Virus record (IMG/VR): IMGVR_UViG_3300042473_001265
Location: 124,001-188,000 of that record
Length of the DNA: 64,000 nucleotides
Reading direction: 5' to 3' (one strand)
Below, piece by piece: positions 1 through 64,000 of the stretch. The notes beneath the pieces were generated by a model, which was given only the letters and a program-made list of their open reading frames with translations, was not told the DNA's origin and searched no databases. The position numbers were made by a program, and so were the translations under genes. Position 1 is the first letter of the stretch, and each line of letters begins with the position of its first letter.

Positions 1-159
1 AAAAAAATTCCCTGGGTGGGCACTGTGGGCAGTGATGTCATGCGCAACGAGATTGAAGGTCCAATGGTCAGTGTGCATTTGGACCTTCCGCTACGGGTCG
101 ACGGCGTAGTGTATCAATATCTTAGAGTCAAATATAAAGAGTTACGACTACGGTCGTAA
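1..159 (+). CDS. Hypothetical protein, 3' fragment (truncated by window edge)
   Basis: Frame-1 open reading KKIPWVGTVGSD...LRLRS ending TAA at 157-159; read manually, not in ORF track. Confidence 0.6.
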   Translation, partial: KKIPWVGTVGSDVMRNEIEGPMVSVHLDLPLRVDGVVYQYLRVKYKELRLRS

Positions 160-220
160 CTGCAATAAATCTGCGGGCCATGCCCCTCAGCAGATAATTA
201 ATACAACAATAGGAAACACA

Positions 221-388
221 ATGGAAATCCAACCCAAAGATACTAGCCGCGGCCATTTTTATGTTAGTCTTGCAAAGAGTGCTATTCGTATTGTGGCAGG
301 CGGCTGTTTGATTACAGGTAATTTGCTAATGGCGGGTGTTTGCTTTATAATGGCAGAAGTGCTAGGCATTGTGGAGGAACTAGTATAA
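221..388 (+). CDS. Small hydrophobic/membrane protein, 55 aa (MEIQPKDTSRGHFYVSLAKS...AEVLGIVEELV)
   Basis: AGGAAA RBS upstream; stop overlaps next start (TAATG at 386-390); below ORF-track cutoff. Confidence 0.75.
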   Translation: MEIQPKDTSRGHFYVSLAKSAIRIVAGGCLITGNLLMAGVCFIMAEVLGIVEELV

Positions 389-1200
389 TGAAGAAAACCA
401 ACAAACCCACTTTGAAAGAAGTAACCAAAACACGCTACCACAAAAAATTCACTTACTACACCAACGATTCCATAATTGGTCGTAGTCTAAGATTGTATGG
501 CGAATATGGTCAGTCGGAAATTGATTTTTTACTTTCCATCATCAACAATATACAAAACAAGCCTGTGGTAGTGTATGATGTGGGTGCCAACATTGGTGTT
601 CATGCCACTGCATTTGCCAGCACTGGTGCTGAAGTTCATTGCTTTGAACCCAATCCGTTGAACTTTGCCATGCTGAAACAGAATACCAAAGGACTTGCCA
701 ATGTCACTTTGCACAACCTAGCAGCTACCAATGTGGCCGGTGACATTTTGATTCAGACATTTGATCCTGAAATTGTGGGCAACTACGGCGAGATGCTGAT
801 CAACAACGAGACCGGAGTCAGCGCACAGGCAGCACGGTTGGATGATACGGATATACCGCTGCCAAATCTGATTAAAATTGATGCCGAAGGTTCTGAACTG
901 GGTGTTATACAGGGCTGTCTTGAAAGCATTAAAAAGAACTTGCCATTGATCTACTACGAAGCACAGGAGTCTCCGCACCTGGACAAGATCTACCGCATGC
1001 TGACCGACATTGGCTATCACTTGTACTGGGGGTGTATTCGCAATTACAATCCTGACAATTTTAAAACCAACGCCGACAACATCTTTGGAAACAGTGCATT
1101 GTTCAGTGTGGTTGCTGTTCCTCCTGGATGGGCCGCTGTGGAAGGATTAGACCCTGTGATTGACGCCAATGACAGCTGGCGGCGCTTTTTATCTGAATGA
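388..1200 (+). CDS. FkbM-family SAM-dependent methyltransferase
   Basis: DVGANIGVH, FEPNP, IKIDAEGSE motifs; start moved to the TAATG-coupled ATG at 388. Confidence 0.9.
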   Translation: MKKTNKPTLKEVTKTRYHKKFTYYTNDSIIGRSLRLYGEYGQSEIDFLLSIINNIQNKPVVVYDVGANIGVHATAFASTGAEVHCFEPNPLNFAMLKQNTKGLANVTLHNLAATNVAGDILIQTFDPEIVGNYGEMLINNETGVSAQAARLDDTDIPLPNLIKIDAEGSELGVIQGCLESIKKNLPLIYYEAQESPHLDKIYRMLTDIGYHLYWGCIRNYNPDNFKTNADNIFGNSALFSVVAVPPGWAAVEGLDPVIDANDSWRRFLSE

Positions 1201-1225
1201 TCAATTTGCTCTAATTGGCCAAATA

Positions 1226-1259
1226 AGCAGTGAAAAACATTTTCACTGCTGTTTTTTTT
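1226..1259 (+). terminator. Rho-independent terminator
   Basis: AGCAGTGAAAA-ACA-TTTTCACTGCT stem followed by GTTTTTTTT. Confidence 0.8.
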
Positions 1260-1261
1260 AT

Positions 1262-1267
1262 TAAATA
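1262..1267 (+). promoter_or_regulatory. Putative late promoter (TAAATA), probably leaderless
   Basis: TAAATA 5 nt upstream of ATG 1273, no SD; resembles T4 late TATAAATA. Confidence 0.45.
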
Positions 1268-1272
1268 TCTGT

Positions 1273-1476
1273 ATGGAAAATAAAGAAATTACCATTGCTG
1301 ACTTGAATCTGTTGAAAAACATCATAGATCTTGCCAGTACCCGCGGCGCATTTCGTGCAGCGGAAATGAAAGAAGTAGGCGAAGTTTACAACAAACTCAC
1401 TGCCTTTTTAGAAGCTGTAGTAGCACAAGCCAAGGCCCAGGAAGAATCCCAGGCCAGTCAAACACAAGGAGAGTAA
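1273..1476 (+). CDS. Hypothetical protein, 67 aa
   Basis: ORF track; GGAG RBS for the next gene at its 3' end. Confidence 0.75.
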   Translation: MENKEITIADLNLLKNIIDLASTRGAFRAAEMKEVGEVYNKLTAFLEAVVAQAKAQEESQASQTQGE

Positions 1477-1478
1477 CA

Positions 1479-2246
1479 ATGGCATTTATGAAACACGTTG
1501 GTAAACACGGTGATCGCAAGGTCTGCATCGTATACCGTCAGGTCCCCGGAGATGATCACATGTGTCTAGTGATTTATCCAGAAACTCTACACGCACACTG
1601 GCAAGATGCTGTGCAAAAAGTTTTAGAAAGCGACATTGGACAAGCTGCTGAAGAATTTGCAGATGCATTGCATCGCAGTTATCTTCCAGATGGTCGCCCA
1701 ATCCTCGAAACATTGCATGTGGAACGAATGATAAAGAAAATTCGCACTGCCGATGTGCTGGTTACACCAACTGGTGCAGCAAAACTTCGTTTAGATGAAC
1801 TGAACAAAATGCTGAACGAAATGAAACAAGGCGATGCAGCCATCAAAAGACTGGCAGAGAATGACGCCAGTCGCGGTATGGTTGCTCCTGATGTCAAACG
1901 CAAGGCCGAAGCAGAATACAAAGCAAGTCAAGCAGCCAAGGCTGCACCTGGTTACACTGCTCCACCTGTGTTGCGAGCCGGTGAAAATGGTGTGTTGAGT
2001 GATCGCGATATTGCTTCCAACATGTTGGCACAAGCACAGTCCATGGAAGCCAATGCCAAAGCAATGATTGCTGAAGCAGCCAAAATGAAAAAAGATGCTG
2101 AAAAAATGGACCCAACAGTCAAACGCCCCAGCACTGCCAAGTTAGCGTTTGGCGAAACCCCAGCAAAGGTCGAACAAGCTGCGCCAGCTCGTCGCACTCG
2201 TGGCCCTAACAAAGTCAAGACTGCGGTGGCTGATGGAGCCAAATGA
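1479..2246 (+). CDS. Hypothetical protein (globular N-terminus, coiled-coil/low-complexity C-terminus)
   Basis: ORF track 255 aa; AGGAGAG RBS. Confidence 0.8.
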   Translation: MAFMKHVGKHGDRKVCIVYRQVPGDDHMCLVIYPETLHAHWQDAVQKVLESDIGQAAEEFADALHRSYLPDGRPILETLHVERMIKKIRTADVLVTPTGAAKLRLDELNKMLNEMKQGDAAIKRLAENDASRGMVAPDVKRKAEAEYKASQAAKAAPGYTAPPVLRAGENGVLSDRDIASNMLAQAQSMEANAKAMIAEAAKMKKDAEKMDPTVKRPSTAKLAFGETPAKVEQAAPARRTRGPNKVKTAVADGAK

Positions 2247-2538
2247 CGACTTCATTGCTGCGTGGGAACACATAATTGCTGACATAACAAAAACTGACGT
2301 TCCACTAGAATGTATCAAAAAGGTAATACTTAAACTACATGGTGGCCGTCAAAAAACTTTCAACTTGAATTCACTTCAGAAGCAAGGTATGAGCATAGAT
2401 GAAATTGAAACCATGCTTACTCGTACCTTTTTAGAACTGGATAAAGAAATTAGAGATGTAGATTTTGTTGTGGATGTAGTGGCTGTTGCCAATCTTGTTC
2501 AACCAGAAACCAATAAAATATTAAACAAACTCAAATGA
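2233..2538 (+). CDS. Hypothetical protein
   Basis: Start moved to ATG 2233 (MEPNDDF); ATGA coupling to thyX. Confidence 0.7.
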   Translation: MEPNDDFIAAWEHIIADITKTDVPLECIKKVILKLHGGRQKTFNLNSLQKQGMSIDEIETMLTRTFLELDKEIRDVDFVVDVVAVANLVQPETNKILNKLK

Positions 2539-3227
2539 ATGTTAAACTTGTATCCTACAGTCAGCCAACCGCAGAATTTGCCAACCTGGGCGTGGGCGAT
2601 GCCCAAGAGCTCATTGCGTATTGCGCCCGTGTCAGCAATCCTGCCAGTCAAGTCAACACAGAAACAAGTGAGCGACTCATTCGATATTTGGTCAAACACC
2701 AACACTGGAGCCCACTTGAAATGGTCTCGGCCTGTTGTGAAATCGTCACCACCCGCGACATCGCCAGACAGATTCTTCGTCACAGAAGTTTCAGCTTCCA
2801 AGAGTTCTCCCAACGATATGCTGATCCTACAGCTGAACTCGACGAAGCGTTTGTGCTACGTGAGGCACGATTCCAAGACACCAAAAACAGACAAAACAGC
2901 ATAGAACTGGACATGGCCGACGAACAGCAAAAGCTGCTGGCATATGAATGGGAACGAGCACAGAAGCGTGTGTTGTTCAGCGTCAAACAAGAATACTCCT
3001 GGGCCATTGCCAATGGCATTGCCAAAGAACAAGCTCGGGCTGTGCTGCCAGAAGGACTCACTGTGAGTCGCATGTACATGAACGGTACCTTGCGTAGCTG
3101 GATACACTACATGGAATTAAGAAGTGCAAATGGCACACAACGAGAACACATGGACATTGCTCGTGCATGTGCTCAGGCCATTGCAGCAATCTTCCCTATG
3201 ACTTCCGCTCTGGTTGCTAGCAACTGA
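2535..3227 (+). CDS. thyX: Flavin-dependent thymidylate synthase
   Basis: RHRSFSFQEFSQRY ThyX motif, HWSPLE, AKEQARAVLP, TQREH. Confidence 0.95.
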   Translation: MNVKLVSYSQPTAEFANLGVGDAQELIAYCARVSNPASQVNTETSERLIRYLVKHQHWSPLEMVSACCEIVTTRDIARQILRHRSFSFQEFSQRYADPTAELDEAFVLREARFQDTKNRQNSIELDMADEQQKLLAYEWERAQKRVLFSVKQEYSWAIANGIAKEQARAVLPEGLTVSRMYMNGTLRSWIHYMELRSANGTQREHMDIARACAQAIAAIFPMTSALVASN

Positions 3228-3242
3228 CTATTGTGCTATACT
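3214..3242 (+). promoter_or_regulatory. Sigma70-type promoter, likely leaderless
   Basis: TTGCTA-17 bp-TATACT with extended -10 TG; ATG 5 nt downstream. Confidence 0.55.
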
Positions 3243-3247
3243 AGCGT

Positions 3248-3580
3248 ATGGCAATTGTACACAACAAACAAGACGAATACAAGCACCGACGTGCTGCTGA
3301 GACTAAAATCGTAGACGGCAGGCCAGTGCGTTTTCGTGATGTATGTGTGCATACAATTAAAATGGGCGATGTAGAGGATCCGGACATATATGTTGCTGCA
3401 CCAATCTGGGAGTGGCAACAAACAAACGCAGGTAAGTTTGTGATGGAGCATGCTGTGGGCAAACCTTACTGGATTCAGCAGCCGGATTACGCAAGCTACC
3501 ACCTGTTGTATCGTATCATGGCACGACTCAGCGAACAGAATGAAACATTTTGGAGACTCAAATGGGACGGAATCAAGTGA
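3248..3580 (+). CDS. Hypothetical protein
   Basis: ORF track 110 aa, directly after the promoter. Confidence 0.75.
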   Translation: MAIVHNKQDEYKHRRAAETKIVDGRPVRFRDVCVHTIKMGDVEDPDIYVAAPIWEWQQTNAGKFVMEHAVGKPYWIQQPDYASYHLLYRIMARLSEQNETFWRLKWDGIK

Positions 3581-3858
3581 TAGAGTATATTGATGCAGAA
3601 GTGTATGCCGTTGCAGAAGTCATGCCAAGGTCACCTGTGCGGAAACAGGTATGGAATGGTGAACGGTTTGTGCCAATCCTATTGTACAGGATAAAAGGAT
3701 ATCCAGGCATGGCTGCAGAAAACTGGTTGCTGAAAAATTTTGGTCACGCAGGAATACATCGAGACGGAACATACTGGGACTACAGCAGCGCCGGGGACTT
3801 TATGTTGATGGATGAAAAAGTATATACATGGTATCAAATGAAATGGGGCAACCGATGA
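3577..3858 (+). CDS. Hypothetical protein
   Basis: GTGA overlap with previous stop; C-terminus (..YQMKW) resembles the previous gene's (..WRLKW). Confidence 0.65.
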   Translation: MIEYIDAEVYAVAEVMPRSPVRKQVWNGERFVPILLYRIKGYPGMAAENWLLKNFGHAGIHRDGTYWDYSSAGDFMLMDEKVYTWYQMKWGNR

Positions 3859-4823
3859 AAGTATTAATAACTGGCGGACTAGGACTGATCGGACACAATG
3901 TGGCAGCTCGTTTGCAGCAGCGTGAAGACACTGTAAGCATTGTGGATAGTCAAACCACCTACGGTATTATTCCGCGTGAAGAAGTTGACTATTTGATCGG
4001 TGAGCGTCTTAAAAAACTAGCACCGTGTAGTCACTATCATGACTACATTGAAAATGCAGATCGCATGGATGCCATTGTTGCTGCTGAAACTCCAGAAGTG
4101 ATCATACACTGTGCCAGCTTTCCCAGACAAAAAGTAGTCAATGCTAACCCTGCATACGCTGCTGATGTCATGATGCGTGGCTTGATCAATCTGCTTGAGA
4201 GTGCCAAAAAGCACAAGGTCAAGAGATTTGTGTACATGTCCAGCAGCATGGTCTACGGTGATTTTACAGATCAAGTGCTGGAAGATGACGAATGCAGACC
4301 GCAAGGGCAATATGGCATCATGAAGTTGGCAGGAGAATGGTTGGTCAAGGACTATGCTCGCAGAACCGGCATGGAGTATGTGATACTTCGGCCCAGTGCT
4401 GTGTACGGACCTCTTGATGTGGAGGATCGTGTGGTGGCCAAGTTCATGCTGACAGCCATGCGTGGCGGTGTGCTGAAAGTCAACGGTGCAGGCGAAACAC
4501 TGGACTTTACCTATGTGGATGATGCTGCGGATGGTGTGGTTGCTGCTGCAACTAGAATCATGAGTGCTAACCGAACATACAACATTACCAAATCACATTC
4601 AGTGAGCCTGTTACAAGCAGCCGAAATGATTGTGAAGATTGTGGGCAAGGGCACTATTGAATGTCGCGATAAAGATGCAGACTTTCCCAGCCGCGGAGCA
4701 CTGAACATTGATCGTGCAAGAGCCATCCTGGGCTTTGATCCCCGAGTAGACGTTGAACAAGGATTCCAAAATTACTATGAGTGGCTTTCAAATAGCGTTT
4801 ACTGGTCTACAAAGACAGTATAA
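3855..4823 (+). CDS. NAD-dependent nucleotide-sugar epimerase/dehydratase (extended SDR)
   Basis: GGLGLIG Rossmann motif, SSSMVYG, YGIMK (YxxxK), RPSAVYGP, DFTYVDD; ATGA-coupled start. Confidence 0.92.
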   Translation: MKVLITGGLGLIGHNVAARLQQREDTVSIVDSQTTYGIIPREEVDYLIGERLKKLAPCSHYHDYIENADRMDAIVAAETPEVIIHCASFPRQKVVNANPAYAADVMMRGLINLLESAKKHKVKRFVYMSSSMVYGDFTDQVLEDDECRPQGQYGIMKLAGEWLVKDYARRTGMEYVILRPSAVYGPLDVEDRVVAKFMLTAMRGGVLKVNGAGETLDFTYVDDAADGVVAAATRIMSANRTYNITKSHSVSLLQAAEMIVKIVGKGTIECRDKDADFPSRGALNIDRARAILGFDPRVDVEQGFQNYYEWLSNSVYWSTKTV

Positions 4824-5871
4824 CAATCTCAGAGAGGAGATACTGGATGCAACGGACCAGGTTCTAGCATCTGGCAATCTCATGAACGGCCAGTTCACTC
4901 AACAGTTTGAGGAATGGTTGGCTCAAAAGAATCATACCAATTATGCAGTACTGTGTCATTCAGGAACGCAGGCCTTGGAAATACTTGCTGGCTATTACCG
5001 CCCAGGCCGCACAGAGCATAAGCTGTATCTCCAGACAACCCCGCCCACAATATTGATTCCTGCCATGACGTTCCCTGCTAGTGCAAATGCATTTGTACGA
5101 GCAGGGTGGAACATACACTTGATTGACACTGATGCATATGGCAACATGAAATTCAGTAACATTCCGCCGGATCTGGATTACCAAGCTATACTTGGCATTG
5201 GATTGTATGGTTCAGCATTGCACGACAGTCTACGCCGTATTAGGCCGTTGATAATTGAAGATGCAGCACAACACTGGTTATCTAACAATTGCCATCGTGT
5301 GGGCGAAGCTAGTGCTATCAGTTTTGATCCCATGAAAAATCTAAACAACTACGGCAACGGTGGTGCTGTGGTCACAGACGATCATAATCTATGTGACTAT
5401 GCCCGTAACTGGTGTGACAACGGCAAACGATCTGGTCATACACAAACAGGCACTAACTCACGCATGAGTGAAGTAGACTGTGCGCAAATGATGGTCAAGA
5501 CTGTGTACCTGGCTCAATGGCAAGCTCGCAGAGAAAGCATTGCACGGCGTTACATAGCGGCATTTCGAGATGCACCGTTCCGTTGTCTAATTGACGACTC
5601 AAATGTGTTCGCTCACTGTTTCCACAAGTTTGTCATTGACACCAGCAATCGAGATCAATTACAAGTTGATCTACAGTCTGCGGGCATAGAGACTCGGGTG
5701 CATTATAAACATCCACTACACGAACTAGATGCATATCAACAGTATGCTGGGCCCAGTCTTCTCAGTGCTGCAAGTTCATTGAGTAGACGAGCGCTGAGTT
5801 TACCAATTTATCCTGAGTTAACGGATAGTGAAGTGGACTATGTTATAGATCAGGTACTAAGCTGCGTTTGA
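4777..5871 (+). CDS. DegT/DnrJ/EryC1/StrS PLP-dependent sugar aminotransferase
   Basis: SGTQAL, IEDAAQ, SFDPMKNL (PLP lysine), GNGGAVVT, GTNSRMSE, LSLPIYP. Confidence 0.92.
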   Translation: MSGFQIAFTGLQRQYNNLREEILDATDQVLASGNLMNGQFTQQFEEWLAQKNHTNYAVLCHSGTQALEILAGYYRPGRTEHKLYLQTTPPTILIPAMTFPASANAFVRAGWNIHLIDTDAYGNMKFSNIPPDLDYQAILGIGLYGSALHDSLRRIRPLIIEDAAQHWLSNNCHRVGEASAISFDPMKNLNNYGNGGAVVTDDHNLCDYARNWCDNGKRSGHTQTGTNSRMSEVDCAQMMVKTVYLAQWQARRESIARRYIAAFRDAPFRCLIDDSNVFAHCFHKFVIDTSNRDQLQVDLQSAGIETRVHYKHPLHELDAYQQYAGPSLLSAASSLSRRALSLPIYPELTDSEVDYVIDQVLSCV

Positions 5872-7663
5872 CGAACGCATAGCTGGCCAGCCACGCCCAT
5901 TCATAGCTCTTTCGAAGAGCTGCAAAATCCCCGTCAACTTCATTGTAGTATTCAACAGCATCCTCTGCACCCCAACGACTCCATTCTTCGTTGACCTGTA
6001 TTCGAGTCATGTTGTCAATGTTAATCCACTGTTTGATTCGATATTCATTTTCCACGTCAGGTAAACTGGCTTTGAGTTTTAGCACTTCGCGGAATGCAGT
6101 GCGCCAGCACAACCAGGCTGAAGTATTGTAGTATGCTATTCCGCTCAAGATGGGCACTACTTCGTGTGGCGAATCCAATGTGAAGTCTAGTCCAACACCA
6201 GGGTTGTCTAGCACCAATTGCCGGTTGTAGGCAATCATGGCCTGGTGACCATACACCAATCCATTCACAGGATTCTTTGCGTGAAAGATATAGTGCTTGG
6301 CTTGTTGCATGCGATCTGGTTGCCACTCAAAGTCAAAGTCGATATCAACTGCCAGCTTGGCAAACACAGCAAAGAACCAGGGTGTGGTGCTGGCCTGAGC
6401 CGCTGCATGATATGCTGCTGCTCGTCCATTGATGTTGTCTACTCGTACTGTGCGATTTTTCTTGGGCAACAAACTCAATCGCTTCCAATTGACTTCTGCG
6501 TTGGGCTCACCATTGCTGATAAACACAATATCCAACAGTTGATCTTTAAGCATGCGGTGCGTCTTGTCCACATAAGGATAATCGTATAGTTGTGTTTGAA
6601 TATGGCCAACTGCTGCTCTGGGCACAATCACACTGGTTGCACCTGGACTCAGCGGCACAATTGTTTTGGTTTCTGAACGCCACAATGGAACTGTGACTAA
6701 ATCGCCTGTTACATAGTCGGTGTTGGTAAATGTAGCAAGAGGACCAGACCAGCTGGAGTTTTTGACTGCGTCAACATGACTGTCGTTGTGATGTTCTATC
6801 ACAGGCATGGGCCTACGCGGAACAGATGTTTCAATAAAGTTTAAAGCATACCAATCTAACAATTCAATTTGATCTACTCTGTGCTGGAATGTGGGAACAT
6901 GCATGTAGAATGTGTCGCCAAACTTGTTGCTGCCGCTGGCAAATACATGCAGCATAGTGGCTTGCCATACTTCGGGATGCCACGAAAAATCAAAGTTTGA
7001 ATAATCACACACACTGCTGCATATCCACACATGTTCGTGTTCTGGCGGAATGCTTTTGGCCAGTCGTCGTAGTGTATCCAAATAGTTGTCAAAATATCTG
7101 ACACTGCGTGTGGTGTTTGGTATACGGCCAGCATTGCCGTCCATATGATCAATTTCATATATCGCAGTTGCTACTTTACGAGTTTTGATTTTTATCTGAT
7201 CAACATACTTTGTATCAGTTGCAGCGGGCATGCAACATTGTGGACCACCGGTTCGTTGATGCTGTGTGCCAAACTGATATATGTACGGAGGTTCAGTGTC
7301 ATCTGGATGCCATGTCCAATCAAATGTTGATACATCGGCTCCGTCAGGAACAGTCCATACGCCTTCAATTTTACCAATCCTAGGTACCAGTGTTTCTGTA
7401 CGATAATGTGTTTCAGTATAGCCCTGTTTGGGCACTAAATATGTACCGCTGCTCTTTTGCCATTGGCTGGGCCAGGCATGACGCTGATGCGCTTGCCATG
7501 GCACAGGTTCCCAAAGAAAATCAAAGTCTGCATAGTCCGATAAGTAATTTACAAACCAAAAGAAACGAGTACGACTCTGCTGTTGTGCTTGCTCAATGGT
7601 ATCTACTGCCTGCTCATGAGCGAACAAATTGGGTTTAGATCCAGAATAAAATACATCAAACAT
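5843..7663 (-). CDS. Glycosyltransferase-like protein with four FD[FW]xWxP repeat modules
   Basis: C-terminal domain (DIVFISNGEPNA..RVDNING..AYHAAA..NPVNGLVYG..WRTAFRE) paralogous to 22695-23621. Confidence 0.6.
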   Translation of the reverse strand: MFDVFYSGSKPNLFAHEQAVDTIEQAQQQSRTRFFWFVNYLSDYADFDFLWEPVPWQAHQRHAWPSQWQKSSGTYLVPKQGYTETHYRTETLVPRIGKIEGVWTVPDGADVSTFDWTWHPDDTEPPYIYQFGTQHQRTGGPQCCMPAATDTKYVDQIKIKTRKVATAIYEIDHMDGNAGRIPNTTRSVRYFDNYLDTLRRLAKSIPPEHEHVWICSSVCDYSNFDFSWHPEVWQATMLHVFASGSNKFGDTFYMHVPTFQHRVDQIELLDWYALNFIETSVPRRPMPVIEHHNDSHVDAVKNSSWSGPLATFTNTDYVTGDLVTVPLWRSETKTIVPLSPGATSVIVPRAAVGHIQTQLYDYPYVDKTHRMLKDQLLDIVFISNGEPNAEVNWKRLSLLPKKNRTVRVDNINGRAAAYHAAAQASTTPWFFAVFAKLAVDIDFDFEWQPDRMQQAKHYIFHAKNPVNGLVYGHQAMIAYNRQLVLDNPGVGLDFTLDSPHEVVPILSGIAYYNTSAWLCWRTAFREVLKLKASLPDVENEYRIKQWINIDNMTRIQVNEEWSRWGAEDAVEYYNEVDGDFAALRKSYEWAWLASYAFVKRSLVPDL

Positions 7664-8795
7664 GATTAGAATAGACGAGATTTACAATAATATTTTTTGG
7701 CCTTGGCTGCAAAAAAATAAGCCAGGTACAAGATTGTTTTTTTGTGATCCACCGGGCTCTACTAGCCCTGACTCTCTATTTAACTTAGGGAACGATGACA
7801 TTGTAGAAACCGACTATGTGTGGATGCACGACCAAGAACCTTGTTGGGTAGATGACTATTCGTCATTATTTGACGAGATAAAAATACGCAATGAGGACAT
7901 AGGCGGACATTGGAATGAAGACGGTACAAAATGGATTGAAATTTTTCCAAATCCTAGCGGGCATGTTGTTGTTAGCGAACAAGGCGAATATGTCGAACAA
8001 CTGTGTAAAAAGTACGGCTGGAAAAGTCATTATTATTTTTATCATGGCTGGGCTTGTCAGGACTGGTTTCGTGGCTACGATAAATCATTTCTAATTCCCA
8101 GAGCAAGAGACCGCGCACCTACAAAAACTTTCATGAGTCCCAATCGAATTGTGGGCGGACGTCGTGATCATCGTGTGTTGTTTTTGTATAACATATTTAA
8201 ACAGCAGTTGGAGCATAATCATATCAGTGCGCCACGAGTTTGTCAATTTGAAAATGTTGACATAAGTCAAGTGGCCCGTAAGTATTGTAACACATACCCA
8301 GACATTTTGCAAGTGTTTGAACAGGCTACATTGCCCAGACTATTTGCAGGTGAAGAATCGCAACAGATGACCAGCTGTTGGCTCACAAACTTTAGTGAAG
8401 CACAAGACAGTTTGGTGTATGTGCCAACTGAAACAGTTTATTTTGGCCGTAGAACACACATAACAGAAAAAACATTCAAAGCCATTGCTTTAGAAATGCC
8501 GTTTGTGTTGGTTGCGCCAGCGCACAGTTTAGAGTACATGCGCAGTTACGGATTTAAAACATTTGATGGTATTTTTGATGAAAGCTATGATCTTGAGACT
8601 GACGATATACTACGAGTGGAAAAAGTCACCCAGGTGTTAAAAGATCTAGACAATCTTAGTGATCAAGAACGACAACAAATACATCGTGCATGCATACCCA
8701 TAGTGGAACACAATTTTAGACATTTTTATCGTGGTGGCCTATCACATGTGTTGTGGGCAGAATTAACCGGAATGCTGGATGGGCTACTCAAATAA
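7662..8795 (+). CDS. Putative glycosyltransferase (GT10/fucosyltransferase-like TEK motif)
   Basis: VPTETVY..ITEKTFKAI..PFVLV..GFKTF..DESYD; paralog of 8779-9972 and 20180-21286. Confidence 0.5.
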   Translation: MIRIDEIYNNIFWPWLQKNKPGTRLFFCDPPGSTSPDSLFNLGNDDIVETDYVWMHDQEPCWVDDYSSLFDEIKIRNEDIGGHWNEDGTKWIEIFPNPSGHVVVSEQGEYVEQLCKKYGWKSHYYFYHGWACQDWFRGYDKSFLIPRARDRAPTKTFMSPNRIVGGRRDHRVLFLYNIFKQQLEHNHISAPRVCQFENVDISQVARKYCNTYPDILQVFEQATLPRLFAGEESQQMTSCWLTNFSEAQDSLVYVPTETVYFGRRTHITEKTFKAIALEMPFVLVAPAHSLEYMRSYGFKTFDGIFDESYDLETDDILRVEKVTQVLKDLDNLSDQERQQIHRACIPIVEHNFRHFYRGGLSHVLWAELTGMLDGLLK

Positions 8796-9972
8796 CTTTG
8801 TAGCCAACTGTATTGTCAAAGGCAAAGCATATCCAGAATTGGCACAGTGGTCTGCTGATCCTTACACTCCTGCTTGGAGACAATTTGTTCAGCACTGGCC
8901 CAATACAGTGCCTGTTGAACTGTATGAACATTTTAATACACATGGCATTGACTATAACTTGTGCGATATTAACAAAGCAGATGGCGCTGCGGTACCATAC
9001 TACGCTATAGGCATAGGATTTTTTAACTTTGATGTTGATTACTTTGAATTAATGTCGTCTACAACTCGTCAGCAATTGCAGCAAGAACAATTGACTGTGT
9101 TGTTCTACTATCACGAAGGCGATAATCCGTATCATATCAACCAGCGGCTAGATGAACTGTGTCAACGTCATTTGTTACCGCCAAATTGTTACCGGTTCGT
9201 CAGTGGCAACACAGCGGCCGACAATATCAAAAACTTTGTGTACTTTCCAGATCACGAACTGTTATACTGGCATCGCAATCAGCAAATTGCTCCAACCCCC
9301 ATACACTACCATCATCGAACACACAATTTTACTGTGCTCAGCAGAACACACAAGTGGTGGCGAGCCACTGTGATGACTGACCTACATCGTGCAGGACTAT
9401 TAGAAAACAGCTACTGGAGTTACGGAACTGAGATAGCATTGGATGAGTCCGAAACAGACAATCCCATTGAAGTAGATACATTGGGCATTCGTTCTGACAT
9501 TGCAGAATTTTTATCCAATGGTCCATACACTTGTGATGCAAAAACTGCATCACAACATAACGATCATCACTTGATTGAAACTGACCACTACACAGAAAGT
9601 TACTGCAACATTGTGCTGGAAACACATTTTGATGCTGACGGATCTGGTGGCGCATTTCTTACTGAAAAAACATTCAAAGCAATCAAACACGGTCAACCTT
9701 TTGTTGTTGTTGGCTGCCCGGGAAGTTTGGCAGCACTGAGAAAATTGGGTTACAGGACATTTGACCATGCTATCGACAACAGTTATGATGCCATAACAGA
9801 CAACACTCAACGCTGGACAGCAATCAAAGCAGCAATAACCAAATTAAAGTCGCAAGACTTGCATGCCTGGTTTGAATCTTGTAGAAGTGATATTGAACAC
9901 AACCAACAGTTATTTTGCAGCACAAAAGTGGACAGATTAAATACCCTATTAGAAAGATTATGTAATGATTAA
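8779..9972 (+). CDS. Putative glycosyltransferase (GT10-like TEK motif)
   Basis: IVLETHF..LTEKTFKAI..PFVVVG..GYRTF..DNSYD. Confidence 0.5.
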   Translation: MGYSNNFVANCIVKGKAYPELAQWSADPYTPAWRQFVQHWPNTVPVELYEHFNTHGIDYNLCDINKADGAAVPYYAIGIGFFNFDVDYFELMSSTTRQQLQQEQLTVLFYYHEGDNPYHINQRLDELCQRHLLPPNCYRFVSGNTAADNIKNFVYFPDHELLYWHRNQQIAPTPIHYHHRTHNFTVLSRTHKWWRATVMTDLHRAGLLENSYWSYGTEIALDESETDNPIEVDTLGIRSDIAEFLSNGPYTCDAKTASQHNDHHLIETDHYTESYCNIVLETHFDADGSGGAFLTEKTFKAIKHGQPFVVVGCPGSLAALRKLGYRTFDHAIDNSYDAITDNTQRWTAIKAAITKLKSQDLHAWFESCRSDIEHNQQLFCSTKVDRLNTLLERLCND

Positions 9973-10984
9973 CTCATATACCAGCTGGCAACCTTTAGAA
10001 GAAGTTATTGTGGGTCGTGCCTACAGCCCAGAATACTTTGATTTTATTGACAATGCTCAAGTGCGAAATCAACTGCAACAAATTCTAAGTGAGACTGAAG
10101 AAGATTTAACCAACTTACAAAAGACCATTGAAACATTTGGCGCTCGTGTCAGACGACCAAATCTTCCAGACATACATCAATTTCAGCAACAACAATCCAG
10201 TGGCGGCGGCGCACCATTGCCGCCACTGACACCTAGAGACTGGCAAATCAGTCTTGGTCAAAAGCTATTGCGTGTGTTACCAATGACAGAACTAGACGAA
10301 ATCTGTGCAGAGTATACTGATCAAGTGGTTAACCCGCATGGAAAAACATGGGATCCAGATTGTATATTGAATGGTGCCAGTGCCAGTTGTATTGTGCGTG
10401 TGGGGCAGGATGTGTTCTTTGACAACAGCGATTATTTGAAGCCTGAACAAACCAGATGGATTGTTGACAATTGTCTTGGTCCCGAGTATCGCATACACGA
10501 AGCCATCACAGACGGACACGGTGATGCAGTATTTGCTATTCTCAAACCTGGTGTAATTTTATCCAGTAAACATGACGCACAGTTGCATCTTGCCACAGAC
10601 TTTCCCGGATGGGAAGTGTTAAAAATTTGGGATAGCAGCATTTGGGCTGCAATGGAAGTGGGCAAGTTCAAATACGAACAAAGCCCGGGGGCATGGTATG
10701 TGCAGGGACAAACACCCACAGCAGAATTTACAGACTTTGTAAACACCTACTTGAACAAGTGGACTGGATTTGTTGCCGAAACAGTGTTTGATGTCAACTG
10801 TTTAGTGTTGGATGAACAGAATGTTATCTTCAGTGCCTACAACAGAGATGTGTTTGATTTTTGTAAAAAACACAAGATCAATCCCATCATTAGCGAACTA
10901 CGACACAGTTATTTCTGGGACGGCGGCATTTCATGTTGCACACAAGATTTAACACGAAAAGGTGGATTAGAAAGTTATCTATAA
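9965..10984 (+). CDS. Amidinotransferase (glycine/inosamine-phosphate amidinotransferase family)
   Basis: NSYTSWQPLEEVIVG N-terminus, PRD, GHGD, GGISCCTQD (catalytic Cys); TAAATA at 9938-9943 upstream. Confidence 0.85.
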   Translation: MINSYTSWQPLEEVIVGRAYSPEYFDFIDNAQVRNQLQQILSETEEDLTNLQKTIETFGARVRRPNLPDIHQFQQQQSSGGGAPLPPLTPRDWQISLGQKLLRVLPMTELDEICAEYTDQVVNPHGKTWDPDCILNGASASCIVRVGQDVFFDNSDYLKPEQTRWIVDNCLGPEYRIHEAITDGHGDAVFAILKPGVILSSKHDAQLHLATDFPGWEVLKIWDSSIWAAMEVGKFKYEQSPGAWYVQGQTPTAEFTDFVNTYLNKWTGFVAETVFDVNCLVLDEQNVIFSAYNRDVFDFCKKHKINPIISELRHSYFWDGGISCCTQDLTRKGGLESYL

Positions 10985-10996
10985 CTGTGTCAACAA

Positions 10997-11785
10997 TCAC
11001 TGCACCACTGGCAATTCTGTTGTGTCACTGATATGATTGTACATTAGATCTTTTACTGTATCTAATCTCTTTGATTTGTTTTCTGAACCCAAAACTATCA
11101 CTGCAAATATCTGCTTGTTTCTTTCTACTAGCAAGGCCACGCACCAGCCGGCTGGATTGGTAAAGCCTGTTTTACTGACCTGTATGTTGTCAAAATCAAA
11201 CAACAATGGCTGATTGGTATTGGGTAAAGAGATTACTCGAATGCGTTTTTTAAAATGCGATTCAATTTGAATCTGTCGTTGCACACTGATTTCTCGAACT
11301 AGCACATATGTGCCAGCAGCCGTTACCAAAGTACCCATGTCTCCTGCGGTACCCAAATTGTTTCGACTTAGGCCCGACGGATCTTGAAAGCTGGTGCTGG
11401 TCATGCCCAATGCTGCTGCACGACGATTCATAGCACGAATAAATGCTGTTCGTCCACCAGGATAGTCTTGTGCCAATGTTTCTGCTGCTGCATTGTCGCT
11501 GCGAACCAGCATGGCATCAAACAACTGGCGGCGTGTGTATAGACCAGCTGGTAAATTGCTGCCTACACGATTGCTAAGTTTTACACTGCGACTCAGCACA
11601 GGATCGTGGTCCAGGGCCACTATTGCTGTCATCAGTTTGGTAATAGATGCAATGGGCCTAACACGGTTGGCCTGTTGATTTAGCACAATGGTGTCTTGAG
11701 TTTGATTGTAGACCCAGACACTGGTGGCAGCATTTGCCCAGCCAGTGGCCGCAAGTACTAATGCTGTTATAAACGGTAGTTTCAT
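10997..11785 (-). CDS. D-alanyl-D-alanine carboxy/endopeptidase (peptidase S11, PBP5/PBP7-like), with signal peptide
   Basis: ASITK (SxxK), SDN (SxN), KTG triad; hydrophobic leader ending ..ANA. Confidence 0.92.
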   Translation of the reverse strand: MKLPFITALVLAATGWANAATSVWVYNQTQDTIVLNQQANRVRPIASITKLMTAIVALDHDPVLSRSVKLSNRVGSNLPAGLYTRRQLFDAMLVRSDNAAAETLAQDYPGGRTAFIRAMNRRAAALGMTSTSFQDPSGLSRNNLGTAGDMGTLVTAAGTYVLVREISVQRQIQIESHFKKRIRVISLPNTNQPLLFDFDNIQVSKTGFTNPAGWCVALLVERNKQIFAVIVLGSENKSKRLDTVKDLMYNHISDTTELPVVQ

Positions 11786-11793
11786 ACCTTATT

Positions 11794-12342
11794 TTAAGAA
11801 AACCGCCAGTAACTTGAAACTCTAATGGTGCCCTCTGGCACTGGATTAAACATGGCATGCCACAGCAGCGGCTGACTGCCGTCAGCAGCCAAGTGATTAA
11901 GCATGATATAGCCCGAATTGGGCCGGCTTAGAAATTGATACAGTAGGTTCTCTGGGTGTTTGTAACGATAAAATCCAGTGCCATATGCCTCGCTGGGCAC
12001 TGTCCAGTACAACTGCATGCTGTTAGGTACATGTCCGTCGGTGTGCATTGCAACATCAAATCCAGGAACATCTATCCAGAAGTGGCCACCCATTGATTTA
12101 AACTCTGTGCCCAGTGCAGTATTAATTTCAGGCAAGCAATGATTGATGTATCTGCTGTAACGCTGAGCAGTGACGTCGTCCCAATTGACTTGCCGACGAG
12201 GCCAAGACTCTTGTCCGCTGCTTAAACTGGTGGACACGGCGGACCAGTCTGTGCTGACTATTTCATCTGCTTGTTCTTGGGGCAGCAAGTCGTCGACTTG
12301 CCAAAGTCTGGCACGATCATCAACTTGTGTAAATTTGGCCAT
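11794..12342 (-). CDS. 2OG-Fe(II) oxygenase-like protein
   Basis: HTD (HxD), distal H (WHAM), RVS (RxS) in DSBH-like spacing. Confidence 0.7.
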   Translation of the reverse strand: MAKFTQVDDRARLWQVDDLLPQEQADEIVSTDWSAVSTSLSSGQESWPRRQVNWDDVTAQRYSRYINHCLPEINTALGTEFKSMGGHFWIDVPGFDVAMHTDGHVPNSMQLYWTVPSEAYGTGFYRYKHPENLLYQFLSRPNSGYIMLNHLAADGSQPLLWHAMFNPVPEGTIRVSSYWRFS

Positions 12343-13856
12343 TATGAATGGACCTTTACTCCGTACAATTGTTCAAATCGATCAGCGTCGGCACGATCAT
12401 TAACAACAGGCTCTCCGCGTATGTTAAGACTGGTGTTCAGCAGCATGGGACAGCCGGTCATTACAAACCACTTTTCCAAGAGTTCTCTAATGCCTGAACC
12501 ATCCGCAGGAACTGTCTGCACTCTACTAGTGCCGTCATGATGCACAATAGCAGGAAAAAGCTCAGGATACCAGCAGTTGGCGACTGCTTGCATATACCTA
12601 CTATGGCTGAAACCCCTAGGCATATCAAAATACTGATCAGCGTATTCTTCAAGGATAACTGGTGCAAATGGTCTGAATTTTTGTCTGCGTTTGATCTCAT
12701 TTACTCGATCCTTTATTTCCGGGCCGCGAGGGTCTGCTAGTAAACTCCTATTGCCTAACGCACGTGGGCCGAACTCGGCGCGTCCCGACGCCACGCCCAC
12801 AATACCATGCTGCAATAGATGATCCAGCAGCTGATTAACAGGATATTTACCACCAATGCTATCGCCCAAATAAGCGTCAGTCCAATCAATGCGACCACCG
12901 TAAGCCAACGCTGCGGCGCCAAGACTGCTGCCACCATCGCCTGGGCAGGGCATGATCCAAATATTGTCAAAATAATTTCCAATCCGTTGGTTGGCACTAC
13001 AGTTAAGGGCAACACCACCCATGTACACTAGATTGTTGCTCCAGTTGAATTGTTTTGCACGAAACATTACATTCAAAATAAGGTCTTCTGCTAGAGCCTG
13101 TGCCCCGGCAGCAATATCAAACTCTGAATAATCATTTAGATATTCAGCTGCCAGACCTGTGTGCAGATTATCTTTGAAACGAATTTCATATTCATTGTCG
13201 ACGAGATCGTAGCGCATTCGATTGCTGATATTGTTTTGTCCATATGCAGCCATGCCCATCAGGATGTATTCTTCGTCCAAGGGTCGTAGACCCACACGAG
13301 CTGTGACTGCGCTGTAAAACAAACCTATGCTGTGCGGATACCCGCGGGACCAAAGTTTTTGATAAGTTGCTCGACCCGAAGAATTGTATTCAGCACCCCA
13401 GATGGTTATAGTATCTAGTTCTCCAACAGCATCTATCACAACCACCGTGGCTCGATCATAGGGGCTGGTCTGGAATCCGGCGGCGGCGTGGGCAATATGG
13501 TGTCCTGTGTAACTGTGTCTAGCATGTAATAAAGCACTGAGATGTGGGCCAGCAGATAGATGTTTACGGAGATACTGCCCAAGAGTAAAAGAATTAAGAT
13601 CCAATGCTTCATGATATTGTCCGGAATAAAGTTGTTGTATTTTTTTGACCCATGGACGTTCGTAATAAGCAACCTGGTCCGGTGTGCCGTGACGCAAGGC
13701 TGCTGCCACTAGTTCATCATTTAGGTGTGCGTCATTCTTGATCTTGCTATAGCGTTCTGCATGTCCAGCAAACAGCACAGATCCGCCGGAGTCAATCATG
13801 CTGACAGCAGCATCGTGGTAACCGGCGCTGATTCCCAAATACTTTTTTAATTTCAT
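12342..13856 (-). CDS. O-carbamoyltransferase (NodU/CmcH/TobZ family)
   Basis: HDAA, ERYSKIKND, HHIAHA, GGVALN, EFGPRALGNRS, FRPFAP, DGTSRVQTV, LNTSLN. Confidence 0.93.
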   Translation of the reverse strand: MKLKKYLGISAGYHDAAVSMIDSGGSVLFAGHAERYSKIKNDAHLNDELVAAALRHGTPDQVAYYERPWVKKIQQLYSGQYHEALDLNSFTLGQYLRKHLSAGPHLSALLHARHSYTGHHIAHAAAGFQTSPYDRATVVVIDAVGELDTITIWGAEYNSSGRATYQKLWSRGYPHSIGLFYSAVTARVGLRPLDEEYILMGMAAYGQNNISNRMRYDLVDNEYEIRFKDNLHTGLAAEYLNDYSEFDIAAGAQALAEDLILNVMFRAKQFNWSNNLVYMGGVALNCSANQRIGNYFDNIWIMPCPGDGGSSLGAAALAYGGRIDWTDAYLGDSIGGKYPVNQLLDHLLQHGIVGVASGRAEFGPRALGNRSLLADPRGPEIKDRVNEIKRRQKFRPFAPVILEEYADQYFDMPRGFSHSRYMQAVANCWYPELFPAIVHHDGTSRVQTVPADGSGIRELLEKWFVMTGCPMLLNTSLNIRGEPVVNDRADADRFEQLYGVKVHS

Positions 13857-13954
13857 TTGTAGATAAACGGATCTCGTTTACGAAGTTCTTTGAGTTTTTT
13901 ACGATAACGTATTTCTAAGCGAATACGGCTAATTAAATTTTTAATCCAGTTCAT
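13853..13954 (-). CDS. 33-aa basic peptide MNWIKNLISRIRLEIRYRKKLKELRKRDPFIYK
   Basis: Fills the intergenic gap exactly, with ATGA overlaps at both ends; not in ORF track. Confidence 0.8.
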   Translation of the reverse strand: MNWIKNLISRIRLEIRYRKKLKELRKRDPFIYK

Positions 13955-15054
13955 GGAGTTTTCCTTGATGAATAGTCATAGCCCGGGCGCATCATATCAA
14001 TTTGTTTTTGCTTGTAATCAGCGTCGGTCCAACAGTAATCAAATGTACTGACGACACCGTCTATTTCTATCTTGTATATATCCAAATGCGAACTCAGTAT
14101 ATCCCAAATAGCCTGATAATCAGTTGTGCCGAAACTTTGCTGTAACTGCACTTGTCCAATGGGCAGGTATCCTAAACTCAATGCTGAATCTTCGGGGTCG
14201 CGTCCATTGGCCTGCAACCACCGTTTAAATTCGTCTTGTTGATTGTTGTGCCACGGTTGATTGCCATTGTATACCACATCGTTGCCCCATTCTATGTCAA
14301 ACTCTCCGCTGTAGTATTTTAATTCTGTAATAGCTTCGCATACTGTTGCAGTAAGTTCCGGAGCATGTTCGTCACGAAACACTTCGAATAGTGTTTTGCC
14401 TATCTGTGCCCAGTGCATATAAACACCGCCCAACACACGGTCGTATCCGTTTGTTACAAAGCCCGATCTATGTGCAGGTTTTAGATTGTAACGAGCTGCT
14501 GCTAAGAATGTAGTAATTTGACTGGGGCGCAGCCAATAAGGCGTAGTGTTTGCTTTGCGCTGACTGAGAATCAGTGACTCCATTTCGTGACAGATATTGT
14601 TCAACTGTCTTATGGCATACTTGGTATCATAGTCGGCCCGTTGATAATAGTTGCTTAAATTGTTTACGGTACCTTGCAGCACTTCAAAGTGGTTGTGAAG
14701 CCTGTTCAACATGTCGTGGTTGACATGTTGTACAATTTTGTCAGGATTTTGTGACCATGGACCTGCTGTTGTAACCGTAGCAGGCGAGTATGTTTCTTTA
14801 ATTTTGTAGTCATCAAAGAAGTTGTTTACTACACTGGCCGCTTGGTTGACTTCGTTGCACAGGTAATCAAGTGTGCGAGCTGTTTTGGAAAATCCCATAA
14901 AACAAAAGTTTTTTTCCAACAGGTTGCCAGACTGTAGCAGTGTTTTGAGAGCAGGTATCCAATCTTGTGCCAATTCATTGTCTGCGGGCAGTATGGTATA
15001 GTCAACCTGATCGCTATGTTTCAACGGATTGCGTAGTACAATTTTAACAGTCAA
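13951..15054 (-). CDS. Hypothetical protein (367 aa) in modification operon
   Basis: ORF track; TTG start overlapping the previous gene; LHNHFE and NNICHEME His/Glu motifs. Confidence 0.75.
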   Translation of the reverse strand: MTVKIVLRNPLKHSDQVDYTILPADNELAQDWIPALKTLLQSGNLLEKNFCFMGFSKTARTLDYLCNEVNQAASVVNNFFDDYKIKETYSPATVTTAGPWSQNPDKIVQHVNHDMLNRLHNHFEVLQGTVNNLSNYYQRADYDTKYAIRQLNNICHEMESLILSQRKANTTPYWLRPSQITTFLAAARYNLKPAHRSGFVTNGYDRVLGGVYMHWAQIGKTLFEVFRDEHAPELTATVCEAITELKYYSGEFDIEWGNDVVYNGNQPWHNNQQDEFKRWLQANGRDPEDSALSLGYLPIGQVQLQQSFGTTDYQAIWDILSSHLDIYKIEIDGVVSTFDYCWTDADYKQKQIDMMRPGYDYSSRKTP

Positions 15055-16336
15055 TTTGATTCCACCATGTTAACACATCAGGTCGGCTGGCCAGTATGTC
15101 GGCCATTGTAAATTTATCTTCACGAATTTGTTCTAGTTTTAACACACGCTGCTTGCCTCGAACAAGTCCTGCTTGCCAGGTGTCGGGCCATTGTTCTTCA
15201 AAGGTTGGGCGGGTTTTTAATTGTACCAGGATTGCTTGCACAGCTCCAGAACAAGAGGCTATCAATTCATCCAGCCACGGGTCAAGCAGGTGCCGCGGCA
15301 GAGCCAATGGGCTCATCACAATGTCAGGAGAAAACGCAAATACCACTTTTGCTAAGATATCGGTGTCTGTTTGTTGTGCAAGTTGCACAATGTTTTCAAT
15401 TTCAAACATTCCTGGCAAGGTGAGAGTAAAGTCGATTCTGACCTGGCGTCTGTGAGTTCTTGCTGCAACTGCTCTATCGTAATTTTTGCGCCAGCCAGCA
15501 TAGTCAAGGCCTGTTCTAATATATTCGCCAATGCGTTGTGTACCATCGAGACTCGCACAGATTTGCCAATCACGAAGGCCATGTAGAATCCCATCAAAGA
15601 GATCAATGCCACGATAATTAATTCTCGAAAGGTTAGTATTATATCTCGCATAGACTTTATGTCCATCTCCAAGTTCAACAATGCGTTTCATATAGCGCCA
15701 ATGTTGTTCGTACATCAAGGGTTCGCCACCAACCCAATACACTTCTTCAACGCGGTGTTCTTCAACTGCCTGCGCAAATTCTGCTTCGATTTGTTGATCT
15801 TGAAACTGAGAGATATCCTTTCTGACAGCAGGTTGCATCCAATTGTTCTTTGAATTGGACCAATCAATCATGTTGTGTTGGCGCTGTTCGCTTTCCCATG
15901 CACTGCTCAACATGTCACCGCATGTACGACATTTGAAATTGCACAGGTTACTGAATCTGTAGTCCCAACTCACTGGCAGCATGCTGGTGCTGCCGTCTGC
16001 ATCAGTGGTTTCCCAAATGCTATCATACTTATGTTTGAACATACTCCAGAAATAGCTGCGGTAAACATCGGTGTTTAGAAGTTTGCTGTTGCATACATCA
16101 CATTCTGGCAGTGTTTCTCCGGCCATCATACGGCGACGCACACTCCGCATGTGTTCACTGTTCCAGTGTTGATCCAGTGTGATGGGAGTATATTTGCCTG
16201 AGCCGGCGGCTGTGTCAATGTACTGTGTGAAACTTTGTGCAGGCTCACGGCTGGCACAGCACATTCTGCGTTCAGTTTGTGGACTCAGGTAGGTGTGAGT
16301 CCACGGCGCCATGCAAAGTGTTTCAGGCTTTGACAT
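15044..16336 (-). CDS. Radical SAM protein with N-terminal twitch (half-SPASM) domain
   Basis: CMAPW..RMCC..CDVC N-terminal; CNFKCRTC; GGEP; YNTN. Confidence 0.9.
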   Translation of the reverse strand: MSKPETLCMAPWTHTYLSPQTERRMCCASREPAQSFTQYIDTAAGSGKYTPITLDQHWNSEHMRSVRRRMMAGETLPECDVCNSKLLNTDVYRSYFWSMFKHKYDSIWETTDADGSTSMLPVSWDYRFSNLCNFKCRTCGDMLSSAWESEQRQHNMIDWSNSKNNWMQPAVRKDISQFQDQQIEAEFAQAVEEHRVEEVYWVGGEPLMYEQHWRYMKRIVELGDGHKVYARYNTNLSRINYRGIDLFDGILHGLRDWQICASLDGTQRIGEYIRTGLDYAGWRKNYDRAVAARTHRRQVRIDFTLTLPGMFEIENIVQLAQQTDTDILAKVVFAFSPDIVMSPLALPRHLLDPWLDELIASCSGAVQAILVQLKTRPTFEEQWPDTWQAGLVRGKQRVLKLEQIREDKFTMADILASRPDVLTWWNQIDC

Positions 16337-17537
16337 AGTCAATCAATGCTGCAAACTCCGGCTCTACATCTGCTAGATTTTGTTGTCGTTTACGGTCAAG
16401 ATCAAGGATATTCATTCGTAGCAATTGTCCATCCAAACTGTTGCCACGATTCATAAATTCTGCGGCACTGACAAATTCTGACAGTATGTTAGCAGGAACA
16501 TCAGCCCGGGTCAATTGTTTTGTAATCGCTGTTTTGGCTGATTCAGGCAGGGTACTGATGCTGAAGTAATAGGCATCATGCATCATGTTCCAGTATATAA
16601 AATCAAACTTTTGCTGTATTAACCATTGGGCCACTGTTTCAAGATAATACACATTGAACACATTGATGGTACAACAGGCCTGCAATGTAATGTTGCTGTT
16701 GCGACTGCGTAGTTGTCTAAAGCGTTCTGTATTTGCAACCACATCGGCCCAGACGGCATTGCTGCGCTGATATTCGAATCGGTGTTCAACATCGTCAATG
16801 CTTAGTGCAATTTCAACATGTTTGAAATGTTTCCAAATTGCTTCGCCTTCTTCGGGGTACTGTGTGCCATTGGTGTTGTAGTGTATTTCAACTTGTGCAG
16901 CGCGACCTGTGTCTACTAATTTTTGTAACAGTTGGAAATGTTCCTTGATCATGAACGGTTCACCACCAGTGAACTCAATGTAACGAATGTTGTCTAGATG
17001 TTGATCTAGATCCGTCCAAAATTCAGCACTTTCTCTTGGCCAGGCACCGTCTTTCAACATCTGATAAGCAAAGCTACTGCGAGTTTCTTCTGCACGATTG
17101 AACCGAATTTCTTCTGCTGCAAACTGGCTGCTGCTCCAAGATCCACATATGCGGCATTTTAGATTGCAAATGTTGCCCAGTTTGAGATCAAGAAACATCA
17201 AGGGCATTGCATCTGCTGTCCACGACACATTGGAATCGAGCAGGTGTTTGAGTCTGTCTAGTGTATGCATGCGCTTGCTGGTACGCCCGGCTCGCTCTTC
17301 ATTCCAGCAGCGGCGACAGTTTTGTGGTTTTTTGCCAGCAAGAAAATCTTCGCGCAGCGTTCGCATTGCTCGGCTATTTTGTATTTCCGTCAAGCTGGTG
17401 TTGGCCAACTTGTATTTGTTGCCGTCGTTGTCTTCAATCTCGTCAATGGCCAAACAACAAGGTCGTACTGTTCCCACTGGACTTGCTTCCAAGCTGATCC
17501 AAGGTAGTACACAAAAAGTATCATGGGGTATGTTCAT
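16323..17537 (-). CDS. Radical SAM protein with N-terminal twitch domain
   Basis: FCVLPW..RPCC..CRRCW; CNLKCRIC; GGEP; YNTNG. Confidence 0.9.
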   Translation of the reverse strand: MNIPHDTFCVLPWISLEASPVGTVRPCCLAIDEIEDNDGNKYKLANTSLTEIQNSRAMRTLREDFLAGKKPQNCRRCWNEERAGRTSKRMHTLDRLKHLLDSNVSWTADAMPLMFLDLKLGNICNLKCRICGSWSSSQFAAEEIRFNRAEETRSSFAYQMLKDGAWPRESAEFWTDLDQHLDNIRYIEFTGGEPFMIKEHFQLLQKLVDTGRAAQVEIHYNTNGTQYPEEGEAIWKHFKHVEIALSIDDVEHRFEYQRSNAVWADVVANTERFRQLRSRNSNITLQACCTINVFNVYYLETVAQWLIQQKFDFIYWNMMHDAYYFSISTLPESAKTAITKQLTRADVPANILSEFVSAAEFMNRGNSLDGQLLRMNILDLDRKRQQNLADVEPEFAALIDYVKA

Positions 17538-18853
17538 TTGATAGGAATCCTGGTATCAGGCCGACGAAATTCTATAATGGATTCAAGTTCTGGTACTACA
17601 CCAAGCAATGATTCACTGCGAGACCAATCCAGATCATTTACTGAATCCCAAAAATCTTTCAACAAGTGTGAATTGTCTGTGGCCATCATAAATGCTATGG
17701 CGCCTTCAAATCCGCCCACAGCTCGTTGTATCTGATCAATAGGACGCAGATATTCAATGTGTTCTTCAAACTGCTGTTTAAATTTTAATTTAAGGTGCAT
17801 CGGCAACATGTCTATACGATAATCCTGCGGCCCTTGTAAAATATTCAGATTGAAGTCTTGTGCTTTGATGAACCCAGAATCGATCATGTAACGGTGGAAT
17901 TTAACAAAGTTCCATATGTTCATCATACTCAGTGTGGGACTGATCATAAAATCTATATGCGGGCACTCGCGTTTTAGATCCCGTATATTTTGTTCTACCT
18001 GGGCCCAATCAGTTCCAGATCGTATAACTTCGGCCCGCTCGGCCATGTCATCCAGGCTGGCGGCCACACACACATTGGGAAAATGTTTCCATAGTTCCAG
18101 CACTGATTCTTTTTTATATCGCAGGTCGTTTAGATTGGTATTGTAAATCAGCCGCACTTCGGTGTTGCCTTTTTCTATCAGCAATTTTAAGATGCGATTG
18201 TGTTCTTCCATGATCAATGGTTCGCCACCGGCAAAATAAATTTGTTCCAAATGCGGAATATGTTCTTGCATTTGCTCCCACACATCCTCCTCGTGCTGGC
18301 CTGCAAATTGCACTCGCGGTCGTAATGGTTTCCCCCACAGCTTAACATCGTCGTCGTACCAGCGACTGCTAAAAATACTGCCACAACTGCGACATTTGAG
18401 CTGACACATGTTGCTAAATCTCACATCCCAATAATGCAACCGCATGTCGGGCAAGCTACCATCTGGCAAAGTTTGATCTATTTCGTCGATGTAATGTCCA
18501 AAATTCTTATTGCTGTTATTTCTCATGCTGGCAAATCCAGCGCCTTCCTGTTCGTAACAGTCGCCACACTGTTTACAAGATTTATCCGCCAACATATTGC
18601 GCCGCATTTCACGCATGGGCTCGTCGTTCCATATTTCCCGCATGGTGTTTTCTTTGAGATTTCCCACTGGATGTTCGGCTTTGCCTAAACAGCAAGGATA
18701 TGCTCGACCGTCCGGCCATGCATGCAGATGTATCCAGGGAATCATGCAAAACACTTCCGACTCAATCAATTTATGCTGCTGATCCTTTGTTATATCTTCT
18801 AGTTTTATGTAGGATGGAATGCGGTCTTTCCAATTGTAGTTGCTAAGACTCAT
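17534..18853 (-). CDS. Radical SAM protein with N-terminal twitch domain
   Basis: FCMIPW..YPCC..CGDCY; CQLKCRSC; GGEP; ATGA-coupled start. Confidence 0.9.
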   Translation of the reverse strand: MSLSNYNWKDRIPSYIKLEDITKDQQHKLIESEVFCMIPWIHLHAWPDGRAYPCCLGKAEHPVGNLKENTMREIWNDEPMREMRRNMLADKSCKQCGDCYEQEGAGFASMRNNSNKNFGHYIDEIDQTLPDGSLPDMRLHYWDVRFSNMCQLKCRSCGSIFSSRWYDDDVKLWGKPLRPRVQFAGQHEEDVWEQMQEHIPHLEQIYFAGGEPLIMEEHNRILKLLIEKGNTEVRLIYNTNLNDLRYKKESVLELWKHFPNVCVAASLDDMAERAEVIRSGTDWAQVEQNIRDLKRECPHIDFMISPTLSMMNIWNFVKFHRYMIDSGFIKAQDFNLNILQGPQDYRIDMLPMHLKLKFKQQFEEHIEYLRPIDQIQRAVGGFEGAIAFMMATDNSHLLKDFWDSVNDLDWSRSESLLGVVPELESIIEFRRPDTRIPIK

Positions 18854-20187
18854 AATGATTGATACCATTCTTTTAGGTTAGGAAATGTGTTGCTAAAGTT
18901 TTTGTTCCTGCGCACATCATATTGATCAAAGAACTGGCGAAAGTCGTTGTGTAACTTGGGCATGTCAAATGTGTCGCTGTGTGGAGTTTTAACAATTTTC
19001 AAATAGTCAATCAATCTGCGAACATGATTCAGTTCAAATTCTTGACATGCTGATCTATTGTCAACTGATTCTTCCCACATGATCAAACAATTGCGAGCAG
19101 AGGACAACAAGGCAGGTGATAATACCAACGGAGATTGAAAACTTGGAAAGCGTAATATATTTAGTGTAAAATTAACTCGTTGTGTTCCGTAGGCTTTTTT
19201 TAATTTTATCAACTGTGTTAGGAATTCGGGCAATGTTTCTAAACACAATGCATTGATTGTACACATCACATGCACAGCACGAATATGATCGTGCTCCAAC
19301 AATTCTTGAACATTGTGCATCCATAGATCATAGTCCAAGCCGTCTCTTATGTATTCAGCAGCCGAGCCTGTTGCTTCGCAACTGGTGTATATCTCTAGGT
19401 GTGGGATATCTTGAACTCGTTCAATGAACTCCTGTAGCTTGATGCGATCCATGCCCAGATTTGAATTGATTGCTAGACGAGTTTGACTGCGACCTTGATT
19501 TGTTTTGAACCAGTCAATCAGCTTCCAGGTCTCACCGCTCATCAAGGGTTCGCCGCCGGTGATTCTCAGCTCTTGTAGTGTTCGGTGGAGGTCTGATTCC
19601 CACCAAGCAAAGAACGCTTCAACATATGGATTCGTCTCACCAAAGCGGTATAGTTGACTGCTATCGTGAGTGTGAGTAAAGTGGTTGCGCCCATCAGACA
19701 CCAAATTGGCATAGCCGCCGTGCTTTCGAATGTCATTGACCCATGTGCTACTGAAAGCAGGGTTACAATAGCTACAAGCAAATTGGCAAGTGCGGTCGAA
19801 CGCAATTTCAAGTGTGCGAAGATTGACGTCTTCATTGTACGGAGTTTGGTAAGCTTCATCAAGTGCCTTTATAGGGTAAATTTTACTTTTGTATACACGG
19901 TCGCTGACAGCATCAGTGGCCATGTCTTCGATCTTCCAGCAGTATTCACAACCGGCAGGGCGATCACCTGCCAGCATCTTCTTGCGATCATCTTTTTTCT
20001 TTGCTGTGTTATGCAGTGCAGCCGGATTGGTTTTTAGTTCTTCGAGATCAACAGCATGTGCTGGTGGATGATGACAACTGGTTGTTTGCCCGGAACCCAA
20101 CCATATAGTGGCATTGTACCATTTGGCTGCACAGAAACTAGCACTTTTGGTATCCAAGACCTGGTGCTTGAAATCTAGATCATTCAT
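18850..20187 (-). CDS. Radical SAM protein with N-terminal twitch-like domain (SCHH subtype)
   Basis: FCAAKW..SCHH..CEYCW; CQFACSYC; GGEP. Confidence 0.9.
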   Translation of the reverse strand: MNDLDFKHQVLDTKSASFCAAKWYNATIWLGSGQTTSCHHPPAHAVDLEELKTNPAALHNTAKKKDDRKKMLAGDRPAGCEYCWKIEDMATDAVSDRVYKSKIYPIKALDEAYQTPYNEDVNLRTLEIAFDRTCQFACSYCNPAFSSTWVNDIRKHGGYANLVSDGRNHFTHTHDSSQLYRFGETNPYVEAFFAWWESDLHRTLQELRITGGEPLMSGETWKLIDWFKTNQGRSQTRLAINSNLGMDRIKLQEFIERVQDIPHLEIYTSCEATGSAAEYIRDGLDYDLWMHNVQELLEHDHIRAVHVMCTINALCLETLPEFLTQLIKLKKAYGTQRVNFTLNILRFPSFQSPLVLSPALLSSARNCLIMWEESVDNRSACQEFELNHVRRLIDYLKIVKTPHSDTFDMPKLHNDFRQFFDQYDVRRNKNFSNTFPNLKEWYQSL

Positions 20188-21286
20188 TGAAATGTTTGTT
20201 TATAAATTGTTTAAAGCGGGCCGGAAATTCAGATCGAACTCGAGTTCGCATTTCCGCAAGATGTTGCTGGTTGTATTTACATACATTATAGCATTCTTTT
20301 AAGAAACTTGCAAGGTCTTGTTGACATAAATCTTTAACCACACGACTCACTTGCACCATTCTATCTTGATTGTTTGCTATTTCATCAAACCTCTCGTCAA
20401 TCACATGTCCGAATGTTTGAAATCCTAGATTATGCATATCTCTATAATATCCCTGATTGGCAACCGCAATCCATGGATGTCCAATTGCAATGGGTTTCCA
20501 TATTTTCTCTGTTCTAAAACTGTAGCGATAGTTTTGAACAGTTTCGGTCACCAAGCTAAAATAAGTATTGGTATACTGTGCCGGAACTAGATACACGTCT
20601 CCCCATATGTCAGACTCGAACAAATATTTTTTTACATTTTCATCAGTCTGAGATATGTCAACATTGAACCGATCAAGTTCGTATTGCCGATCGAGCAATT
20701 TCACCGGGCCATTGGCAGGATCTAAATTGCTCCATAATGCTGTATCAAGTACGTCGGCTAACTGTTCAATCATAAATTTTCTATGCTGTCTTCCTTTTCC
20801 GTTCAAAAATAAAAATTTATATGGTCGATTGGTTGAATAGGTGCGTTTATAAGTTTTTATAGCGTTGATATTTTCATCGTAGTCTAGTATTTTAGGAAGA
20901 AAATTTTCATATACAAGATGCAGATATTGTGCCGGAACATCGCCGCCGGTTAATAATAGTATTTTTCCTTTTTTGAGTAACTCAAGTAGATCAGTATTTT
21001 CATTTCCATTGGCCAGTTTAGTACGAAATTCTGGCCGGCCGCAACGATTTATTAAAGTTGCCGATCCTTCACTTGGTTCAGCATATATAGCTTTTATAGT
21101 ATTAGTTTTTACCAACTCTACAATTTTTTCAAAATTTTCTCCAAACTCAGCGTGACTTATCAAATATATAGCATTGGGAACCAAAGTGTGTTCTTGAAAA
21201 ATAGAAAATTTATCGTCGGCATACACAGCAAGTTCATCGTGTATTCCACATCCTGTGTCTATTATTAATTTACGATTGCCGAGCAT
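20180..21286 (-). CDS. Putative glycosyltransferase (GT10-like TEK motif)
   Basis: LVTETV..RTEKIWKPI..HPWI..GFQTF..DERFD; visibly more AT-rich than neighbours. Confidence 0.5.
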   Translation of the reverse strand: MLGNRKLIIDTGCGIHDELAVYADDKFSIFQEHTLVPNAIYLISHAEFGENFEKIVELVKTNTIKAIYAEPSEGSATLINRCGRPEFRTKLANGNENTDLLELLKKGKILLLTGGDVPAQYLHLVYENFLPKILDYDENINAIKTYKRTYSTNRPYKFLFLNGKGRQHRKFMIEQLADVLDTALWSNLDPANGPVKLLDRQYELDRFNVDISQTDENVKKYLFESDIWGDVYLVPAQYTNTYFSLVTETVQNYRYSFRTEKIWKPIAIGHPWIAVANQGYYRDMHNLGFQTFGHVIDERFDEIANNQDRMVQVSRVVKDLCQQDLASFLKECYNVCKYNQQHLAEMRTRVRSEFPARFKQFINKHFNE

Positions 21287-22694
21287 GGTACTCACATTCC
21301 TTCCACCAGGCACTCATTTCTGGAAACACGCTCAAGAAGTCTGTACCGTGTCTGTGATCTGCTTCTGTAAAGAACCGATAGAAGTCAGCTTTATTTCGTT
21401 GCAGGTACGCAGAGTCTAATCGTTGTCCATCACGCATCCAGGCTATGTCGCGATCAAGACGAGATATTTCATAATCTTTGAAACCGTGCAATCTGGTTGC
21501 TTCTGTTTCGATACCGTGTTGCATTGATATTTTTAATTTTTCCAACTGTGCTGCATAGCTTTCTGGCAACAATTGTAAACTTTGCCAAGCGGGTTGTCGC
21601 AGCACTGGAGTATCAAACCACACACGCTGATATGTGCTGCTGTGTTTTTTTCTAAGTTCTATAATGCCATCTAACAGCTCGGGTAAACTTGTCACACTTA
21701 GGTTATTCATTGTCACAATAAATGTCACACTGTTGCGCGAAGGAACTTCGGTTAAGAACTGATTTACTCTGCTCCACACCAAATCAAAATTCATGCCATG
21801 GCGCATGTACTCGGCCTGACGGCCCCATCCGTCTAGACTGATGTATTGCATAAAGTGCTCAACCACTCCTTCTTGGCACAATTGTTTGGTGTAGGCCAAA
21901 TAGCGTTGCCAACTTTTTTCATCCACACTGAAGTTGCTGGTTACATTGAGATGCAGATTAGATTTGGGATTGGCCAGCACATAGTCAAACACACGATAGG
22001 TATTCCGATCCAGCAATGGTTCGCCGCCGGTCATTCTGAAGTGCTCCAACTCGGGATACAAGGTGGGCCACCACTGCCAAAACGCTTCCACATAGGGATT
22101 GTGCTCACGAACAGGAATGGATTTACGGTCACCTGCAAAGTGCTCAGGCGCATTGTGCGGGATGGATGTAGGATAAGCACCGTGCCGATCAGTTTCTTGT
22201 TGCCAGGTGCTGCTGAACTGTGGGCTACAATAGCTGCAAGCAAGGTTACAAGCGTTGTTGAAATTTACTTCAACATAACTGGGAGTAATGTCAGCGTCCC
22301 ACTCTGCATTCACAATGGTGCCAAAGTCTTTGGCAGCCCACGGTTCTCCTGATCTGTAATGTCGGTCACTGAGTTTGCCATTGTCTTCCATTGTCCAACA
22401 GTAGCTGCATTCAGCAGGACGTGTGCCCTCTAGCATTTGTTTACGCTGTTGTTTTTTATAATCAGTGTTGTGTAATGCAGCAGGATTGCGACCAATGGCA
22501 TCTACAGGAATACGATGCAAGGGCGGGTGGTAACAACTGTTGTTAAGGCCAGTGGTCAGGTGTAGACTGACTTGTTTCCATTTGGCCAGACACATGCTGG
22601 GACTAACAGTATCTAACTGTTGTTTGATTAGTTCGGCATCACTTAAAAACTTTGATTTAAAGTCTTCGTTGACTTCGTCACCTTTGTTTTGCAT
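21270..22694 (-). CDS. Radical SAM protein with N-terminal twitch-like domain (SCYH subtype)
   Basis: MCLAKW..SCYH..CSYCW; CNLACSYC; GGEP. Confidence 0.9.
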   Translation of the reverse strand: MQNKGDEVNEDFKSKFLSDAELIKQQLDTVSPSMCLAKWKQVSLHLTTGLNNSCYHPPLHRIPVDAIGRNPAALHNTDYKKQQRKQMLEGTRPAECSYCWTMEDNGKLSDRHYRSGEPWAAKDFGTIVNAEWDADITPSYVEVNFNNACNLACSYCSPQFSSTWQQETDRHGAYPTSIPHNAPEHFAGDRKSIPVREHNPYVEAFWQWWPTLYPELEHFRMTGGEPLLDRNTYRVFDYVLANPKSNLHLNVTSNFSVDEKSWQRYLAYTKQLCQEGVVEHFMQYISLDGWGRQAEYMRHGMNFDLVWSRVNQFLTEVPSRNSVTFIVTMNNLSVTSLPELLDGIIELRKKHSSTYQRVWFDTPVLRQPAWQSLQLLPESYAAQLEKLKISMQHGIETEATRLHGFKDYEISRLDRDIAWMRDGQRLDSAYLQRNKADFYRFFTEADHRHGTDFLSVFPEMSAWWKECEYHARQS

Positions 22695-23621
22695 TCACCA
22701 ACCTTCTTGACTACGAATAACATCAATCTCTCTCACAGCGACACCGCGATTGTGCCAGTTACTGCGATAATGATGTTTAAAGAATTTACTAGCAGACTCA
22801 TCAATCCATACCATTGGTAAATCCAACTGCGTAGTCAATTCGTTTGCTACTCGGCTCAACACCACTTCCGGGTCAGTGTCTTTTACTGTGTCCCACAGTT
22901 GTTCCAGCGCAGCAAAATCTTGTACTGCGCGATGGTCCCAGTTGGTCAGCATGGTCATGTATGAACCCATGCGCGATCCAGCCATACTCCAAATGCCGTG
23001 TTCAGCATCGCGACCCACATTGTGCCATATGGTCAAGTTGTCGAGATTGCGTTGATGCACACGATTTTGAAACTCTGCCACTGTGGGTTTCTTACCTGTG
23101 TTCAAACACATTTTGACCCCTTCGCGAAACCCGGCACGCCATGCGTGAAAAGCTGAACCATTGGGATATGTGGTTGAATAGCAATCATGCATGGCCCAGT
23201 ACAACGGATCAAAGCAAAACTCCACTTCGGTTGCTGCACGACCGTCGGTGGCTTCGTGTGTTCGCATATCGTTGACAAACTTTCTAGTCCACGAACTCAG
23301 CCCGCCGTTGCCATACATCAATCCGTTTATGTGATTACGGGCACGCCAGCGGAACACTGCGGATTCCCATTGTGCATCAGGCAACTCCAGTGTCTGGTTA
23401 AAAAATTCAGGGTCTGGCATGTTGTCGCCGTCGATCAACACAAAGCGTTCGGTATCACTGGCCGCAGCAGCAGCTTTGTGTGCTGCATCACTGCCCCGAA
23501 CACCATCCACTCGCTTGGCCCAAGGAACCATATTGCGAATCTTTATCCAGAATTCTTCTTTTTGTGGTTCATCATAAGTTAGATAAATGCAGTCAAGGTC
23601 TGCGATGTCAATCCGATTCAT
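22695..23621 (-). CDS. Glycosyltransferase-like protein (GT-A fold)
   Basis: IYLTYDEP, RVDGVRGSDAAHKAAA, LIDGDN (DxD), NGLMYGNGG, WRAGFREGVKM. Confidence 0.65.
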   Translation of the reverse strand: MNRIDIADLDCIYLTYDEPQKEEFWIKIRNMVPWAKRVDGVRGSDAAHKAAAAASDTERFVLIDGDNMPDPEFFNQTLELPDAQWESAVFRWRARNHINGLMYGNGGLSSWTRKFVNDMRTHEATDGRAATEVEFCFDPLYWAMHDCYSTTYPNGSAFHAWRAGFREGVKMCLNTGKKPTVAEFQNRVHQRNLDNLTIWHNVGRDAEHGIWSMAGSRMGSYMTMLTNWDHRAVQDFAALEQLWDTVKDTDPEVVLSRVANELTTQLDLPMVWIDESASKFFKHHYRSNWHNRGVAVREIDVIRSQEGW

Positions 23622-23955
23622 GTGATTTTAAACTCCATTTTGTATGTGGTTGTTGCGGATCAACAACAATGCTGATGTTGCTGGGTACGCAAGGTGTACC
23701 GGTTGAGCCGGGTACTAGTTTGGTAACTGTTTTCTTTGGCACTATGTGTACAAGTTTTCCTTCAATGACCTGCACACGATGTGAGCTCAGTCGATATGTT
23801 TCAGCATCTATGTCTATGTAATTACCTGGCTGGTGTTCCATGCTGTAAGATACCGGGCGACCATGTTCGTCGTAGTACAGCCTAAAAAACACAGGCGCAG
23901 GTTCTGGCACAGGTTCTGCCCAGGCCTTCCAAAAATTTTCTTCAGTTTCATTCAC
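23608..23955 (-). CDS. Hypothetical protein
   Basis: ORF track frame; start uncertain (GTG 23955 or ATG 23973). Confidence 0.6.
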   Translation of the reverse strand: MNETEENFWKAWAEPVPEPAPVFFRLYYDEHGRPVSYSMEHQPGNYIDIDAETYRLSSHRVQVIEGKLVHIVPKKTVTKLVPGSTGTPCVPSNISIVVDPQQPHTKWSLKSHESD

Positions 23956-24229
23956 GGTCCGGGGCCAATCCATTGCTGTGTTTATGAGCCGCTGTGTCGA
24001 CATCTTGATCAAATCGTTTCACTTGCACAGGGTCAATACCCAGTACTTTGGCGTAGGAGCACAACAAACATTTGGGATTGCCACAATCCATGGCATGCTG
24101 TTTTGCAAACTTGTGTGGTTGACTGACATCCGATCCTTTGGATTTTGCAATCCGGGTCTGCTTCTTTACAGCGTTTTCATCTTTGAGCAGTCGTTTGCTG
24201 TGTTTGATTTTGTCTTGTTCAGTACTCAT
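23948..24229 (-). CDS. Basic hypothetical protein with H..CGNPKCLLC putative Zn-binding motif
   Basis: GGAG RBS and ATGA overlap at 24226-24229. Confidence 0.7.
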   Translation of the reverse strand: MSTEQDKIKHSKRLLKDENAVKKQTRIAKSKGSDVSQPHKFAKQHAMDCGNPKCLLCSYAKVLGIDPVQVKRFDQDVDTAAHKHSNGLAPDRE

Positions 24230-24969
24230 GTCAATCTCCAGTCTTTCATATGATAATGCACAAATCCCCACTGTGCTATGGTGTTTATACGCACACCCGG
24301 ATTGGTATTTTCCCATACCAATTCTTTGGTCCAGTCGTTAGTGTGGGTGGCAACAATGCCTGGTTTCATATGCACCATAGTGGGTCCATATCCCAGGGGC
24401 AAGGTCACTTGTTCTCTGCCTGTGATTTCTACTGCCATTGCATAAACAACATCAGTTGACGGAACTTCTTCGGGAAATTTCAACAGTGTTTTAAAGTTGT
24501 CCCAGTTTTCAAAAATACTCCTGACCAATTGAAAAAAGTCCTGTGCTGTTTTACTTACACGCCAATATGTAATAGCATTATAAACATCAGGCAACTTGTT
24601 CACATCAAACAATTTTCTGTAACGACGATTGCTACCAGGTTGATCGTAAAAGTCTCTACATCCCTGACTGATCACAACATCACGATGTTCAAACATGGTC
24701 CACCAGTGATTCACTGGACTGGCTGCAATCATATCTGCTTCCAGTTTGATAGTTTGCCTGTAAGGGCTGGCAGCAAACACTTGCCAGTCGTTGGCAAAGC
24801 CACCGCGATCGCCGTAGGGCAACATTTCTTTTGTCAATACAGTTATGTTGGCATCAGGATGCCATGCTCGTATGCTGTCGGCCAACTGGTTGGCGCAGGC
24901 CACATAGTCCACTGTGTCTGTGTTTACAGCTGGGATTAGGTATCCGCGCTCAGCAAGGATTTTCAACAA
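24226..24969 (-). CDS. Glycosyltransferase-like protein (GT-A, GT8-like)
   Basis: SPYRQTIKLEAD, STDVVYA, VHMKP; paralog of 24950-25753. Confidence 0.6.
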   Translation of the reverse strand: MLKILAERGYLIPAVNTDTVDYVACANQLADSIRAWHPDANITVLTKEMLPYGDRGGFANDWQVFAASPYRQTIKLEADMIAASPVNHWWTMFEHRDVVISQGCRDFYDQPGSNRRYRKLFDVNKLPDVYNAITYWRVSKTAQDFFQLVRSIFENWDNFKTLLKFPEEVPSTDVVYAMAVEITGREQVTLPLGYGPTMVHMKPGIVATHTNDWTKELVWENTNPGVRINTIAQWGFVHYHMKDWRLT

Positions 24970-25753
24970 TTGCTCCTAGCTGTTGTTTGCCCATGGCATG
25001 AAAGTCCTGACTTATAGTAACCCATCGTGCTTTGTTGTCAATTGTTTTAAAGTCTATTCTGTATAGATCCGGTGATAACTGTGTCAATCGGTGTTCTGGT
25101 GTAACGCTGACCAGTGAACCCGGGATTGAGTTGACTTTCAATGTGTGTCCGTTTAGAGTATTTAACGCAATGCTCAGTGCATGGTCGTTTCTGTAGGTGG
25201 CTGTGTTATTTTTGTATAGATTTCTATAGTGTGTCCAGTTGTCTCTGACCATTTGCATTGAATCAAACAACAATTCAACCGACTTGCTGCGATTGAACAT
25301 CATCACAGTGGCCCACCACATGGGCATGCGATGACTGCCAAAGTAATTTAGATCATCAAATGTTCTAACACCTGTGGCATCGGCGGCCCATCTATGGCAT
25401 AAAAATTCTTGATGGCTTTGTAGTATAGTAGCAAGTTGATCACTGGCCACAACATAATCGGCGTCCAATACCAATGTTTGATCCCATGGACTAAGACGAT
25501 AAGCGTCCATACGGTTGGTGTTGTGCCACGCAACAGGTTCGCCAATGTCAGCAAAGTGTCGTACACCACTGCCTGCTGGATGGTCAACCAACACAACACG
25601 ATCAAAACTGTGGCCAACGAGTGGTTCTTTGTCTGTAACTAAACAAACAGGAATTTTTAAATGGCGGTGTATGTTGGCAGCAGACCAATTGGCCATGGCA
25701 ACATAATCAATATGCTTGTTGTTAAACGCAAATATTAGTGCGCCAGTGGTCAT
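24950..25753 (-). CDS. Glycosyltransferase-like protein (GT-A, GT8-like)
   Basis: SPWDQTLVLDAD (DxD), RNDHALSIA, HAMGK; ATGA-coupled start MTTGALIFA. Confidence 0.65.
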   Translation of the reverse strand: MTTGALIFAFNNKHIDYVAMANWSAANIHRHLKIPVCLVTDKEPLVGHSFDRVVLVDHPAGSGVRHFADIGEPVAWHNTNRMDAYRLSPWDQTLVLDADYVVASDQLATILQSHQEFLCHRWAADATGVRTFDDLNYFGSHRMPMWWATVMMFNRSKSVELLFDSMQMVRDNWTHYRNLYKNNTATYRNDHALSIALNTLNGHTLKVNSIPGSLVSVTPEHRLTQLSPDLYRIDFKTIDNKARWVTISQDFHAMGKQQLGAIVENPC

Positions 25754-26058
25754 CGTTTTTTGTTTAATTCTTCGTATTCGACCAACCATGCTGTCATTTG
25801 TTCTTGCCAGCGACCCAGTGCTAGATACTGTAGTTCTGCGGGATTAATCTGCACTGGTGTTTCGTACAGGTCTAAAATTACCACTGCATCTTGTACTGGA
25901 ATTGCTTGCAACAGTGTCAGCAGTTCAGGGCCAGCACACCACATGCCACCATTGTAGGCAAACAACATTTTGGCGGCATATTTTTCTTTGAGCAGACGGC
26001 GGGCGGCCACATGCTCAAAACGAGTGCGACCAGTTTCGATCAATTGTTCAGTATTCAT
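25750..26058 (-). CDS. Hypothetical protein, first gene of the modification operon
   Basis: ORF track 102 aa directly after promoter. Confidence 0.75.
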   Translation of the reverse strand: MNTEQLIETGRTRFEHVAARRLLKEKYAAKMLFAYNGGMWCAGPELLTLLQAIPVQDAVVILDLYETPVQINPAELQYLALGRWQEQMTAWLVEYEELNKKR

Positions 26059-26065
26059 GTAGATT

Positions 26066-26094
26066 ATTATACAGCATACACAGACAAAAGTAAA
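26066..26094 (-). promoter_or_regulatory. Sigma70-type promoter (leaderless) for the 26058-10997 operon
   Basis: TTTACT-17 bp-TATAAT, 7 nt before ATG, no SD. Confidence 0.6.
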
Positions 26095-26113
26095 GGGCCC
26101 TAAGGCCCTTTTT
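26086..26113 (-). terminator. Rho-independent terminator ending the tail operon (possibly bidirectional)
   Basis: AAAGGGCC-CTAA-GGCCCTTT stem with T-rich tracts on both strands. Confidence 0.8.
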
Positions 26114-26133
26114 GGTAAACCGTTACAGTTTAA

Positions 26134-27126
26134 TTAAGCAACTGTGGCAGCAATACTTGGTGTGCCCCATGCTGCACTGGTCAGGTAAGTGGCACTTGGT
26201 AAAAACAGTGTAACTATTGTGGCAGGTGCAGTACCAAATGTACTGAATGGTGAACCAGTAGCAGTACCACCAGAGATGATGTTGGTACCACCCGGTGCTG
26301 CATCGCCACCTGGATCATTCCACAATGTGGTCAATACCAGTTGTGTGCCGCTGCCTGCTGTTTTGGCGTTGATAGAAATGCTCTGACCAGTGTACGGTAC
26401 TGTATCGCCAAATTGACGATAAATCAGTTGATCGGAGGTTGAGAAATCATACCATCCCACTGTGGTTGCCAATGTGCCGGGTGTTCCAGTTCCACCAATT
26501 TTAGTTGTACCAGTATATGCTGTGCCTGCAATGGTCTGTGTGGCTATACCGCCGGTGATATAAATGTCGCCAACTAGTGTGGTGGCCAAGTCATTCCACT
26601 CAGGATCGCCATCGTTGCCAGTTGAAGATTTGTTGCATTCCCATTTGATGCGGCCGCCAGCATTGAAAAAATATCGTGCAGCATCAGCACTGGCCCAGGT
26701 TATGGTGTGAGTGAATGTGATTGACCACGCAGAATCACCACTGCCGGTGCTGGTTGTTTTGCTTGATGTACCACTGAATGCAACAGTCTGCGCACCACTG
26801 GCCACTGCATTACCACGGTTGGTAGTAATATTAGTAATATCTGTGTCTAAATTTGCTAAAATTGCAATGGTGCTACCCACAGTGGGATTTGATCTGCTGG
26901 TGATAGTTGTGCCAGTTTGGCTGGCCATTGAGCTAATTCTATTGTTCAATGTGGCCCATTGTGTGGCTGTGATAGTTGCATTAGTGGAGACGGTGCTCAC
27001 TGCTGTTTCACCATAGCCAAATGATGCGGCACCTGTTGACCAGATTCCATTTATATTGGCAGCGTTAGTGCTGATAAAACCGTTGTAGTCTGCTGCTACT
27101 ATGGTATTTCCTGCTGAATAAGTCAT
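26134..27126 (-). CDS. Virion structural protein (Thr/Gly/Ala-rich, tail/fibre associated)
   Basis: Composition; ARYFFNAGG motif; position at end of tail operon. Confidence 0.6.
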   Translation of the reverse strand: MTYSAGNTIVAADYNGFISTNAANINGIWSTGAASFGYGETAVSTVSTNATITATQWATLNNRISSMASQTGTTITSRSNPTVGSTIAILANLDTDITNITTNRGNAVASGAQTVAFSGTSSKTTSTGSGDSAWSITFTHTITWASADAARYFFNAGGRIKWECNKSSTGNDGDPEWNDLATTLVGDIYITGGIATQTIAGTAYTGTTKIGGTGTPGTLATTVGWYDFSTSDQLIYRQFGDTVPYTGQSISINAKTAGSGTQLVLTTLWNDPGGDAAPGGTNIISGGTATGSPFSTFGTAPATIVTLFLPSATYLTSAAWGTPSIAATVA

Positions 27127-27201
27127 TTTTGTTTCCCTTTGTATTAGTTGATCAATTTCAACGCAATCTTCGATTGCTGGGTGATATTAACCTGTGTTAT
27201 T

Positions 27202-28482
27202 TTAATTAATCTTAACAATTGCTTCCACAATGCCAAGATCTGTAGTTAATTTATCATTCAAAGAACGACCGATAACATTAAATGCTGTGGCTTCGCCTGC
27301 TTGTGCTGCTCTTGCAACGCCGTTGCCGGCTGAAACCAATCTGTCGCCTTTGCGCACCAACCCAACAGTGTTGACTGGGACACGGCCTGTCATGGCGACA
27401 GCAGGGTGAGTTGTGTCAGATCCAGCAAGACTATTCATCAAATAAGCTGCTCGAGTACTTATGACACCAAATACTTTTTCACTTAGTTCGTCGGCAACTC
27501 GGGTAATTTCGTTTTGGCCACCAAGTTCAACCACAGTTCCTGCTTCCAGCACATCATCTGCCGCAAAGCGCTCTGCAACGTCAGCATATTGAGCACTGAT
27601 GTTTGTACCACTGATGCCGCCGGTGGCGCCATTGATTGTCATAACTGTAGTTGGAGTACCGCCAATATTGACGTTGAATGCAATGTTACCATTGCTGGTT
27701 TGATTGTAAATTGTTGCTGCTGTGCCAACTACGCCAACACGGAAATCTTGGTTGGCACCAACTGATAATCCAGTGTTGTTTAACACACCAAAAGTACCAG
27801 TTGTGGTCTGGTTTACATTCTTCAATATGAAATCGGTTGAGTCATATCCATCAAGTGTTTGAGCAACTGATGCAGTTCCTTGGAACAACGGAACTTGTGT
27901 TCCTACCAATGTGCTCAATGTAATACCGGGGCGCACTGTGGTAAATCCAGTAATAGCTGACTGCGGAGTAAACGCAGCGTCTTTACTGACAATACCAACC
28001 ACATCATCTTCAACATACAATTTAATTACAACGTGACTTACAGATACATTGTCTGTAATGGTGTCGGCAATGGCACCTGTTGTGCCTTGCCCTGATGTAA
28101 ACGCTGGACCGACCAATAAAAATGCAGCGCCTGTCCAAACTTTGAGCTGAGCGTTGACTGTGTCGTACCATAGATCACCTATTACATTATTGGTGGGTGC
28201 AGTGGATTGAGCTGTAGCAGAAGAAATTGTCTTAAAGGTTGATCCGTTATAGACTTTCATCAAACTGTTAGCACTGTCCCACCAAAGCTGTCCAGTTAAT
28301 GGTGCGCCGGGCGCAGTGGTATTGGATCCATTTTCCAACAGGTGGATAAAGTTTTCATCTAAAAATTCGCCGTAACCCGCGTAATTTTTACCAACCAGCA
28401 CCATTGAACTGGCTGTGTTGATGGTACCATCTGCAATAGTAGCAAATATTGTACCGTTTGTTAAATTAATTGTATATGACAT
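27202..28482 (-). CDS. Tail fibre/appendage-like protein with C-terminal autoproteolytic chaperone (peptidase G2-like)
   Basis: GKNYAGYGE..ENFIHLLEN, GQLWWD/GDLWYD repeats; YADVAE..GTVV..GVIS..VAMTGRVPV..KGDRLVS. Confidence 0.7.
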   Translation of the reverse strand: MSYTINLTNGTIFATIADGTINTASSMVLVGKNYAGYGEFLDENFIHLLENGSNTTAPGAPLTGQLWWDSANSLMKVYNGSTFKTISSATAQSTAPTNNVIGDLWYDTVNAQLKVWTGAAFLLVGPAFTSGQGTTGAIADTITDNVSVSHVVIKLYVEDDVVGIVSKDAAFTPQSAITGFTTVRPGITLSTLVGTQVPLFQGTASVAQTLDGYDSTDFILKNVNQTTTGTFGVLNNTGLSVGANQDFRVGVVGTAATIYNQTSNGNIAFNVNIGGTPTTVMTINGATGGISGTNISAQYADVAERFAADDVLEAGTVVELGGQNEITRVADELSEKVFGVISTRAAYLMNSLAGSDTTHPAVAMTGRVPVNTVGLVRKGDRLVSAGNGVARAAQAGEATAFNVIGRSLNDKLTTDLGIVEAIVKIN

Positions 28483-28504
28483 TTGTAGCTTGCTCCGTTA
28501 AATG

Positions 28505-28511
28505 TATTTAT
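28505..28511 (-). promoter_or_regulatory. Putative late promoter ATAAATA
   Basis: Overlaps stop of 28508-29128; GGAG RBS follows. Confidence 0.5.
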
Positions 28512-29128
28512 GCTGCACTAAGATTGGTTAGCGTCTGAATACGAATTGTATAATCAATCTGTATCTGTCTGTTCAAACTCTTTTGTACTGGGTGAAATAT
28601 CACATGGGTAATCAAGCGCAGATCGGTAGCGCTGCCGTTCCATGTTTTAAGCCCTAGTTCGTCAAACACATATTCCCCATTGAAATTTGTGCTGTTATCA
28701 AACGCTTGCTGGCCCGGAGGCTCGCCGTAATCCAACAAACATGTCACTAAAATATCTGTATAAACTTTACCAGATGTATGCAACACTGTCATTTTGTTGT
28801 TGGCAGTGTCTGTATCAGCAGCAGAATTATCATCTACTACTTTGGCATAAGTTTCGTTGTATAGATTGGCATTTTGTCCAACTGTGTTTGGGGGCAAATA
28901 GGTAATGATACCTGTGGGATCCACACTGGAGCCGCCGTTGCCAAACGCCATCGAATATATCCAGCCGCCACCTTGCGCAGATGTTCTGTGGCTTAGAGTT
29001 TGGGCCATTGCATAGGATATATTTTCATAGTGAATTGCGTTCTTTTTATCCACCAACACTTCGCCAGTGACTGGATCATGAATCTTAATAAATCCTTCGA
29101 TTTTAGCTAATCCTGGCTGAATTATCAT
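28508..29128 (-). CDS. Virion structural protein (baseplate/tail-fibre associated)
   Basis: MAFGNGG, FDELGL, HVIFHPVQKSLNR; context. Confidence 0.65.
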   Translation of the reverse strand: MIIQPGLAKIEGFIKIHDPVTGEVLVDKKNAIHYENISYAMAQTLSHRTSAQGGGWIYSMAFGNGGSSVDPTGIITYLPPNTVGQNANLYNETYAKVVDDNSAADTDTANNKMTVLHTSGKVYTDILVTCLLDYGEPPGQQAFDNSTNFNGEYVFDELGLKTWNGSATDLRLITHVIFHPVQKSLNRQIQIDYTIRIQTLTNLSAA

Positions 29129-29262
29129 GCTCGCTTCTCCACTATAACTTCCTTAGTCTTTGGATCAAAAATACGAATATGACCTTCAACAGAAATGGTC
29201 CCTGTTTCTTGAGGTTTTTTGGCCGGTGCCGCAGGCTGTTGAGGTATTGCATTTTGAGTCAT
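29125..29262 (-). CDS. 45-aa protein MTQNAIPQQPAAPAKKPQETGTISVEGHIRIFDPKTKEVIVEKRA
   Basis: TAAATA 4 nt upstream; ATGA overlap with next gene; similar to N-terminus of 28508-29128; not in ORF track. Confidence 0.75.
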   Translation of the reverse strand: MTQNAIPQQPAAPAKKPQETGTISVEGHIRIFDPKTKEVIVEKRA

Positions 29263-29278
29263 ACTTTATTTACCTTGA

Positions 29279-32200
29279 TTATTCGCCCCGTAAAAACCTT
29301 GCAGCCACAGTATTGGTATCTTGCAGTGCTACGCCGTTGCTTGGGGTTCCTGCACCAGGTGCATACCATGTTACTCCGCGCCGTACCAATATTGTAACTT
29401 CTGAACCGGCTGCTGGTGCTGTATCAAACAACACAGTGACAGGGTTTTCATTGGTAACTGTATATCCGCCCAATTGCAATGTTCCGCCTATATAAACTTC
29501 AATTGCTTCGTTATATACAGTACTGTCTTCGCTGGACACATCTATCAGTGCAGCCACAAATGATGTGGTAACTCCGTCACCAATGTTTACTCCTGATATC
29601 AGTGGGTTAGTTATATTAGAAACAATATAATTCTGATATTCTGGTTGTAACAAATTGCCGCGGCCAATGTTATAAACATCTGCGTTGACTGCATGACTAG
29701 CAGCGCCAGTTCCGGCTGTTCCGCGACGCAATCCACTGACGGTATTGGTAACCAGATTGCGATTGCGGTACATGATTCGTTCACCGTTGACAGTCAACAG
29801 ACCCCAGATATTATTGGCTAAATTTGGTTCATCTAGTGCGGCTGCATTGTAAACATAAATTGTGTCGGCATCAGCACTCAACGCTTGTGTCAAATATGTT
29901 GTAGTTGCTGTGGTAATGCGGTAGGTAGCTTGCACACCGCGCATGTCTTGGAATATACGGAATGCCATTGCCAATGGAGCAATGCTGTTGGTAAACTGCG
30001 TGATCATCACTACATCAGTTGGTGACAATATATATCCGCCGGCCAACACAATTTCATCATTTACAAGTGTATAGCTAACATTGTTGAACAGCAAAACGCC
30101 ATTTAGAGTAACAAATAAACGATCAGGGTCTGTGTTCAAATGATCCAAGAACAAGTTGTTCAATGACACTTGCTGCGGCGGACTGTAATCAAACGACCCT
30201 GGCGCACCAACTACTGTTCCAACGTCAAAATCTGTACTGTCAAACGGTTCAGTGCCATCTGGAGTAACTCTTGCGCCAGGACCAACATATACCTGTGTCA
30301 GTATATCCTGTTGGCGAGTATCATTCCAGCTTGTTACAGCAATAATTTGGCCATCTGTAGGAACAAAGCCGCCGTATTGATTAAACAATATTTGATCGCC
30401 TGTGACCACAGCCTGTGCATCAGTGGTCACACAAATTAAAATTTTCTCTCCGTCGGTTGGAGTGACGTCAAAAATCACTGCTCTTGGAGTATCAGGATCA
30501 TATGGCTCGACAATAAAATCTATATTGAGAATTTGAGGAATATCGTCAACATAAACACGAACTTCGTTGTCAGCAATTATGCTCTGGTCAAAGCCTAGAC
30601 GTTGAGGCAACAGATATTCACTAGTGCCATCAGCATAGTATTGTGCGCCGGCTGCTGTTCTCACTCTGCGTCCGTCAATGGTGACATACACATTGTCTGG
30701 ATTGGTGTACTCCATGCTGTTGGTCAGCGTGTACAGATATTGGTTAGATATGCCTGCAATGTATTGAGTAACCGGAACAGACCAACTGTAATTTATTTCA
30801 GTGTCGTCAATGGTAGTTGGACCAATGGCCGCAATCATCAAGTAGTCAGCGGATGTATACAAGTTGGAAAACAGTAATTTAGTACTTGTTCCTGCTTGTA
30901 TATAGGTGTAGTTGGTAATCAGACTGCCATTGACAAATATAACAAACTCGTCAATCAATGAATACTGAACTGGAACAACCAATGAGCTTCCGATTGGTTC
31001 TGGTGTAACTTCGTCTCCATTGTAAGGACGTTTGAGTAGTTGATTGCCACCACCTATTTCAAACAATGAAATTACTATGACATCGTCTACATCAACACCA
31101 TTGATCACAGTGACAGTCTGGGCAACCCAATCAACTGTGTAATCTGTTACAGGATGCATCAACAATCCGGTAGTTTGATTTTCCACAAGCAATGTAGCAG
31201 GAACTGGATCTACACTAGCAAAATCAAATGTCTCTGGCACTGCTGTCACAGTGTATTTTTTAACTTCAATACGGAAGCCGTGGCCGTCACGGGCCCAATC
31301 AGCACCGGGAGTTGTGTACACTCTTAGATCCAGTGTGTCAAACTCGCTGCCTGGAACCAATTCTTCTGGAGCATGACTTGAATATGTGTCAATATAGGCA
31401 CCGCCGTCGGCGTTGATACTGGTGGCCAATGTTCCCAAATAAGGATCGTTATATGGACTTTGGTAGATGGCATCCAATATGGTCTGATCGTATGTGGGAC
31501 GACCTTCTGGGCCGTATGTCAAGTTATCAAATGGCGTTGTATCAAATGGTGCTATATCAAATCCCGGATATTGATCATATCCTACCCCAAACATTTGCAC
31601 TCCGGGATATTCAACACCGTCGATCAACAATGGCAAACTCAACCCAGGCTCGTTCACTGTGGGAGTATAAAAACCCATTGTACGGTCAACGCCGCTCAAC
31701 AGTCCAGGATTGACAATGACCCAATCTGCAGGGTCAAATGTATTGCTCTGAATGCCTGTGCTGTCGTCGGCTGCGGCTTCCCAGACACGGTTCAAATAAC
31801 GAACCTGTGTGCCATTGTCGTAGTTTACGCCGGCCTGCCATTCAACAATGGTAGATGAGTATTCATATCTGTCGTATTTGATTCTGGTGGTAATTTGACG
31901 AATCAAATCATTGCCCATTGTCACTGCTGCTGCGGCACCAGTTCCGTTGCCGCCAACAAAAGTTATAATAGCAGTGGTTGTGTAACCACTGCCATAGTTG
32001 TCAATGGTTATGCCGGACACTTGTCCTGCACCATTGATAATGGCAGTCATTTCAGCTTGTTCAACACAATCGCCGGTCACTGTGATCGACGGTGCCACTG
32101 TATACCCAACTCCGCCATTGGTAATCACAACTGCCTGTATGCTCAGTGTGTAATTTGCGTACCATTCGTCCCACGGGGTTTTAGCCCACAGTGTAGAATC

Positions 32201-35200
32201 AGCCGCTGTATCAGCATTGAAGTTGGTATTGCTGTTGGCAGTTGACTGAGTATACGGCAACAATACTGGACTGATAAATTGCGGTACAGTCAGAGTTGCA
32301 TCCCAAAATGCCGGCAAGTCAAAGTCGGTCATCAGTCCAGGATAAGCATCGTTGCCATTGTAAGACAGGTTAAACTCTCGAATTTGTGTATGATAAGGTT
32401 TAACTTCTTGTATGTAATTCAACACAAAGTCTTGATTGTCTCGATTGTAAAATTGATACGGTAATAAATTACGAATCTTATGATCAACATCAATTAGACT
32501 GGTTTTTATCAACCAGTCTGGTGAAGCAAATTCGCTCATCACATATTCAAATGTCAATATCAATGCACGATTGCGCTCAATCAACAACTCGTCAATGAAT
32601 AGTTGTTCATTGATTGCTTGGATAATTTTACGAGTTTCGATAACAGGTTCTTGATCAAAATACTGACTATCAAAAACTTCTACATCAAACCCAAAGTTGC
32701 CAGCAGCATAGTCCCACAATGATCGACTGAATTCAATTGTGCCATCTTCTAACCCCACACGATCCCATCCAAGATCAGTGCGTTGGTAAATTTCAAATTT
32801 TCCAGTGGTAGCAGCATTGGTCACTTCAACACTGGCACCAACTGGTGCAATTTTCAATGTCACCCCGGACAATCCAGAATAGTTCAACACCGAAGTTACT
32901 GGATTTACTGTTTTATTATAGCCTGGCAGATACCAATCAATATAAGACCAATATCTTCGTGTGTCATAGTTTTGAACACGAATCAATGTCAGCTCTCTGG
33001 ATCCTGGTGCAGAGCCAGACACAACTTCGTATATGGTCCAAAAACCACTGTTGTTGGTGTCAGTGGCCACTAGATATCGGTATCCAAGGGGTACAATAAT
33101 TAGATTTTGATAACCTAATTCTGAAAGGTTGGCAACTCTTTTGTTCCATGCACCAGAATTGGCTGCTGGTTCCGGCTCTCTGCTGTTGAGCAAGGTAAAA
33201 CTTTTTGTTTCAGTGATAGGATACTGTGCCAACACTGTGTTGGCGCGGCCTAGGTAGTTTTGCAGTGCCCCAAAACGGTCGGCAAACATGCTCTGTCGAG
33301 GGCGGAATTCCACACCGTACCGCATGGCCGGACTTAGTCCAGGATCTGGCACACTGGCGCCGGTAATGTTGATACCAGAGAAACTGTCTTGCAGTTTCAA
33401 ATACAAGTTACCACTTAAGAAACTGTCAGCACGATCCGCTGCAATTAATTCATATTCCTGGTGAACATTGTCATCATTGGCCAAGCGATCATATTCAACA
33501 TGCAGGATTGTGTCTTGAGCACTTATTAGGTCAAGCACATTGTAAATTGCCACTGTGCTTGCATTTAACGGAGCAAGATATGCAATGCCGCTGGCACGAG
33601 GAAACTGGATATAGTTGGCAATGGCAGTTGTGCTGAGTTTTTTTCCTGCCACAGTGTTGACTGTGGAAATATTTCTCACCCAGAAATAATAACGAGTAGC
33701 AAAAACATTTTCAGAATTTAATTCTGCACGAGTAGTATAGCTCAGGAAACTCAATGGAGTTCCGGGGCCTGTGTAATTGGCTGGTTGCACTTCGCTTTCG
33801 ACCCACTGATAGATATCAATACGGCTGCCTGGGAATGTTTGTCCCCAGCGGCGGCTTGCATAAACAATGTCGTCTTGATTGGGGTCTATGAAACGGACCG
33901 AGTTGGTATCCCACCAAATTTGGCCAACTCTTGCGCCAGCCCAGGGATTGCCAACATTGCGAATTGGCCCATTGTTGTAGTTTGCTGGATCCACCGCTCC
34001 AACATAATCAATATTTTCTTGGGCAATACCCAAGATCTTACCTTGCAATGGATCAAAGAAATCCAAGTAACTGGTCACTTGGGACTCTAACTTGTCGTAC
34101 ATGTAAACAGAATTTAGTAGAGCAACATCCACCACTGGTGTTTGTAGATGTTTCACTGTCCAGGCTGGCGTTCTGTCAGGGTTATCAAACACAACAACTT
34201 GACCAAAGTTGGCAAACTGGCTGTCTTCTAAGTCATTGCCGGGTGCGCCCACCAACAGCTTGCCTGTGATGTAGCTGAGCCCAGTTCCGTATCCGTCAAG
34301 TTCTTTGGTTGCATCATTGTATAATTGTTGACCAAACACAAACTTACCGGGATTGTTGACTGAGTCTGTGGAACTTGGCAAATAATCAAAAGTATATGCC
34401 ACGCCACTCTGTACAATTGTGGTTGAAAATACAGTACTGCGATCATCAAAATAAGTTGTGTTGTTGTCAAACGTCACTGGTTTATACATGTTGCCGTTTG
34501 GAGCACCCACCACCAATGTCAACGCAGTTGAGTCAATGAACAGGCTGGATCCAAAACGAGCAAACTGACTTGGATTTGGACTGGTAATTGTTTGTGTGTA
34601 AGGATAATTTACAAAACCAATGTCTGTAAACGCTGATCCAGTTAAGCCCGGCAGCACATTTAGTTTTGCGTTGGATGTTGCTGCGGCCGCATTTATGACA
34701 CTTAGAGTCAGTACACCCGTCACCACACGAATTACAGTTTTATCAGCTGGTGCAGTAATAAAGGCAATAGTACCTTTGGTATTGTTATAGGTGTAATCAA
34801 CATTTAATGTTTGTAATGTTGTGCCCAGGTACACTACTGTGTTATAGCTGTCAAATTGAGAATATGTTACACCAATGTCAAATGTTTTTACAATGCCATC
34901 AGCAACAAAATACAAATCATCACTTACTGTGGCTGTGGCATTTGGTATGCCAATGCCGTTGTTGGCGCTGTTGATGGCCGCAGCAAGGCCTGCCACGGTG
35001 TTGTTGGGAGCGGCAGGCACAGCAACTTGATAGTCATTGACACGCACGGTGTTGCCTGCTGTCAGCACAGGATTTGCAACTGGTGAAGAGATTATACCGT
35101 ACACACGAGCTTGGTTCACATTGCGCTGCACAGCGCCAGAGTCATTGTTGGTATTCTGTGGCGCTCCTATGTAGATGCTACAGTTGTTTGGACACAGGTC

Positions 35201-38200
35201 CACATCCCACCCAAATTGTGCTTGATAAATTGGTGCATTGTCTGCTGTTTGATTTAGAGAATCCCAATCAGATGTGATGACAATTTGTTGTACTGTGTTG
35301 AATATGTTGCTTTCAATTTCAATTATGTCGCCCACTGCCAGTGTCACTGCGCTGGTCAACACAACGTCATTGCCGACCACATTGAATCCACCATCAACTG
35401 CAAACTCTGCATTGGTCAAGAACACATTGTTGATCAACACGCTGACCGGCGCTTGCCATCCAGCAGGCAATGCAAATGTGGTTGTGGCTGTTTCGCCTAT
35501 GCCAACTTGATATCGTAATACGCTGCGATCATACACATATGTGCTGCCGGACTCCAGGGAAGAAACCAAACTTGTTGGCGCTCCTATCACTACCTGACGT
35601 CCATCTGTGGCTGACGCCACACTGTGACCAAAATTTACACTGTTGGCAGGGCCGTCAATTTTGTCAATATATTTAAAATATGTTCTAGCAGACGCAAAGA
35701 TAATTGCATCTGCAGGTGGTATGGCAGCAGGTTCAAATGTGACTGTTGTTCCGGCAAATGTATAATCAATGTATGGGCGCTGTGCAAATCCGTTTACTTC
35801 TAACAGGAACGAATCAATATCAGTTGCTGTGTACAAATATTCAGACAGGTCAAACGAGTCGTCGTTGTCGATGCCGGAACCCACAGGTGTAAATGTAACA
35901 ATGCCGCCAACTGTGACTGTGTTGACTGTGATCACCAAGTCATTTGCAGGTGATGTACCACCTCCAATGGTAGCAGCATTAATAGTAAGTGTATCACCAA
36001 TTGCATAGTCCAGGCCCGGAGCAGTTAACGATACTGCATAGTCTCCGCGAGTACGGTCTACAGTAAATGTTGCTTGTGATCCTGATCCTGATGTGGAATC
36101 TTGTGTTACTCCGTAGTAAACTTGATTGTCAAGTTGTATAGACTGGCGTCGAGCAATCACAATCACTGAACCGGCATCAGGTGTAGCTGCAAATAGCACA
36201 GCGGTATTGCTTAAAACATAGTCAACGCCTTCTGATTGTGCGGTGTTGTTAACAACCACTACCAATTGATTGGGATTTGTATAATCAATTTTGACAGCAC
36301 CGGAATATTGGTATTGTTGGTTTATTCCGTCAGCAATGTATGTCACCGACTGTGCAGCAACATCAACTCGACCATAGGCATACACTGCATTTTCGTCCGG
36401 AGCTCCGATGTACACAATTCGTTCATCTTTGCTTATGGCAACACTGGTGCCAAAACTTCCTGCACTGGTATCGTAGTCGGGTGCCACCAACAATTGTGGC
36501 TGTGTAAATCTACTGTCGGATGGATTTCTATTGATAATTGAAGCATACCCAACACCGCTGGCACTAAGGCTTGCGCCTGCTACTGCCCATGTTTGATTAC
36601 CAAATGCAATGTCATTACCAAATCCCAGTGTTTCGGGTGCTGTCAAGTATAATAAATTATCGTCAACATATAGCGCATCTGCTCCTCGTACATACGGATA
36701 TATCACACCGGTAACAGTAGCAGTTGCGTCATTGTAGAATGTAGGTGCGCCTACCAGGGCAGCAAGATTATCATAGGCTTGTGCAACACTTGTGCCATAC
36801 GCAGTATTTTCTATTGGCAAATGCTGCACTAAAGTATGGTTGTCAGTGAACACATCTTGTTTTTCCAGCACTTCCCATAGTTGGGCGCCGTTGTTGTCGA
36901 CCCAGGCCAGTGCACCAGGTACTAGATCATTGGCATAAGATAACAATCCCACGTCACTGGCCTGGGCCACACGCATTGTATCAAGATAAAATGCCAGGCC
37001 GTTGCCGGTGGCAACAATTTGGTTGCCTGTGAATGCATAAGCAACTGTCAAAGTAGTTGGCGTTGGTGCTGTCAACACACGATATACACCGTTGAACGAT
37101 TCATTAAAGAATCGAACAATTAATATATCTCCACGAGTTAAATCGTGTACTGCGGTGAATGTAACTAAACTTGTTCCGTTGAGATTGTCACTTACTCGAG
37201 TAATTCTTCCTGGGGTCTGAGTGGCACGGTACACATTCCAATCATAACTGTTTGTTTTGGCTACCCAAATTCTTGTGCCGTTTCCAATGTTGTCAAGGTC
37301 TGCTGCAATTGAACTTGGATCATCCAAAGAAAACACTGTGATATCAACGTCGTTGATGTTGACATAACCTGCTGTTGGCAATGCTGTGTCTGTAACAGTT
37401 GTGGTTGTTGTAGGTAAAATGTCAGTTGACGGCAACTTATAACTTTCACGCCATACATTATTCAACAACACAGTTTGATTTGCTACACTTGATTCGCCCA
37501 CTTCAATTATTTGTACTGTTGCAGGATCACTTTGCAACAATGCTTCATTCAATTGCAATTCAAAGAAACTGCGGTTGGCATTGGCACCATAGGTGCCGCG
37601 CAGCACTGCCCAATTTTCATAGATTTGATAATCAGCAACTTCTTTGCCAAGATTTGCACCAGTAAATATTTCAGCACTCAGCACAGTACCTTTGGTACCA
37701 ATGAACTGCTTGTACAGATTGACTTGACTGGTATCGTCAAGATTCAATGCAACCATATATTCGCGAGGTTGGAATCCGATCAGTCCATAACTTAATAAAT
37801 CGTTGTCACGCTCCAAGTTGGCTGTTTGTGTGTTGTAACTGTTGGCCAGCTGGTCTGCTTTGTTGGCCAAGTTGGGCAACAGACCTTTTTGTATTTTGGT
37901 ATAGTCGCTCTTGACCCAGTCAGCATAGGCAAATTCTCTTTTGGGCTGAACAATTATCTGTGCAGACCAATAGGTATTTTTATAATTGACAATTTCGCCT
38001 TTGGCATATCGGCGATTTGGAACCCAATCTTGCACATTGTCTTGGTTCAACACAAACCCTTGTGCATTCAATGTGCCGTCCCACTCGGTAGTGGTCATTG
38101 CTATTACATTCACGCGGTTTTGTCTAGCAGAAGTAGTTGGGTTATAAATTAAATCAGCAAAAATACTGACATTGTCTAAAATTACAAGATTTTCATAACT

Positions 38201-41200
38201 GGTGTATCGTAAGTTGGCATAGGCAATTGCCTGGCCAGTGGCACTGGTCACGCTAAATCTATTTTCCAGTCTTTCTATAATTAAATTTCTAGCATCAAAC
38301 GGTTGACGATTTTGATCCAGCATTATATTTTCTATATTCTGCATCATCACATTGTCAATGACTGCGCCGGGTCTTTCTGCAACCAATTGAGTTGCAGCTG
38401 GATTCAAGTTGATTAAACTGTTGACACCCCAACCTTGGTTGGCCCAGTACAGGAACTCTCTGGCCATTTGTTGCCAATCCAGCGGATAACCATTTTCACG
38501 ATCTTCACCAAAAATCAATCCTTGACCAGTTAAGTACTGTCCATAACTCAACAAGAAGTCGACCACCGAACTTTGATTTGTGAATACAAATCCGTATGGC
38601 ACTTGCACAATGTCTGTACTGTATTGTTTTGGCACACGCACAGTGCTGCCACCAGCGCTGACTGTCTGTAGTTGGCCATTGGCACGACTTGCTAGAATAT
38701 TAAAGTATGGATCAACTGTGCTGTATCCAAGCACTGCATATCCAGTGGCAACTGCCTGCACAATAACTGCACTGTATGCAAATGAACTAAATGGCACATT
38801 TTTGTACAACAGCAAATTGTAACTTTCATCCGGCAACAGCAGACTGGAGTTTTGACTGTCTGGACTTGACCGCTCGGTATACACTTTGAGGTATTGTTTG
38901 TCTGTAAAACTGGCAGTTCTCCAGCACAAACGAACATCAAGGCTGGCCAACGCCTGTTCCAACGCATCTGTTGAATTGATGCCCAACTGTTGATTGTAAT
39001 CCACAATCCAGTTGATGTAACTGGCCTTGCTGACAGGAGTAACTGTTCCAGCAACACGGTCAACATGCCCGCCGTACACTTGAACACCATTGGCATCCAG
39101 TCTATAACGACCATTGTATAGATATTGTTCTAAGTCAGCATCGTATTTGTAAAGGTCGCGATCAGCAAATAAACTAAAGAATTTGGCCGGACAGGTTAAT
39201 GCCAACAAACGCATAACAGCAAAAGGATAACTGCTGCTGGTCCACCATGCAGCTTCGGCCGGCCCACCATCGCCAACTACCCAGCTCTTACGGAAAGCAT
39301 TGGGATCGTATGCTCCAACCACACTGTCCAGTGGAGGCAGCAGTGCGCCTTCTGACCCAGTGGGGATAAAGAATGTGGACAAGTTTGGTCGTTGATATTT
39401 TGGAATAATATACGGTGCTACAGGATCAGCCACATAACCCGCTTGAATGTCATCCCATAATACCAAGTTGTCTCCGGTGTAAGGAACCGGTCCATAACGA
39501 TTGGTCCACCACACAGGCTGTTGACTAAATCCCAGCATTTCCCATGGTGTGGTAGATGGACTCAGAGTATCATAAAAATTTCTATAGATTCCGCGCCAGG
39601 CCCCCAACAATGGCAGGTTGAATTGTTTGTCGCCGGCTTGACTGTAGTTGTATGTGAACGCATTGGTGTTGATGTACTGCTGAGTTTTGTAATCAATCTT
39701 GTTCTGGCCACACCAGGTCAAGAAACTTTCGCCAAGTATGGTTGTAATTTCAGCAGCAGTGTAATCTGTTGTTCTGAAGTATCCGGGTATCACATCATCT
39801 GCTACCAATGGAACTGGATTGTCTTGAGTTTTCAAATTGTTAAAAATTCTACGCTCAAATTCCAGCAGTATATCATCACGCAGATCGCCAAATGCAACAG
39901 TAACGCTGCCGTCGTGGCCACGAATAACCACGGTGGGATTGACATAGTTTATATCCAAATACATCTGTGGTTTGTACGCTGCATACAATCCCATCTTGGT
40001 AGGAGTATTGGGAACAAAACTGCCAGTGGTTGTGGCATATTCTCGAACAGTGACTTGATCGCCCACAGCCAATGGCACAGTGACATCAATTCGTGGTCCA
40101 TCTGTGGCCACGGTGTAATCATAATTCAATGTTAACAAATTGCCATTTAGATAAACCAACAATCCTAAAAAGTTAGCAGATGTAAATGTGTATGTCTGAA
40201 CTGTGTCAAATACACCTGAGGTAATTGGTGTCACAGTGTGAATAATCTCTGTGTACACACTGCCGTGTGGTATCATGTCACTGTAGAAAAAACTGTTTAT
40301 ATTAGTTTTACCCAAGCTCAGGTCCGTGATGATTGAATCAAGTATTTGACTGGTGGTGAATGTGCCCCATTCGCTTTGAATGGCTGCTGCTAACATTCTA
40401 TTCTTAAATTTATTGTATTCTCTATCATTGAACTCTAGAGATTTAAAAATATTATAATTTGGCTCTCTCATAAAGAACCCAGCCAGAGTCATTGGAGAAC
40501 TTTGTTGCAGTATGGTTGTGCCATAGCGACCAATGTTGCCCAGGTCTCTGGTGTTGTTAGCTCCGTTGATTTTACCAACAAAGCCAATGAGATTCTCTGC
40601 AATACTTTCGTAATGTGTTCGCACAGTGCCCAGTGTAAACACATCACTGTTGGCGTTGAGTGGATTGTTCTCCAGATTGATGGGAACTTCATAAAAACCT
40701 GTTGCACTAACTTGATCACTCAGCACTTGTACTTCAATCACTGAGCCTGGTACATAGATTTTGTTCAGCGTAATTATAGTTGTGGTTGCATTTATTGTAA
40801 CTGTGTAATCTTGAGGCAACACAAATTCATCAGCCACATAAAGCATAATGGCCGGCACTGTGGTGTTAACTGGCACAACGATATCCAATTGCAACGGTGT
40901 TCCGTTGTAGGTAAATTGGAATTGTTGGCGAATCTGACTCGGAGTCGCTGCAACATCCCACCCAATTTTACGAGTGTATAAAACGCGGTCGCTGTATTGA
41001 TACACAAACCCATCACTGACATTGCCCACTACACCAGAAGTACCAGTTACATAATTGAATGTGTCAGTGTATAAATTATTATCAAACACTATATCACCAA
41101 TGTTGGTAAGACTCAGGTAACGCACAGGAAATCCCAATACAGGGTCTGCTGTTCCATTGCCAATGGCATAGCTGAATAGTTTACTTCCAACAAATGTAGA

Positions 41201-43726
41201 ACTAGGGTATGTTGTTTGATTACTAAAACTCACACCGGCAGAATCAAATACATCAAACAACGGTGCTTGGTTGGTGGCAGTTTTTTCTTGTGCCAGTATC
41301 CAGTCAACACCATCAAAATAGTAACTTAATCCTTGCTGTGTCAATCCGTTTAAGGCAACTACTGTTTGGTTAACCAGCACAGTAGAATCAGCAGCAGGAA
41401 CTAAATTTATTATAGGCTGGTTAATCAAAGGATTAACAGTGTCTGGTTCAATAAATGTTACTTCGTATATTTTATTTCGAACTTGTAAATCTGAATCATT
41501 TGCAAATATAACACGACTGCCATTGATAAATGTGTATCCGTCGGTGCTGTAGCCAATTGTGCCGTTGATGGTGCTGAGTGCATCAGTTGCGTTAAAGTCA
41601 ACAATATCAACTGGTTGTTTGCCTTCGGTGCCAAACTCAAATAATTTAGTACCAGCAATGAATTCTATCACTGGTCGTTTGGCTCTGTAGTTGTTGTCTA
41701 GAACTGCTGTGGTATTATTGTATGCCGCGCTGGCGTTGACAACATCAACATGAAACCAACGATTAGATCGCGACCACGCATTCAGGTCTGGGCTTGCACG
41801 GTTAATTGTCAAATAATCTGGAATCAGTGGAGCATTATCTGTGGCATCATAGTTGCCAATGTCATACCCAACACTGTCAAAAGGAACACTGGAGCTTTGA
41901 GTGTATGTTTCAGGAGTTACAAAACTAGCAACAGCTAACAATTTAATTGCTGTTCCTACTCCTTCAACATAGTATTCTTGGTTTTCGTAACTGGCTGGAA
42001 ATGTGGTTCCGCGGAATTGAACTTTGAGACCATTGGTGAATACTACACCATTGGGACTGGTGTAGGACGGTTGGCCAATGATATCTTCGACGAAGATTGT
42101 ACTGGCTTGGTCTTGATTGATCAAACGAATTTGACCAAATATTTCTGGATCTGTGCCGTCTTGGTAATACAACACATCTTTAATTGCTGTCAGTAACGGA
42201 ATTTGTTCAAATATTCCGTCGGCATTTTTATACCATTCGGTACTGGAATATTGTGTTCCAAACAACACATTAAATTTTTCTAAATTTTCAACTGACAACA
42301 CACTGTTCAACTGCATGTATTGCTGACCACCGGTGGTAGTGATATATTCAATTTGCCATATGCTGTAGCGTTGTGCTTGAGTCAGCGGAGTTGCTTGTGC
42401 AAATGGAATGCTGTCAAAACTGCCGGCGCCGGACTGAACATTGCCCACATTGGGCAACGGATCAAATTGCGAAGTAACTTCCCAGCCGCCTTGATCAGCA
42501 CTGGCATTGTTGACGAATGCAACTGTGCGACCATTTAAATTGGTAATGCCGTCAATGCCGGTGGGATTCTGTGTGAAGAATTCAGCTAAGAACTGATTGT
42601 TGATTTGTTCAAACGTCAGGCTGGTTATTAAATCAACTGATCCAATACTGGGCAATGTGTAATAAAAACTCTGTGCTGTGGCCAGTGGTACATTGAATTG
42701 CACTGCGCCCAAGTCTTCGCCGTTGTTGAATACTCCCAACACATCTCTGCTGCTGATGTTTGGTGCCCAGGGTAGTGTTCCTGAAACACCAGGTGTCATT
42801 TGAATCCAAAATCCTGGACCAGTGCCTGGAGTTCCGTCCACAATGGTAAATGTTCCTTGCATGTTGAACTGCGTTTCGCTGGCATAATATAAATTATCTG
42901 GCGCATCTTGCGGCACAGTAAATGTAATGTTGCCGGTTTGTGACCCGTTGCGACTGACACCTGTGTTGTATTGATTGCCAGTGCCCTGAGTCGGAGCAGT
43001 TTTGATCCAGAACGGCGACGCTGTATCAAGATTTAAATTGAATACATAGGTGTTGCCGCGAACCAGAGTCAATGCAGGATTTGGAACATAATCAATCACA
43101 TACGCAGATATGCCGCTGCTGGTAACGCGGAAATTGACTGATTCTTTTTGATTTTGTGCTACATTAAATGTGTAGTTGCCTCCGCGCACCAGAGTGATTG
43201 AAGGATTATTTGTGGGGTAATTAGAAAAAGTATATACACCATTTTCTCGTGTAACTGTGTAATCAGCCATTAACGGAATAGCAGTGGCACCAACATCCAC
43301 ATTGTCTGGACCAGCTGGCAACCAATAATATTGACTGAAGTTTACAAACTTGTCAAAGTCAAGTTGAGGATTCCAAGTATAGTATTCGCTGGTGTAGAGT
43401 CTATCGCTGTTGTCAGTAAACGATCCTTGTGTGGACAATGCATCACTGATGCCAGGATATGTAATAGCGTCTTCAACTGAGTCGCTATCAGGTTTCAGCA
43501 TGATGACACCCGGCTCCAACTGATAGTTTGTGCGAGTTGCAGTGGGTTCCACTACATAACGATTGTCAGCATTGACTCCGGGTCCAACACGACGACCAAC
43601 AAACCCTTGTGTCTTTTTAAACTGGGGTTCTTGAACCAGTTGGTCCAGAGTAGCAGCTAAAAATTGCTTGTTGGTAGATGTCTGAAATATTTCAGGTAAG
43701 AAATCTACTGTTCTCACTTTTGCCAT
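29279..43726 (-). CDS. Giant (4815 aa) baseplate/tail structural protein with FG-GAP-like propeller repeats and Ig/ubiquitin-like repeats
   Basis: Uninterrupted ORF TAATG-coupled to gp6-like gene; FGxSVA..VxGAP repeats; DYT repeats; VKPYHT motif. Confidence 0.75.
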   Translation of the reverse strand: MAKVRTVDFLPEIFQTSTNKQFLAATLDQLVQEPQFKKTQGFVGRRVGPGVNADNRYVVEPTATRTNYQLEPGVIMLKPDSDSVEDAITYPGISDALSTQGSFTDNSDRLYTSEYYTWNPQLDFDKFVNFSQYYWLPAGPDNVDVGATAIPLMADYTVTRENGVYTFSNYPTNNPSITLVRGGNYTFNVAQNQKESVNFRVTSSGISAYVIDYVPNPALTLVRGNTYVFNLNLDTASPFWIKTAPTQGTGNQYNTGVSRNGSQTGNITFTVPQDAPDNLYYASETQFNMQGTFTIVDGTPGTGPGFWIQMTPGVSGTLPWAPNISSRDVLGVFNNGEDLGAVQFNVPLATAQSFYYTLPSIGSVDLITSLTFEQINNQFLAEFFTQNPTGIDGITNLNGRTVAFVNNASADQGGWEVTSQFDPLPNVGNVQSGAGSFDSIPFAQATPLTQAQRYSIWQIEYITTTGGQQYMQLNSVLSVENLEKFNVLFGTQYSSTEWYKNADGIFEQIPLLTAIKDVLYYQDGTDPEIFGQIRLINQDQASTIFVEDIIGQPSYTSPNGVVFTNGLKVQFRGTTFPASYENQEYYVEGVGTAIKLLAVASFVTPETYTQSSSVPFDSVGYDIGNYDATDNAPLIPDYLTINRASPDLNAWSRSNRWFHVDVVNASAAYNNTTAVLDNNYRAKRPVIEFIAGTKLFEFGTEGKQPVDIVDFNATDALSTINGTIGYSTDGYTFINGSRVIFANDSDLQVRNKIYEVTFIEPDTVNPLINQPIINLVPAADSTVLVNQTVVALNGLTQQGLSYYFDGVDWILAQEKTATNQAPLFDVFDSAGVSFSNQTTYPSSTFVGSKLFSYAIGNGTADPVLGFPVRYLSLTNIGDIVFDNNLYTDTFNYVTGTSGVVGNVSDGFVYQYSDRVLYTRKIGWDVAATPSQIRQQFQFTYNGTPLQLDIVVPVNTTVPAIMLYVADEFVLPQDYTVTINATTTIITLNKIYVPGSVIEVQVLSDQVSATGFYEVPINLENNPLNANSDVFTLGTVRTHYESIAENLIGFVGKINGANNTRDLGNIGRYGTTILQQSSPMTLAGFFMREPNYNIFKSLEFNDREYNKFKNRMLAAAIQSEWGTFTTSQILDSIITDLSLGKTNINSFFYSDMIPHGSVYTEIIHTVTPITSGVFDTVQTYTFTSANFLGLLVYLNGNLLTLNYDYTVATDGPRIDVTVPLAVGDQVTVREYATTTGSFVPNTPTKMGLYAAYKPQMYLDINYVNPTVVIRGHDGSVTVAFGDLRDDILLEFERRIFNNLKTQDNPVPLVADDVIPGYFRTTDYTAAEITTILGESFLTWCGQNKIDYKTQQYINTNAFTYNYSQAGDKQFNLPLLGAWRGIYRNFYDTLSPSTTPWEMLGFSQQPVWWTNRYGPVPYTGDNLVLWDDIQAGYVADPVAPYIIPKYQRPNLSTFFIPTGSEGALLPPLDSVVGAYDPNAFRKSWVVGDGGPAEAAWWTSSSYPFAVMRLLALTCPAKFFSLFADRDLYKYDADLEQYLYNGRYRLDANGVQVYGGHVDRVAGTVTPVSKASYINWIVDYNQQLGINSTDALEQALASLDVRLCWRTASFTDKQYLKVYTERSSPDSQNSSLLLPDESYNLLLYKNVPFSSFAYSAVIVQAVATGYAVLGYSTVDPYFNILASRANGQLQTVSAGGSTVRVPKQYSTDIVQVPYGFVFTNQSSVVDFLLSYGQYLTGQGLIFGEDRENGYPLDWQQMAREFLYWANQGWGVNSLINLNPAATQLVAERPGAVIDNVMMQNIENIMLDQNRQPFDARNLIIERLENRFSVTSATGQAIAYANLRYTSYENLVILDNVSIFADLIYNPTTSARQNRVNVIAMTTTEWDGTLNAQGFVLNQDNVQDWVPNRRYAKGEIVNYKNTYWSAQIIVQPKREFAYADWVKSDYTKIQKGLLPNLANKADQLANSYNTQTANLERDNDLLSYGLIGFQPREYMVALNLDDTSQVNLYKQFIGTKGTVLSAEIFTGANLGKEVADYQIYENWAVLRGTYGANANRSFFELQLNEALLQSDPATVQIIEVGESSVANQTVLLNNVWRESYKLPSTDILPTTTTTVTDTALPTAGYVNINDVDITVFSLDDPSSIAADLDNIGNGTRIWVAKTNSYDWNVYRATQTPGRITRVSDNLNGTSLVTFTAVHDLTRGDILIVRFFNESFNGVYRVLTAPTPTTLTVAYAFTGNQIVATGNGLAFYLDTMRVAQASDVGLLSYANDLVPGALAWVDNNGAQLWEVLEKQDVFTDNHTLVQHLPIENTAYGTSVAQAYDNLAALVGAPTFYNDATATVTGVIYPYVRGADALYVDDNLLYLTAPETLGFGNDIAFGNQTWAVAGASLSASGVGYASIINRNPSDSRFTQPQLLVAPDYDTSAGSFGTSVAISKDERIVYIGAPDENAVYAYGRVDVAAQSVTYIADGINQQYQYSGAVKIDYTNPNQLVVVVNNTAQSEGVDYVLSNTAVLFAATPDAGSVIVIARRQSIQLDNQVYYGVTQDSTSGSGSQATFTVDRTRGDYAVSLTAPGLDYAIGDTLTINAATIGGGTSPANDLVITVNTVTVGGIVTFTPVGSGIDNDDSFDLSEYLYTATDIDSFLLEVNGFAQRPYIDYTFAGTTVTFEPAAIPPADAIIFASARTYFKYIDKIDGPANSVNFGHSVASATDGRQVVIGAPTSLVSSLESGSTYVYDRSVLRYQVGIGETATTTFALPAGWQAPVSVLINNVFLTNAEFAVDGGFNVVGNDVVLTSAVTLAVGDIIEIESNIFNTVQQIVITSDWDSLNQTADNAPIYQAQFGWDVDLCPNNCSIYIGAPQNTNNDSGAVQRNVNQARVYGIISSPVANPVLTAGNTVRVNDYQVAVPAAPNNTVAGLAAAINSANNGIGIPNATATVSDDLYFVADGIVKTFDIGVTYSQFDSYNTVVYLGTTLQTLNVDYTYNNTKGTIAFITAPADKTVIRVVTGVLTLSVINAAAATSNAKLNVLPGLTGSAFTDIGFVNYPYTQTITSPNPSQFARFGSSLFIDSTALTLVVGAPNGNMYKPVTFDNNTTYFDDRSTVFSTTIVQSGVAYTFDYLPSSTDSVNNPGKFVFGQQLYNDATKELDGYGTGLSYITGKLLVGAPGNDLEDSQFANFGQVVVFDNPDRTPAWTVKHLQTPVVDVALLNSVYMYDKLESQVTSYLDFFDPLQGKILGIAQENIDYVGAVDPANYNNGPIRNVGNPWAGARVGQIWWDTNSVRFIDPNQDDIVYASRRWGQTFPGSRIDIYQWVESEVQPANYTGPGTPLSFLSYTTRAELNSENVFATRYYFWVRNISTVNTVAGKKLSTTAIANYIQFPRASGIAYLAPLNASTVAIYNVLDLISAQDTILHVEYDRLANDDNVHQEYELIAADRADSFLSGNLYLKLQDSFSGINITGASVPDPGLSPAMRYGVEFRPRQSMFADRFGALQNYLGRANTVLAQYPITETKSFTLLNSREPEPAANSGAWNKRVANLSELGYQNLIIVPLGYRYLVATDTNNSGFWTIYEVVSGSAPGSRELTLIRVQNYDTRRYWSYIDWYLPGYNKTVNPVTSVLNYSGLSGVTLKIAPVGASVEVTNAATTGKFEIYQRTDLGWDRVGLEDGTIEFSRSLWDYAAGNFGFDVEVFDSQYFDQEPVIETRKIIQAINEQLFIDELLIERNRALILTFEYVMSEFASPDWLIKTSLIDVDHKIRNLLPYQFYNRDNQDFVLNYIQEVKPYHTQIREFNLSYNGNDAYPGLMTDFDLPAFWDATLTVPQFISPVLLPYTQSTANSNTNFNADTAADSTLWAKTPWDEWYANYTLSIQAVVITNGGVGYTVAPSITVTGDCVEQAEMTAIINGAGQVSGITIDNYGSGYTTTAIITFVGGNGTGAAAAVTMGNDLIRQITTRIKYDRYEYSSTIVEWQAGVNYDNGTQVRYLNRVWEAAADDSTGIQSNTFDPADWVIVNPGLLSGVDRTMGFYTPTVNEPGLSLPLLIDGVEYPGVQMFGVGYDQYPGFDIAPFDTTPFDNLTYGPEGRPTYDQTILDAIYQSPYNDPYLGTLATSINADGGAYIDTYSSHAPEELVPGSEFDTLDLRVYTTPGADWARDGHGFRIEVKKYTVTAVPETFDFASVDPVPATLLVENQTTGLLMHPVTDYTVDWVAQTVTVINGVDVDDVIVISLFEIGGGNQLLKRPYNGDEVTPEPIGSSLVVPVQYSLIDEFVIFVNGSLITNYTYIQAGTSTKLLFSNLYTSADYLMIAAIGPTTIDDTEINYSWSVPVTQYIAGISNQYLYTLTNSMEYTNPDNVYVTIDGRRVRTAAGAQYYADGTSEYLLPQRLGFDQSIIADNEVRVYVDDIPQILNIDFIVEPYDPDTPRAVIFDVTPTDGEKILICVTTDAQAVVTGDQILFNQYGGFVPTDGQIIAVTSWNDTRQQDILTQVYVGPGARVTPDGTEPFDSTDFDVGTVVGAPGSFDYSPPQQVSLNNLFLDHLNTDPDRLFVTLNGVLLFNNVSYTLVNDEIVLAGGYILSPTDVVMITQFTNSIAPLAMAFRIFQDMRGVQATYRITTATTTYLTQALSADADTIYVYNAAALDEPNLANNIWGLLTVNGERIMYRNRNLVTNTVSGLRRGTAGTGAASHAVNADVYNIGRGNLLQPEYQNYIVSNITNPLISGVNIGDGVTTSFVAALIDVSSEDSTVYNEAIEVYIGGTLQLGGYTVTNENPVTVLFDTAPAAGSEVTILVRRGVTWYAPGAGTPSNGVALQDTNTVAARFLRGE

Positions 43727-46700
43727 TAAATTACTCCGCTGCCTGGGGCAGTTCTAAGGTTGGTACTGGTTAATGCTTCGATCACCACAATGTCGGCCAC
43801 AGTGGCTGCATTGACAAAAATTTCATTGGGTGCGGATCTGATCTCATATAGATCACCAAAACTCTTTTGTGGATTTATCGGAACCAATACCACTGAACTC
43901 ACTATATCGCCCAACTGTTGATGCAGGTAGGCCGATAGTTCTGAAAAGTAGAATGTATCACCAAAATCCCAATTTGCAATTGCAAAGTATGCGTCTAAGT
44001 TGGCAACCACATTGCTTTTGATTTCACTGACTGATGCAGTTGAGTTACTGGCGCGAATAACTTTGATAGTTGCTCGCAACTGTTCTGCTGCCTTGGCGCC
44101 AAACAGCGGTTTGAACTGCACAGGGTTCACAATTACATTGTCAGAAATCATTTTATAATTTTGTAATCCTGCATACTCTGTACTTAGCGCATCAATTGTG
44201 GGTGGTACAGGTGCTGGTATTGTGTTGGTAGAATCCACAATGTAATTTCTATAAGCAGTATAGTAATCTTGTGTGACCACATACAAATCAATAATGTTTG
44301 TTGAGCCCGGATCAATGCGATTGGTCAAAGAGCTATTGTGGCGATATTGATAATATAAATCTTGGCGTCCCACACGACTTTCGTAGTCATTGGTCACTAC
44401 CAGCGAAGTTGTGCCAGTTGTGTTCAATGATAAAATATAAAATACTTGATCAGTATAAGCATAAAACACTTGACCAACAATGTACTGTGATTTTTCTAAG
44501 GTAATGTCATCTAGTGTTGCGTACTGATCGTTTACTATGCCAGAATCCACCAGCACATAGCGTTCAAGATTGTCAAAGTCCACAATCCGTTGAAAGAATA
44601 CCAATTTGGTATCAGGGTTGACTGCTGGCGCAACAATTTCGTCAAAAAAGTCTGGATTGTCGGGTACACCGTCGGCATCTCTGTCTTGCCAAGATACCAG
44701 CACTTGATAATCATCTACATACCCGTCGGGCTGCACAGGCTGGCCAATGATACGCATTGAAATGTCGCTGTCAAGTGGCAAATTAGAATCAGGACGACTG
44801 TTTGTTTTCAGTACTCTTACAAAGTCACGAATGACTGTGCCTGTGCGGCTGTCATAGATTTGTTCGTCGCCGTAAAAAAAGAATCGTGTTTCAAGTACAC
44901 TGCCAAAATAATAATTCAATGCTCTAGTGGTCACTTGGTATGATTCACCGTTGGTAACAAATTGTACTACCCAGCTGGCATCTAAATTTGCGCCTGAGGT
45001 GTCACCGGCATAGGTTTCACTCCAAGTGGCATCCACTGCAAGATTACTGGCAGTAATCACATACCATGTGTTGGTCAAGTTATTGTAGCCAAGACCAAAA
45101 TTGCGATACAATTCAATTTGAGCCAGAGCACTTTGTCTGACAGTTGTGCCTAGATCAGTCAAGAACAGCGGAATTACTTCAACACATTGAGAGTTGGTGG
45201 GCACATAGTTGTTGAGTACCACTGGACCTAATCCATTGGTAAAATTACCTAACCCTTGATTTGTTCCTTCAAGATATACCGCTGTGGCCGATGCCCATAT
45301 GGTTAATTTTTCGTCGGCTCTGGTAGGAGTGCCCAATACCAGTCTATTGTTGGCATCAAAGTAATAGCCAGCTGGCGCTCTAAATTTGATCAAGCTGCCA
45401 ACTTGAACATATTTCATATTGTTACTGGAGTACGATCCTATGGAAACAGGAAAACCGGCGGCATTTTTAAAATAACCAGTGGTTTCGTTTGCCAGTGTCG
45501 TGCTCTGGTTCCAACTCACTGCCAATGGTATCAGCGACGGTCTTGGATAGTTTGCATAGTAAAATTGTGTTGTGGCTGCGTTTGCCAATATTGGTTCAAC
45601 ACGATTGGTCAATGTATCGCTGATGTCATTGGTTGTTAACCAACTGAATAAAAATGTTGGCAATTCATTTGATTTATACAATGCACCATCGCTGCCAAAT
45701 GTGTTGGTGCTGCTGTACTTGCCAGTGTTGTCAACTAAATCAAGATATCGACTGGTGCCAATTGAAGCACGGTTCAGTGCTTTGGATTTGATAATTGAAT
45801 TGTACTGAGTGAACGGGAAGTTGTTGTAGTCTTCACCATTGACCATGCGATTTTGTGTGTAGTAGCGGGCCGGAGCTCGTTGCTTGATTTCGTCAATGCT
45901 TTCACGAGCAAGAGAATTACTCACTGGCTCTGTAATACCACAGGTAACTGTCAATGTTTCATTCTGTCCAGTGCGACTGATGTAAGCAATGCTCAGTATC
46001 ACACTTTGCATTTCTTCTGGGTTGATGATGTATTGCAAACCATTTGATGCGCGAACATATGCACGGAAAAATCCCACTGGAATTTCTGAAAATACACCGT
46101 CGCCAAAGTTCAATGTGATTTGGTCGCTGGCTCTGCTGGTAACTGAATACAATGGTCGTAGCCCGTTTTGTTGTTCAGCCGCGGCTGTGTACACACTTTC
46201 AACAAACTCCCATTCACGAGCGATGTTGCCCACATTGTCCAATTGATATAACCAGCGGTCGGTGTTGTTGACACCTTCGATATTGATATTGACTGCACGG
46301 TTGGCAATGCGTTCGGCCAAATTAAAATCTTGATTTTGCAGCACACCCTGTTTGAATAGGAAGAAGAATCCAGTATTGGCTGATGCAAACCCCAGTTGGT
46401 CGTTGCGGAACAGCATGCCAAATTGTCCGTTGGGAACTGGGCTTGGTTCATACACATATTCAACGCCGGTTGGTAGTCCACTGGCAGTGGCGCTGACAGC
46501 TTCAAATGGCATGTTGACGCCATCTACCACTGCGCTGTAAGGCAGCACTGGCAGAAAACCTGGAACTAAATTAACTGTATATTCATCAGTGCGAACACCC
46601 TGAATTGTGGTTCTATTGCCGGGACGACCAACTCGCTGAGTGTTTATCAATGAAGAATTTATAATGGCGTTGAACTGTTCTTGCCAATCAAAATTTGTAG

Positions 46701-47139
46701 GGTCAGCCCAGTTGACAGTGATGTTGGCCAGGTTGATGCCGTTGTAGTCCACAACATTTTCTGTTGTTTGTATAGAAAACACCTTGAGATATCCATTGGC
46801 TTCGGTGTTGCGTTTGGGTGTGTAGCTTACCAAATTGGCCAGGCGGACCACACTGTCGCGGCGTTCAGCAGTGTCTAGATAATTTTCACGAGTGTTTAAA
46901 TCTGTGCGGAAGGCCAATGACTGACCCATAAATGCCATCACATCCAGTATGGCAATAAATTCTGACGACTCAATGTAGTCATTGAATGTTTCCGGGTAGT
47001 ACAGTCGTACATAGTCAACAAAACTCTTGCGCAGAGTTTCAAAGTCATAACTTTGGAAGTCGGCTTCGCGGTAAGTTTGGTAGATTCTTTTCCAATCCTC
47101 AACACCAAATACTGCGGTTTGTCTAGTAGTTTTTGCCAT
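43726..47139 (-). CDS. Baseplate wedge subunit (T4 gp6-like)
   Basis: DFETLRKS..FNDYIESSE..ENYLDTAERRDSVVRLA..SYTPKR; FGDGVF; ESIDEIKQRAP..QNRMVNGEDY. Confidence 0.85.
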   Translation of the reverse strand: MAKTTRQTAVFGVEDWKRIYQTYREADFQSYDFETLRKSFVDYVRLYYPETFNDYIESSEFIAILDVMAFMGQSLAFRTDLNTRENYLDTAERRDSVVRLANLVSYTPKRNTEANGYLKVFSIQTTENVVDYNGINLANITVNWADPTNFDWQEQFNAIINSSLINTQRVGRPGNRTTIQGVRTDEYTVNLVPGFLPVLPYSAVVDGVNMPFEAVSATASGLPTGVEYVYEPSPVPNGQFGMLFRNDQLGFASANTGFFFLFKQGVLQNQDFNLAERIANRAVNINIEGVNNTDRWLYQLDNVGNIAREWEFVESVYTAAAEQQNGLRPLYSVTSRASDQITLNFGDGVFSEIPVGFFRAYVRASNGLQYIINPEEMQSVILSIAYISRTGQNETLTVTCGITEPVSNSLARESIDEIKQRAPARYYTQNRMVNGEDYNNFPFTQYNSIIKSKALNRASIGTSRYLDLVDNTGKYSSTNTFGSDGALYKSNELPTFLFSWLTTNDISDTLTNRVEPILANAATTQFYYANYPRPSLIPLAVSWNQSTTLANETTGYFKNAAGFPVSIGSYSSNNMKYVQVGSLIKFRAPAGYYFDANNRLVLGTPTRADEKLTIWASATAVYLEGTNQGLGNFTNGLGPVVLNNYVPTNSQCVEVIPLFLTDLGTTVRQSALAQIELYRNFGLGYNNLTNTWYVITASNLAVDATWSETYAGDTSGANLDASWVVQFVTNGESYQVTTRALNYYFGSVLETRFFFYGDEQIYDSRTGTVIRDFVRVLKTNSRPDSNLPLDSDISMRIIGQPVQPDGYVDDYQVLVSWQDRDADGVPDNPDFFDEIVAPAVNPDTKLVFFQRIVDFDNLERYVLVDSGIVNDQYATLDDITLEKSQYIVGQVFYAYTDQVFYILSLNTTGTTSLVVTNDYESRVGRQDLYYQYRHNSSLTNRIDPGSTNIIDLYVVTQDYYTAYRNYIVDSTNTIPAPVPPTIDALSTEYAGLQNYKMISDNVIVNPVQFKPLFGAKAAEQLRATIKVIRASNSTASVSEIKSNVVANLDAYFAIANWDFGDTFYFSELSAYLHQQLGDIVSSVVLVPINPQKSFGDLYEIRSAPNEIFVNAATVADIVVIEALTSTNLRTAPGSGVI

Positions 47140-47158
47140 AATAATCCATCTTGTAGAT

Positions 47159-47165
47159 TATTTAT
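47159..47165 (-). promoter_or_regulatory. Putative late promoter ATAAATA
   Basis: GTTTATT-N6-ATAAATA, same arrangement as at 56548-56567. Confidence 0.55.
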
Positions 47166-47199
47166 GGAGATAATAAACCACCCAGTTTATGTGTGAGTA

Positions 47200-47574
47200 T
47201 TATGCGTAACTGGCACTGGCGGTTTGTTGATCAAAGTACACGCTTAAAAATTCAGTTGTTTGTCCCGGTACCATCGTCACTTGCAGCTCAACCAATATGC
47301 CGTTTTCTTGCGGAAACATAGCAGCTGACTGTATAAAAATTCTTGGATCTAAACTGGCCACACGCTGTATTTCTGCCAGTATGGCTCGTTCAGTGTCTTG
47401 TGTTTGATTTTCAAATATGTAACTGTATATCAAGGTGCCATAACCTGGACGACCTGGCAGTTGTCCTTGCTGTATATTAAGAGCATTCAGCAGATCGCGC
47501 TTGACCAATTCAAAATCTACCAATGTAAATTTCTTGGTTTGTCCTATTGTGTTGAATCCTACAAATGTTGTCAT
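47200..47574 (-). CDS. Baseplate wedge protein (T4 gp25-like)
   Basis: LVKRDLLNAL..GQLPGRPGYGT..IFE..DPRI; TAAATA 4 nt upstream (47579-47584). Confidence 0.85.
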   Translation of the reverse strand: MTTFVGFNTIGQTKKFTLVDFELVKRDLLNALNIQQGQLPGRPGYGTLIYSYIFENQTQDTERAILAEIQRVASLDPRIFIQSAAMFPQENGILVELQVTMVPGQTTEFLSVYFDQQTASASYA

Positions 47575-47589
47575 ATTGTATTTACTCAG

Positions 47590-48945
47590 TTAGGCTGTCT
47601 GTATTGGAGGCAGTCCCAATCGTTGTCTAATAATTGGGTCGTCACCGGTGTAAGGAGGTGCGTTGGGATCTCCCAAAGAGTTAACAAAAGAGTTGGCATT
47701 TGCGTTGAGTCCAGCAAGGCCACCTGGTATGTTTCCGTTAAGTGCAGCTTTTGCTTGCAGGGCGGCAGCTTCTAATGAAGCAATATCAACGGCCTGTGGA
47801 CTAAAAAGCTGCGCCGGTATTTTACTGCTACCAACCAGTTTACTCACTGCTGAATTCAATGTTGCTCTGTCCACTGTGCCTTTGAATCCAGCTGCTGGAA
47901 TAACACCTGCCACTGCGGCCGGCAATTTGAAATCACTAAAATTAACAGCAAACTGTCCTTGTTTGGCCAACGAATCCATTTGTGGTTTTAATGCTTCTGC
48001 TTTTGCGGCAAAGTCGGCACCGGCACTTTTTAGACTTCCTAAATTGCCAATGGCACCGGTGATGCCGCCGGATTTTGAAAAGCCGCTGACTGAACTTTCG
48101 AAGCCGCTGGCAATGCCTTTGAGGCTACTGGCAACACCTTCCACACTGTTTACATCTAATCCTGTTGAACTGGCTGAACTTTCAATTCCTTTGGCCCAGG
48201 CCGTGGCAGTGCCCACGCCAAATTTGCTAGAATTTGCCAGCAGGCCGCCAAGGTCTGCTATTCCTTTGTTGGATGCAAGGGCAGCACTGGCGCCGCCCAA
48301 TGCATCTGCCCCTGCTTGGGTTATTGCAGGCAGTCCCAGTCGAGCTCTGACAATCGGATCATCGCCGGTGTAGGGCGGTGCGTTGGGATCATTTAATGCA
48401 TTGACTGCCGAATTAATGCTTGCACTGAGTCCGGCAGCACCACCTTTTAAACTGCTGCCAAAACTGCTGCCAATACTGCTGCCAATATTGCCAACACCGT
48501 CGAGGCCGCCGCTCACTGCTGATTTTAAACTGCCGGCCAGTCCGGACAATTTAGATTCCAACGAGGATAATGAATTTTCTAACCCACTGGTGGATAGTTT
48601 ACTCAGCACATCTGGTGCCTTGACCAGCCCAGCAGATGCTGATATTAAATTTTTGCCAAAATTAGCAGCAGCATCATACAGTTGTCCAACTGGTGGAGTT
48701 AAATTAACACCGGGTGTTTTGATTTGACCAGTTTCGACCAATGTATCAAAACTGGATTTCATAAGCCCAAATTGAATTTTATCTTGCAGTGCTGGATTTG
48801 ACAGCAGCGCATTTACTCCAGTAACACCATCTTTGCCGGTCCATACACTGGGACTGTTCAACACACTGATGAAATTGCTTGGGTTGGGTATACCCGTAAA
48901 GGCCGGTAAGTTAGGTAATCCAGGAATATTTGGTAAAGTAGCCAT
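47590..48945 (-). CDS. Tail/baseplate-associated protein (WTGKDG lysozyme-like half-domain plus Gly/Ser/Ala-rich region)
   Basis: Start moved to TAATG-coupled ATG 48945; two PYTGDDP modules. Confidence 0.65.
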   Translation of the reverse strand: MATLPNIPGLPNLPAFTGIPNPSNFISVLNSPSVWTGKDGVTGVNALLSNPALQDKIQFGLMKSSFDTLVETGQIKTPGVNLTPPVGQLYDAAANFGKNLISASAGLVKAPDVLSKLSTSGLENSLSSLESKLSGLAGSLKSAVSGGLDGVGNIGSSIGSSFGSSLKGGAAGLSASINSAVNALNDPNAPPYTGDDPIVRARLGLPAITQAGADALGGASAALASNKGIADLGGLLANSSKFGVGTATAWAKGIESSASSTGLDVNSVEGVASSLKGIASGFESSVSGFSKSGGITGAIGNLGSLKSAGADFAAKAEALKPQMDSLAKQGQFAVNFSDFKLPAAVAGVIPAAGFKGTVDRATLNSAVSKLVGSSKIPAQLFSPQAVDIASLEAAALQAKAALNGNIPGGLAGLNANANSFVNSLGDPNAPPYTGDDPIIRQRLGLPPIQTA

Positions 48946-49472
48946 TATGGTCCTTGTAAAAATCTTGCGCATGTGCCAGGTTTTAGTAACCCGGCTGCTT
49001 CCAACTGATCGCAATTGAACCCGTACTTGCCGCACCCCAGTTCGTTTGTGATAACATCGGCTGGTTGACACACACATGCAGCAATTGCTGCCATAATTGC
49101 TTGAACATTAGTCGGAGTCAATGGGCCTATTGACGCAGTCACCACTGATGTGTCCACATAATCAGACACTGTAATGCCATTGTTGATTGGCACATCTCTC
49201 AATGCAGGCAACGACGAAACCACTGCTTCTCCGTAAATGGCCAGCAACGGAACATCTGGAACGCCGGCTGTTCCTCTGTCAAGGCGTGACAGAGAAAATT
49301 GAACACCAGTTGTGGTCGGCGACTGCAATGTGTCACCAGATTTTAAACCAACAAATGTGCCAGCGGCCAACTGTTCAAGATAAACTCGTTCAGCTTCAAT
49401 TGCAGTGGTTCCAGCAGGAGCTTCTAATGTGAATAACAATCCATTGGGAAGATTAAAACTAAATTTAGCCAT
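48945..49472 (-). CDS. Tail/baseplate-associated protein ending in GKYGF..LEAAGLLKPG (first half of a lysozyme-like domain)
   Basis: ORF track 175 aa; follows gp5-like gene. Confidence 0.65.
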   Translation of the reverse strand: MAKFSFNLPNGLLFTLEAPAGTTAIEAERVYLEQLAAGTFVGLKSGDTLQSPTTTGVQFSLSRLDRGTAGVPDVPLLAIYGEAVVSSLPALRDVPINNGITVSDYVDTSVVTASIGPLTPTNVQAIMAAIAACVCQPADVITNELGCGKYGFNCDQLEAAGLLKPGTCARFLQGP

Positions 49473-49473
49473 G

Positions 49474-50988
49474 TTATGATACTGTTCCTGTAAATCCTGC
49501 AGGCAGTGGCGGAGTATTTGGCGGAGTGGTTGGTTGCCCAGGTTCCATTGGTACTTCTACGCTGACGCCTTGATTGTGAAACGGCCACGGTTCGTGCGTG
49601 GGTGCTCTGGTCACAATGCTTTCTAATCCCGAAGAAGAAATTTGCCAACCAGTGGCGTTGTTGAATTCTGTTTCAGGCATTACATATTTTTCCAACTTCT
49701 TGGGTGCATCTACATTTTCTGCAGATCCGCCATTGAGATCAATGCCGCCGGCTTGCAATGTCATGGCAGACCCAGCGTTCCATGATCCGTTGTTGCTGGC
49801 CAGTGCTAGACTGCCGTCGGCTTTGACAGCAATGCGAGCTTTGCTGTACAGAACGGTTTCTTCTGTGCTGTAAAATGTCAATTTCTTTTCAGATTCTACA
49901 GTTGTGCCTTCCATACTTTTCATATTGATACGAGCACCGGCAAACATGTTGATGTCTTTGTCTGCGTGAAAATTAATTGTTCCTTGTGTGCGAACATTAA
50001 CCGAGTTGGTAGCATACACATCCAGTGTGCCTTCTTGTCCCATTTCTAACCAAGTTTGTCCATTGGCATGAATGATGTATAAGAAGTTGCCGTCGTCACT
50101 CATTGTGATCTGATGACCGCCGGCTGTGCGAACACGCACAAGATTGTCTTTGTTGTTGAGATTGCCGTCATCCATCACAATGCTGTGGCCGCCACGACGG
50201 CCAATCACATTTACATCTGTGGCATTGATAGTTCTAGCAGCGATGCGTTGTTGTATATCAACTTCTGAAAATCCACCTTGGTACACTGGCCGCCCTGGCG
50301 TACTGATACCAAACACAGCACTGGGACTTTCTCGCTGGCTGGTTGAACTGATGGGGCCGCGCATTGGATCAGCCAGTGTGCCTTGCTGAAACATTTCAGC
50401 TGCTATAAAGCTGTGTACAGGTTTTGGTTGATTAAAGAATTGCGGATTATTGTCTATCTTTGAATTGTTTGGATTGATTTCTGTCACCGGCAATACAGTT
50501 GCGCCCAGGTAGTAGCTTTGTTGATCACTGTTTTGTAAATCAAAATTTGCACTGGACCCAATGGCCGGAATCATATGCGTCATGCCTTGATCTGGAATAC
50601 ATCCCATGTAATAGCCCAAGTTTGGGTCGCCGCCGGCAAAGAAACACAACACACTTACTCCAAGATCTGGAGGCGTGAACCACATGCCATAACTTTGCGG
50701 ATTCCCGTCCAGGTATCCTCCTACCGAGTTAGTATCACCTTTTTTACCAGCCTGTGGTGGTGTTGCTCCATAGAACGGAGATGCATAACTCACAGTGCGC
50801 CACAGCGACTTATTTGATGGATCGGACCCGGCAAACTGCTCAATATAAACTTGTAACCGACCTTGTCTGGTTGGATCAACATTGTTTTTTACCACGCCGA
50901 CAAACGGACCAAAGTCCGCTTTCATTCCGCCACGGTCGTATTTGTAATTGGGTGCTACGCCACTGTTTCTTTGTATATTTTCAGACAT
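49474..50988 (-). CDS. Baseplate central spike (T4 gp5/VgrG-like; OB-fold plus beta-helix, no lysozyme domain)
   Basis: DPTRQGRLQV, SYGMWFTPPD, RTAGGHQITMSD, beta-helix repeats, C-terminal RAPTHEPWPFH. Confidence 0.8.
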   Translation of the reverse strand: MSENIQRNSGVAPNYKYDRGGMKADFGPFVGVVKNNVDPTRQGRLQVYIEQFAGSDPSNKSLWRTVSYASPFYGATPPQAGKKGDTNSVGGYLDGNPQSYGMWFTPPDLGVSVLCFFAGGDPNLGYYMGCIPDQGMTHMIPAIGSSANFDLQNSDQQSYYLGATVLPVTEINPNNSKIDNNPQFFNQPKPVHSFIAAEMFQQGTLADPMRGPISSTSQRESPSAVFGISTPGRPVYQGGFSEVDIQQRIAARTINATDVNVIGRRGGHSIVMDDGNLNNKDNLVRVRTAGGHQITMSDDGNFLYIIHANGQTWLEMGQEGTLDVYATNSVNVRTQGTINFHADKDINMFAGARINMKSMEGTTVESEKKLTFYSTEETVLYSKARIAVKADGSLALASNNGSWNAGSAMTLQAGGIDLNGGSAENVDAPKKLEKYVMPETEFNNATGWQISSSGLESIVTRAPTHEPWPFHNQGVSVEVPMEPGQPTTPPNTPPLPAGFTGTVS

Positions 50989-50997
50989 GTGTTATCC

Positions 50998-52698
50998 TTA
51001 GGTATCTCTAACTATCAGTTGCGTTGCACCCGGAGTGGCCGGCAACGGTGGGAGTCCCAGTCGTTGTCTAACAATTGGATCATCGCCGGTGTAAGGTGGT
51101 GCATTTGGGTCCTGTAGTGATTTAACAAAAGAATCGGCATTTGATGCAATGCCCCCCAGAGTCAATGTTGGTGGCAACGTGACTGCTGGTGCCAACAGTT
51201 GTTGACCTCCTAATTCAGTTGTGAGCAATGCTTGAGCTGATTCAATGCCCGGTGTGGCCAATGATTCAGTTGGTGCTGCTAGTAGTGCTTGATTTTTTCT
51301 TGCTAGGTCCGCATTGGTAAGTTCTTGAGTTGCTGGTACTGCTCGATCTTGACGGGCAAAATCTCCAGCGGATAGGCTACCTGATGCTGGCGCTTTGGTT
51401 CTTGGATCAGTAATTTGAAATAATTTGCCCCGAAGGTCTTGTTCAAATTTGCCTTTGCTAAATTTGTTAGTACATTCAGTGGCTGTGTAGGTGTAGGTCT
51501 GAGATGCCTGAGCTGTGTTGGGAGTTTTGTTAGGACTTGCCAGGCCGGTACCGTTGACATCGTAATCTGCCACAGTGTTCCATTGCAGATCAAAAATAAT
51601 TTCTTGGGCGTCAAAATTGATTCCACCGTCGGGATTAAATGGGTTGAAATTGAATTCCAGTGACTTAACACCAGTGGCTGCTTCGCCTTGTTGTAACCAA
51701 GCTGGATCTCCAATGATGTTGAGATTTACCGTGGCAATGTCAGTTGGACTGTACAAATAATCAGCTGCACTTGCACCAATGCTGTTGGTTATTCCATCGG
51801 CACCTTGACTACTACTGCCGGCAACTGCTGCTTGATATTCAATTGCAGGAGCTTCTCGGGCCAGTTGATTGGTCAAGGCCTTGGTGTTGGTTGCAATTGT
51901 AGAATTGCTAAAGGTCAATTTATATGCAGAATTGAATTGCTGCTCATATCGTATCACCTGTGTGTTCTGTCCAGTAAACCAATACTTGTAACTTTTGTGT
52001 ATTCCACGCAGAGTGCCGGCTGGAAAATACTCGCTCATCATGCTGCTTATACCATATGCGCTGATGGTATATGTTATATTATACGCAAAATCTCTTCTTT
52101 TTTTGTCATACTGCAACGGCGAAGTGGTTACTGAAATTTTATACCACCCAAGATCGCCCAATGGTTTCTGTGGCTTGGTTTGTTGACTAACTTCGTCAAC
52201 CATCCAGGCCGCTTGATCTGTGATGTAACTGCTGTTTTTTAATATTTCGTCAAGAATTGCAACAATTGGAGTGCCAGCAGCAAAGTCAAAAGTTCTAACA
52301 TCGTATGATACAGAATTGGTAGCAGGATTGAGAGCATCAGCCTGATTGACACTTTGTTGCATGGGAACTTTGGCTTTGTTGGGTTTGCCACCTTTGGTAA
52401 CTTTTGCATCACCCAGTGCTGGCGGTGCAAATTCAATTTTGTATACATTGGCCACTTCCCATACACCATCAGCAACCAATTTTTGTTCGGCTGCATTTAA
52501 TGAATCTACTAAGCCGACTGCTGCTATTTTACTTTTTTTAATAGCTACTGCATTGGCCTTAGGTGGTGGTGTTGCTACGGGTGGTGGTGGTGTTGCTACG
52601 GCTGCTCGCGCTGCTGCACCCTTGGCCAACATAGCTGCGTCGGCTGCACGCATTCGAGCTATTATGCCCGGTCGTTTGGCGAAAAAGTCAGTGGCCAT
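50998..52698 (-). CDS. Baseplate hub/tail protein, C-terminal part (gp27-like)
   Basis: KSYKYWFTGQN, LNIIGDPAWL, FSKGKFEQDL; AGGAG RBS; one PYTGDDP module. Confidence 0.6.
   Translation of the reverse strand: MATDFFAKRPGIIARMRAADAAMLAKGAAARAAVATPPPPVATPPPKANAVAIKKSKIAAVGLVDSLNAAEQKLVADGVWEVANVYKIEFAPPALGDAKVTKGGKPNKAKVPMQQSVNQADALNPATNSVSYDVRTFDFAAGTPIVAILDEILKNSSYITDQAAWMVDEVSQQTKPQKPLGDLGWYKISVTTSPLQYDKKRRDFAYNITYTISAYGISSMMSEYFPAGTLRGIHKSYKYWFTGQNTQVIRYEQQFNSAYKLTFSNSTIATNTKALTNQLAREAPAIEYQAAVAGSSSQGADGITNSIGASAADYLYSPTDIATVNLNIIGDPAWLQQGEAATGVKSLEFNFNPFNPDGGINFDAQEIIFDLQWNTVADYDVNGTGLASPNKTPNTAQASQTYTYTATECTNKFSKGKFEQDLRGKLFQITDPRTKAPASGSLSAGDFARQDRAVPATQELTNADLARKNQALLAAPTESLATPGIESAQALLTTELGGQQLLAPAVTLPPTLTLGGIASNADSFVKSLQDPNAPPYTGDDPIVRQRLGLPPLPATPGATQLIVRDT
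52562..52601. repeat. 21-bp tandem duplication (VATPPPP VATPPP)
   Basis: ggtggtggtgttgctacgg twice in tandem. Confidence 0.8.
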
Positions 52699-52700
52699 GA

Positions 52701-54146
52701 TTATGCTCCTACCTGGAATGGCGAAAGACTTTCGCCGGTGAAACTACCATTTTCATCTACTCCAGCATTGGCAGGTACCACATTGACTGGAGGGGCCGGT
52801 GGCTGTGGAGTTGTAATTCTGCCGTCGTCTGCTGACACTTCTGCATTTGCTATGCCATTCATTAATAAATCTTTTACTGTGGCGCCGGTGATTTCAATTG
52901 GTGCTTTTATCACGCCCAAATTGGATCCAAACCCCACATCGTATACCAATGGTTTTGCCTTGACCGAGTATTCAACCAATTTGTTTCCCACAGAAAAATT
53001 CAACTCAGACAGTTTGAATGGTATAATTTTTTCCACTAGAGCATTGTTGTTGTCGCTGTTGCTGGCCTGCACTATCTTGCCAGTTTCGTCGTAGCCGTAA
53101 AATTTTATGACCAAACAATACATTGCAGAAACATAAGGAATATCAGAATTTTTATACACACTTTGCACTGCGTTATAAAGATTATCAATCAGTGTTATGC
53201 CTGTTGTTTCTGTCACAGTAAATGAGATGTCTGTTGTATTGTTGGCCCGGCCAGTGCCTTTTCCTGTTATTTTACTTTTAATTTCTAAATTGTCAATGTA
53301 ATAATCTAATTCAAAAAATTTATTGCGAGCAATTGCTGCGTTGGGAGCGGTAGAAGCTCCACCACTCTGCATCAACAAACTGTAAGCGGCATAATTGGCC
53401 TTTCCAGTTTTTGTCAATGCAGCAACACTGGCTGGATCCATCAAGTACCAGGCAATGTTATAGGTGTAACTGGCATACTGATCCAATATGTTGTTTCTAG
53501 GAGCAAATCTTGTTTTGTTGAATGCGTTGAGAATTCGTTGAGTGTTTGCTGCTGTCTGACCGCTGTCTTCGCCGGCACCCACACCGGCTGCGCCTGCAGG
53601 CCGTCCTTCTGTGCTGCGGCCAGTATTGGCTGGTGGAACACTCTGAGTCTGAGCCAGGGTCTTTACAGGAGGGTTGGTTCCTGTGTCTGTGTTGGCGGCC
53701 AGAGTGGCAGCTTGATTTGTGGTCAGCCGTTCGTTGGCACTGGCCGGCGGTGGTGCAGGATTTTGTGTGGCGCCGTCGGCTGATTCTTTTACTTCAGAGG
53801 TGGCAGTGGGGGCTGTTTGTTTTGCATCAAAATCTGCTTTTTGCTGTGCTGCGTACAGATCATTTTCAAGAGTTCGAATTTTTGCTTGTTCGGCCTCGAG
53901 TGCCTGTGCGGCTGCGTCGCCGGCTGCGTCAATTTTGGCATCAAGCTGAGCAGCCTGCTCGCGCAGAAGTTTTGCTCCGGCTTGGTCGCCGCCCTGAGCT
54001 TGTTTTCGAGCAGCCGCTATCAGCTGATCTTTTTCGGCTTCCAACACAGCAACTTCGCGCCGGGCAGCGCCATTAGCGGCCTCCAACGGGCCCAGCGCTG
54101 CGCGAGCTGCTGCTATCCGTTGTTCAATTTCTGCTGGTGTTGCCAT
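52701..54146 (-). CDS. Baseplate hub/tail protein, N-terminal part
   Basis: Coiled-coil N-terminus; NILDQYASYTY, DYYIDNLEI, ISFTVTE..G..LIDNL, IKFYGYD. Confidence 0.6.
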   Translation of the reverse strand: MATPAEIEQRIAAARAALGPLEAANGAARREVAVLEAEKDQLIAAARKQAQGGDQAGAKLLREQAAQLDAKIDAAGDAAAQALEAEQAKIRTLENDLYAAQQKADFDAKQTAPTATSEVKESADGATQNPAPPPASANERLTTNQAATLAANTDTGTNPPVKTLAQTQSVPPANTGRSTEGRPAGAAGVGAGEDSGQTAANTQRILNAFNKTRFAPRNNILDQYASYTYNIAWYLMDPASVAALTKTGKANYAAYSLLMQSGGASTAPNAAIARNKFFELDYYIDNLEIKSKITGKGTGRANNTTDISFTVTETTGITLIDNLYNAVQSVYKNSDIPYVSAMYCLVIKFYGYDETGKIVQASNSDNNNALVEKIIPFKLSELNFSVGNKLVEYSVKAKPLVYDVGFGSNLGVIKAPIEITGATVKDLLMNGIANAEVSADDGRITTPQPPAPPVNVVPANAGVDENGSFTGESLSPFQVGA

Positions 54147-54149
54147 AGT

Positions 54150-54449
54150 TTAGAATCCCAACACTGCTCTTAGTGTGCTCAGTTTGGGAACATAGATATT
54201 GGTATTCATTGCAAAATCCAATGGTGGTTTTGTGAGTGTGTTGGGGTTGCGTTGATAAAACACCCACCATAGGCCACCGTTGTCGTACAGGTCAAATGCC
54301 AGTAGATCTGGTCTGTACTGATAAGTTTGATTGATGGTAAACACCAGATCGTCGGACTGTGAGGGGATTGGTCTATTGACCATGGTGTCTAGGAAGAACT
54401 GACTGTAGCCAGTGGTTGCATATGGACTGGTTGAATTATAAGTTGCCAT
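54150..54449 (-). CDS. Baseplate wedge protein (T4 gp53/LysM-like)
   Basis: YQYRPDLLAFDLYDNGGLWWVF..N; TAATG-coupled start. Confidence 0.8.
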   Translation of the reverse strand: MATYNSTSPYATTGYSQFFLDTMVNRPIPSQSDDLVFTINQTYQYRPDLLAFDLYDNGGLWWVFYQRNPNTLTKPPLDFAMNTNIYVPKLSTLRAVLGF

Positions 54450-56527
54450 TACCACATTCCTCCTTTGAGCAGATCACCGGTGGCATATTGTCGTACACTG
54501 AATCGTTGACTCTGTGCTTGACGACTGACCACTGGCAACAGCGAAACTGATATGGTCATTTTGGTTGGCACATATGTGGGAATTGTGTTTGATCCCAGTG
54601 TCTGCGGCGCTGGCGGAATATTTTGGCCGCCTTTTGGCAAGGGCTGTCCGTTGAACAGTTTGGATGATGCCAATCTGTTTACTGCACCACCCAGTACGCC
54701 GCCCAGTATGCCATTGCCCCAGGATGTGCCAGGGCCAGTTGAATTGTTTGATTGGCGTTGCTGTAGCATATTGCTGTTATTTACATTGGGACTGTAGGCA
54801 CGAATATAATCCACATCAGCTGGTAGGTCATATGTGAATCCACTGACCACACAAGGATGTTCGTTGAATTGAAACTCACCCAGGCCGGTCAGATACACCA
54901 AGGGCGGCGGTGTTCCGCGCTGTGGATCTTGTCCGTAGAACATTTTGGTAACAGATTTAAAAAAGTGTATCACTGCCAACAGGTATTCGGCCTCTGCTGT
55001 GCTCTGTGCTGTGAAAGTCGAACTTATTGTAAACGGTTCCACTGCACTGCCTTGATAAAAATATCCTTTATAATTGGAATGTGTGATGTCCGTGGTGACA
55101 TAAGTGGCCTTGTAACTGGTCTGTATTGTGGGAGTGTAGGGGAATATCACACCATCTGGTGCCAAGGGTGCTAAAATTCCTGGCGGCTTGGCCATGTACA
55201 GATAATCGGCTAGGGGTGCTAGGCGCAGTTTGACACGCCAGTCGGCGTTGTTTTTGTTGCTGCGTTGATTGGCAATGGTATTTTGTGCTCGGGCCTTGTC
55301 CAATGTAACAGCTTGTTGAGCAGCAGCTTCTTGTGCATCAGCAGCTTGCAGTTGTGCGCGAGCAGCGGCCTGATTTGCATCTTGGGCAATTGTTTCTTCA
55401 TCAGTTGGATAGACTGTGGGGTCATCAGTAACTGCTGCAGGTTCAGCTGTTTGTTCGGCTAGCTCTTGTCGATTGAGTTCTTGTTCTCTTTCTAATCTCT
55501 CAGCTTCGAACGGATCATCCGCAGGGTCAACATCAGCAGGATCAACATCTATTGGGTTATCATTGAGTTCTTGTTCTCTTTCTAATCTTTCAGCTTCAAA
55601 TGGATCGTCAACTGCCTCGGGTTCGCCCAACTCAACTGCGTCTGCGCCGTCGGTTTCTTCGCTGGTGAATCCATAGTCATTTCCTAATTCTTCGGGAGTA
55701 ACTGGTGCTGCGGCGGCAGCCGTGTCAGCATTGGGTGCCCGGCCTTGAGCATCTATCTGCGCTTCGGTTTGTTGTGCCTGCTGTTGATCATTGTTTGAAT
55801 CAACTGCTTCATTGGTGCTGGTGGTTCCCGAAGTAACTGTTTCAGTAGTTGTTGTGGTATTGGGTACTGTGGTTACTGTTGGCGCACCTGGTGTTTCGGC
55901 ATCAATTTGTTTGTTTTTAAGTTCGCTTCTTTCAGCTGACAGTTTGTCTAGTTTTTCTTGTCGTTCTTGTTTTTCCTCGGGACTGAGAGGTGGAAGACCT
56001 TGTTTTTTTCTAGCAAAGTCGCTGGGATTGTCTTTCTGGAACTGATCAATTTCAGCTTGTTTTGCCGCAATTGCCGGTTGCACTGCCTGGCTGGCTGCAT
56101 TGGGAGTTCTGGCTCCAGCAGTGACTGTGGTTGACCCTCCTCCACTGACTGTTTCCGTACTGGTAGTGGTATAGTTGATTGGAGTTTTGCTGCTGGGCTG
56201 CGCTGCGGCATCTTGAGCATAATCAACCTGTTCAAAGTTTGATGGTGACTTTAGCCCTTGGTCAAACCTGGCACTGTCAGCAGCTTCGGCTTGGTCGGCC
56301 CTGGCGCTTTGTGCAGCTTCGGCTGCGGTTGGTGGATCATAATCAACACCGGCCACTTTGCTGCCGCCGCCGGCTATGGTGGCTCCTAACTGTCCATTAT
56401 CGCCAATGGCATAGTTGGTAGCTTCAGCTTCGCTGATGCCAGACTGAGCAAACGCCGCATCTTGGGACATGCCTTTTTGAATCAAGCTGTTATATAGTGC
56501 TGCTTTTTTTGGGCTGTAGTCTGCCAT
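54449..56527 (-). CDS. Baseplate tail-tube initiator/cap (gp48/gp54-like) with long acidic N-terminal extension
   Basis: VIFPYTPTI..HSNY..FTAQ..HFFKSVTKMFYG..GTPPP..PCVV; AGGAAA RBS. Confidence 0.6.
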   Translation of the reverse strand: MADYSPKKAALYNSLIQKGMSQDAAFAQSGISEAEATNYAIGDNGQLGATIAGGGSKVAGVDYDPPTAAEAAQSARADQAEAADSARFDQGLKSPSNFEQVDYAQDAAAQPSSKTPINYTTTSTETVSGGGSTTVTAGARTPNAASQAVQPAIAAKQAEIDQFQKDNPSDFARKKQGLPPLSPEEKQERQEKLDKLSAERSELKNKQIDAETPGAPTVTTVPNTTTTTETVTSGTTSTNEAVDSNNDQQQAQQTEAQIDAQGRAPNADTAAAAAPVTPEELGNDYGFTSEETDGADAVELGEPEAVDDPFEAERLEREQELNDNPIDVDPADVDPADDPFEAERLEREQELNRQELAEQTAEPAAVTDDPTVYPTDEETIAQDANQAAARAQLQAADAQEAAAQQAVTLDKARAQNTIANQRSNKNNADWRVKLRLAPLADYLYMAKPPGILAPLAPDGVIFPYTPTIQTSYKATYVTTDITHSNYKGYFYQGSAVEPFTISSTFTAQSTAEAEYLLAVIHFFKSVTKMFYGQDPQRGTPPPLVYLTGLGEFQFNEHPCVVSGFTYDLPADVDYIRAYSPNVNNSNMLQQRQSNNSTGPGTSWGNGILGGVLGGAVNRLASSKLFNGQPLPKGGQNIPPAPQTLGSNTIPTYVPTKMTISVSLLPVVSRQAQSQRFSVRQYATGDLLKGGMW
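55472..55609. repeat. Two-copy direct repeat (90-bp period) encoding DDPFEAERLEREQELN
   Basis: attgagttcttgttctctttctaatct..cagcttc..ggatc at 55472 and 55562. Confidence 0.85.
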
Positions 56528-56547
56528 GGTTATTGTTTCCTATACCT

Positions 56548-56567
56548 TATTTATTGCAAAAATAAAC
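56548..56567 (-). promoter_or_regulatory. Putative late promoter for the baseplate operon
   Basis: GTTTATT-N6-ATAAATA upstream of the AGGAAA RBS of 56527. Confidence 0.55.
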
Positions 56568-56587
56568 TGGGCACATAATGATAAAGG

Positions 56588-56620
56588 TTGACAACACGGT
56601 AAACCATGCTATAATAAATA
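56588..56620 (+). promoter_or_regulatory. Consensus sigma70 promoter overlapped by late ATAAATA
   Basis: TTGACA-16 bp-(TGc)TATAAT, continuing ATAAATA; GAGGAG RBS downstream. Confidence 0.75.
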
Positions 56621-56641
56621 CATTACGAGGAGACACTGCCT

Positions 56642-57658
56642 GTGGCAACAAAACGCACTATATCCAACTTGGATTCTACCAAATCAATATCATCAACTCC
56701 GATAGCGCCAAAAGTAAATTATCTCAACAACAGAGACATTTTAAAAGAGATTCACGCCAGCAAAAACACCTACTGCTACTATGTCAATCCTGATGCGGAC
56801 AGTCAATACGACATTATTTTGCCCAGCCTGGACAAAATCAATCAGCGTACCATTGCCGAAGCACGCCGAAATCGTGCTGACCGTCTCAAACGACTGGGCA
56901 CTATAGTTGACCCTGTGAAAATCCCCAACACTGATTTGGTGTTCCGTATCAGCTGCTGGGATCATATCCCAATGGCAGAGAAAAAAATTCCCAAATCAGA
57001 ACAAAAGAAAAAACAAAAACTGGAAGACCTACTGCAATTTGAAGACGAGCCCATTGATGATTCACTAGACGAGCTGCTGGATGATGTGCTGTTGAATCCG
57101 GTTCGGCAGCGACTGAACTTTCCTCCATTTGAGCATTGGCGCCTGGATAATAACAAAGAAAAATACCTTGTTGGCCGTAGTCATTGGAAAGGCAATCTTG
57201 AAACCGGAGAATTTTCCAAGGATCACGGCGACATGACACGCAAACTTGCACACATGTTTATGAAGCTGTGTGAACGCTATGCCACCAGATCAAACTGGCG
57301 CGGCTACACCTACAACGAAGAAATGCGCGGCCAGGCCCTGTTGCAACTGAGTCAAATTGGACTACAGTTTGACGAAAGCAAAAGTCAAAATCCATTTGCC
57401 TACTACACTGCTGCCATTACCAACAGCTTTACTCGCATCTTGAATTTGGAAAAGAAAAGTCAAAACATTCGTGATGACATTTTGGAAATCAACGGGCTAA
57501 GTCCGTCGTGGACAAGACAAAATGCCGGCCGGCCCAGTATGGCTCAGCTGAGTGGTCCTGTTACCATCACCACTTACATTGTGGATCGACCAGTGGCGGA
57601 GCCTGCGGGTATCAATATTGATGTTGAAGAATACAATAAAGACAATGCTACCAACTGA
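56642..57658 (+). CDS. Late-transcription sigma factor (T4 gp55-like)
   Basis: YLNNRDIL; NWRGYTYNEEM..FDESKSQNPFAYYT..NSFTRILNLEKK matches gp55 pattern; synteny with gp47/gp46. Confidence 0.85.
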   Translation: MATKRTISNLDSTKSISSTPIAPKVNYLNNRDILKEIHASKNTYCYYVNPDADSQYDIILPSLDKINQRTIAEARRNRADRLKRLGTIVDPVKIPNTDLVFRISCWDHIPMAEKKIPKSEQKKKQKLEDLLQFEDEPIDDSLDELLDDVLLNPVRQRLNFPPFEHWRLDNNKEKYLVGRSHWKGNLETGEFSKDHGDMTRKLAHMFMKLCERYATRSNWRGYTYNEEMRGQALLQLSQIGLQFDESKSQNPFAYYTAAITNSFTRILNLEKKSQNIRDDILEINGLSPSWTRQNAGRPSMAQLSGPVTITTYIVDRPVAEPAGINIDVEEYNKDNATN

Positions 57659-59135
57659 GTTGTACCAACAATTGCAAAAAACATACAAGGTTGTATGTTT
57701 TGTAGACATGGCTGATATTTCCAAGTCGCCTGGCGCTATTTTTAAATTGTTTACAGACCATTACAAGTCTGAATACAAAGAAAATGAACGATTGGTTTTT
57801 TACACCAACGAAGATCCTGGAATCAAGTTACTTGAGCATATTCAACAGGCAGCAATGATAATTGATATTAGCCATTGTTTTATATTAATTTGTTGCCCTG
57901 TAGATTTAACTGATCGTATGGGGTTGACCGATACTACAATGCAACAGATTGTAATTGAGTGTGACTCTGTACCACTTGACAATGGATTTGTTGTGCCCGA
58001 TACCATGTGTGTTTTTCCGTTTAAACATCTTGAAATTAACCATCAAGGTGCCGTTAAACCTTGTTGTTTGTATAAAACTACAGTAGGACAAGTTCCGGAT
58101 CAATCAATTAACGAAATTTTTTATTCTGAAAAAATGGAAAAATTACGCAATGATTTTTTAAACGGTATTAAATCTAGTGATTGCTCCCATTGTTGGAATC
58201 TTGAAGACATCGGACTTACAAGTTCTAGGCAAGCAAGTTTACTTCTGGATAGACAACAATTGTATACCACATGGCTTTCTAAGCCTGGTGTGTATAGTTT
58301 GGATTTAAAGCCTGGCAATGTGTGCAATTTTAAATGCAGAATTTGTAATGCACAATCAAGTTCGTTGTATGCTGGCGAACAACTAGCAAAATCAACTAAT
58401 CCTGAATCTAAATTACAAATACAAAAATTCATTGATGGCAGTCGTTGGTTTGAAAATAGTGAAAAATTTATTCAAGAATTTGAAGAGTTGCTGTGCCAGA
58501 TAGAAAATCTTGATTTTTATGGTGGTGAGCCTTTTTTATTAAAGAATTTAAACACTTTGCTCAGCAAGGCTGTTGAAATGGAACGAGCACAGAACATCAG
58601 GTTACATTTTAATACCAATGGATCTGTATTTCCAGCTCATCTAATAGACACGTTTAAAAAATTTAAACATATTGACTTGGCTATTAGCGTTGACTGTGTT
58701 GGACCAAGATTTGAATACGAACGCGGCGGTTCTTGGCAAGAAATTGAAGAGAATATTAAAAAACTGAGTCGACTGGTTGACGACCAGTTTAGTGTTTACT
58801 TGTTTACTACTGTAAATATTCAAAATGTTTTATATTTAGATGAGTTGTACTCTTGGGCAGAATCAACTGGGTTGAGGGTAGTCTTAAATGTTTTAAAAGG
58901 ACCTCAATTTATGAATATTGACTATATGACTCAAGCAGCAAAGGATTTGGTAATTGAAAAATTTCAAAACAGTAGCATTCCAGAACTTCAAAGCATTGCC
59001 AATCGTGTCAAAAAAAGCCCAGGTAGCAATGGAGAGAAGTTTATAGAGTATATGCAACAACTCGACAAATGGAGAAATGAAAACTTTGGGTTGACGCACA
59101 AAGAGATTGCAAATGCTATGGGATACATGTTATAA
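57645..59135 (+). CDS. Radical SAM protein with extra N-terminal domain plus twitch domain
   Basis: MCVFPF..KPCC..CSHCW; CNFKCRIC; GGEP; FNTNG; start moved to ATG 57645. Confidence 0.88.
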   Translation: MLPTELYQQLQKTYKVVCFVDMADISKSPGAIFKLFTDHYKSEYKENERLVFYTNEDPGIKLLEHIQQAAMIIDISHCFILICCPVDLTDRMGLTDTTMQQIVIECDSVPLDNGFVVPDTMCVFPFKHLEINHQGAVKPCCLYKTTVGQVPDQSINEIFYSEKMEKLRNDFLNGIKSSDCSHCWNLEDIGLTSSRQASLLLDRQQLYTTWLSKPGVYSLDLKPGNVCNFKCRICNAQSSSLYAGEQLAKSTNPESKLQIQKFIDGSRWFENSEKFIQEFEELLCQIENLDFYGGEPFLLKNLNTLLSKAVEMERAQNIRLHFNTNGSVFPAHLIDTFKKFKHIDLAISVDCVGPRFEYERGGSWQEIEENIKKLSRLVDDQFSVYLFTTVNIQNVLYLDELYSWAESTGLRVVLNVLKGPQFMNIDYMTQAAKDLVIEKFQNSSIPELQSIANRVKKSPGSNGEKFIEYMQQLDKWRNENFGLTHKEIANAMGYML

Positions 59136-59136
59136 T
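59107..59136 (+). promoter_or_regulatory. Sigma70-type promoter, leaderless
   Basis: TTGCAA-18 bp-(TGt)TATAAT, 7 nt before ATG 59144. Confidence 0.55.
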
Positions 59137-59143
59137 ATCAAAT

Positions 59144-60157
59144 ATGAATTTATTTAAAAAAGTAGCTGTCTGCACAGATATACATTTTGGTCTTAAATCA
59201 AACAGTCTTCAACACAATCAAGATTGTAGTGATTTTATTGATTGGTTTATTGAGACTGCCCAAGCCAATGGGTGTGAAACTGGTATGTTCCTTGGTGATT
59301 GGAGTCACCAACGAGCCGCTATTAACATGCAGACCTTACAGTATAGTCTACGAAGCCTGGAAAAACTATCTAAGGCGTTTGATCGTTTTTATTTTATTCC
59401 CGGAAATCATGATTTGTATTATCGAGATAAACGAGACATCTACTCAACCGAGTGGGCCAAACACATACCCAATATTCAAATTGTCAATGATTGGTTCCAA
59501 GACGGTGATGTTGTAATTGCTCCTTGGCTGGTGGGCGATGATCATAAGAAGATCCCAAAAATGACGGCCAAGTACATGTTTGGCCACTTTGAACTTCCTC
59601 ATTTTAAAATGAATGCCATGGTAGAGATGCCAGACCACGGTGAGGTCAAGGTCGAAAGCTTTGGCGGCTTTGATGGCGTATTTTCAGGGCACTTTCATCT
59701 GCGACAACAGAAAAAAAATATCAACTACATTGGCAACTGCTTTCCACACAATTTTGCCGATGCCGGCGACAGTGCCCGTGGCATGATGGTGTTGGGTTGG
59801 GGACAAGAACCGGAATATCATGCATGGCCTGGACAGCCCTTGTACCGTGTGATGAAATTGAGCAATGTAATTGATCAAGCACCTAAGCTGTTGGCCGCCA
59901 ACATGCATGTGCGTGTGGAGTTGGATATTGATATCAGTTACGAAGAAGCAAACTTTATCAAAGAAACATTTGTTCGAGAATACAATCTCAGAGAAATGGC
60001 CTTGATCAATGTAAAAAACAGTGCTGTGGACGCTGACATGGCGCCAGGTGAAGTCAAATTTGAAAGTGTGGATCAGATTGTAACCGATCAACTGACCAAC
60101 ATTGAATCAGAATTTTACGACAACAAATTGTTGCTGAAGATTTATAATGCTCTGTAA
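59144..60157 (+). CDS. Recombination nuclease subunit (T4 gp47/Mre11/SbcD-like)
   Basis: DIHFG, LGDW, GNHD, GHFE, SGHFH metallophosphoesterase motifs. Confidence 0.92.
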   Translation: MNLFKKVAVCTDIHFGLKSNSLQHNQDCSDFIDWFIETAQANGCETGMFLGDWSHQRAAINMQTLQYSLRSLEKLSKAFDRFYFIPGNHDLYYRDKRDIYSTEWAKHIPNIQIVNDWFQDGDVVIAPWLVGDDHKKIPKMTAKYMFGHFELPHFKMNAMVEMPDHGEVKVESFGGFDGVFSGHFHLRQQKKNINYIGNCFPHNFADAGDSARGMMVLGWGQEPEYHAWPGQPLYRVMKLSNVIDQAPKLLAANMHVRVELDIDISYEEANFIKETFVREYNLREMALINVKNSAVDADMAPGEVKFESVDQIVTDQLTNIESEFYDNKLLLKIYNAL

Positions 60158-60857
60158 TAAAAACGAGTTGTTGGAATCAAGGAATTTTGTCGACGGTGTT
60201 GACTTTACTCGCAACGATCCCTGTATATTTGTTGTGTATCCAACAGGTGCGGCGGGAGATTTATTAATTTCAATTATCGACAAGCATTACTTGCGCACCG
60301 GTTGCGAATATTACGGCATTGGCGATAACGGGCGTGTACATATGTTCACTGCCGATTATGAATCAATGGATCAACATAGTCGTTATACATTCAATGATCA
60401 GTGGTTTTACAATCTGGCGGCCAATCTGGGCGACAGAAATCTAAATTATTCATTGCTAGATCAAGTTATTTTTGGTTGTCACATGTATCTAGACTCGCAG
60501 GTACAATACATACTTGACACCTTTCCGCATGCTAAAATTATACGAATTATGCCAACTGATCAAGATGGCACAAAATTAATAAAGTGGTTGGGCAATTATA
60601 AAGTAAAAAATACAACGACTCCCATTGATGAAGAAGTTAGAGAATTTAATGCAAGTAAAATTATACACGATCGTGTGTTTAATTTACCTTTTGGATCTTT
60701 GTTTACCGAGGAATCGTATTACAAACAATATGATTCTATTATTAAATTTTTAAATTTAAACGGGCGCCTAATTTGCTTTGACTACATAAGATATTATTTG
60801 TCAAAACAATCTGATTTGATTCGATCTTCTTTGATAGATTACAGTAAAACTTTATGA
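60147..60857 (+). CDS. Hypothetical, possibly sulfotransferase-like P-loop protein
   Basis: N-terminal VVYPTGAAGDLL loop, H..FPHAKIIRI, IIKFL; AT-rich insert. Confidence 0.4.
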   Translation: MLCNKNELLESRNFVDGVDFTRNDPCIFVVYPTGAAGDLLISIIDKHYLRTGCEYYGIGDNGRVHMFTADYESMDQHSRYTFNDQWFYNLAANLGDRNLNYSLLDQVIFGCHMYLDSQVQYILDTFPHAKIIRIMPTDQDGTKLIKWLGNYKVKNTTTPIDEEVREFNASKIIHDRVFNLPFGSLFTEESYYKQYDSIIKFLNLNGRLICFDYIRYYLSKQSDLIRSSLIDYSKTL

Positions 60858-62617
60858 TCCATATAAGAAATTTAACAGTTAAGAATTTTATGAGTGTGGG
60901 CAACAGTACCCAGGCTATTGATTTTGATCGAAAAGATTTAACGCTGGTATTGGGAGAAAACTTGGACCTGGGTGGCGACGGCAGTCGCAATGGCACAGGC
61001 AAGACCACAATCATCAACGCACTCAGCTATGCCTTGTACGGCACAGCACTCAGTAATATCCGCAAAGACAACCTGGTCAATAAAACCAATGCTAAAAACA
61101 TGTTGGTTAGCCTGGAGTTTGGCGTAGGTGGCAAAGAATATAAAATTGAGCGGGGGCGCAAGCCCAATGTGTTAAGATTCTATATCAACAATCAAGAACA
61201 AGAATCTACAGACAATGCTCAAGGCGACAGCAGAGAGACTCAGCAGGCCATTGAAACCACACTGGGACTTAGTCACGACATGTTCAAACATATCTTAGCG
61301 TTGAACACCTACACTGAACCGTTTTTGAGTTTAAAAGCCAACGATCAACGAACCATTATCGAACAACTGCTGGGCATTACCATGCTGAGCGAACGAGCGG
61401 ATCGTATCAAAGAACTCAATCGCGAAACCAAGGATTCTCTAACACAAGAAGAATTCCGTATACGAGCAGTGCAAGAGGCCAACAAGCGAATCGAAGAACA
61501 GATTGAAAGTCTGCGAAAACGACAACGATTATGGAATGCCAAACGAGCAGAAGATGTAGCACAGTACACACAGGCCATTGCAGATCTTGAACATATCAAT
61601 ATTGAACTAGAAGTCAGTGCCCATCGAGAACTGGCAGTGTTTCATCAGCGCAAGACCGCAATTGACGAAGCTAACAAATGGATACGCAGCATTGACGCAG
61701 ACGATATCAAACTGGTCAAGACCAAGACCAAACTGACTGAAGAAATTGCATCTTTGGACAATCACAAGTGCTATGCTTGTGGCTCTGACATTCACGACAC
61801 CAAGCAAGACGAAATTCGTGTGAACAAACAAAATTCTTTGCAAGAGGCAGCACTACAATTGTTGGCCAATGACTCCCAGCGCATGGAACACCAAGACACC
61901 GTGAAGGAACTTGGTGAACTGGGCAAGGCACCCACAGTGTTTTATGACACACTGGAAGATGCACTGAATCATAAAAATTCCGTGGACAGCTTGCAAAAAA
62001 GCCTGGCCGCAAGATCTGTTGAAGCTGATCCATATGATGAACAAATTGAAGAAATGCAAGCACAGGCCTTGCAAGAAGTCAGCTACGACACTGTGAACGA
62101 GTTTACAAGACTGCAGGAACACCAGGAGTTTTTGTTGAAACTGCTGACCAGCAAGGACAGTTTCATTCGTAAAAAGATCATAGAACAAAATCTAAGTTAC
62201 CTGAACACAAGACTCACACACTATCTTGATCGCATTGGATTGCCACACACTGTGGTGTTCCAAAATGATTTGAGCGTGAGCATTGAAGAATTGGGTCGCG
62301 AACTGGACTTTGACAATCTGAGTCGTGGCGAACGCAACAGACTTATACTCAGCATGAGTTGGGCATTCCGAGATGTGTACGAAAGTTTGTACCAACCAAT
62401 TAATGTGTTGTTCATTGACGAGATGATCGATTCTGGAATGGATACGCAAGGTGTCGAAAACAGCCTGGCCCTGCTCAAGCACATGAGTCGAGAACGTCAC
62501 AAGAGTATTTGGCTTGTGAGCCATAGAGACGAATTGGCTGGCCGTGTTGAAAACATTCTCAAAGTGGTGAAAGAAAACGGCTTCACCAGCTATAATACGG
62601 ATATTGAACTTGTTTAA
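60854..62617 (+). CDS. Recombination ATPase subunit (T4 gp46/Rad50/SbcC-like)
   Basis: KNFMSVG, NGTGKTT Walker A, CYAC zinc hook, LSRGE signature, FIDE Walker B, VSH. Confidence 0.93.
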   Translation: MIHIRNLTVKNFMSVGNSTQAIDFDRKDLTLVLGENLDLGGDGSRNGTGKTTIINALSYALYGTALSNIRKDNLVNKTNAKNMLVSLEFGVGGKEYKIERGRKPNVLRFYINNQEQESTDNAQGDSRETQQAIETTLGLSHDMFKHILALNTYTEPFLSLKANDQRTIIEQLLGITMLSERADRIKELNRETKDSLTQEEFRIRAVQEANKRIEEQIESLRKRQRLWNAKRAEDVAQYTQAIADLEHINIELEVSAHRELAVFHQRKTAIDEANKWIRSIDADDIKLVKTKTKLTEEIASLDNHKCYACGSDIHDTKQDEIRVNKQNSLQEAALQLLANDSQRMEHQDTVKELGELGKAPTVFYDTLEDALNHKNSVDSLQKSLAARSVEADPYDEQIEEMQAQALQEVSYDTVNEFTRLQEHQEFLLKLLTSKDSFIRKKIIEQNLSYLNTRLTHYLDRIGLPHTVVFQNDLSVSIEELGRELDFDNLSRGERNRLILSMSWAFRDVYESLYQPINVLFIDEMIDSGMDTQGVENSLALLKHMSRERHKSIWLVSHRDELAGRVENILKVVKENGFTSYNTDIELV

Positions 62618-63572
62618 CTATAAAACAGTACATCTTGAAATCAGTAGCAAATGCGTACTCAAATGTCCGCGCTGCCCTAGGACTGAGTTGAAGTTGGACC
62701 GATTAAATCAAGAAATAACACTGAGCGACTTCAAGTCTGGATTTCCAGTGGATGTGCTGAGTCATATTGAACATTTTATATTTTGTGGTGACATTGGTGA
62801 TCCAATATATGCTACAGAGTTTTTAGAAATTATACAATACATCAAACAACACAGCAAGATTCGTGTACGCATTGTGACCAATGGCAGTTACAAAAAACCC
62901 GAATGGTGGCAACAGTTGGGTGCAATATTAACCGGTAACGATCAGATCACATTCAGTGTTGATGGATGGGACAACCAGTCAAACAATCAATATCGTGTCA
63001 ACAGCGATTTTGAAAGTATTGTATCAGGTATCACTGCGCTGAGAGCATCAAGCAGTTGCGTAATACAATGGTCTGCAATTTATTTTGCGTTTAATCAAGA
63101 CAAAATCAATGACATGCGTGATTTTGCAAAATCTTTAGGGTGCAACCAATTTCAAACTGTTAAAAGTTCAAAGTTTGATAATAGATACCTGGCCGACGGT
63201 ATAGACGAATTAAAGCCTGCCACAGAGTTTGTTGCAAGTACTTTGGTATACGAAACTAGTACAGAATTGTTAAATCAAACTGATTATATACCAATTGTAC
63301 CCAGAACCTCTGAACGGCCACATGCCTGGGCCAAATGTTTAAATTATAAAAAAGATTTGTTTGTTGGAATCAACGGACTAGTAATGCCGTGTCCTTGGTT
63401 CAACAACGGTTACAATGATAACGAGTTTATAAAAAAAAATCATACTCTCATGTCTATCAAAACTCGGCCATTTTTAGAAATAATAAATGATGTCGGTCTA
63501 TGGCAAAAATTACTAGATAGTTTTGATACATCGCCTTTGGAAATTTGTCAATTAAAGTGTAAAAATGGATAA
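62604..63572 (+). CDS. Radical SAM protein with C-terminal SPASM/twitch domain
   Basis: CVLKCPRC, GDIGDP, TNGS, FSVDG; C..GLVMPCPW..CQLKC. Confidence 0.88.
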   Translation: MNLFNYKTVHLEISSKCVLKCPRCPRTELKLDRLNQEITLSDFKSGFPVDVLSHIEHFIFCGDIGDPIYATEFLEIIQYIKQHSKIRVRIVTNGSYKKPEWWQQLGAILTGNDQITFSVDGWDNQSNNQYRVNSDFESIVSGITALRASSSCVIQWSAIYFAFNQDKINDMRDFAKSLGCNQFQTVKSSKFDNRYLADGIDELKPATEFVASTLVYETSTELLNQTDYIPIVPRTSERPHAWAKCLNYKKDLFVGINGLVMPCPWFNNGYNDNEFIKKNHTLMSIKTRPFLEIINDVGLWQKLLDSFDTSPLEICQLKCKNG

Positions 63573-64000
63573 TAAAAAAATATTTTGTACAGTACCTTGG
63601 TTTGAAGTTCATGTTAATGCTGACGGAACCTACCATACCTGCGGGGCACAGCCGACACCCAGCAGCATGCCGATGCTGTCGGGATTTACAGAAAAAAATA
63701 ATGTACATTCGATGCATATACAGGACTGGGTCAATGGTGAATACCAAAAAAGAGTCAGACTAGATAAACTCAATGGAGTTTACGAAAAAAGATGTTTGAT
63801 GTGTTATTCAGAAGAGGCCACTGGATCGTCTAGTAAAAGAATTAAAGAAAATTTAAAAAGCAAAATCTACGATGTCAAGTTTGATTTAACTTATAAACAC
63901 AGTCCAGATTTAGCAACCTTTGAGTTTTCAAGGCAAAATCAAGGACTGACTGATATTGTTAAGCCAATCAGCTATCACTTGAATCTTGGTAACGAATGCA
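63565..64000 (+). CDS. N-terminal-twitch radical SAM protein, 5' part (truncated by window edge)
   Basis: Manual translation MDNKKIFCTVPWFEVHVNADG..HTC..CLMCY..E..G..S.R..HLNLGNEC. Confidence 0.8.
   Translation, partial: MDNKKIFCTVPWFEVHVNADGTYHTCGAQPTPSSMPMLSGFTEKNNVHSMHIQDWVNGEYQKRVRLDKLNGVYEKRCLMCYSEEATGSSSKRIKENLKSKIYDVKFDLTYKHSPDLATFEFSRQNQGLTDIVKPISYHLNLGNEC

What the first reader, a model, noticed from the sequence alone, without database searches (positions are those of the whole stretch)
47602..51141. A 23-33-aa module (DPNAPPYTGDDPIxRxRLGLP) shared between two different baseplate proteins
Seen: two copies in 47590-48945 (internal and C-terminal) and one near the C-terminus of 50998-52698. 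The two C-terminal copies extend to NA[ND]SFV[NK]SL[GQ]DPNAPPYTGDDPI[IV]RQRLGLPP. DNA copies differ mostly at third positions, indicating selection on the peptide. All copies sit in low-complexity linkers. Inference: a portable docking or recognition tag (assembly, protease or modification site). The DDP-helix repeat in 54449-56527 may be a distant relative.
Basis: partly seen in the sequence, partly recalled or inferred. Interest (0 to 1): 0.65.

Follow-up and report, generated by a model that had tools for sequence, protein, structure and literature searches.

The report
Portable peptide tag on phage tail-axis proteins
A strongly conserved 33-residue peptide module hangs on flexible linkers from several unrelated central tail proteins of lake jumbo phages and also occurs on periplasm-facing tails of a few bacterial envelope proteins, so it is most likely a tethered binding tag whose partner is still unknown.

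Summary
The window lies in a 340-kb jumbo phage from lake water. It holds exactly three copies of the module: two in protein A (47590-48945, minus strand) and one in protein B (50998-52698, minus strand). A and B are alike nowhere else. The copies are old and under strong purifying selection (core dN 0.02, dS 1.3).

B has the fold of a gp27-like baseplate hub. A is a low-complexity protein between the spike gene and the gp25-like gene.

The module is portable. In related phages it sits, nearly always at the C-terminus after a disordered linker, on at least six unrelated central-axis tail proteins.

Its 16-residue core (Y-x-G-D-D-P-I/V-I/V-R-x-R-L-G-L-P-P) also occurs on tails predicted to face the periplasm. 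These belong to rare accessory bacterial, mobile-element or phage envelope proteins, including a TolC-family protein with five copies.

A complete close relative lacks the canonical motif, near-identical phages carry different tails, and no phage gene co-varies with it.

My best reading (0.4) is a tethered ligand for a host-envelope target, met after ejection. The main rival (0.3) is a docking peptide inside the virion, like the C-terminal loop of the T4 tape measure protein. No Pfam, NCBIfam, PDB or literature record covers the motif.

The parts
47602..47700 (-). Module copy A2: the last 33 residues but 3 of protein A (a short helix-prone lead-in, a DPNAPP loop and the 16-residue core)
   Evidence: canonical in orthologues of many relatives
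48322..48420 (-). Module copy A1: internal copy in the first G/S/A-rich linker of protein A (residues about 174-206)
   Evidence: present only in the subclade own/L007/L039/L020/L025
51043..51141 (-). Module copy B: in the hypervariable C-terminal tail of protein B, 15 residues before its end
   Evidence: among close relatives only in own and L007, but common on distant X-B fusion homologues
47590..48945 (-). Protein A (451 aa): three conserved blocks separated by G/S/A-rich variable linkers; a candidate tail-lumen, tape-measure-like protein of unknown fold
   Evidence: (weak phrog_1535 tape measure match, E 0.0013); no Pfam or PDB match; no similarity to T4 gp29
48945..49472 (-). p175 (175 aa): its stop overlaps the start of A (TAATG); it forms one ORF with A in several relatives
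49474..50988 (-). gp5/VgrG-like central spike (OB domain plus beta-helix, no lysozyme domain)
   Evidence: 33% identical to the PA5oct hub protein, which is MS-confirmed as a virion protein
50998..52698 (-). Protein B (566 aa): gp27-like baseplate hub core (about residues 60-440), hypervariable tail (441-559) and a conserved 7-residue C-terminus (window 51001-51021)
   Evidence: nearly all top structural matches are hub proteins, Z 6-9; PA5oct homologue EST35_0134 is an MS-confirmed structural protein
52701..54146 (-). Protein X (481 aa): fused to B as one protein in distant relatives (phrog_11190)
55973..56032 (-). Possible divergent half-copy (ends in GLPPL) in a segment of the 692-aa structural protein that is conserved among its orthologues. 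It is a lead only.
   Evidence: conserved among orthologues; not significant with the motif profile

Best explanation
The module is a small helix-loop-helix peptide of about 33 residues. Its invariant 16-residue core (Y-x-G-D-D-P-I/V-I/V-R-x-R-L-G-L-P-P) acts as a tethered ligand. It hangs at the end of long, disordered, fast-evolving linkers on proteins of the tail's central axis. In this phage those are the gp27-like hub B and the lumen protein A. In other phages they include the spike-lysozyme, a protein encoded next to PAAR, tube-fold proteins and a homologue of the 692-aa protein. When the sheath contracts, these proteins are the ones pushed through the outer membrane. The tag would then bind a component of the host envelope, either a periplasmic or inner-membrane protein or the cell wall itself. 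That would fix or orient the ejected hub and channel-forming proteins at the entry site. Rare accessory membrane, secreted and outer-membrane proteins of lake Burkholderiales, mobile elements and other phages display the same core in the periplasm. They would use the same target or compete for it. Shown here: the motif, its selection, its carriers, its position, its turnover and the periplasmic topology signals of the non-virion carriers. Inferred: that it binds something, that the partner is in the host envelope, and when binding happens.
For: 1. Purifying selection on the peptide: core dN/dS is about 0.02, with synonymous sites near saturation. 14 of 33 columns are invariant across 18 distinct copies.
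2. The carriers are non-homologous, but all lie on the central axis. They are A-type proteins, gp27-like B and X-B fusions (phrog_11190), tube-fold proteins next to the sheath and tube genes, gp5-OB plus VgrG3-like lysozyme proteins, proteins encoded next to PAAR, and a homologue of the 692-aa protein.
3. The same core sits on tails that signal peptides or transmembrane topology place in the periplasm. Examples are a TolC-family lipoprotein with 5 copies between Pro-rich spacers (PF02321), two-helix and zinc-ribbon-plus-helix membrane proteins of Polynucleobacter and Limnohabitans, and a secreted Cys-rich phage family, phrog_20531.
4. The canonical motif is not needed to build the virion in this clade. 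Complete relative G307 has none. Only 3 of 400 ORFs are shared with a distant motif-bearing phage but missing from G307, and none is structural.
5. Turnover resembles that of host-interaction parts. L035 and L036 have near-identical A bodies but different tails. L039 lacks the B copy although it is sister to L007, which has it. Other lineages carry other short repeats at the same place in B.
6. Two to five copies on one chain fit avidity for a target.
Against: No partner has been identified and no binding was tested. All phage carriers are also parts that line the hub or tube lumen, which is what a docking tag inside the virion would predict. T4 sets a precedent: the last 20 residues of its tape measure protein dock at the distal tube end (bioRxiv 10.64898/2026.03.06.709160). 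Bacterial carriers are very rare (4 of 301 genomes of one family, 3 of 401 of the order) and lie in islands or mobile elements. They could therefore be phage-derived or decoys rather than users of a host target. The periplasmic topology of the small proteins was read by eye from signal peptides and charge distribution, not computed. The host of the phage is unknown; lake Burkholderiales is circumstantial.
Confidence: 0.4

Rival explanations
1. Docking peptide inside the virion. The tag binds a pocket in the hub or distal tube end and holds the flexible tails of lumen and hub proteins in place until contraction, as the C-terminal loop of the T4 tape measure protein does. The bacterial and mobile-element proteins that display the tag in the periplasm would then be decoys that plug the exposed tube end of an incoming phage (superinfection exclusion by mimicry).
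For: The carriers are exactly the hub, spike, tube-initiator-like and tape-measure-like proteins. The tag is at the extreme C-terminus in most of them. There is a T4 precedent for a C-terminal docking loop and for a small inner-membrane exclusion protein that acts on the tape measure protein. The bacterial carriers are sporadic and lie in islands or mobile elements, as defence genes do. The motif region reaches pLDDT 72-76 in the AF2 model of B.
Against: Complete relative G307 assembles without any canonical copy. No phage protein co-varies with the motif. Tails are swapped between near-identical phages without visible change in the neighbouring hub genes. There are 9-15 copies per virion, and they start from geometrically different places (hub tail, spike linker, the protein next to PAAR). 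The T4 loop sequence is unrelated.
Confidence: 0.3
2. Self-association module. The copies on the three or six chains of an axial protein bind each other, possibly with a metal ion at the acidic loop, and bundle the disordered tails in the way a foldon-type C-terminal knot does.
For: The carriers are trimeric or hexameric by analogy (gp5, gp27, tube-fold, TolC family). The position is C-terminal, as for the T4 fibritin foldon (my own knowledge). Local helix-loop-helix propensity is seen in the model.
Against: There are internal copies and up to five copies per chain. It occurs on small membrane proteins of unknown oligomeric state. TolC C-termini point outward from the equatorial domain, far from the threefold axis (my own knowledge). 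This was not tested here.
Confidence: 0.08
3. Recognition site for an enzyme that cleaves or modifies it during tail maturation or in the periplasm.
For: Strict conservation of a short peptide rich in Asp-Pro and Pro-Pro. T4 gp5 is cleaved in a linker during maturation (my own knowledge).
Against: Often only 1-4 residues follow the motif, so cleavage would release nothing. No protease or modifying enzyme co-varies with it. The same core occurs in bacterial proteins without any phage context.
Confidence: 0.05
4. Neutral leftover of intragenomic recombination or gene conversion, with no function of its own.
For: A2 and B of this lineage share lineage-specific residues outside the core, which suggests an exchange between the two genes.
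Against: dS is about 1.3 with dN about 0.02. The core is invariant across phages whose hub cores are only 20-60% identical.
Confidence: 0.01

Closest known systems
C-terminal loop of the T4 tape measure protein gp29 (residues 571-590), which docks at the distal tube end (bioRxiv 10.64898/2026.03.06.709160)
   Same: A short peptide at the very C-terminus of a protein encoded in the hub module, after a long flexible or helical body, at the hub-tube junction.
   Different: No sequence similarity and no homology between A and gp29. The T4 loop is not known to be shared with other proteins or with bacterial envelope proteins. Binding in the virion is not shown here.
TolB box and TonB box of colicins and pyocins: about 16-residue linear epitopes in Gly/Ser/Asn-rich disordered translocation domains that capture periplasmic host proteins (my own knowledge, not checked here)
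   Same: A short invariant peptide embedded in a long disordered, compositionally biased region of a protein that enters the periplasm from outside. Mimicry of, or competition with, host ligands.
   Different: The sequences are unrelated. The carriers here are virion parts. The target is unknown. The motif is found so far only in lake phages and a few Burkholderiales.
Cell-wall-binding repeats of lysins and envelope proteins (LysM, PG_binding_1, SPOR, choline-binding repeats)
   Same: Short modules, often repeated and separated by Pro-rich spacers, attached to muralytic or envelope proteins. Here one carrier is a gp5-like tail lysozyme and another is a TolC-family protein with five copies.
   Different: No match to any Pfam or NCBIfam model. 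A 16-33-residue unit is smaller than most wall-binding domains. Binding to peptidoglycan was not tested.
T4 Imm and Sp, and other small envelope proteins that cause superinfection exclusion
   Same: Small accessory inner-membrane or secreted proteins on mobile elements that act on the entry apparatus of incoming phages.
   Different: Imm binds the tape measure protein. The proteins here carry the phage's own tag, so they would act as mimics or competitors. No exclusion phenotype is known for them.
Cargo-loading signals of contractile injection systems (PVC N-terminal packaging signal, T6SS MIX motif; my own knowledge)
   Same: A portable short sequence shared by unrelated proteins that ride in or on the tube-spike complex.
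   Different: Those signals are N-terminal and mark effectors. This module is C-terminal, or internal in linkers, and sits on structural hub and tube proteins.

Membership tests
gp27-like baseplate hub (for protein B) | Fold of tandem tube-like beta-barrel domains shared with T4 gp27, Mu gp44, P2 gpD and the VgrG N-terminal part | tested here: met
   AF2 model built with a 45-sequence alignment (mean pLDDT 56; core blocks 70-90). In the VIA-align wide search, nearly all of the top 30 are hub proteins (diffocin, pyocin R2 hub, Mu gp44, lambda J, PVC/AFP, VgrG), with Z 6-9 and up to 184 aligned residues. Foldseek points the same way but is weak (E 0.015). This is moderate evidence, not strong.
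gp27-like baseplate hub (for protein B) | Encoded beside the gp5-like spike gene in the baseplate module; a virion protein | tested here: met
   B lies directly upstream of the spike gene, with synteny conserved in about 55 relatives. The PA5oct homologue is MS-confirmed as a structural protein.
gp27-like baseplate hub (for protein B) | Sequence similarity to T4 gp27 | tested here: not met
   hhalign of alignment A4 against T4 gp27 gives probability 0.7%. Hub proteins are often alike in fold only, so this does not exclude membership.
Tape measure protein (for protein A) | Match to tape-measure families, or homology to T4 gp29 | tested here: inconclusive
   phrog_1535 matches at E 0.0013 over 67 residues only. 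hhalign against T4 gp29 finds nothing. There is no transmembrane-grade hydrophobic segment (highest 19-residue Kyte-Doolittle mean 1.15). The position in the hub module fits.
T4-type tape-measure C-terminal docking loop | Bound to the distal tube end or hub in the assembled virion | not testable with these tools
   The single complex prediction (B core with the A tail) gave no answer, which counts neither way. A virion structure is needed.
Known wall-binding or docking domains (LysM, PG_binding_1, SPOR, dockerin, SHOCT, HIND) | Match to the family model above its cut-off | tested here: not met
   Pfam and NCBIfam scans of ten carriers find nothing over the motif. The only brush is the HIND motif PF19252 at E 0.085, 12.7 bits against a cut-off of 25. 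A PDB profile search finds nothing.
Cargo-loading signals of contractile injection systems | N-terminal position on effector cargo | tested here: not met
   The motif is C-terminal, or internal in linkers, and sits on structural proteins.
Proteolytic maturation site | A defined fragment removed; a protease that co-occurs | not tested
   There are indirect arguments only: 1-4 residues after the motif in many carriers and no co-varying gene.

The most novel reading that the evidence does not exclude
Molecular mimicry in an entry arms race. The tag is the handle by which ejected tail proteins of lake jumbo phages grasp a receptor needed for genome entry, either a host periplasmic factor or the phage's own opened tube end. 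Mobile elements, other phages and host islands encode membrane-tethered, secreted or TolC-borne copies of the same tag as decoys that block entry. This would drive the observed swapping of tag alleles between near-identical phages.
Probability: 0.15. Interest if true: 0.8.

Novelty: new variant of a known kind. Interest (0 to 1): 0.6.

Why it matters
Little is known about what ejected hub, spike and tape-measure proteins do in the periplasm. For uncultured jumbo phages nothing is known. A 16-residue invariant handle shared by many such proteins, and by a few envelope proteins of likely hosts, gives a concrete reagent. A synthetic peptide could be used to fish for the partner, which may be a host entry factor, the cell wall or a tail pocket. 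If the small membrane proteins that carry the tag turn out to block infection, that would be a new exclusion principle based on mimicry of a phage tag. The motif also marks tail-axis proteins in metagenomic phage contigs that have no other annotation.

Tried and rejected
- AF2 of B from a single sequence failed (pLDDT 36). It was repeated with an alignment.
- The complex prediction of the B core (residues 60-440) with the A tail (404-451) gave no answer (score 0.00). It is not evidence either way.
- The cultured-phage collection has no DNA match to the region and no tblastn match to the motif.
- PDB sequence and profile searches with B, the A family and the motif found nothing.
- A literature search for four motif strings gave 0 papers.
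- An ESM Atlas feature search with the A tail gave no usable hit.
- hhalign of the A family against T4 gp29 and of the B family against T4 gp27 found nothing.
- Phyletic profiling for a phage-encoded receptor compared ORFs shared by G000 and the motif-bearing G001 but missing from the motif-free G307. It left three non-structural ORFs: one PP-loop ATPase-like, one 2OG-oxygenase-like (both read by eye) and one unknown.
- A comparison of neighbours of the bacterial carriers found no recurrent partner gene. Only a resolvase was shared by two loci.
- The DDP-helix repeat of the 692-aa protein as a relative of the motif was rejected: the profile does not detect it.
- Laying contigs of four lake runs on 47400-52800 showed identical copies of the phage and no listed variant inside the three motif copies. 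Contigs drop rare variants, so this adds little.
- One locus from the genome scan (L078, Algihabitans) is a wrong-frame artefact in GC-rich DNA.
Full report
**Setting.** The window is bases 124001-188000 of a 340,172-bp IMG/VR virus record, estimated 98% complete. Near-identical DNA occurs in at least 24 lake-water metagenome runs.

The region of the finding is a baseplate module on the minus strand. In order of transcription it contains:
- a 692-aa structural protein (54449-56527, phrog_12050);
- a gp53-like wedge protein (54150-54455);
- X (52701-54146);
- B (50998-52698);
- a gp5/VgrG-like spike (49474-50988);
- p175 (48945-49472);
- A (47590-48945);
- a gp25-like protein (47200-47574);
- a gp6-like wedge protein (43726-47139);
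- a 4815-aa ORF.

The nearest cultured relatives are distant. The spike is 33% identical to that of Pseudomonas phage PA5oct, and it also matches Atu_ph07 and the Rak2-like jumbo phages. In PA5oct the homologues of B, the spike, gp25 and gp6 are virion proteins by mass spectrometry.

**The observation.** Three copies exist, at 47602-47700, 48322-48420 and 51043-51141. No further copy is found in the genome by tblastn or by two profile searches of all six-frame ORFs. A and B are similar only over the module.

In the 22-codon core, A2 against B shows 11 synonymous and 1 non-synonymous difference (dN 0.021, dS 1.33). The other pairs give dN 0.07-0.10 and dS 0.7-1.1. The copies are therefore old, and the peptide is under strong purifying selection.

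**The carriers in this phage.** An AF2 model of B built with a 45-sequence alignment is of moderate quality (mean pLDDT 56, core blocks 70-90). Residues 430-529 are disordered. The motif region itself scores 72-76 and contains a short helix.

A structure search that does not depend on Foldseek returns almost only baseplate hub proteins: diffocin, pyocin R2 hub, Mu gp44, lambda J, PVC and AFP hubs, and VgrG, with Z 6-9. Foldseek agrees weakly. Given its position beside the spike gene, B is best read as the gp27-like hub. Sequence similarity to T4 gp27 is absent.

B has three parts:
- a conserved core (about residues 60-440);
- a hypervariable tail in which other lineages carry other short twofold repeats;
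- a 7-residue extreme C-terminus conserved in all orthologues.

The module sits in the hypervariable part.

A has three conserved blocks separated by variable G/S/A-rich linkers. It has no Pfam, PDB or NCBIfam match. It has only a weak tape-measure hit, no homology to T4 gp29 and no transmembrane-grade segment. In several relatives p175 and A form one ORF. A is a hub-module protein, possibly a lumen or tape-measure-like protein, but this is not settled.

**Distribution in phages.** The synteny gp53-X-B-spike-p175-A-gp25-gp6 holds in about 55 IMG/VR relatives. The pattern of the motif among them is as follows:
- The C-terminal copy of A is canonical in many relatives.
- It is replaced by divergent variants that keep a D..I/L.R.R-L/V-G..P skeleton in others (L013, L016/L036 and L033 types).
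- It is absent in the most distant relatives.
- The internal copy A1 is limited to one subclade.
- Among close relatives, the B copy occurs only in this phage and L007.

A profile search of 1.84 billion representative proteins found 66 hits, 32 of them below 1e-10, nearly all within the last 1-25 residues of the protein. A second scan of IMG/VR gave 62 distinct carrier ORFs. The carriers fall into unrelated families:

| Carrier family | Evidence |
|---|---|
| A-type proteins and p175-A fusions | |
| B, and 900-1370-aa X-B fusions (phrog_11190) | |
| Tube-fold proteins encoded right after the sheath and tube genes | phrog_4542; |
| gp5-OB plus VgrG3-like lysozyme spikes | |
| 354-365-aa low-complexity proteins encoded right after a PAAR gene | |
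| A homologue of the 692-aa protein, with the motif inside its variable N-terminal half | |

One 171-kb contig carries the motif on both its tube-fold protein and its X-B fusion. The B-type carrier is therefore ancient and widespread.

The copy in this phage's B shares lineage-specific residues with A2, which suggests a later exchange between the two genes.

**Turnover.**
- The B-core tree groups (own,(L007,L039)) with support 99/98, yet L039 lacks the B copy.
- The A proteins of L035 and L036 are nearly identical through residue 344 and then differ completely. One has the canonical module and the other a variant tail.
- The complete relative G307 (346,856 bp, terminal repeats; about 66% identity in the B core) has no canonical copy anywhere.
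- Of 400 ORFs of this genome, 312 have a match in G307 and 130 in the distant motif-bearing G001. Only three are shared with G001 but missing from G307, and none looks structural.
- So no phage-encoded partner tracks the motif.

**Carriers outside virion modules.** The 16-residue core, without the DPNAPP lead-in, also ends several other proteins:
- small proteins with two N-terminal hydrophobic helices;
- a small protein with a zinc ribbon plus one helix;
- secreted Cys-rich proteins with signal peptides (phrog_20531, found in phage contigs and in Caballeronia);
- a TolC-family lipoprotein (PF02321) whose Pro-rich C-terminal tail holds five copies.

Read by signal peptides and charge distribution, all these tails face the periplasm. 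I made that reading by eye. One small protein is annotated in Polynucleobacter paneuropaeus, and others are in Limnohabitans.

These proteins are rare: 4 of 301 genomes of that family and 3 of 401 of the order. They lie in islands or beside resolvases. No partner gene recurs next to them.

**Interpretation.** All carriers expose the module on a flexible tether. All are either parts of the tail axis that enter the periplasm on contraction or proteins that already reside there. The canonical motif is dispensable for building the virion in a close relative, and it turns over in the way host-interaction parts do.

This makes a tethered ligand for an envelope target the best reading (0.4). The target could be a protein or the cell wall. 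The wall would fit the lysozyme carrier and the five-copy TolC tail. A scarce protein target would fit competition by the accessory proteins.

The main rival is docking inside the virion (0.3). In T4 the last 20 residues of the tape measure protein dock at the distal tube end, and the small membrane protein Imm blocks entry by binding the tape measure protein. Under this rival the bacterial carriers would be decoys for the opened tube end. The T4 loop is unrelated in sequence. My single complex prediction gave no answer.

Self-association and enzyme-site readings are less likely. A neutral origin is contradicted by the selection pattern.

**Novelty.** No Pfam, NCBIfam, PHROG annotation, PDB chain or paper covers the motif. 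The concept of portable short peptides on tail or injected proteins is known. This particular module, its breadth of carriers and its sharing with bacterial envelope proteins appear undescribed.

**Limits.**
- The host is unknown.
- The fold assignment of B is moderate.
- The role of A is open.
- No binding experiment or successful binding prediction exists.
- The bacterial scans are samples.

Noticed in passing
window 48945-49110 (minus strand): The stop codon of p175 overlaps the start of A (TAATG). The reading frame of A stays open for 160 nt upstream, in the -1 frame relative to p175. In L027/L028/L048 and L029-L031 the two genes are one in-frame ORF. I saw no canonical slippery heptamer by eye. 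This could be translational coupling or an occasional frameshift fusion.
   Followed up: partly
window 51001-51378 (minus strand); B orthologues in L008-L058: The C-terminal tail of the hub protein B is a hot spot. Different lineages carry different short motifs, each repeated twice, between the conserved core and a conserved 7-residue C-terminus.
   Followed up: partly
window 55973-56032 (minus strand): A segment of the 692-aa protein that is conserved among its orthologues ends in GLPPL and loosely resembles the second half of the motif. The motif profile does not score it as significant. The twice-repeated acidic helix at 55472-55519 and 55562-55609 is a different element.
   Followed up: partly
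window 52701-54146 and 50998-52698: X and B are separate genes here but form one 900-1370-aa protein in distant relatives (phrog_11190). In L053, L055 and L057 the spike ORF is 807-912 aa and no separate A gene is seen, so spike and A may be fused there.
   Followed up: partly
window 29279-43726 (minus strand): A single 4815-aa ORF lies directly downstream of the gp6-like wedge gene. PA5oct has a similarly placed giant gene.
   Followed up: no
window 56642-59135 (plus strand): Two divergently oriented ORFs lie next to the baseplate module. By eye, the second has a CxxxCxxC signature typical of radical SAM enzymes. Neither was scanned.
   Followed up: no
G000:C1:224838-229984 (outside the window): The sheath (1101 aa), tube (214 aa) and a tube-fold paralogue (374 aa) lie 40 kb from the baseplate module. 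Here the paralogue has a G/S/N-rich C-terminal tail without the motif, whereas its homologue in G001 (38% identical) ends in the motif.
   Followed up: partly
L072 and L088 (Polynucleobacter contigs): The small membrane protein that carries the tag sits at the edge of an island. The island encodes an ATP-dependent DNA ligase, an acetyltransferase, WGR, LRR and AAA_5 proteins, and a bPH_2 protein. This may be a defence island.
   Followed up: no

What the first reader, a model, noticed from the sequence alone, without database searches (positions are those of the whole stretch)
48860..49077. A lysozyme-like domain appears split across two ORFs at a TAATG junction; possible -1 frameshift
Seen: ORF 48945-49472 ends ..CGKYGFNCDQLEAAGLLKPGTCARFLQGP* and the next begins MATLPNIPG..LNSPSVWTGKDGVTGVNALLSNPALQ. 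From recall, GKY..L...G..K...WTGKDG....L.NP..Q is one contiguous phage lysozyme-like motif. The downstream (-1) frame stays open for at least 44 codons before its ATG. A-TTT-TTA sits just before the stop, along with an AAGGA SD. Inference: gene fission with translational coupling, or programmed -1 slippage giving both short and fused products.
Basis: partly seen in the sequence, partly recalled or inferred. Interest (0 to 1): 0.6.

Follow-up and report, generated by a model that had tools for sequence, protein, structure and literature searches.

The report
Split lysozyme-like domain, two coupled genes
In this 340-kb lake phage, one compact lysozyme-like domain of the tail baseplate is encoded as two neighbouring genes that overlap at TAATG, whereas most relatives make it as a single protein; the split looks like an ordinary gene fission with coupled translation, not a programmed frameshift.

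Summary
Gene A (48945-49472, minus strand, 175 aa) ends in TAA, which overlaps the ATG of gene B (47590-48945, 451 aa) as TAATG. B lies in the -1 frame.

The end of A and the start of B are the two halves of one conserved domain:
- At least 136 of the 150 best representative relatives are single 400-700 aa proteins that match across the junction in one stretch.
- Four lineages among the near relatives are also fused.
- A natural fused relative folds with pLDDT 95-98 over residues 100-230, and the split point (about residue 172) lies inside that domain.
- The eight best solved-structure matches are all lytic transglycosylases or lysozymes (Z 5.2-7.0).
- No sequence profile places the domain in the SLT family, and no conserved catalytic acid was found.

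The split sits in a loop of variable length. Every split relative keeps an ATG for B and a GGA/GGAGG Shine-Dalgarno-like site next to A's stop. One lineage has B in the +1 frame and another has lost the T-run. A-TTT-TTA is not a canonical slippery heptamer, and no RNA structure follows it. Independent lake assemblies show the same junction.

Verdict: gene fission with translational coupling. The two chains probably reassemble (complex score 0.62, best control 0.00). A -1 frameshift is unlikely but not excluded.

The parts
48945..49472 (-). Gene A, 175 aa. It has a small N-terminal beta-beta-alpha domain, a variable linker, and then the N-terminal half (about residues 100-172) of the lysozyme-like domain.
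   Evidence: ORF. 146 homologs of 168-290 aa. Alignments A1 and A5. Model of a fused relative.
47590..48945 (-). Gene B, 451 aa. It has a Pro-rich N-terminal linker (residues 1-20), the C-terminal half of the lysozyme-like domain (about residues 21-80), and then a long Ala/Gly/Ser-rich part with conserved blocks.
   Evidence: ORF. 208 homologs. Collinear with the second part of fused relatives. Weak tape-measure PHROG hits on the rest of the protein.
48943..48947 (-). TAATG: A's TAA stop overlaps B's ATG by one base, so B is in the -1 frame.
   Evidence: The same or an equivalent overlap (TGATG, ATGA, or TAA + 5-8 nt + ATG) is seen in all split relatives.
48951..48955 (-). AAGGA, a Shine-Dalgarno-like site 5 nt before B's ATG, lying inside A's last codons.
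   Evidence: GGA or GGAGG lies 5-9 nt before the ATG in nearly all split relatives. The codon GGA is used 16/16 at that Gly column although GGA is only 22-25% of Gly codons.
48957..48965 (-). It is a U-rich tract always 11 nt before B's ATG in the -1 split forms.
   Evidence: Synonymous identity is 0.79-0.88 over A's last 7 codons against 0.52 for the whole gene. The tract is absent in L016, L045-50 and all fused forms.
48957..49175 (-). N-terminal half of the lysozyme-like domain (A residues about 100-172): a long helix, a small beta sheet carrying G-x-G-K-Y-G, and two short helices.
   Evidence: pLDDT 95-98 in the fused model. Near-invariant Q136, G146, G148, G151, Q156, L157, E158, G161, K164, P165. 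Interface residues 107-173.
48706..48885 (-). C-terminal half of the lysozyme-like domain (B residues about 21-80): NPSNFISVL-SPSVWTGKDG...LQDKIQFGLMKSS...G.
   Evidence: Conserved P32, W35, T36, G37, L48, Q54, G73. Interface residues 20-66. phrog_27932 hit on B residues 21-77.
48886..48945 (-). B residues 1-20 (MATLPNIPGLPNLPAFTGIP): a Pro-rich insert at the split point that the fused forms and most split forms lack.
   Evidence: Alignments. The linker at this position varies from 6 to 25 aa in the wider family.
49474..50988 (-). The upstream gene, a gp5/VgrG-like baseplate hub (504 aa) without a lysozyme domain of its own.
   Evidence: phrog_13211 at 4e-38, plus weak Phage_base_V and DUF2345. 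In other phages the A-B module sits inside the hub polypeptide.
47200..47574 (-). The downstream gene, a gp25/W-like baseplate wedge protein (124 aa). It fixes the context as a baseplate operon.
   Evidence: phrog_43 at 7e-10, GPW_gp25 at 1.4e-5. The synteny hub -> A(/B) -> 124 aa -> large wedge protein is conserved in relatives.

Best explanation
Genes A and B result from a gene fission inside a single lysozyme-like domain of a baseplate protein encoded just after the gp5-like hub gene. The ancestral and still prevalent form is one protein of 400-700 aa. In the window's clade, a stop and a start arose in a surface loop of variable length, between the lobe with the long helix and beta sheet (now the C-terminal part of A) and the helical lobe (now the N-terminal part of B).

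The two genes are translated separately. Ribosomes terminate at A's TAA and start B at the overlapping ATG, helped by the AAGGA and the U-rich tract inside A's last codons (translational coupling). This would give roughly equimolar chains. The two chains then reassemble non-covalently into the same domain as in the fused relatives.

Shown here: the contiguity in homologs, the fold, the position of the split, and the conservation of the start and Shine-Dalgarno-like site. Inferred: the coupling itself, the reassembly, and any cell-wall-binding or cell-wall-cutting role. The domain may be non-catalytic, because no conserved catalytic acid was found.
For: Fused relatives:
- Four lineages near the window are fused: L009/10/13/14, L022-24, L051/52 and L055.
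- In the exhaustive profile search, at least 136 of the 150 best cluster representatives are 400-700 aa proteins with one matched stretch over profile positions 1 to about 245.
- Fused proteins match phrog_27932 in one stretch across the junction, E 8e-8 to 8e-10.

One domain:
- The AF2 model of fused L013 on a 109-row alignment has pLDDT 95-98 for residues 100-230, with the split at about 172 between two short helices.
- The linker at that point varies from 6 to 25 aa in the family.

Lysozyme-like fold:
- The VIA wide search gives Slt70 Z 7.0 (rmsd 3.3 A, 89 aligned), MltE 6.7, Pseudomonas Slt 6.6, MltC 6.5, phiKZ gp144 6.3, EtgA 5.8, DslA 5.7 and Bombyx lysozyme 5.2. All cover model residues 100-233.
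- BFVD and Atlas matches are gp5/Vgr hub proteins and 'Baseplate hub + tail lysozyme'.

Separate initiation:
- All split relatives have an ATG at or within 8 nt of A's stop, and GGA or GGAGG 5-9 nt upstream.
- Synonymous sites in A's last 7 codons are the most conserved in the gene, 0.79-0.88 against 0.52.
- The fused form L055, nested among split forms, has lost both the T-run and the GGA.
- TAATG junctions also occur at 12342 and 43726.

Reassembly:
- Complex prediction of A with B residues 1-95 scored 0.62 (runs 0.62, 0.42, 0.71) against a best control of 0.00. That mark was reached by 58 of 80 solved complexes and 2 of 110 mismatched pairs.
- Contacts agreed in at least 53% between runs, and partner pLDDT was at least 53.
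- The interface is A 107-173 with B 20-66, and conserved residues touch (A G148, K149 and Y150 with B Q54; A 161-164 with B 34-36).

Not an artefact:
- Identical junctions appear in four IMG/VR contigs.
- A 2191-nt contig of an independent lake run covers 48407-50000 with 0 differences. Contigs of another run cross the junction without gaps.
Against: - No protein-level data exist, so neither separate chains nor a fused product has been observed.
- The alignments for the complex prediction were cut from fused homologs. The pass therefore mainly restates that the halves form one domain, and the tool's calibration holds only roughly for user alignments.
- The structural Z scores (5-7) lie in the range the tool calls 'middling'. 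The fold call rests on the top hits all belonging to one superfamily.
- The nucleotide-level conservation of AGA TTT TTA GGA fits a ribosome-binding region but would also fit a slip site.
- The constant 11-nt spacing from the T-run to the ATG is unexplained, except as shared descent.
Confidence: 0.75

Rival explanations
1. Programmed -1 ribosomal frameshifting at A-TTT-TTA yields a fused A-B protein in addition to A (and B), as in phage tail chaperone G/GT.
For: - B is in the -1 frame in all but one split lineage, and the -1 frame is open from ATT TTT to the ATG.
- AGA TTT TTA is conserved at synonymous sites, although AGA is only 21% of Arg codons and TTA 15% of Leu codons in this genome.
- The T-run lies 11 nt before the ATG in every -1 form, and in L017 the 0-frame stop follows it directly.
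- A shifted product would have a linker of similar length to natural fused forms.
Against: - It is not an X XXY YYZ heptamer. After the shift, the P-site Phe tRNA would face AUU and the Leu tRNA would face UUU.
- L016 has B in the +1 frame with a 14-nt overlap, GGAGG and no T-run. L045-50 read TTT CTA and keep the split.
- The 116 nt after the site fold no better than shuffles (-14.2 kcal/mol, z +1.77).
- B always has its own ATG and Shine-Dalgarno-like site, unlike the T part of G/GT.
- The homology between fused forms and A continues in the 0 frame up to A's stop (RFIRNP against RFLQGP).
Confidence: 0.1
2. A and B are separate proteins that no longer work together. B's N-terminal segment and A's C-terminal segment are remnants, and each has a role of its own.
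For: - A has an extra N-terminal domain, and B has a long C-terminal part with its own conserved blocks.
- The window's B has a 20-aa Pro-rich insert at the junction.
Against: - The residues conserved in fused forms are kept in both halves of split forms: G148, K149, Y150, K164 and P165 in A, and W35, T36, G37, Q54 and G73 in B.
- These residues contact each other in the predicted complex (score 0.62 against 0.00).
- The state has flipped between fused and split several times, which is hard to reconcile with diverged functions.
Confidence: 0.1
3. The split is a sequencing or assembly indel, or a recent inactivating mutation (pseudogene).
For: A run of five T is a place where indels arise. One fused relative (L055) comes from a short contig whose 3' part reads out of frame.
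Against: - The junction is identical in 4 IMG/VR contigs and in contigs of independent lake runs, with no indel at the junction.
- Dozens of diverged split relatives (59-97% identity), from lakes and from Tara ocean samples, keep both genes intact with amino-acid conservation.
Confidence: 0.02

Closest known systems
T4 gp5-type 'baseplate hub subunit and tail lysozyme' (phrog_27932; for example Agrobacterium phage Atu_ph04, 853 aa)
   Same: It belongs to the same baseplate operon context. Fused relatives match phrog_27932 across the junction (E down to 8e-10). BFVD hub proteins carry the whole A-B module (E 9e-7 and 2e-3). A lysozyme-like domain is associated with the cell-puncturing hub.
   Different: Here the module is not part of the hub polypeptide. 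The hub (504 aa) is a separate upstream gene, and the module is further cut into two genes inside the domain. T4 gp5 is cleaved after translation between the lysozyme domain and the beta-helix, not inside the lysozyme domain (from general knowledge).
Family-1 lytic transglycosylases / SLT domain (Slt70, MltE, MltC, phiKZ gp144, EtgA)
   Same: These are the best structural matches over the whole domain, Z 5.8-7.0, rmsd 3.0-4.3 A, 79-96 residues aligned. The order of elements is the same: a long helix, a small sheet, then a helical lobe.
   Different: There is no sequence-profile relation. Pfam SLT is absent from 109 members. hhalign against four E. coli SLT domains gives probability 0.6%. No E-S, GLMQ or AYNAG motifs are present. 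Where the matched ranges would place the catalytic Glu (about residues 128-136), no acid is conserved, and Gln136 occurs in 105 of 109 rows.
Translationally coupled overlapping genes (TAATG / ATGA junctions) in phage structural operons
   Same: There is a one-base stop/start overlap, a Shine-Dalgarno-like site inside the upstream gene, and the same junction type at 12342 and 43726 in this window.
   Different: The boundary here cuts through a single folded domain rather than lying between two proteins.
Phage tail assembly chaperone G/GT -1 programmed frameshift
   Same: The downstream reading frame is -1, a U-rich run precedes the upstream stop, and the setting is a tail operon.
   Different: There is no canonical heptamer, no stimulatory structure, the downstream gene has its own conserved start, and some split relatives lack the T-run or use the +1 frame.

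Membership tests
Lysozyme-like fold (GH23/SLT-type lytic transglycosylases) | Three-dimensional fold: a helix ending at the active site, a small beta sheet, and a helical C-lobe | tested here: met
   The model has pLDDT 95-98 over residues 100-230. The eight best of 48,161 chains are all lytic transglycosylases or lysozymes, Z 5.2-7.0, covering model residues 100-233. The Z scores are middling by the tool's own note. Foldseek against the PDB found nothing.
Lysozyme-like fold (GH23/SLT-type lytic transglycosylases) | Sequence-profile membership (Pfam SLT PF01464 or another lysozyme family) | tested here: not met
   No Pfam family among 109 members. No PDB sequence hit. PF01464 was not found in the phage genome. 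hhalign against Slt70, MltE, MltC and MltD domains gives probability 0.6%.
Lysozyme-like fold (GH23/SLT-type lytic transglycosylases) | Conserved catalytic Glu at the C-terminal end of the first long helix | tested here: inconclusive
   The column census shows no conserved acid at residues 120-140. Gln136 occurs in 105/109 rows. The only near-invariant acid is Glu158, in 99/109. The equivalence was estimated from alignment ranges only, because no residue-level superposition was available.
Lysozyme-like fold (GH23/SLT-type lytic transglycosylases) | Cleavage of peptidoglycan | not testable with these tools
   This needs a zymogram or turbidity assay of the fused relative and of co-expressed A and B.
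Programmed -1 ribosomal frameshift site | Slippery heptamer X XXY YYZ in the upstream frame | tested here: not met
   The site reads A TTT TTA (AGA TTT TTA, 48965-48957). The first three letters are not identical, and re-pairing after the shift would be mismatched for both tRNAs.
Programmed -1 ribosomal frameshift site | The site and the -1 relation are conserved in all relatives with the split | tested here: not met
   L016 has B in the +1 frame and no T-run. L045-50 read TTT CTA.
Programmed -1 ribosomal frameshift site | A stimulatory RNA structure (or internal SD at the right distance) downstream or upstream of the site | tested here: not met
   The 116 nt from the site fold at -14.2 kcal/mol, and 195 of 200 shuffles fold at least as well. 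The AAGGA lies downstream of the site, not upstream.
Programmed -1 ribosomal frameshift site | A fused trans-frame protein is made | not testable with these tools
   This needs proteomics or a reporter assay. The RNA contigs do not bridge the junction.
Translationally coupled gene pair | Stop of the upstream gene overlapping or within a few nt of the downstream start, with a Shine-Dalgarno-like site just upstream | tested here: met
   TAATG is preceded by AAGGA 5 nt before the ATG. TAATG, TGATG, ATGA, or TAA + 5-8 nt + ATG, with GGA or GGAGG, is found in all split relatives.
Translationally coupled gene pair | Translation of the downstream gene depends on translation of the upstream gene | not testable with these tools
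   This needs a premature-stop or reporter experiment.
gp5-type baseplate hub + tail lysozyme (phrog_27932) | HMM match to the family | tested here: met
   Fused relatives match at E 8e-8 to 8e-10 over profile positions 323-447 of 855. The window's B alone matches at E 0.003, and A alone does not match.
gp5-type baseplate hub + tail lysozyme (phrog_27932) | OB-fold hub and lysozyme-like module in one polypeptide | tested here: not met
   The hub is the separate gene 49474-50988. A and B carry no OB or beta-helix part.

The most novel reading that the evidence does not exclude
The conserved AGA-UUU-UUA-N11-AUG arrangement is a dual-use element. Most ribosomes terminate and restart, giving A and B. 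A fraction slip -1 on the U-run, giving a covalently fused A-B chain. The phage would then set a fixed ratio of split to fused lysozyme-like modules in its baseplate. This would be a non-canonical slip site serving a naturally split enzyme-like fold that has toggled between fused and split states several times.
Probability: 0.08. Interest if true: 0.7.

Novelty: new variant of a known kind. Interest (0 to 1): 0.4.

Why it matters
It is a clean natural case of a single small domain (about 130 residues, lysozyme-like fold) encoded as two polypeptides, with many fused relatives available for comparison and at least 2-4 switches between the fused and split states. That makes it a ready-made system for studying how a fold tolerates fission at a loop, and how stop/start overlaps keep the two halves in balance.

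It also adds a step to a series of architectures for the tail 'lysozyme' of contractile phages: inside the hub protein, then a separate protein after the hub, then two half-proteins. The family has no Pfam model. It may be a non-catalytic, cell-wall-binding version of the fold.

For annotation, it warns that the 175-aa and 451-aa 'hypothetical proteins' of these lake and marine jumbo phages should be read together.

Tried and rejected
- tblastn of A and of B against 50,697 phage records found no match.
- Pfam on A, B and 109 family members found nothing meaningful. PHROGs found nothing for A alone.
- Profile searches of PDB sequences with A3 and A4 gave only a chance hit, glutamate dehydrogenase at E 0.59.
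- The ESM Atlas search by features on A gave scores of 0.78 or less, which is noise.
- The first AF2 run on a 47-row alignment gave pLDDT 43 and was unusable. It was replaced by the 109-row run.
- Foldseek against the PDB gave no hit with E <= 0.001; MltE appeared only at E of about 5.
- hhalign of the domain against an alignment of the E. coli Slt70, MltE, MltC and MltD domains was not significant, so it could not fix the catalytic position.
- PF01464 was absent from the phage's own genome.
- Two literature searches found nothing on such a split.
- The long open -1 frame upstream of B's ATG was rejected as a signal, because it is not conserved.
- RNA contigs from two lake metatranscriptomes touch A and B of related strains but do not bridge the junction. 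They say nothing on slippage.
- No other genetic code was tried or needed.
Full report
**What is there.** The window is part of a 340,172-bp virus record (44.6% G+C, estimated 98% complete) found in lake-water metagenomes. The finding lies in a minus-strand baseplate operon, in this order:
- a 101-aa wedge protein;
- two 'virion structural' proteins (481 aa and 566 aa);
- a gp5/VgrG-like hub (49474-50988, 504 aa; phrog_13211 at 4e-38);
- gene A (48945-49472, 175 aa);
- gene B (47590-48945, 451 aa);
- a gp25/W-like protein (47200-47574);
- an 1137-aa wedge protein;
- a 4815-aa ORF.

A ends ...ARFLQGP-TAA. The last A of the stop is the first base of B's ATG (TAATG, 48947-48943), so B is in the -1 frame. 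AGA TTT TTA (48965-48957) and AAGGA (48955-48951) precede it.

**Is it an artefact?** No. Four IMG/VR contigs from other samples carry the identical junction (L001-L004). A 2191-nt contig of an independent lake run covers 48407-50000 with no difference. Contigs of another run cross the junction without gaps, one of them from a strain with 22 substitutions. Only contigs, not raw reads, were available.

**Are the two ORFs one domain?** Yes.
- A has 146 homologs and B has 208 homologs in the word search, all called as separate proteins. That search sees only proteins of similar length.
- Among 55 fetched loci, four lineages have one ORF: L009/10/13/14 (449 aa), L022-24 (491 aa), L051/52 (465-486 aa, the deepest branch) and L055. 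They are collinear with A followed by B.
- Family scans left both proteins open, and the claim turns on whether fused kin exist. I therefore ran the exhaustive profile search, which gave 645 relatives. At least 136 of the 150 best cluster representatives are 400-700 aa proteins with a single matched stretch over profile positions 1 to about 245, that is, across the junction at about 172.
- Fused proteins match phrog_27932 ('baseplate hub subunit and tail lysozyme') in one stretch across the junction (E 8e-8 to 8e-10). The window's B alone matches only weakly (E 0.003), and A alone does not match.
- So the fused form is the rule, and the window's clade is a derived split form. On a tree of the A part, the fused or split label needs four changes, and well-supported branches force at least two.

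**Where does the cut fall?**
- With a 47-row alignment AF2 failed (pLDDT 43). With a 109-row alignment of fused relatives, the natural fused protein of L013 folds with mean pLDDT 82.8, and 95-98 over residues 100-230.
- The cut (about residue 172) lies between two short helices of this compact domain. At this point the family's linker varies from 6 to 25 residues.
- The window's B adds a 20-aa Pro-rich stretch there.

**Is it lysozyme-like?** In fold, probably yes.
- An all-against-representatives structural search puts only lytic transglycosylases and lysozymes in the first eight places, all over model residues 100-233: Slt70 Z 7.0 (rmsd 3.3 A, 89 aligned), MltE 6.7, Pseudomonas Slt 6.6, MltC 6.5, phiKZ gp144 6.3, EtgA 5.8, DslA 5.7 and Bombyx lysozyme 5.2. 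Rpf, phage lambda lysozyme, phi6 and phi29 enzymes rank lower.
- The tool warns that Z below 8 can be a common arrangement. The case rests on all the top hits belonging to one superfamily. It is backed by BFVD and Atlas hits to gp5/Vgr hub proteins and to 'Baseplate hub + tail lysozyme' of Agrobacterium phage Atu_ph04.
- In sequence there is no support: no Pfam family in 109 members, no PDB sequence hit, and hhalign against four E. coli SLT domains gives probability 0.6%.
- No acidic residue is conserved where the matched ranges would place the catalytic Glu. Gln136 occurs in 105 of 109 rows, and the only near-invariant acid is Glu158.
- The domain may therefore bind rather than cut the cell wall. 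This is an inference from ranges, not from a residue-level superposition.

**Frameshift or two genes?**
- Every split relative has an ATG for B at or next to A's stop: TAATG, TGATG, ATGA, or TAA followed by 5-8 nt and ATG. GGA or GGAGG lies 5-9 nt upstream.
- L016 has B in the +1 frame with a 14-nt overlap, GGAGG and no T-run. L045-50 read TTT CTA. A conserved -1 slip cannot explain these.
- A TTT TTA is not an X XXY YYZ heptamer.
- The 116 nt that follow fold worse than 195 of 200 shuffles.
- TAATG is used at two other gene boundaries in the window.
- The long open -1 frame upstream of B's ATG shrinks to 4-7 codons in most relatives.

**Points in favour of some nucleotide-level function.**
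- A's last seven codons have the highest synonymous identity in the gene, 0.79-0.88 against 0.52 overall.
- They use codons that are not preferred in this genome: AGA 21% of Arg, TTA 15% of Leu, GGA 22% of Gly.
- The T-run sits 11 nt before the ATG in every -1 form, even though A's stop moves.
- L055, a fused form nested among split ones, has lost both the T-run and the GGA.
- These facts fit a ribosome-binding region for B (a U-rich tract plus a Shine-Dalgarno-like site) and do not require slippage. They do leave a small room for it.

**Do the halves reassemble?**
- The residues conserved in fused forms are kept in both halves of split forms.
- Complex prediction for A with B(1-95) gave a score of 0.62 (runs 0.62, 0.42, 0.71), with a best control of 0.00. 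That mark was reached by 58 of 80 solved complexes and 2 of 110 mismatched pairs. Contacts agreed in at least 53% between runs, and partner pLDDT was at least 53.
- The interface is A 107-173 with B 20-66. A's G148, K149 and Y150 touch B's Q54, and A 161-164 touch B 34-36.
- My alignments were cut from fused homologs, so this mostly restates the single-domain model. It supports binding and does not show it.

**Verdict.** The best reading is a gene fission inside a lysozyme-like baseplate domain, with translational coupling and non-covalent reassembly (confidence about 0.75). A programmed -1 frameshift is unlikely (about 0.1). An artefact or pseudogene is effectively excluded.

It is a new variant of a known kind of module: the tail lysozyme associated with the gp5-like hub, here detached from the hub and cut in two. 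Interest is moderate. No step had to be referred.

Noticed in passing
window 47658, 48378 and 51099 (minus strand): A 20-residue motif, DPNAPPYTGDDPI[VI]R[QA]RLGLP, occurs only three times in the 340-kb genome: in the middle and at the C-terminus of gene B, and at the C-terminus of the 566-aa protein 50998-52698. It also ends the fused relatives of L009 and L022 but is absent in L051/52. It could be a shared docking or processing signal of tail-interior proteins.
   Followed up: partly
window 29279-43726 (minus strand): A 4815-aa ORF starts at a TAATG overlap with the 1137-aa baseplate wedge gene. The only Pfam hit is FG-GAP repeats in its third quarter.
   Followed up: partly
window 12342 and 43726: Two further TAATG stop/start overlaps between neighbouring minus-strand genes show that this junction type is routine in the genome.
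   Followed up: yes
window 49474-50988, and BFVD entries A0A6J5L6V6 and A0A223VZY5: The gp5-like hub here has OB and DUF2345 parts only. In other phages (an uncultured phage protein of 742 aa, and the Agrobacterium phage Atu_ph04 'Baseplate hub + tail lysozyme' of 853 aa) the A-B module sits inside the hub protein. This suggests a series: hub with module, then a separate module, then a split module.
   Followed up: partly
window 49031-49035: A related strain in run X22 carries an inserted T behind 49031 and a 1-nt deletion at 49035 inside gene A. This compensating pair recodes one or two codons.
   Followed up: no
window 48945-48965 and loci L001-L054: In every -1 split form the U-run ends exactly 11 nt before B's ATG, although A's stop codon sits at four different positions in that interval. 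This is unexplained beyond shared descent.
   Followed up: partly
L055 (JGI contig, 1162 bp), 182-1054: This fused form is nested inside a split clade. A net 2-nt loss at the ATGA junction joined A to codon 2 of B. The 3' part of the ORF reads out of frame, so the contig may be of low quality.
   Followed up: partly
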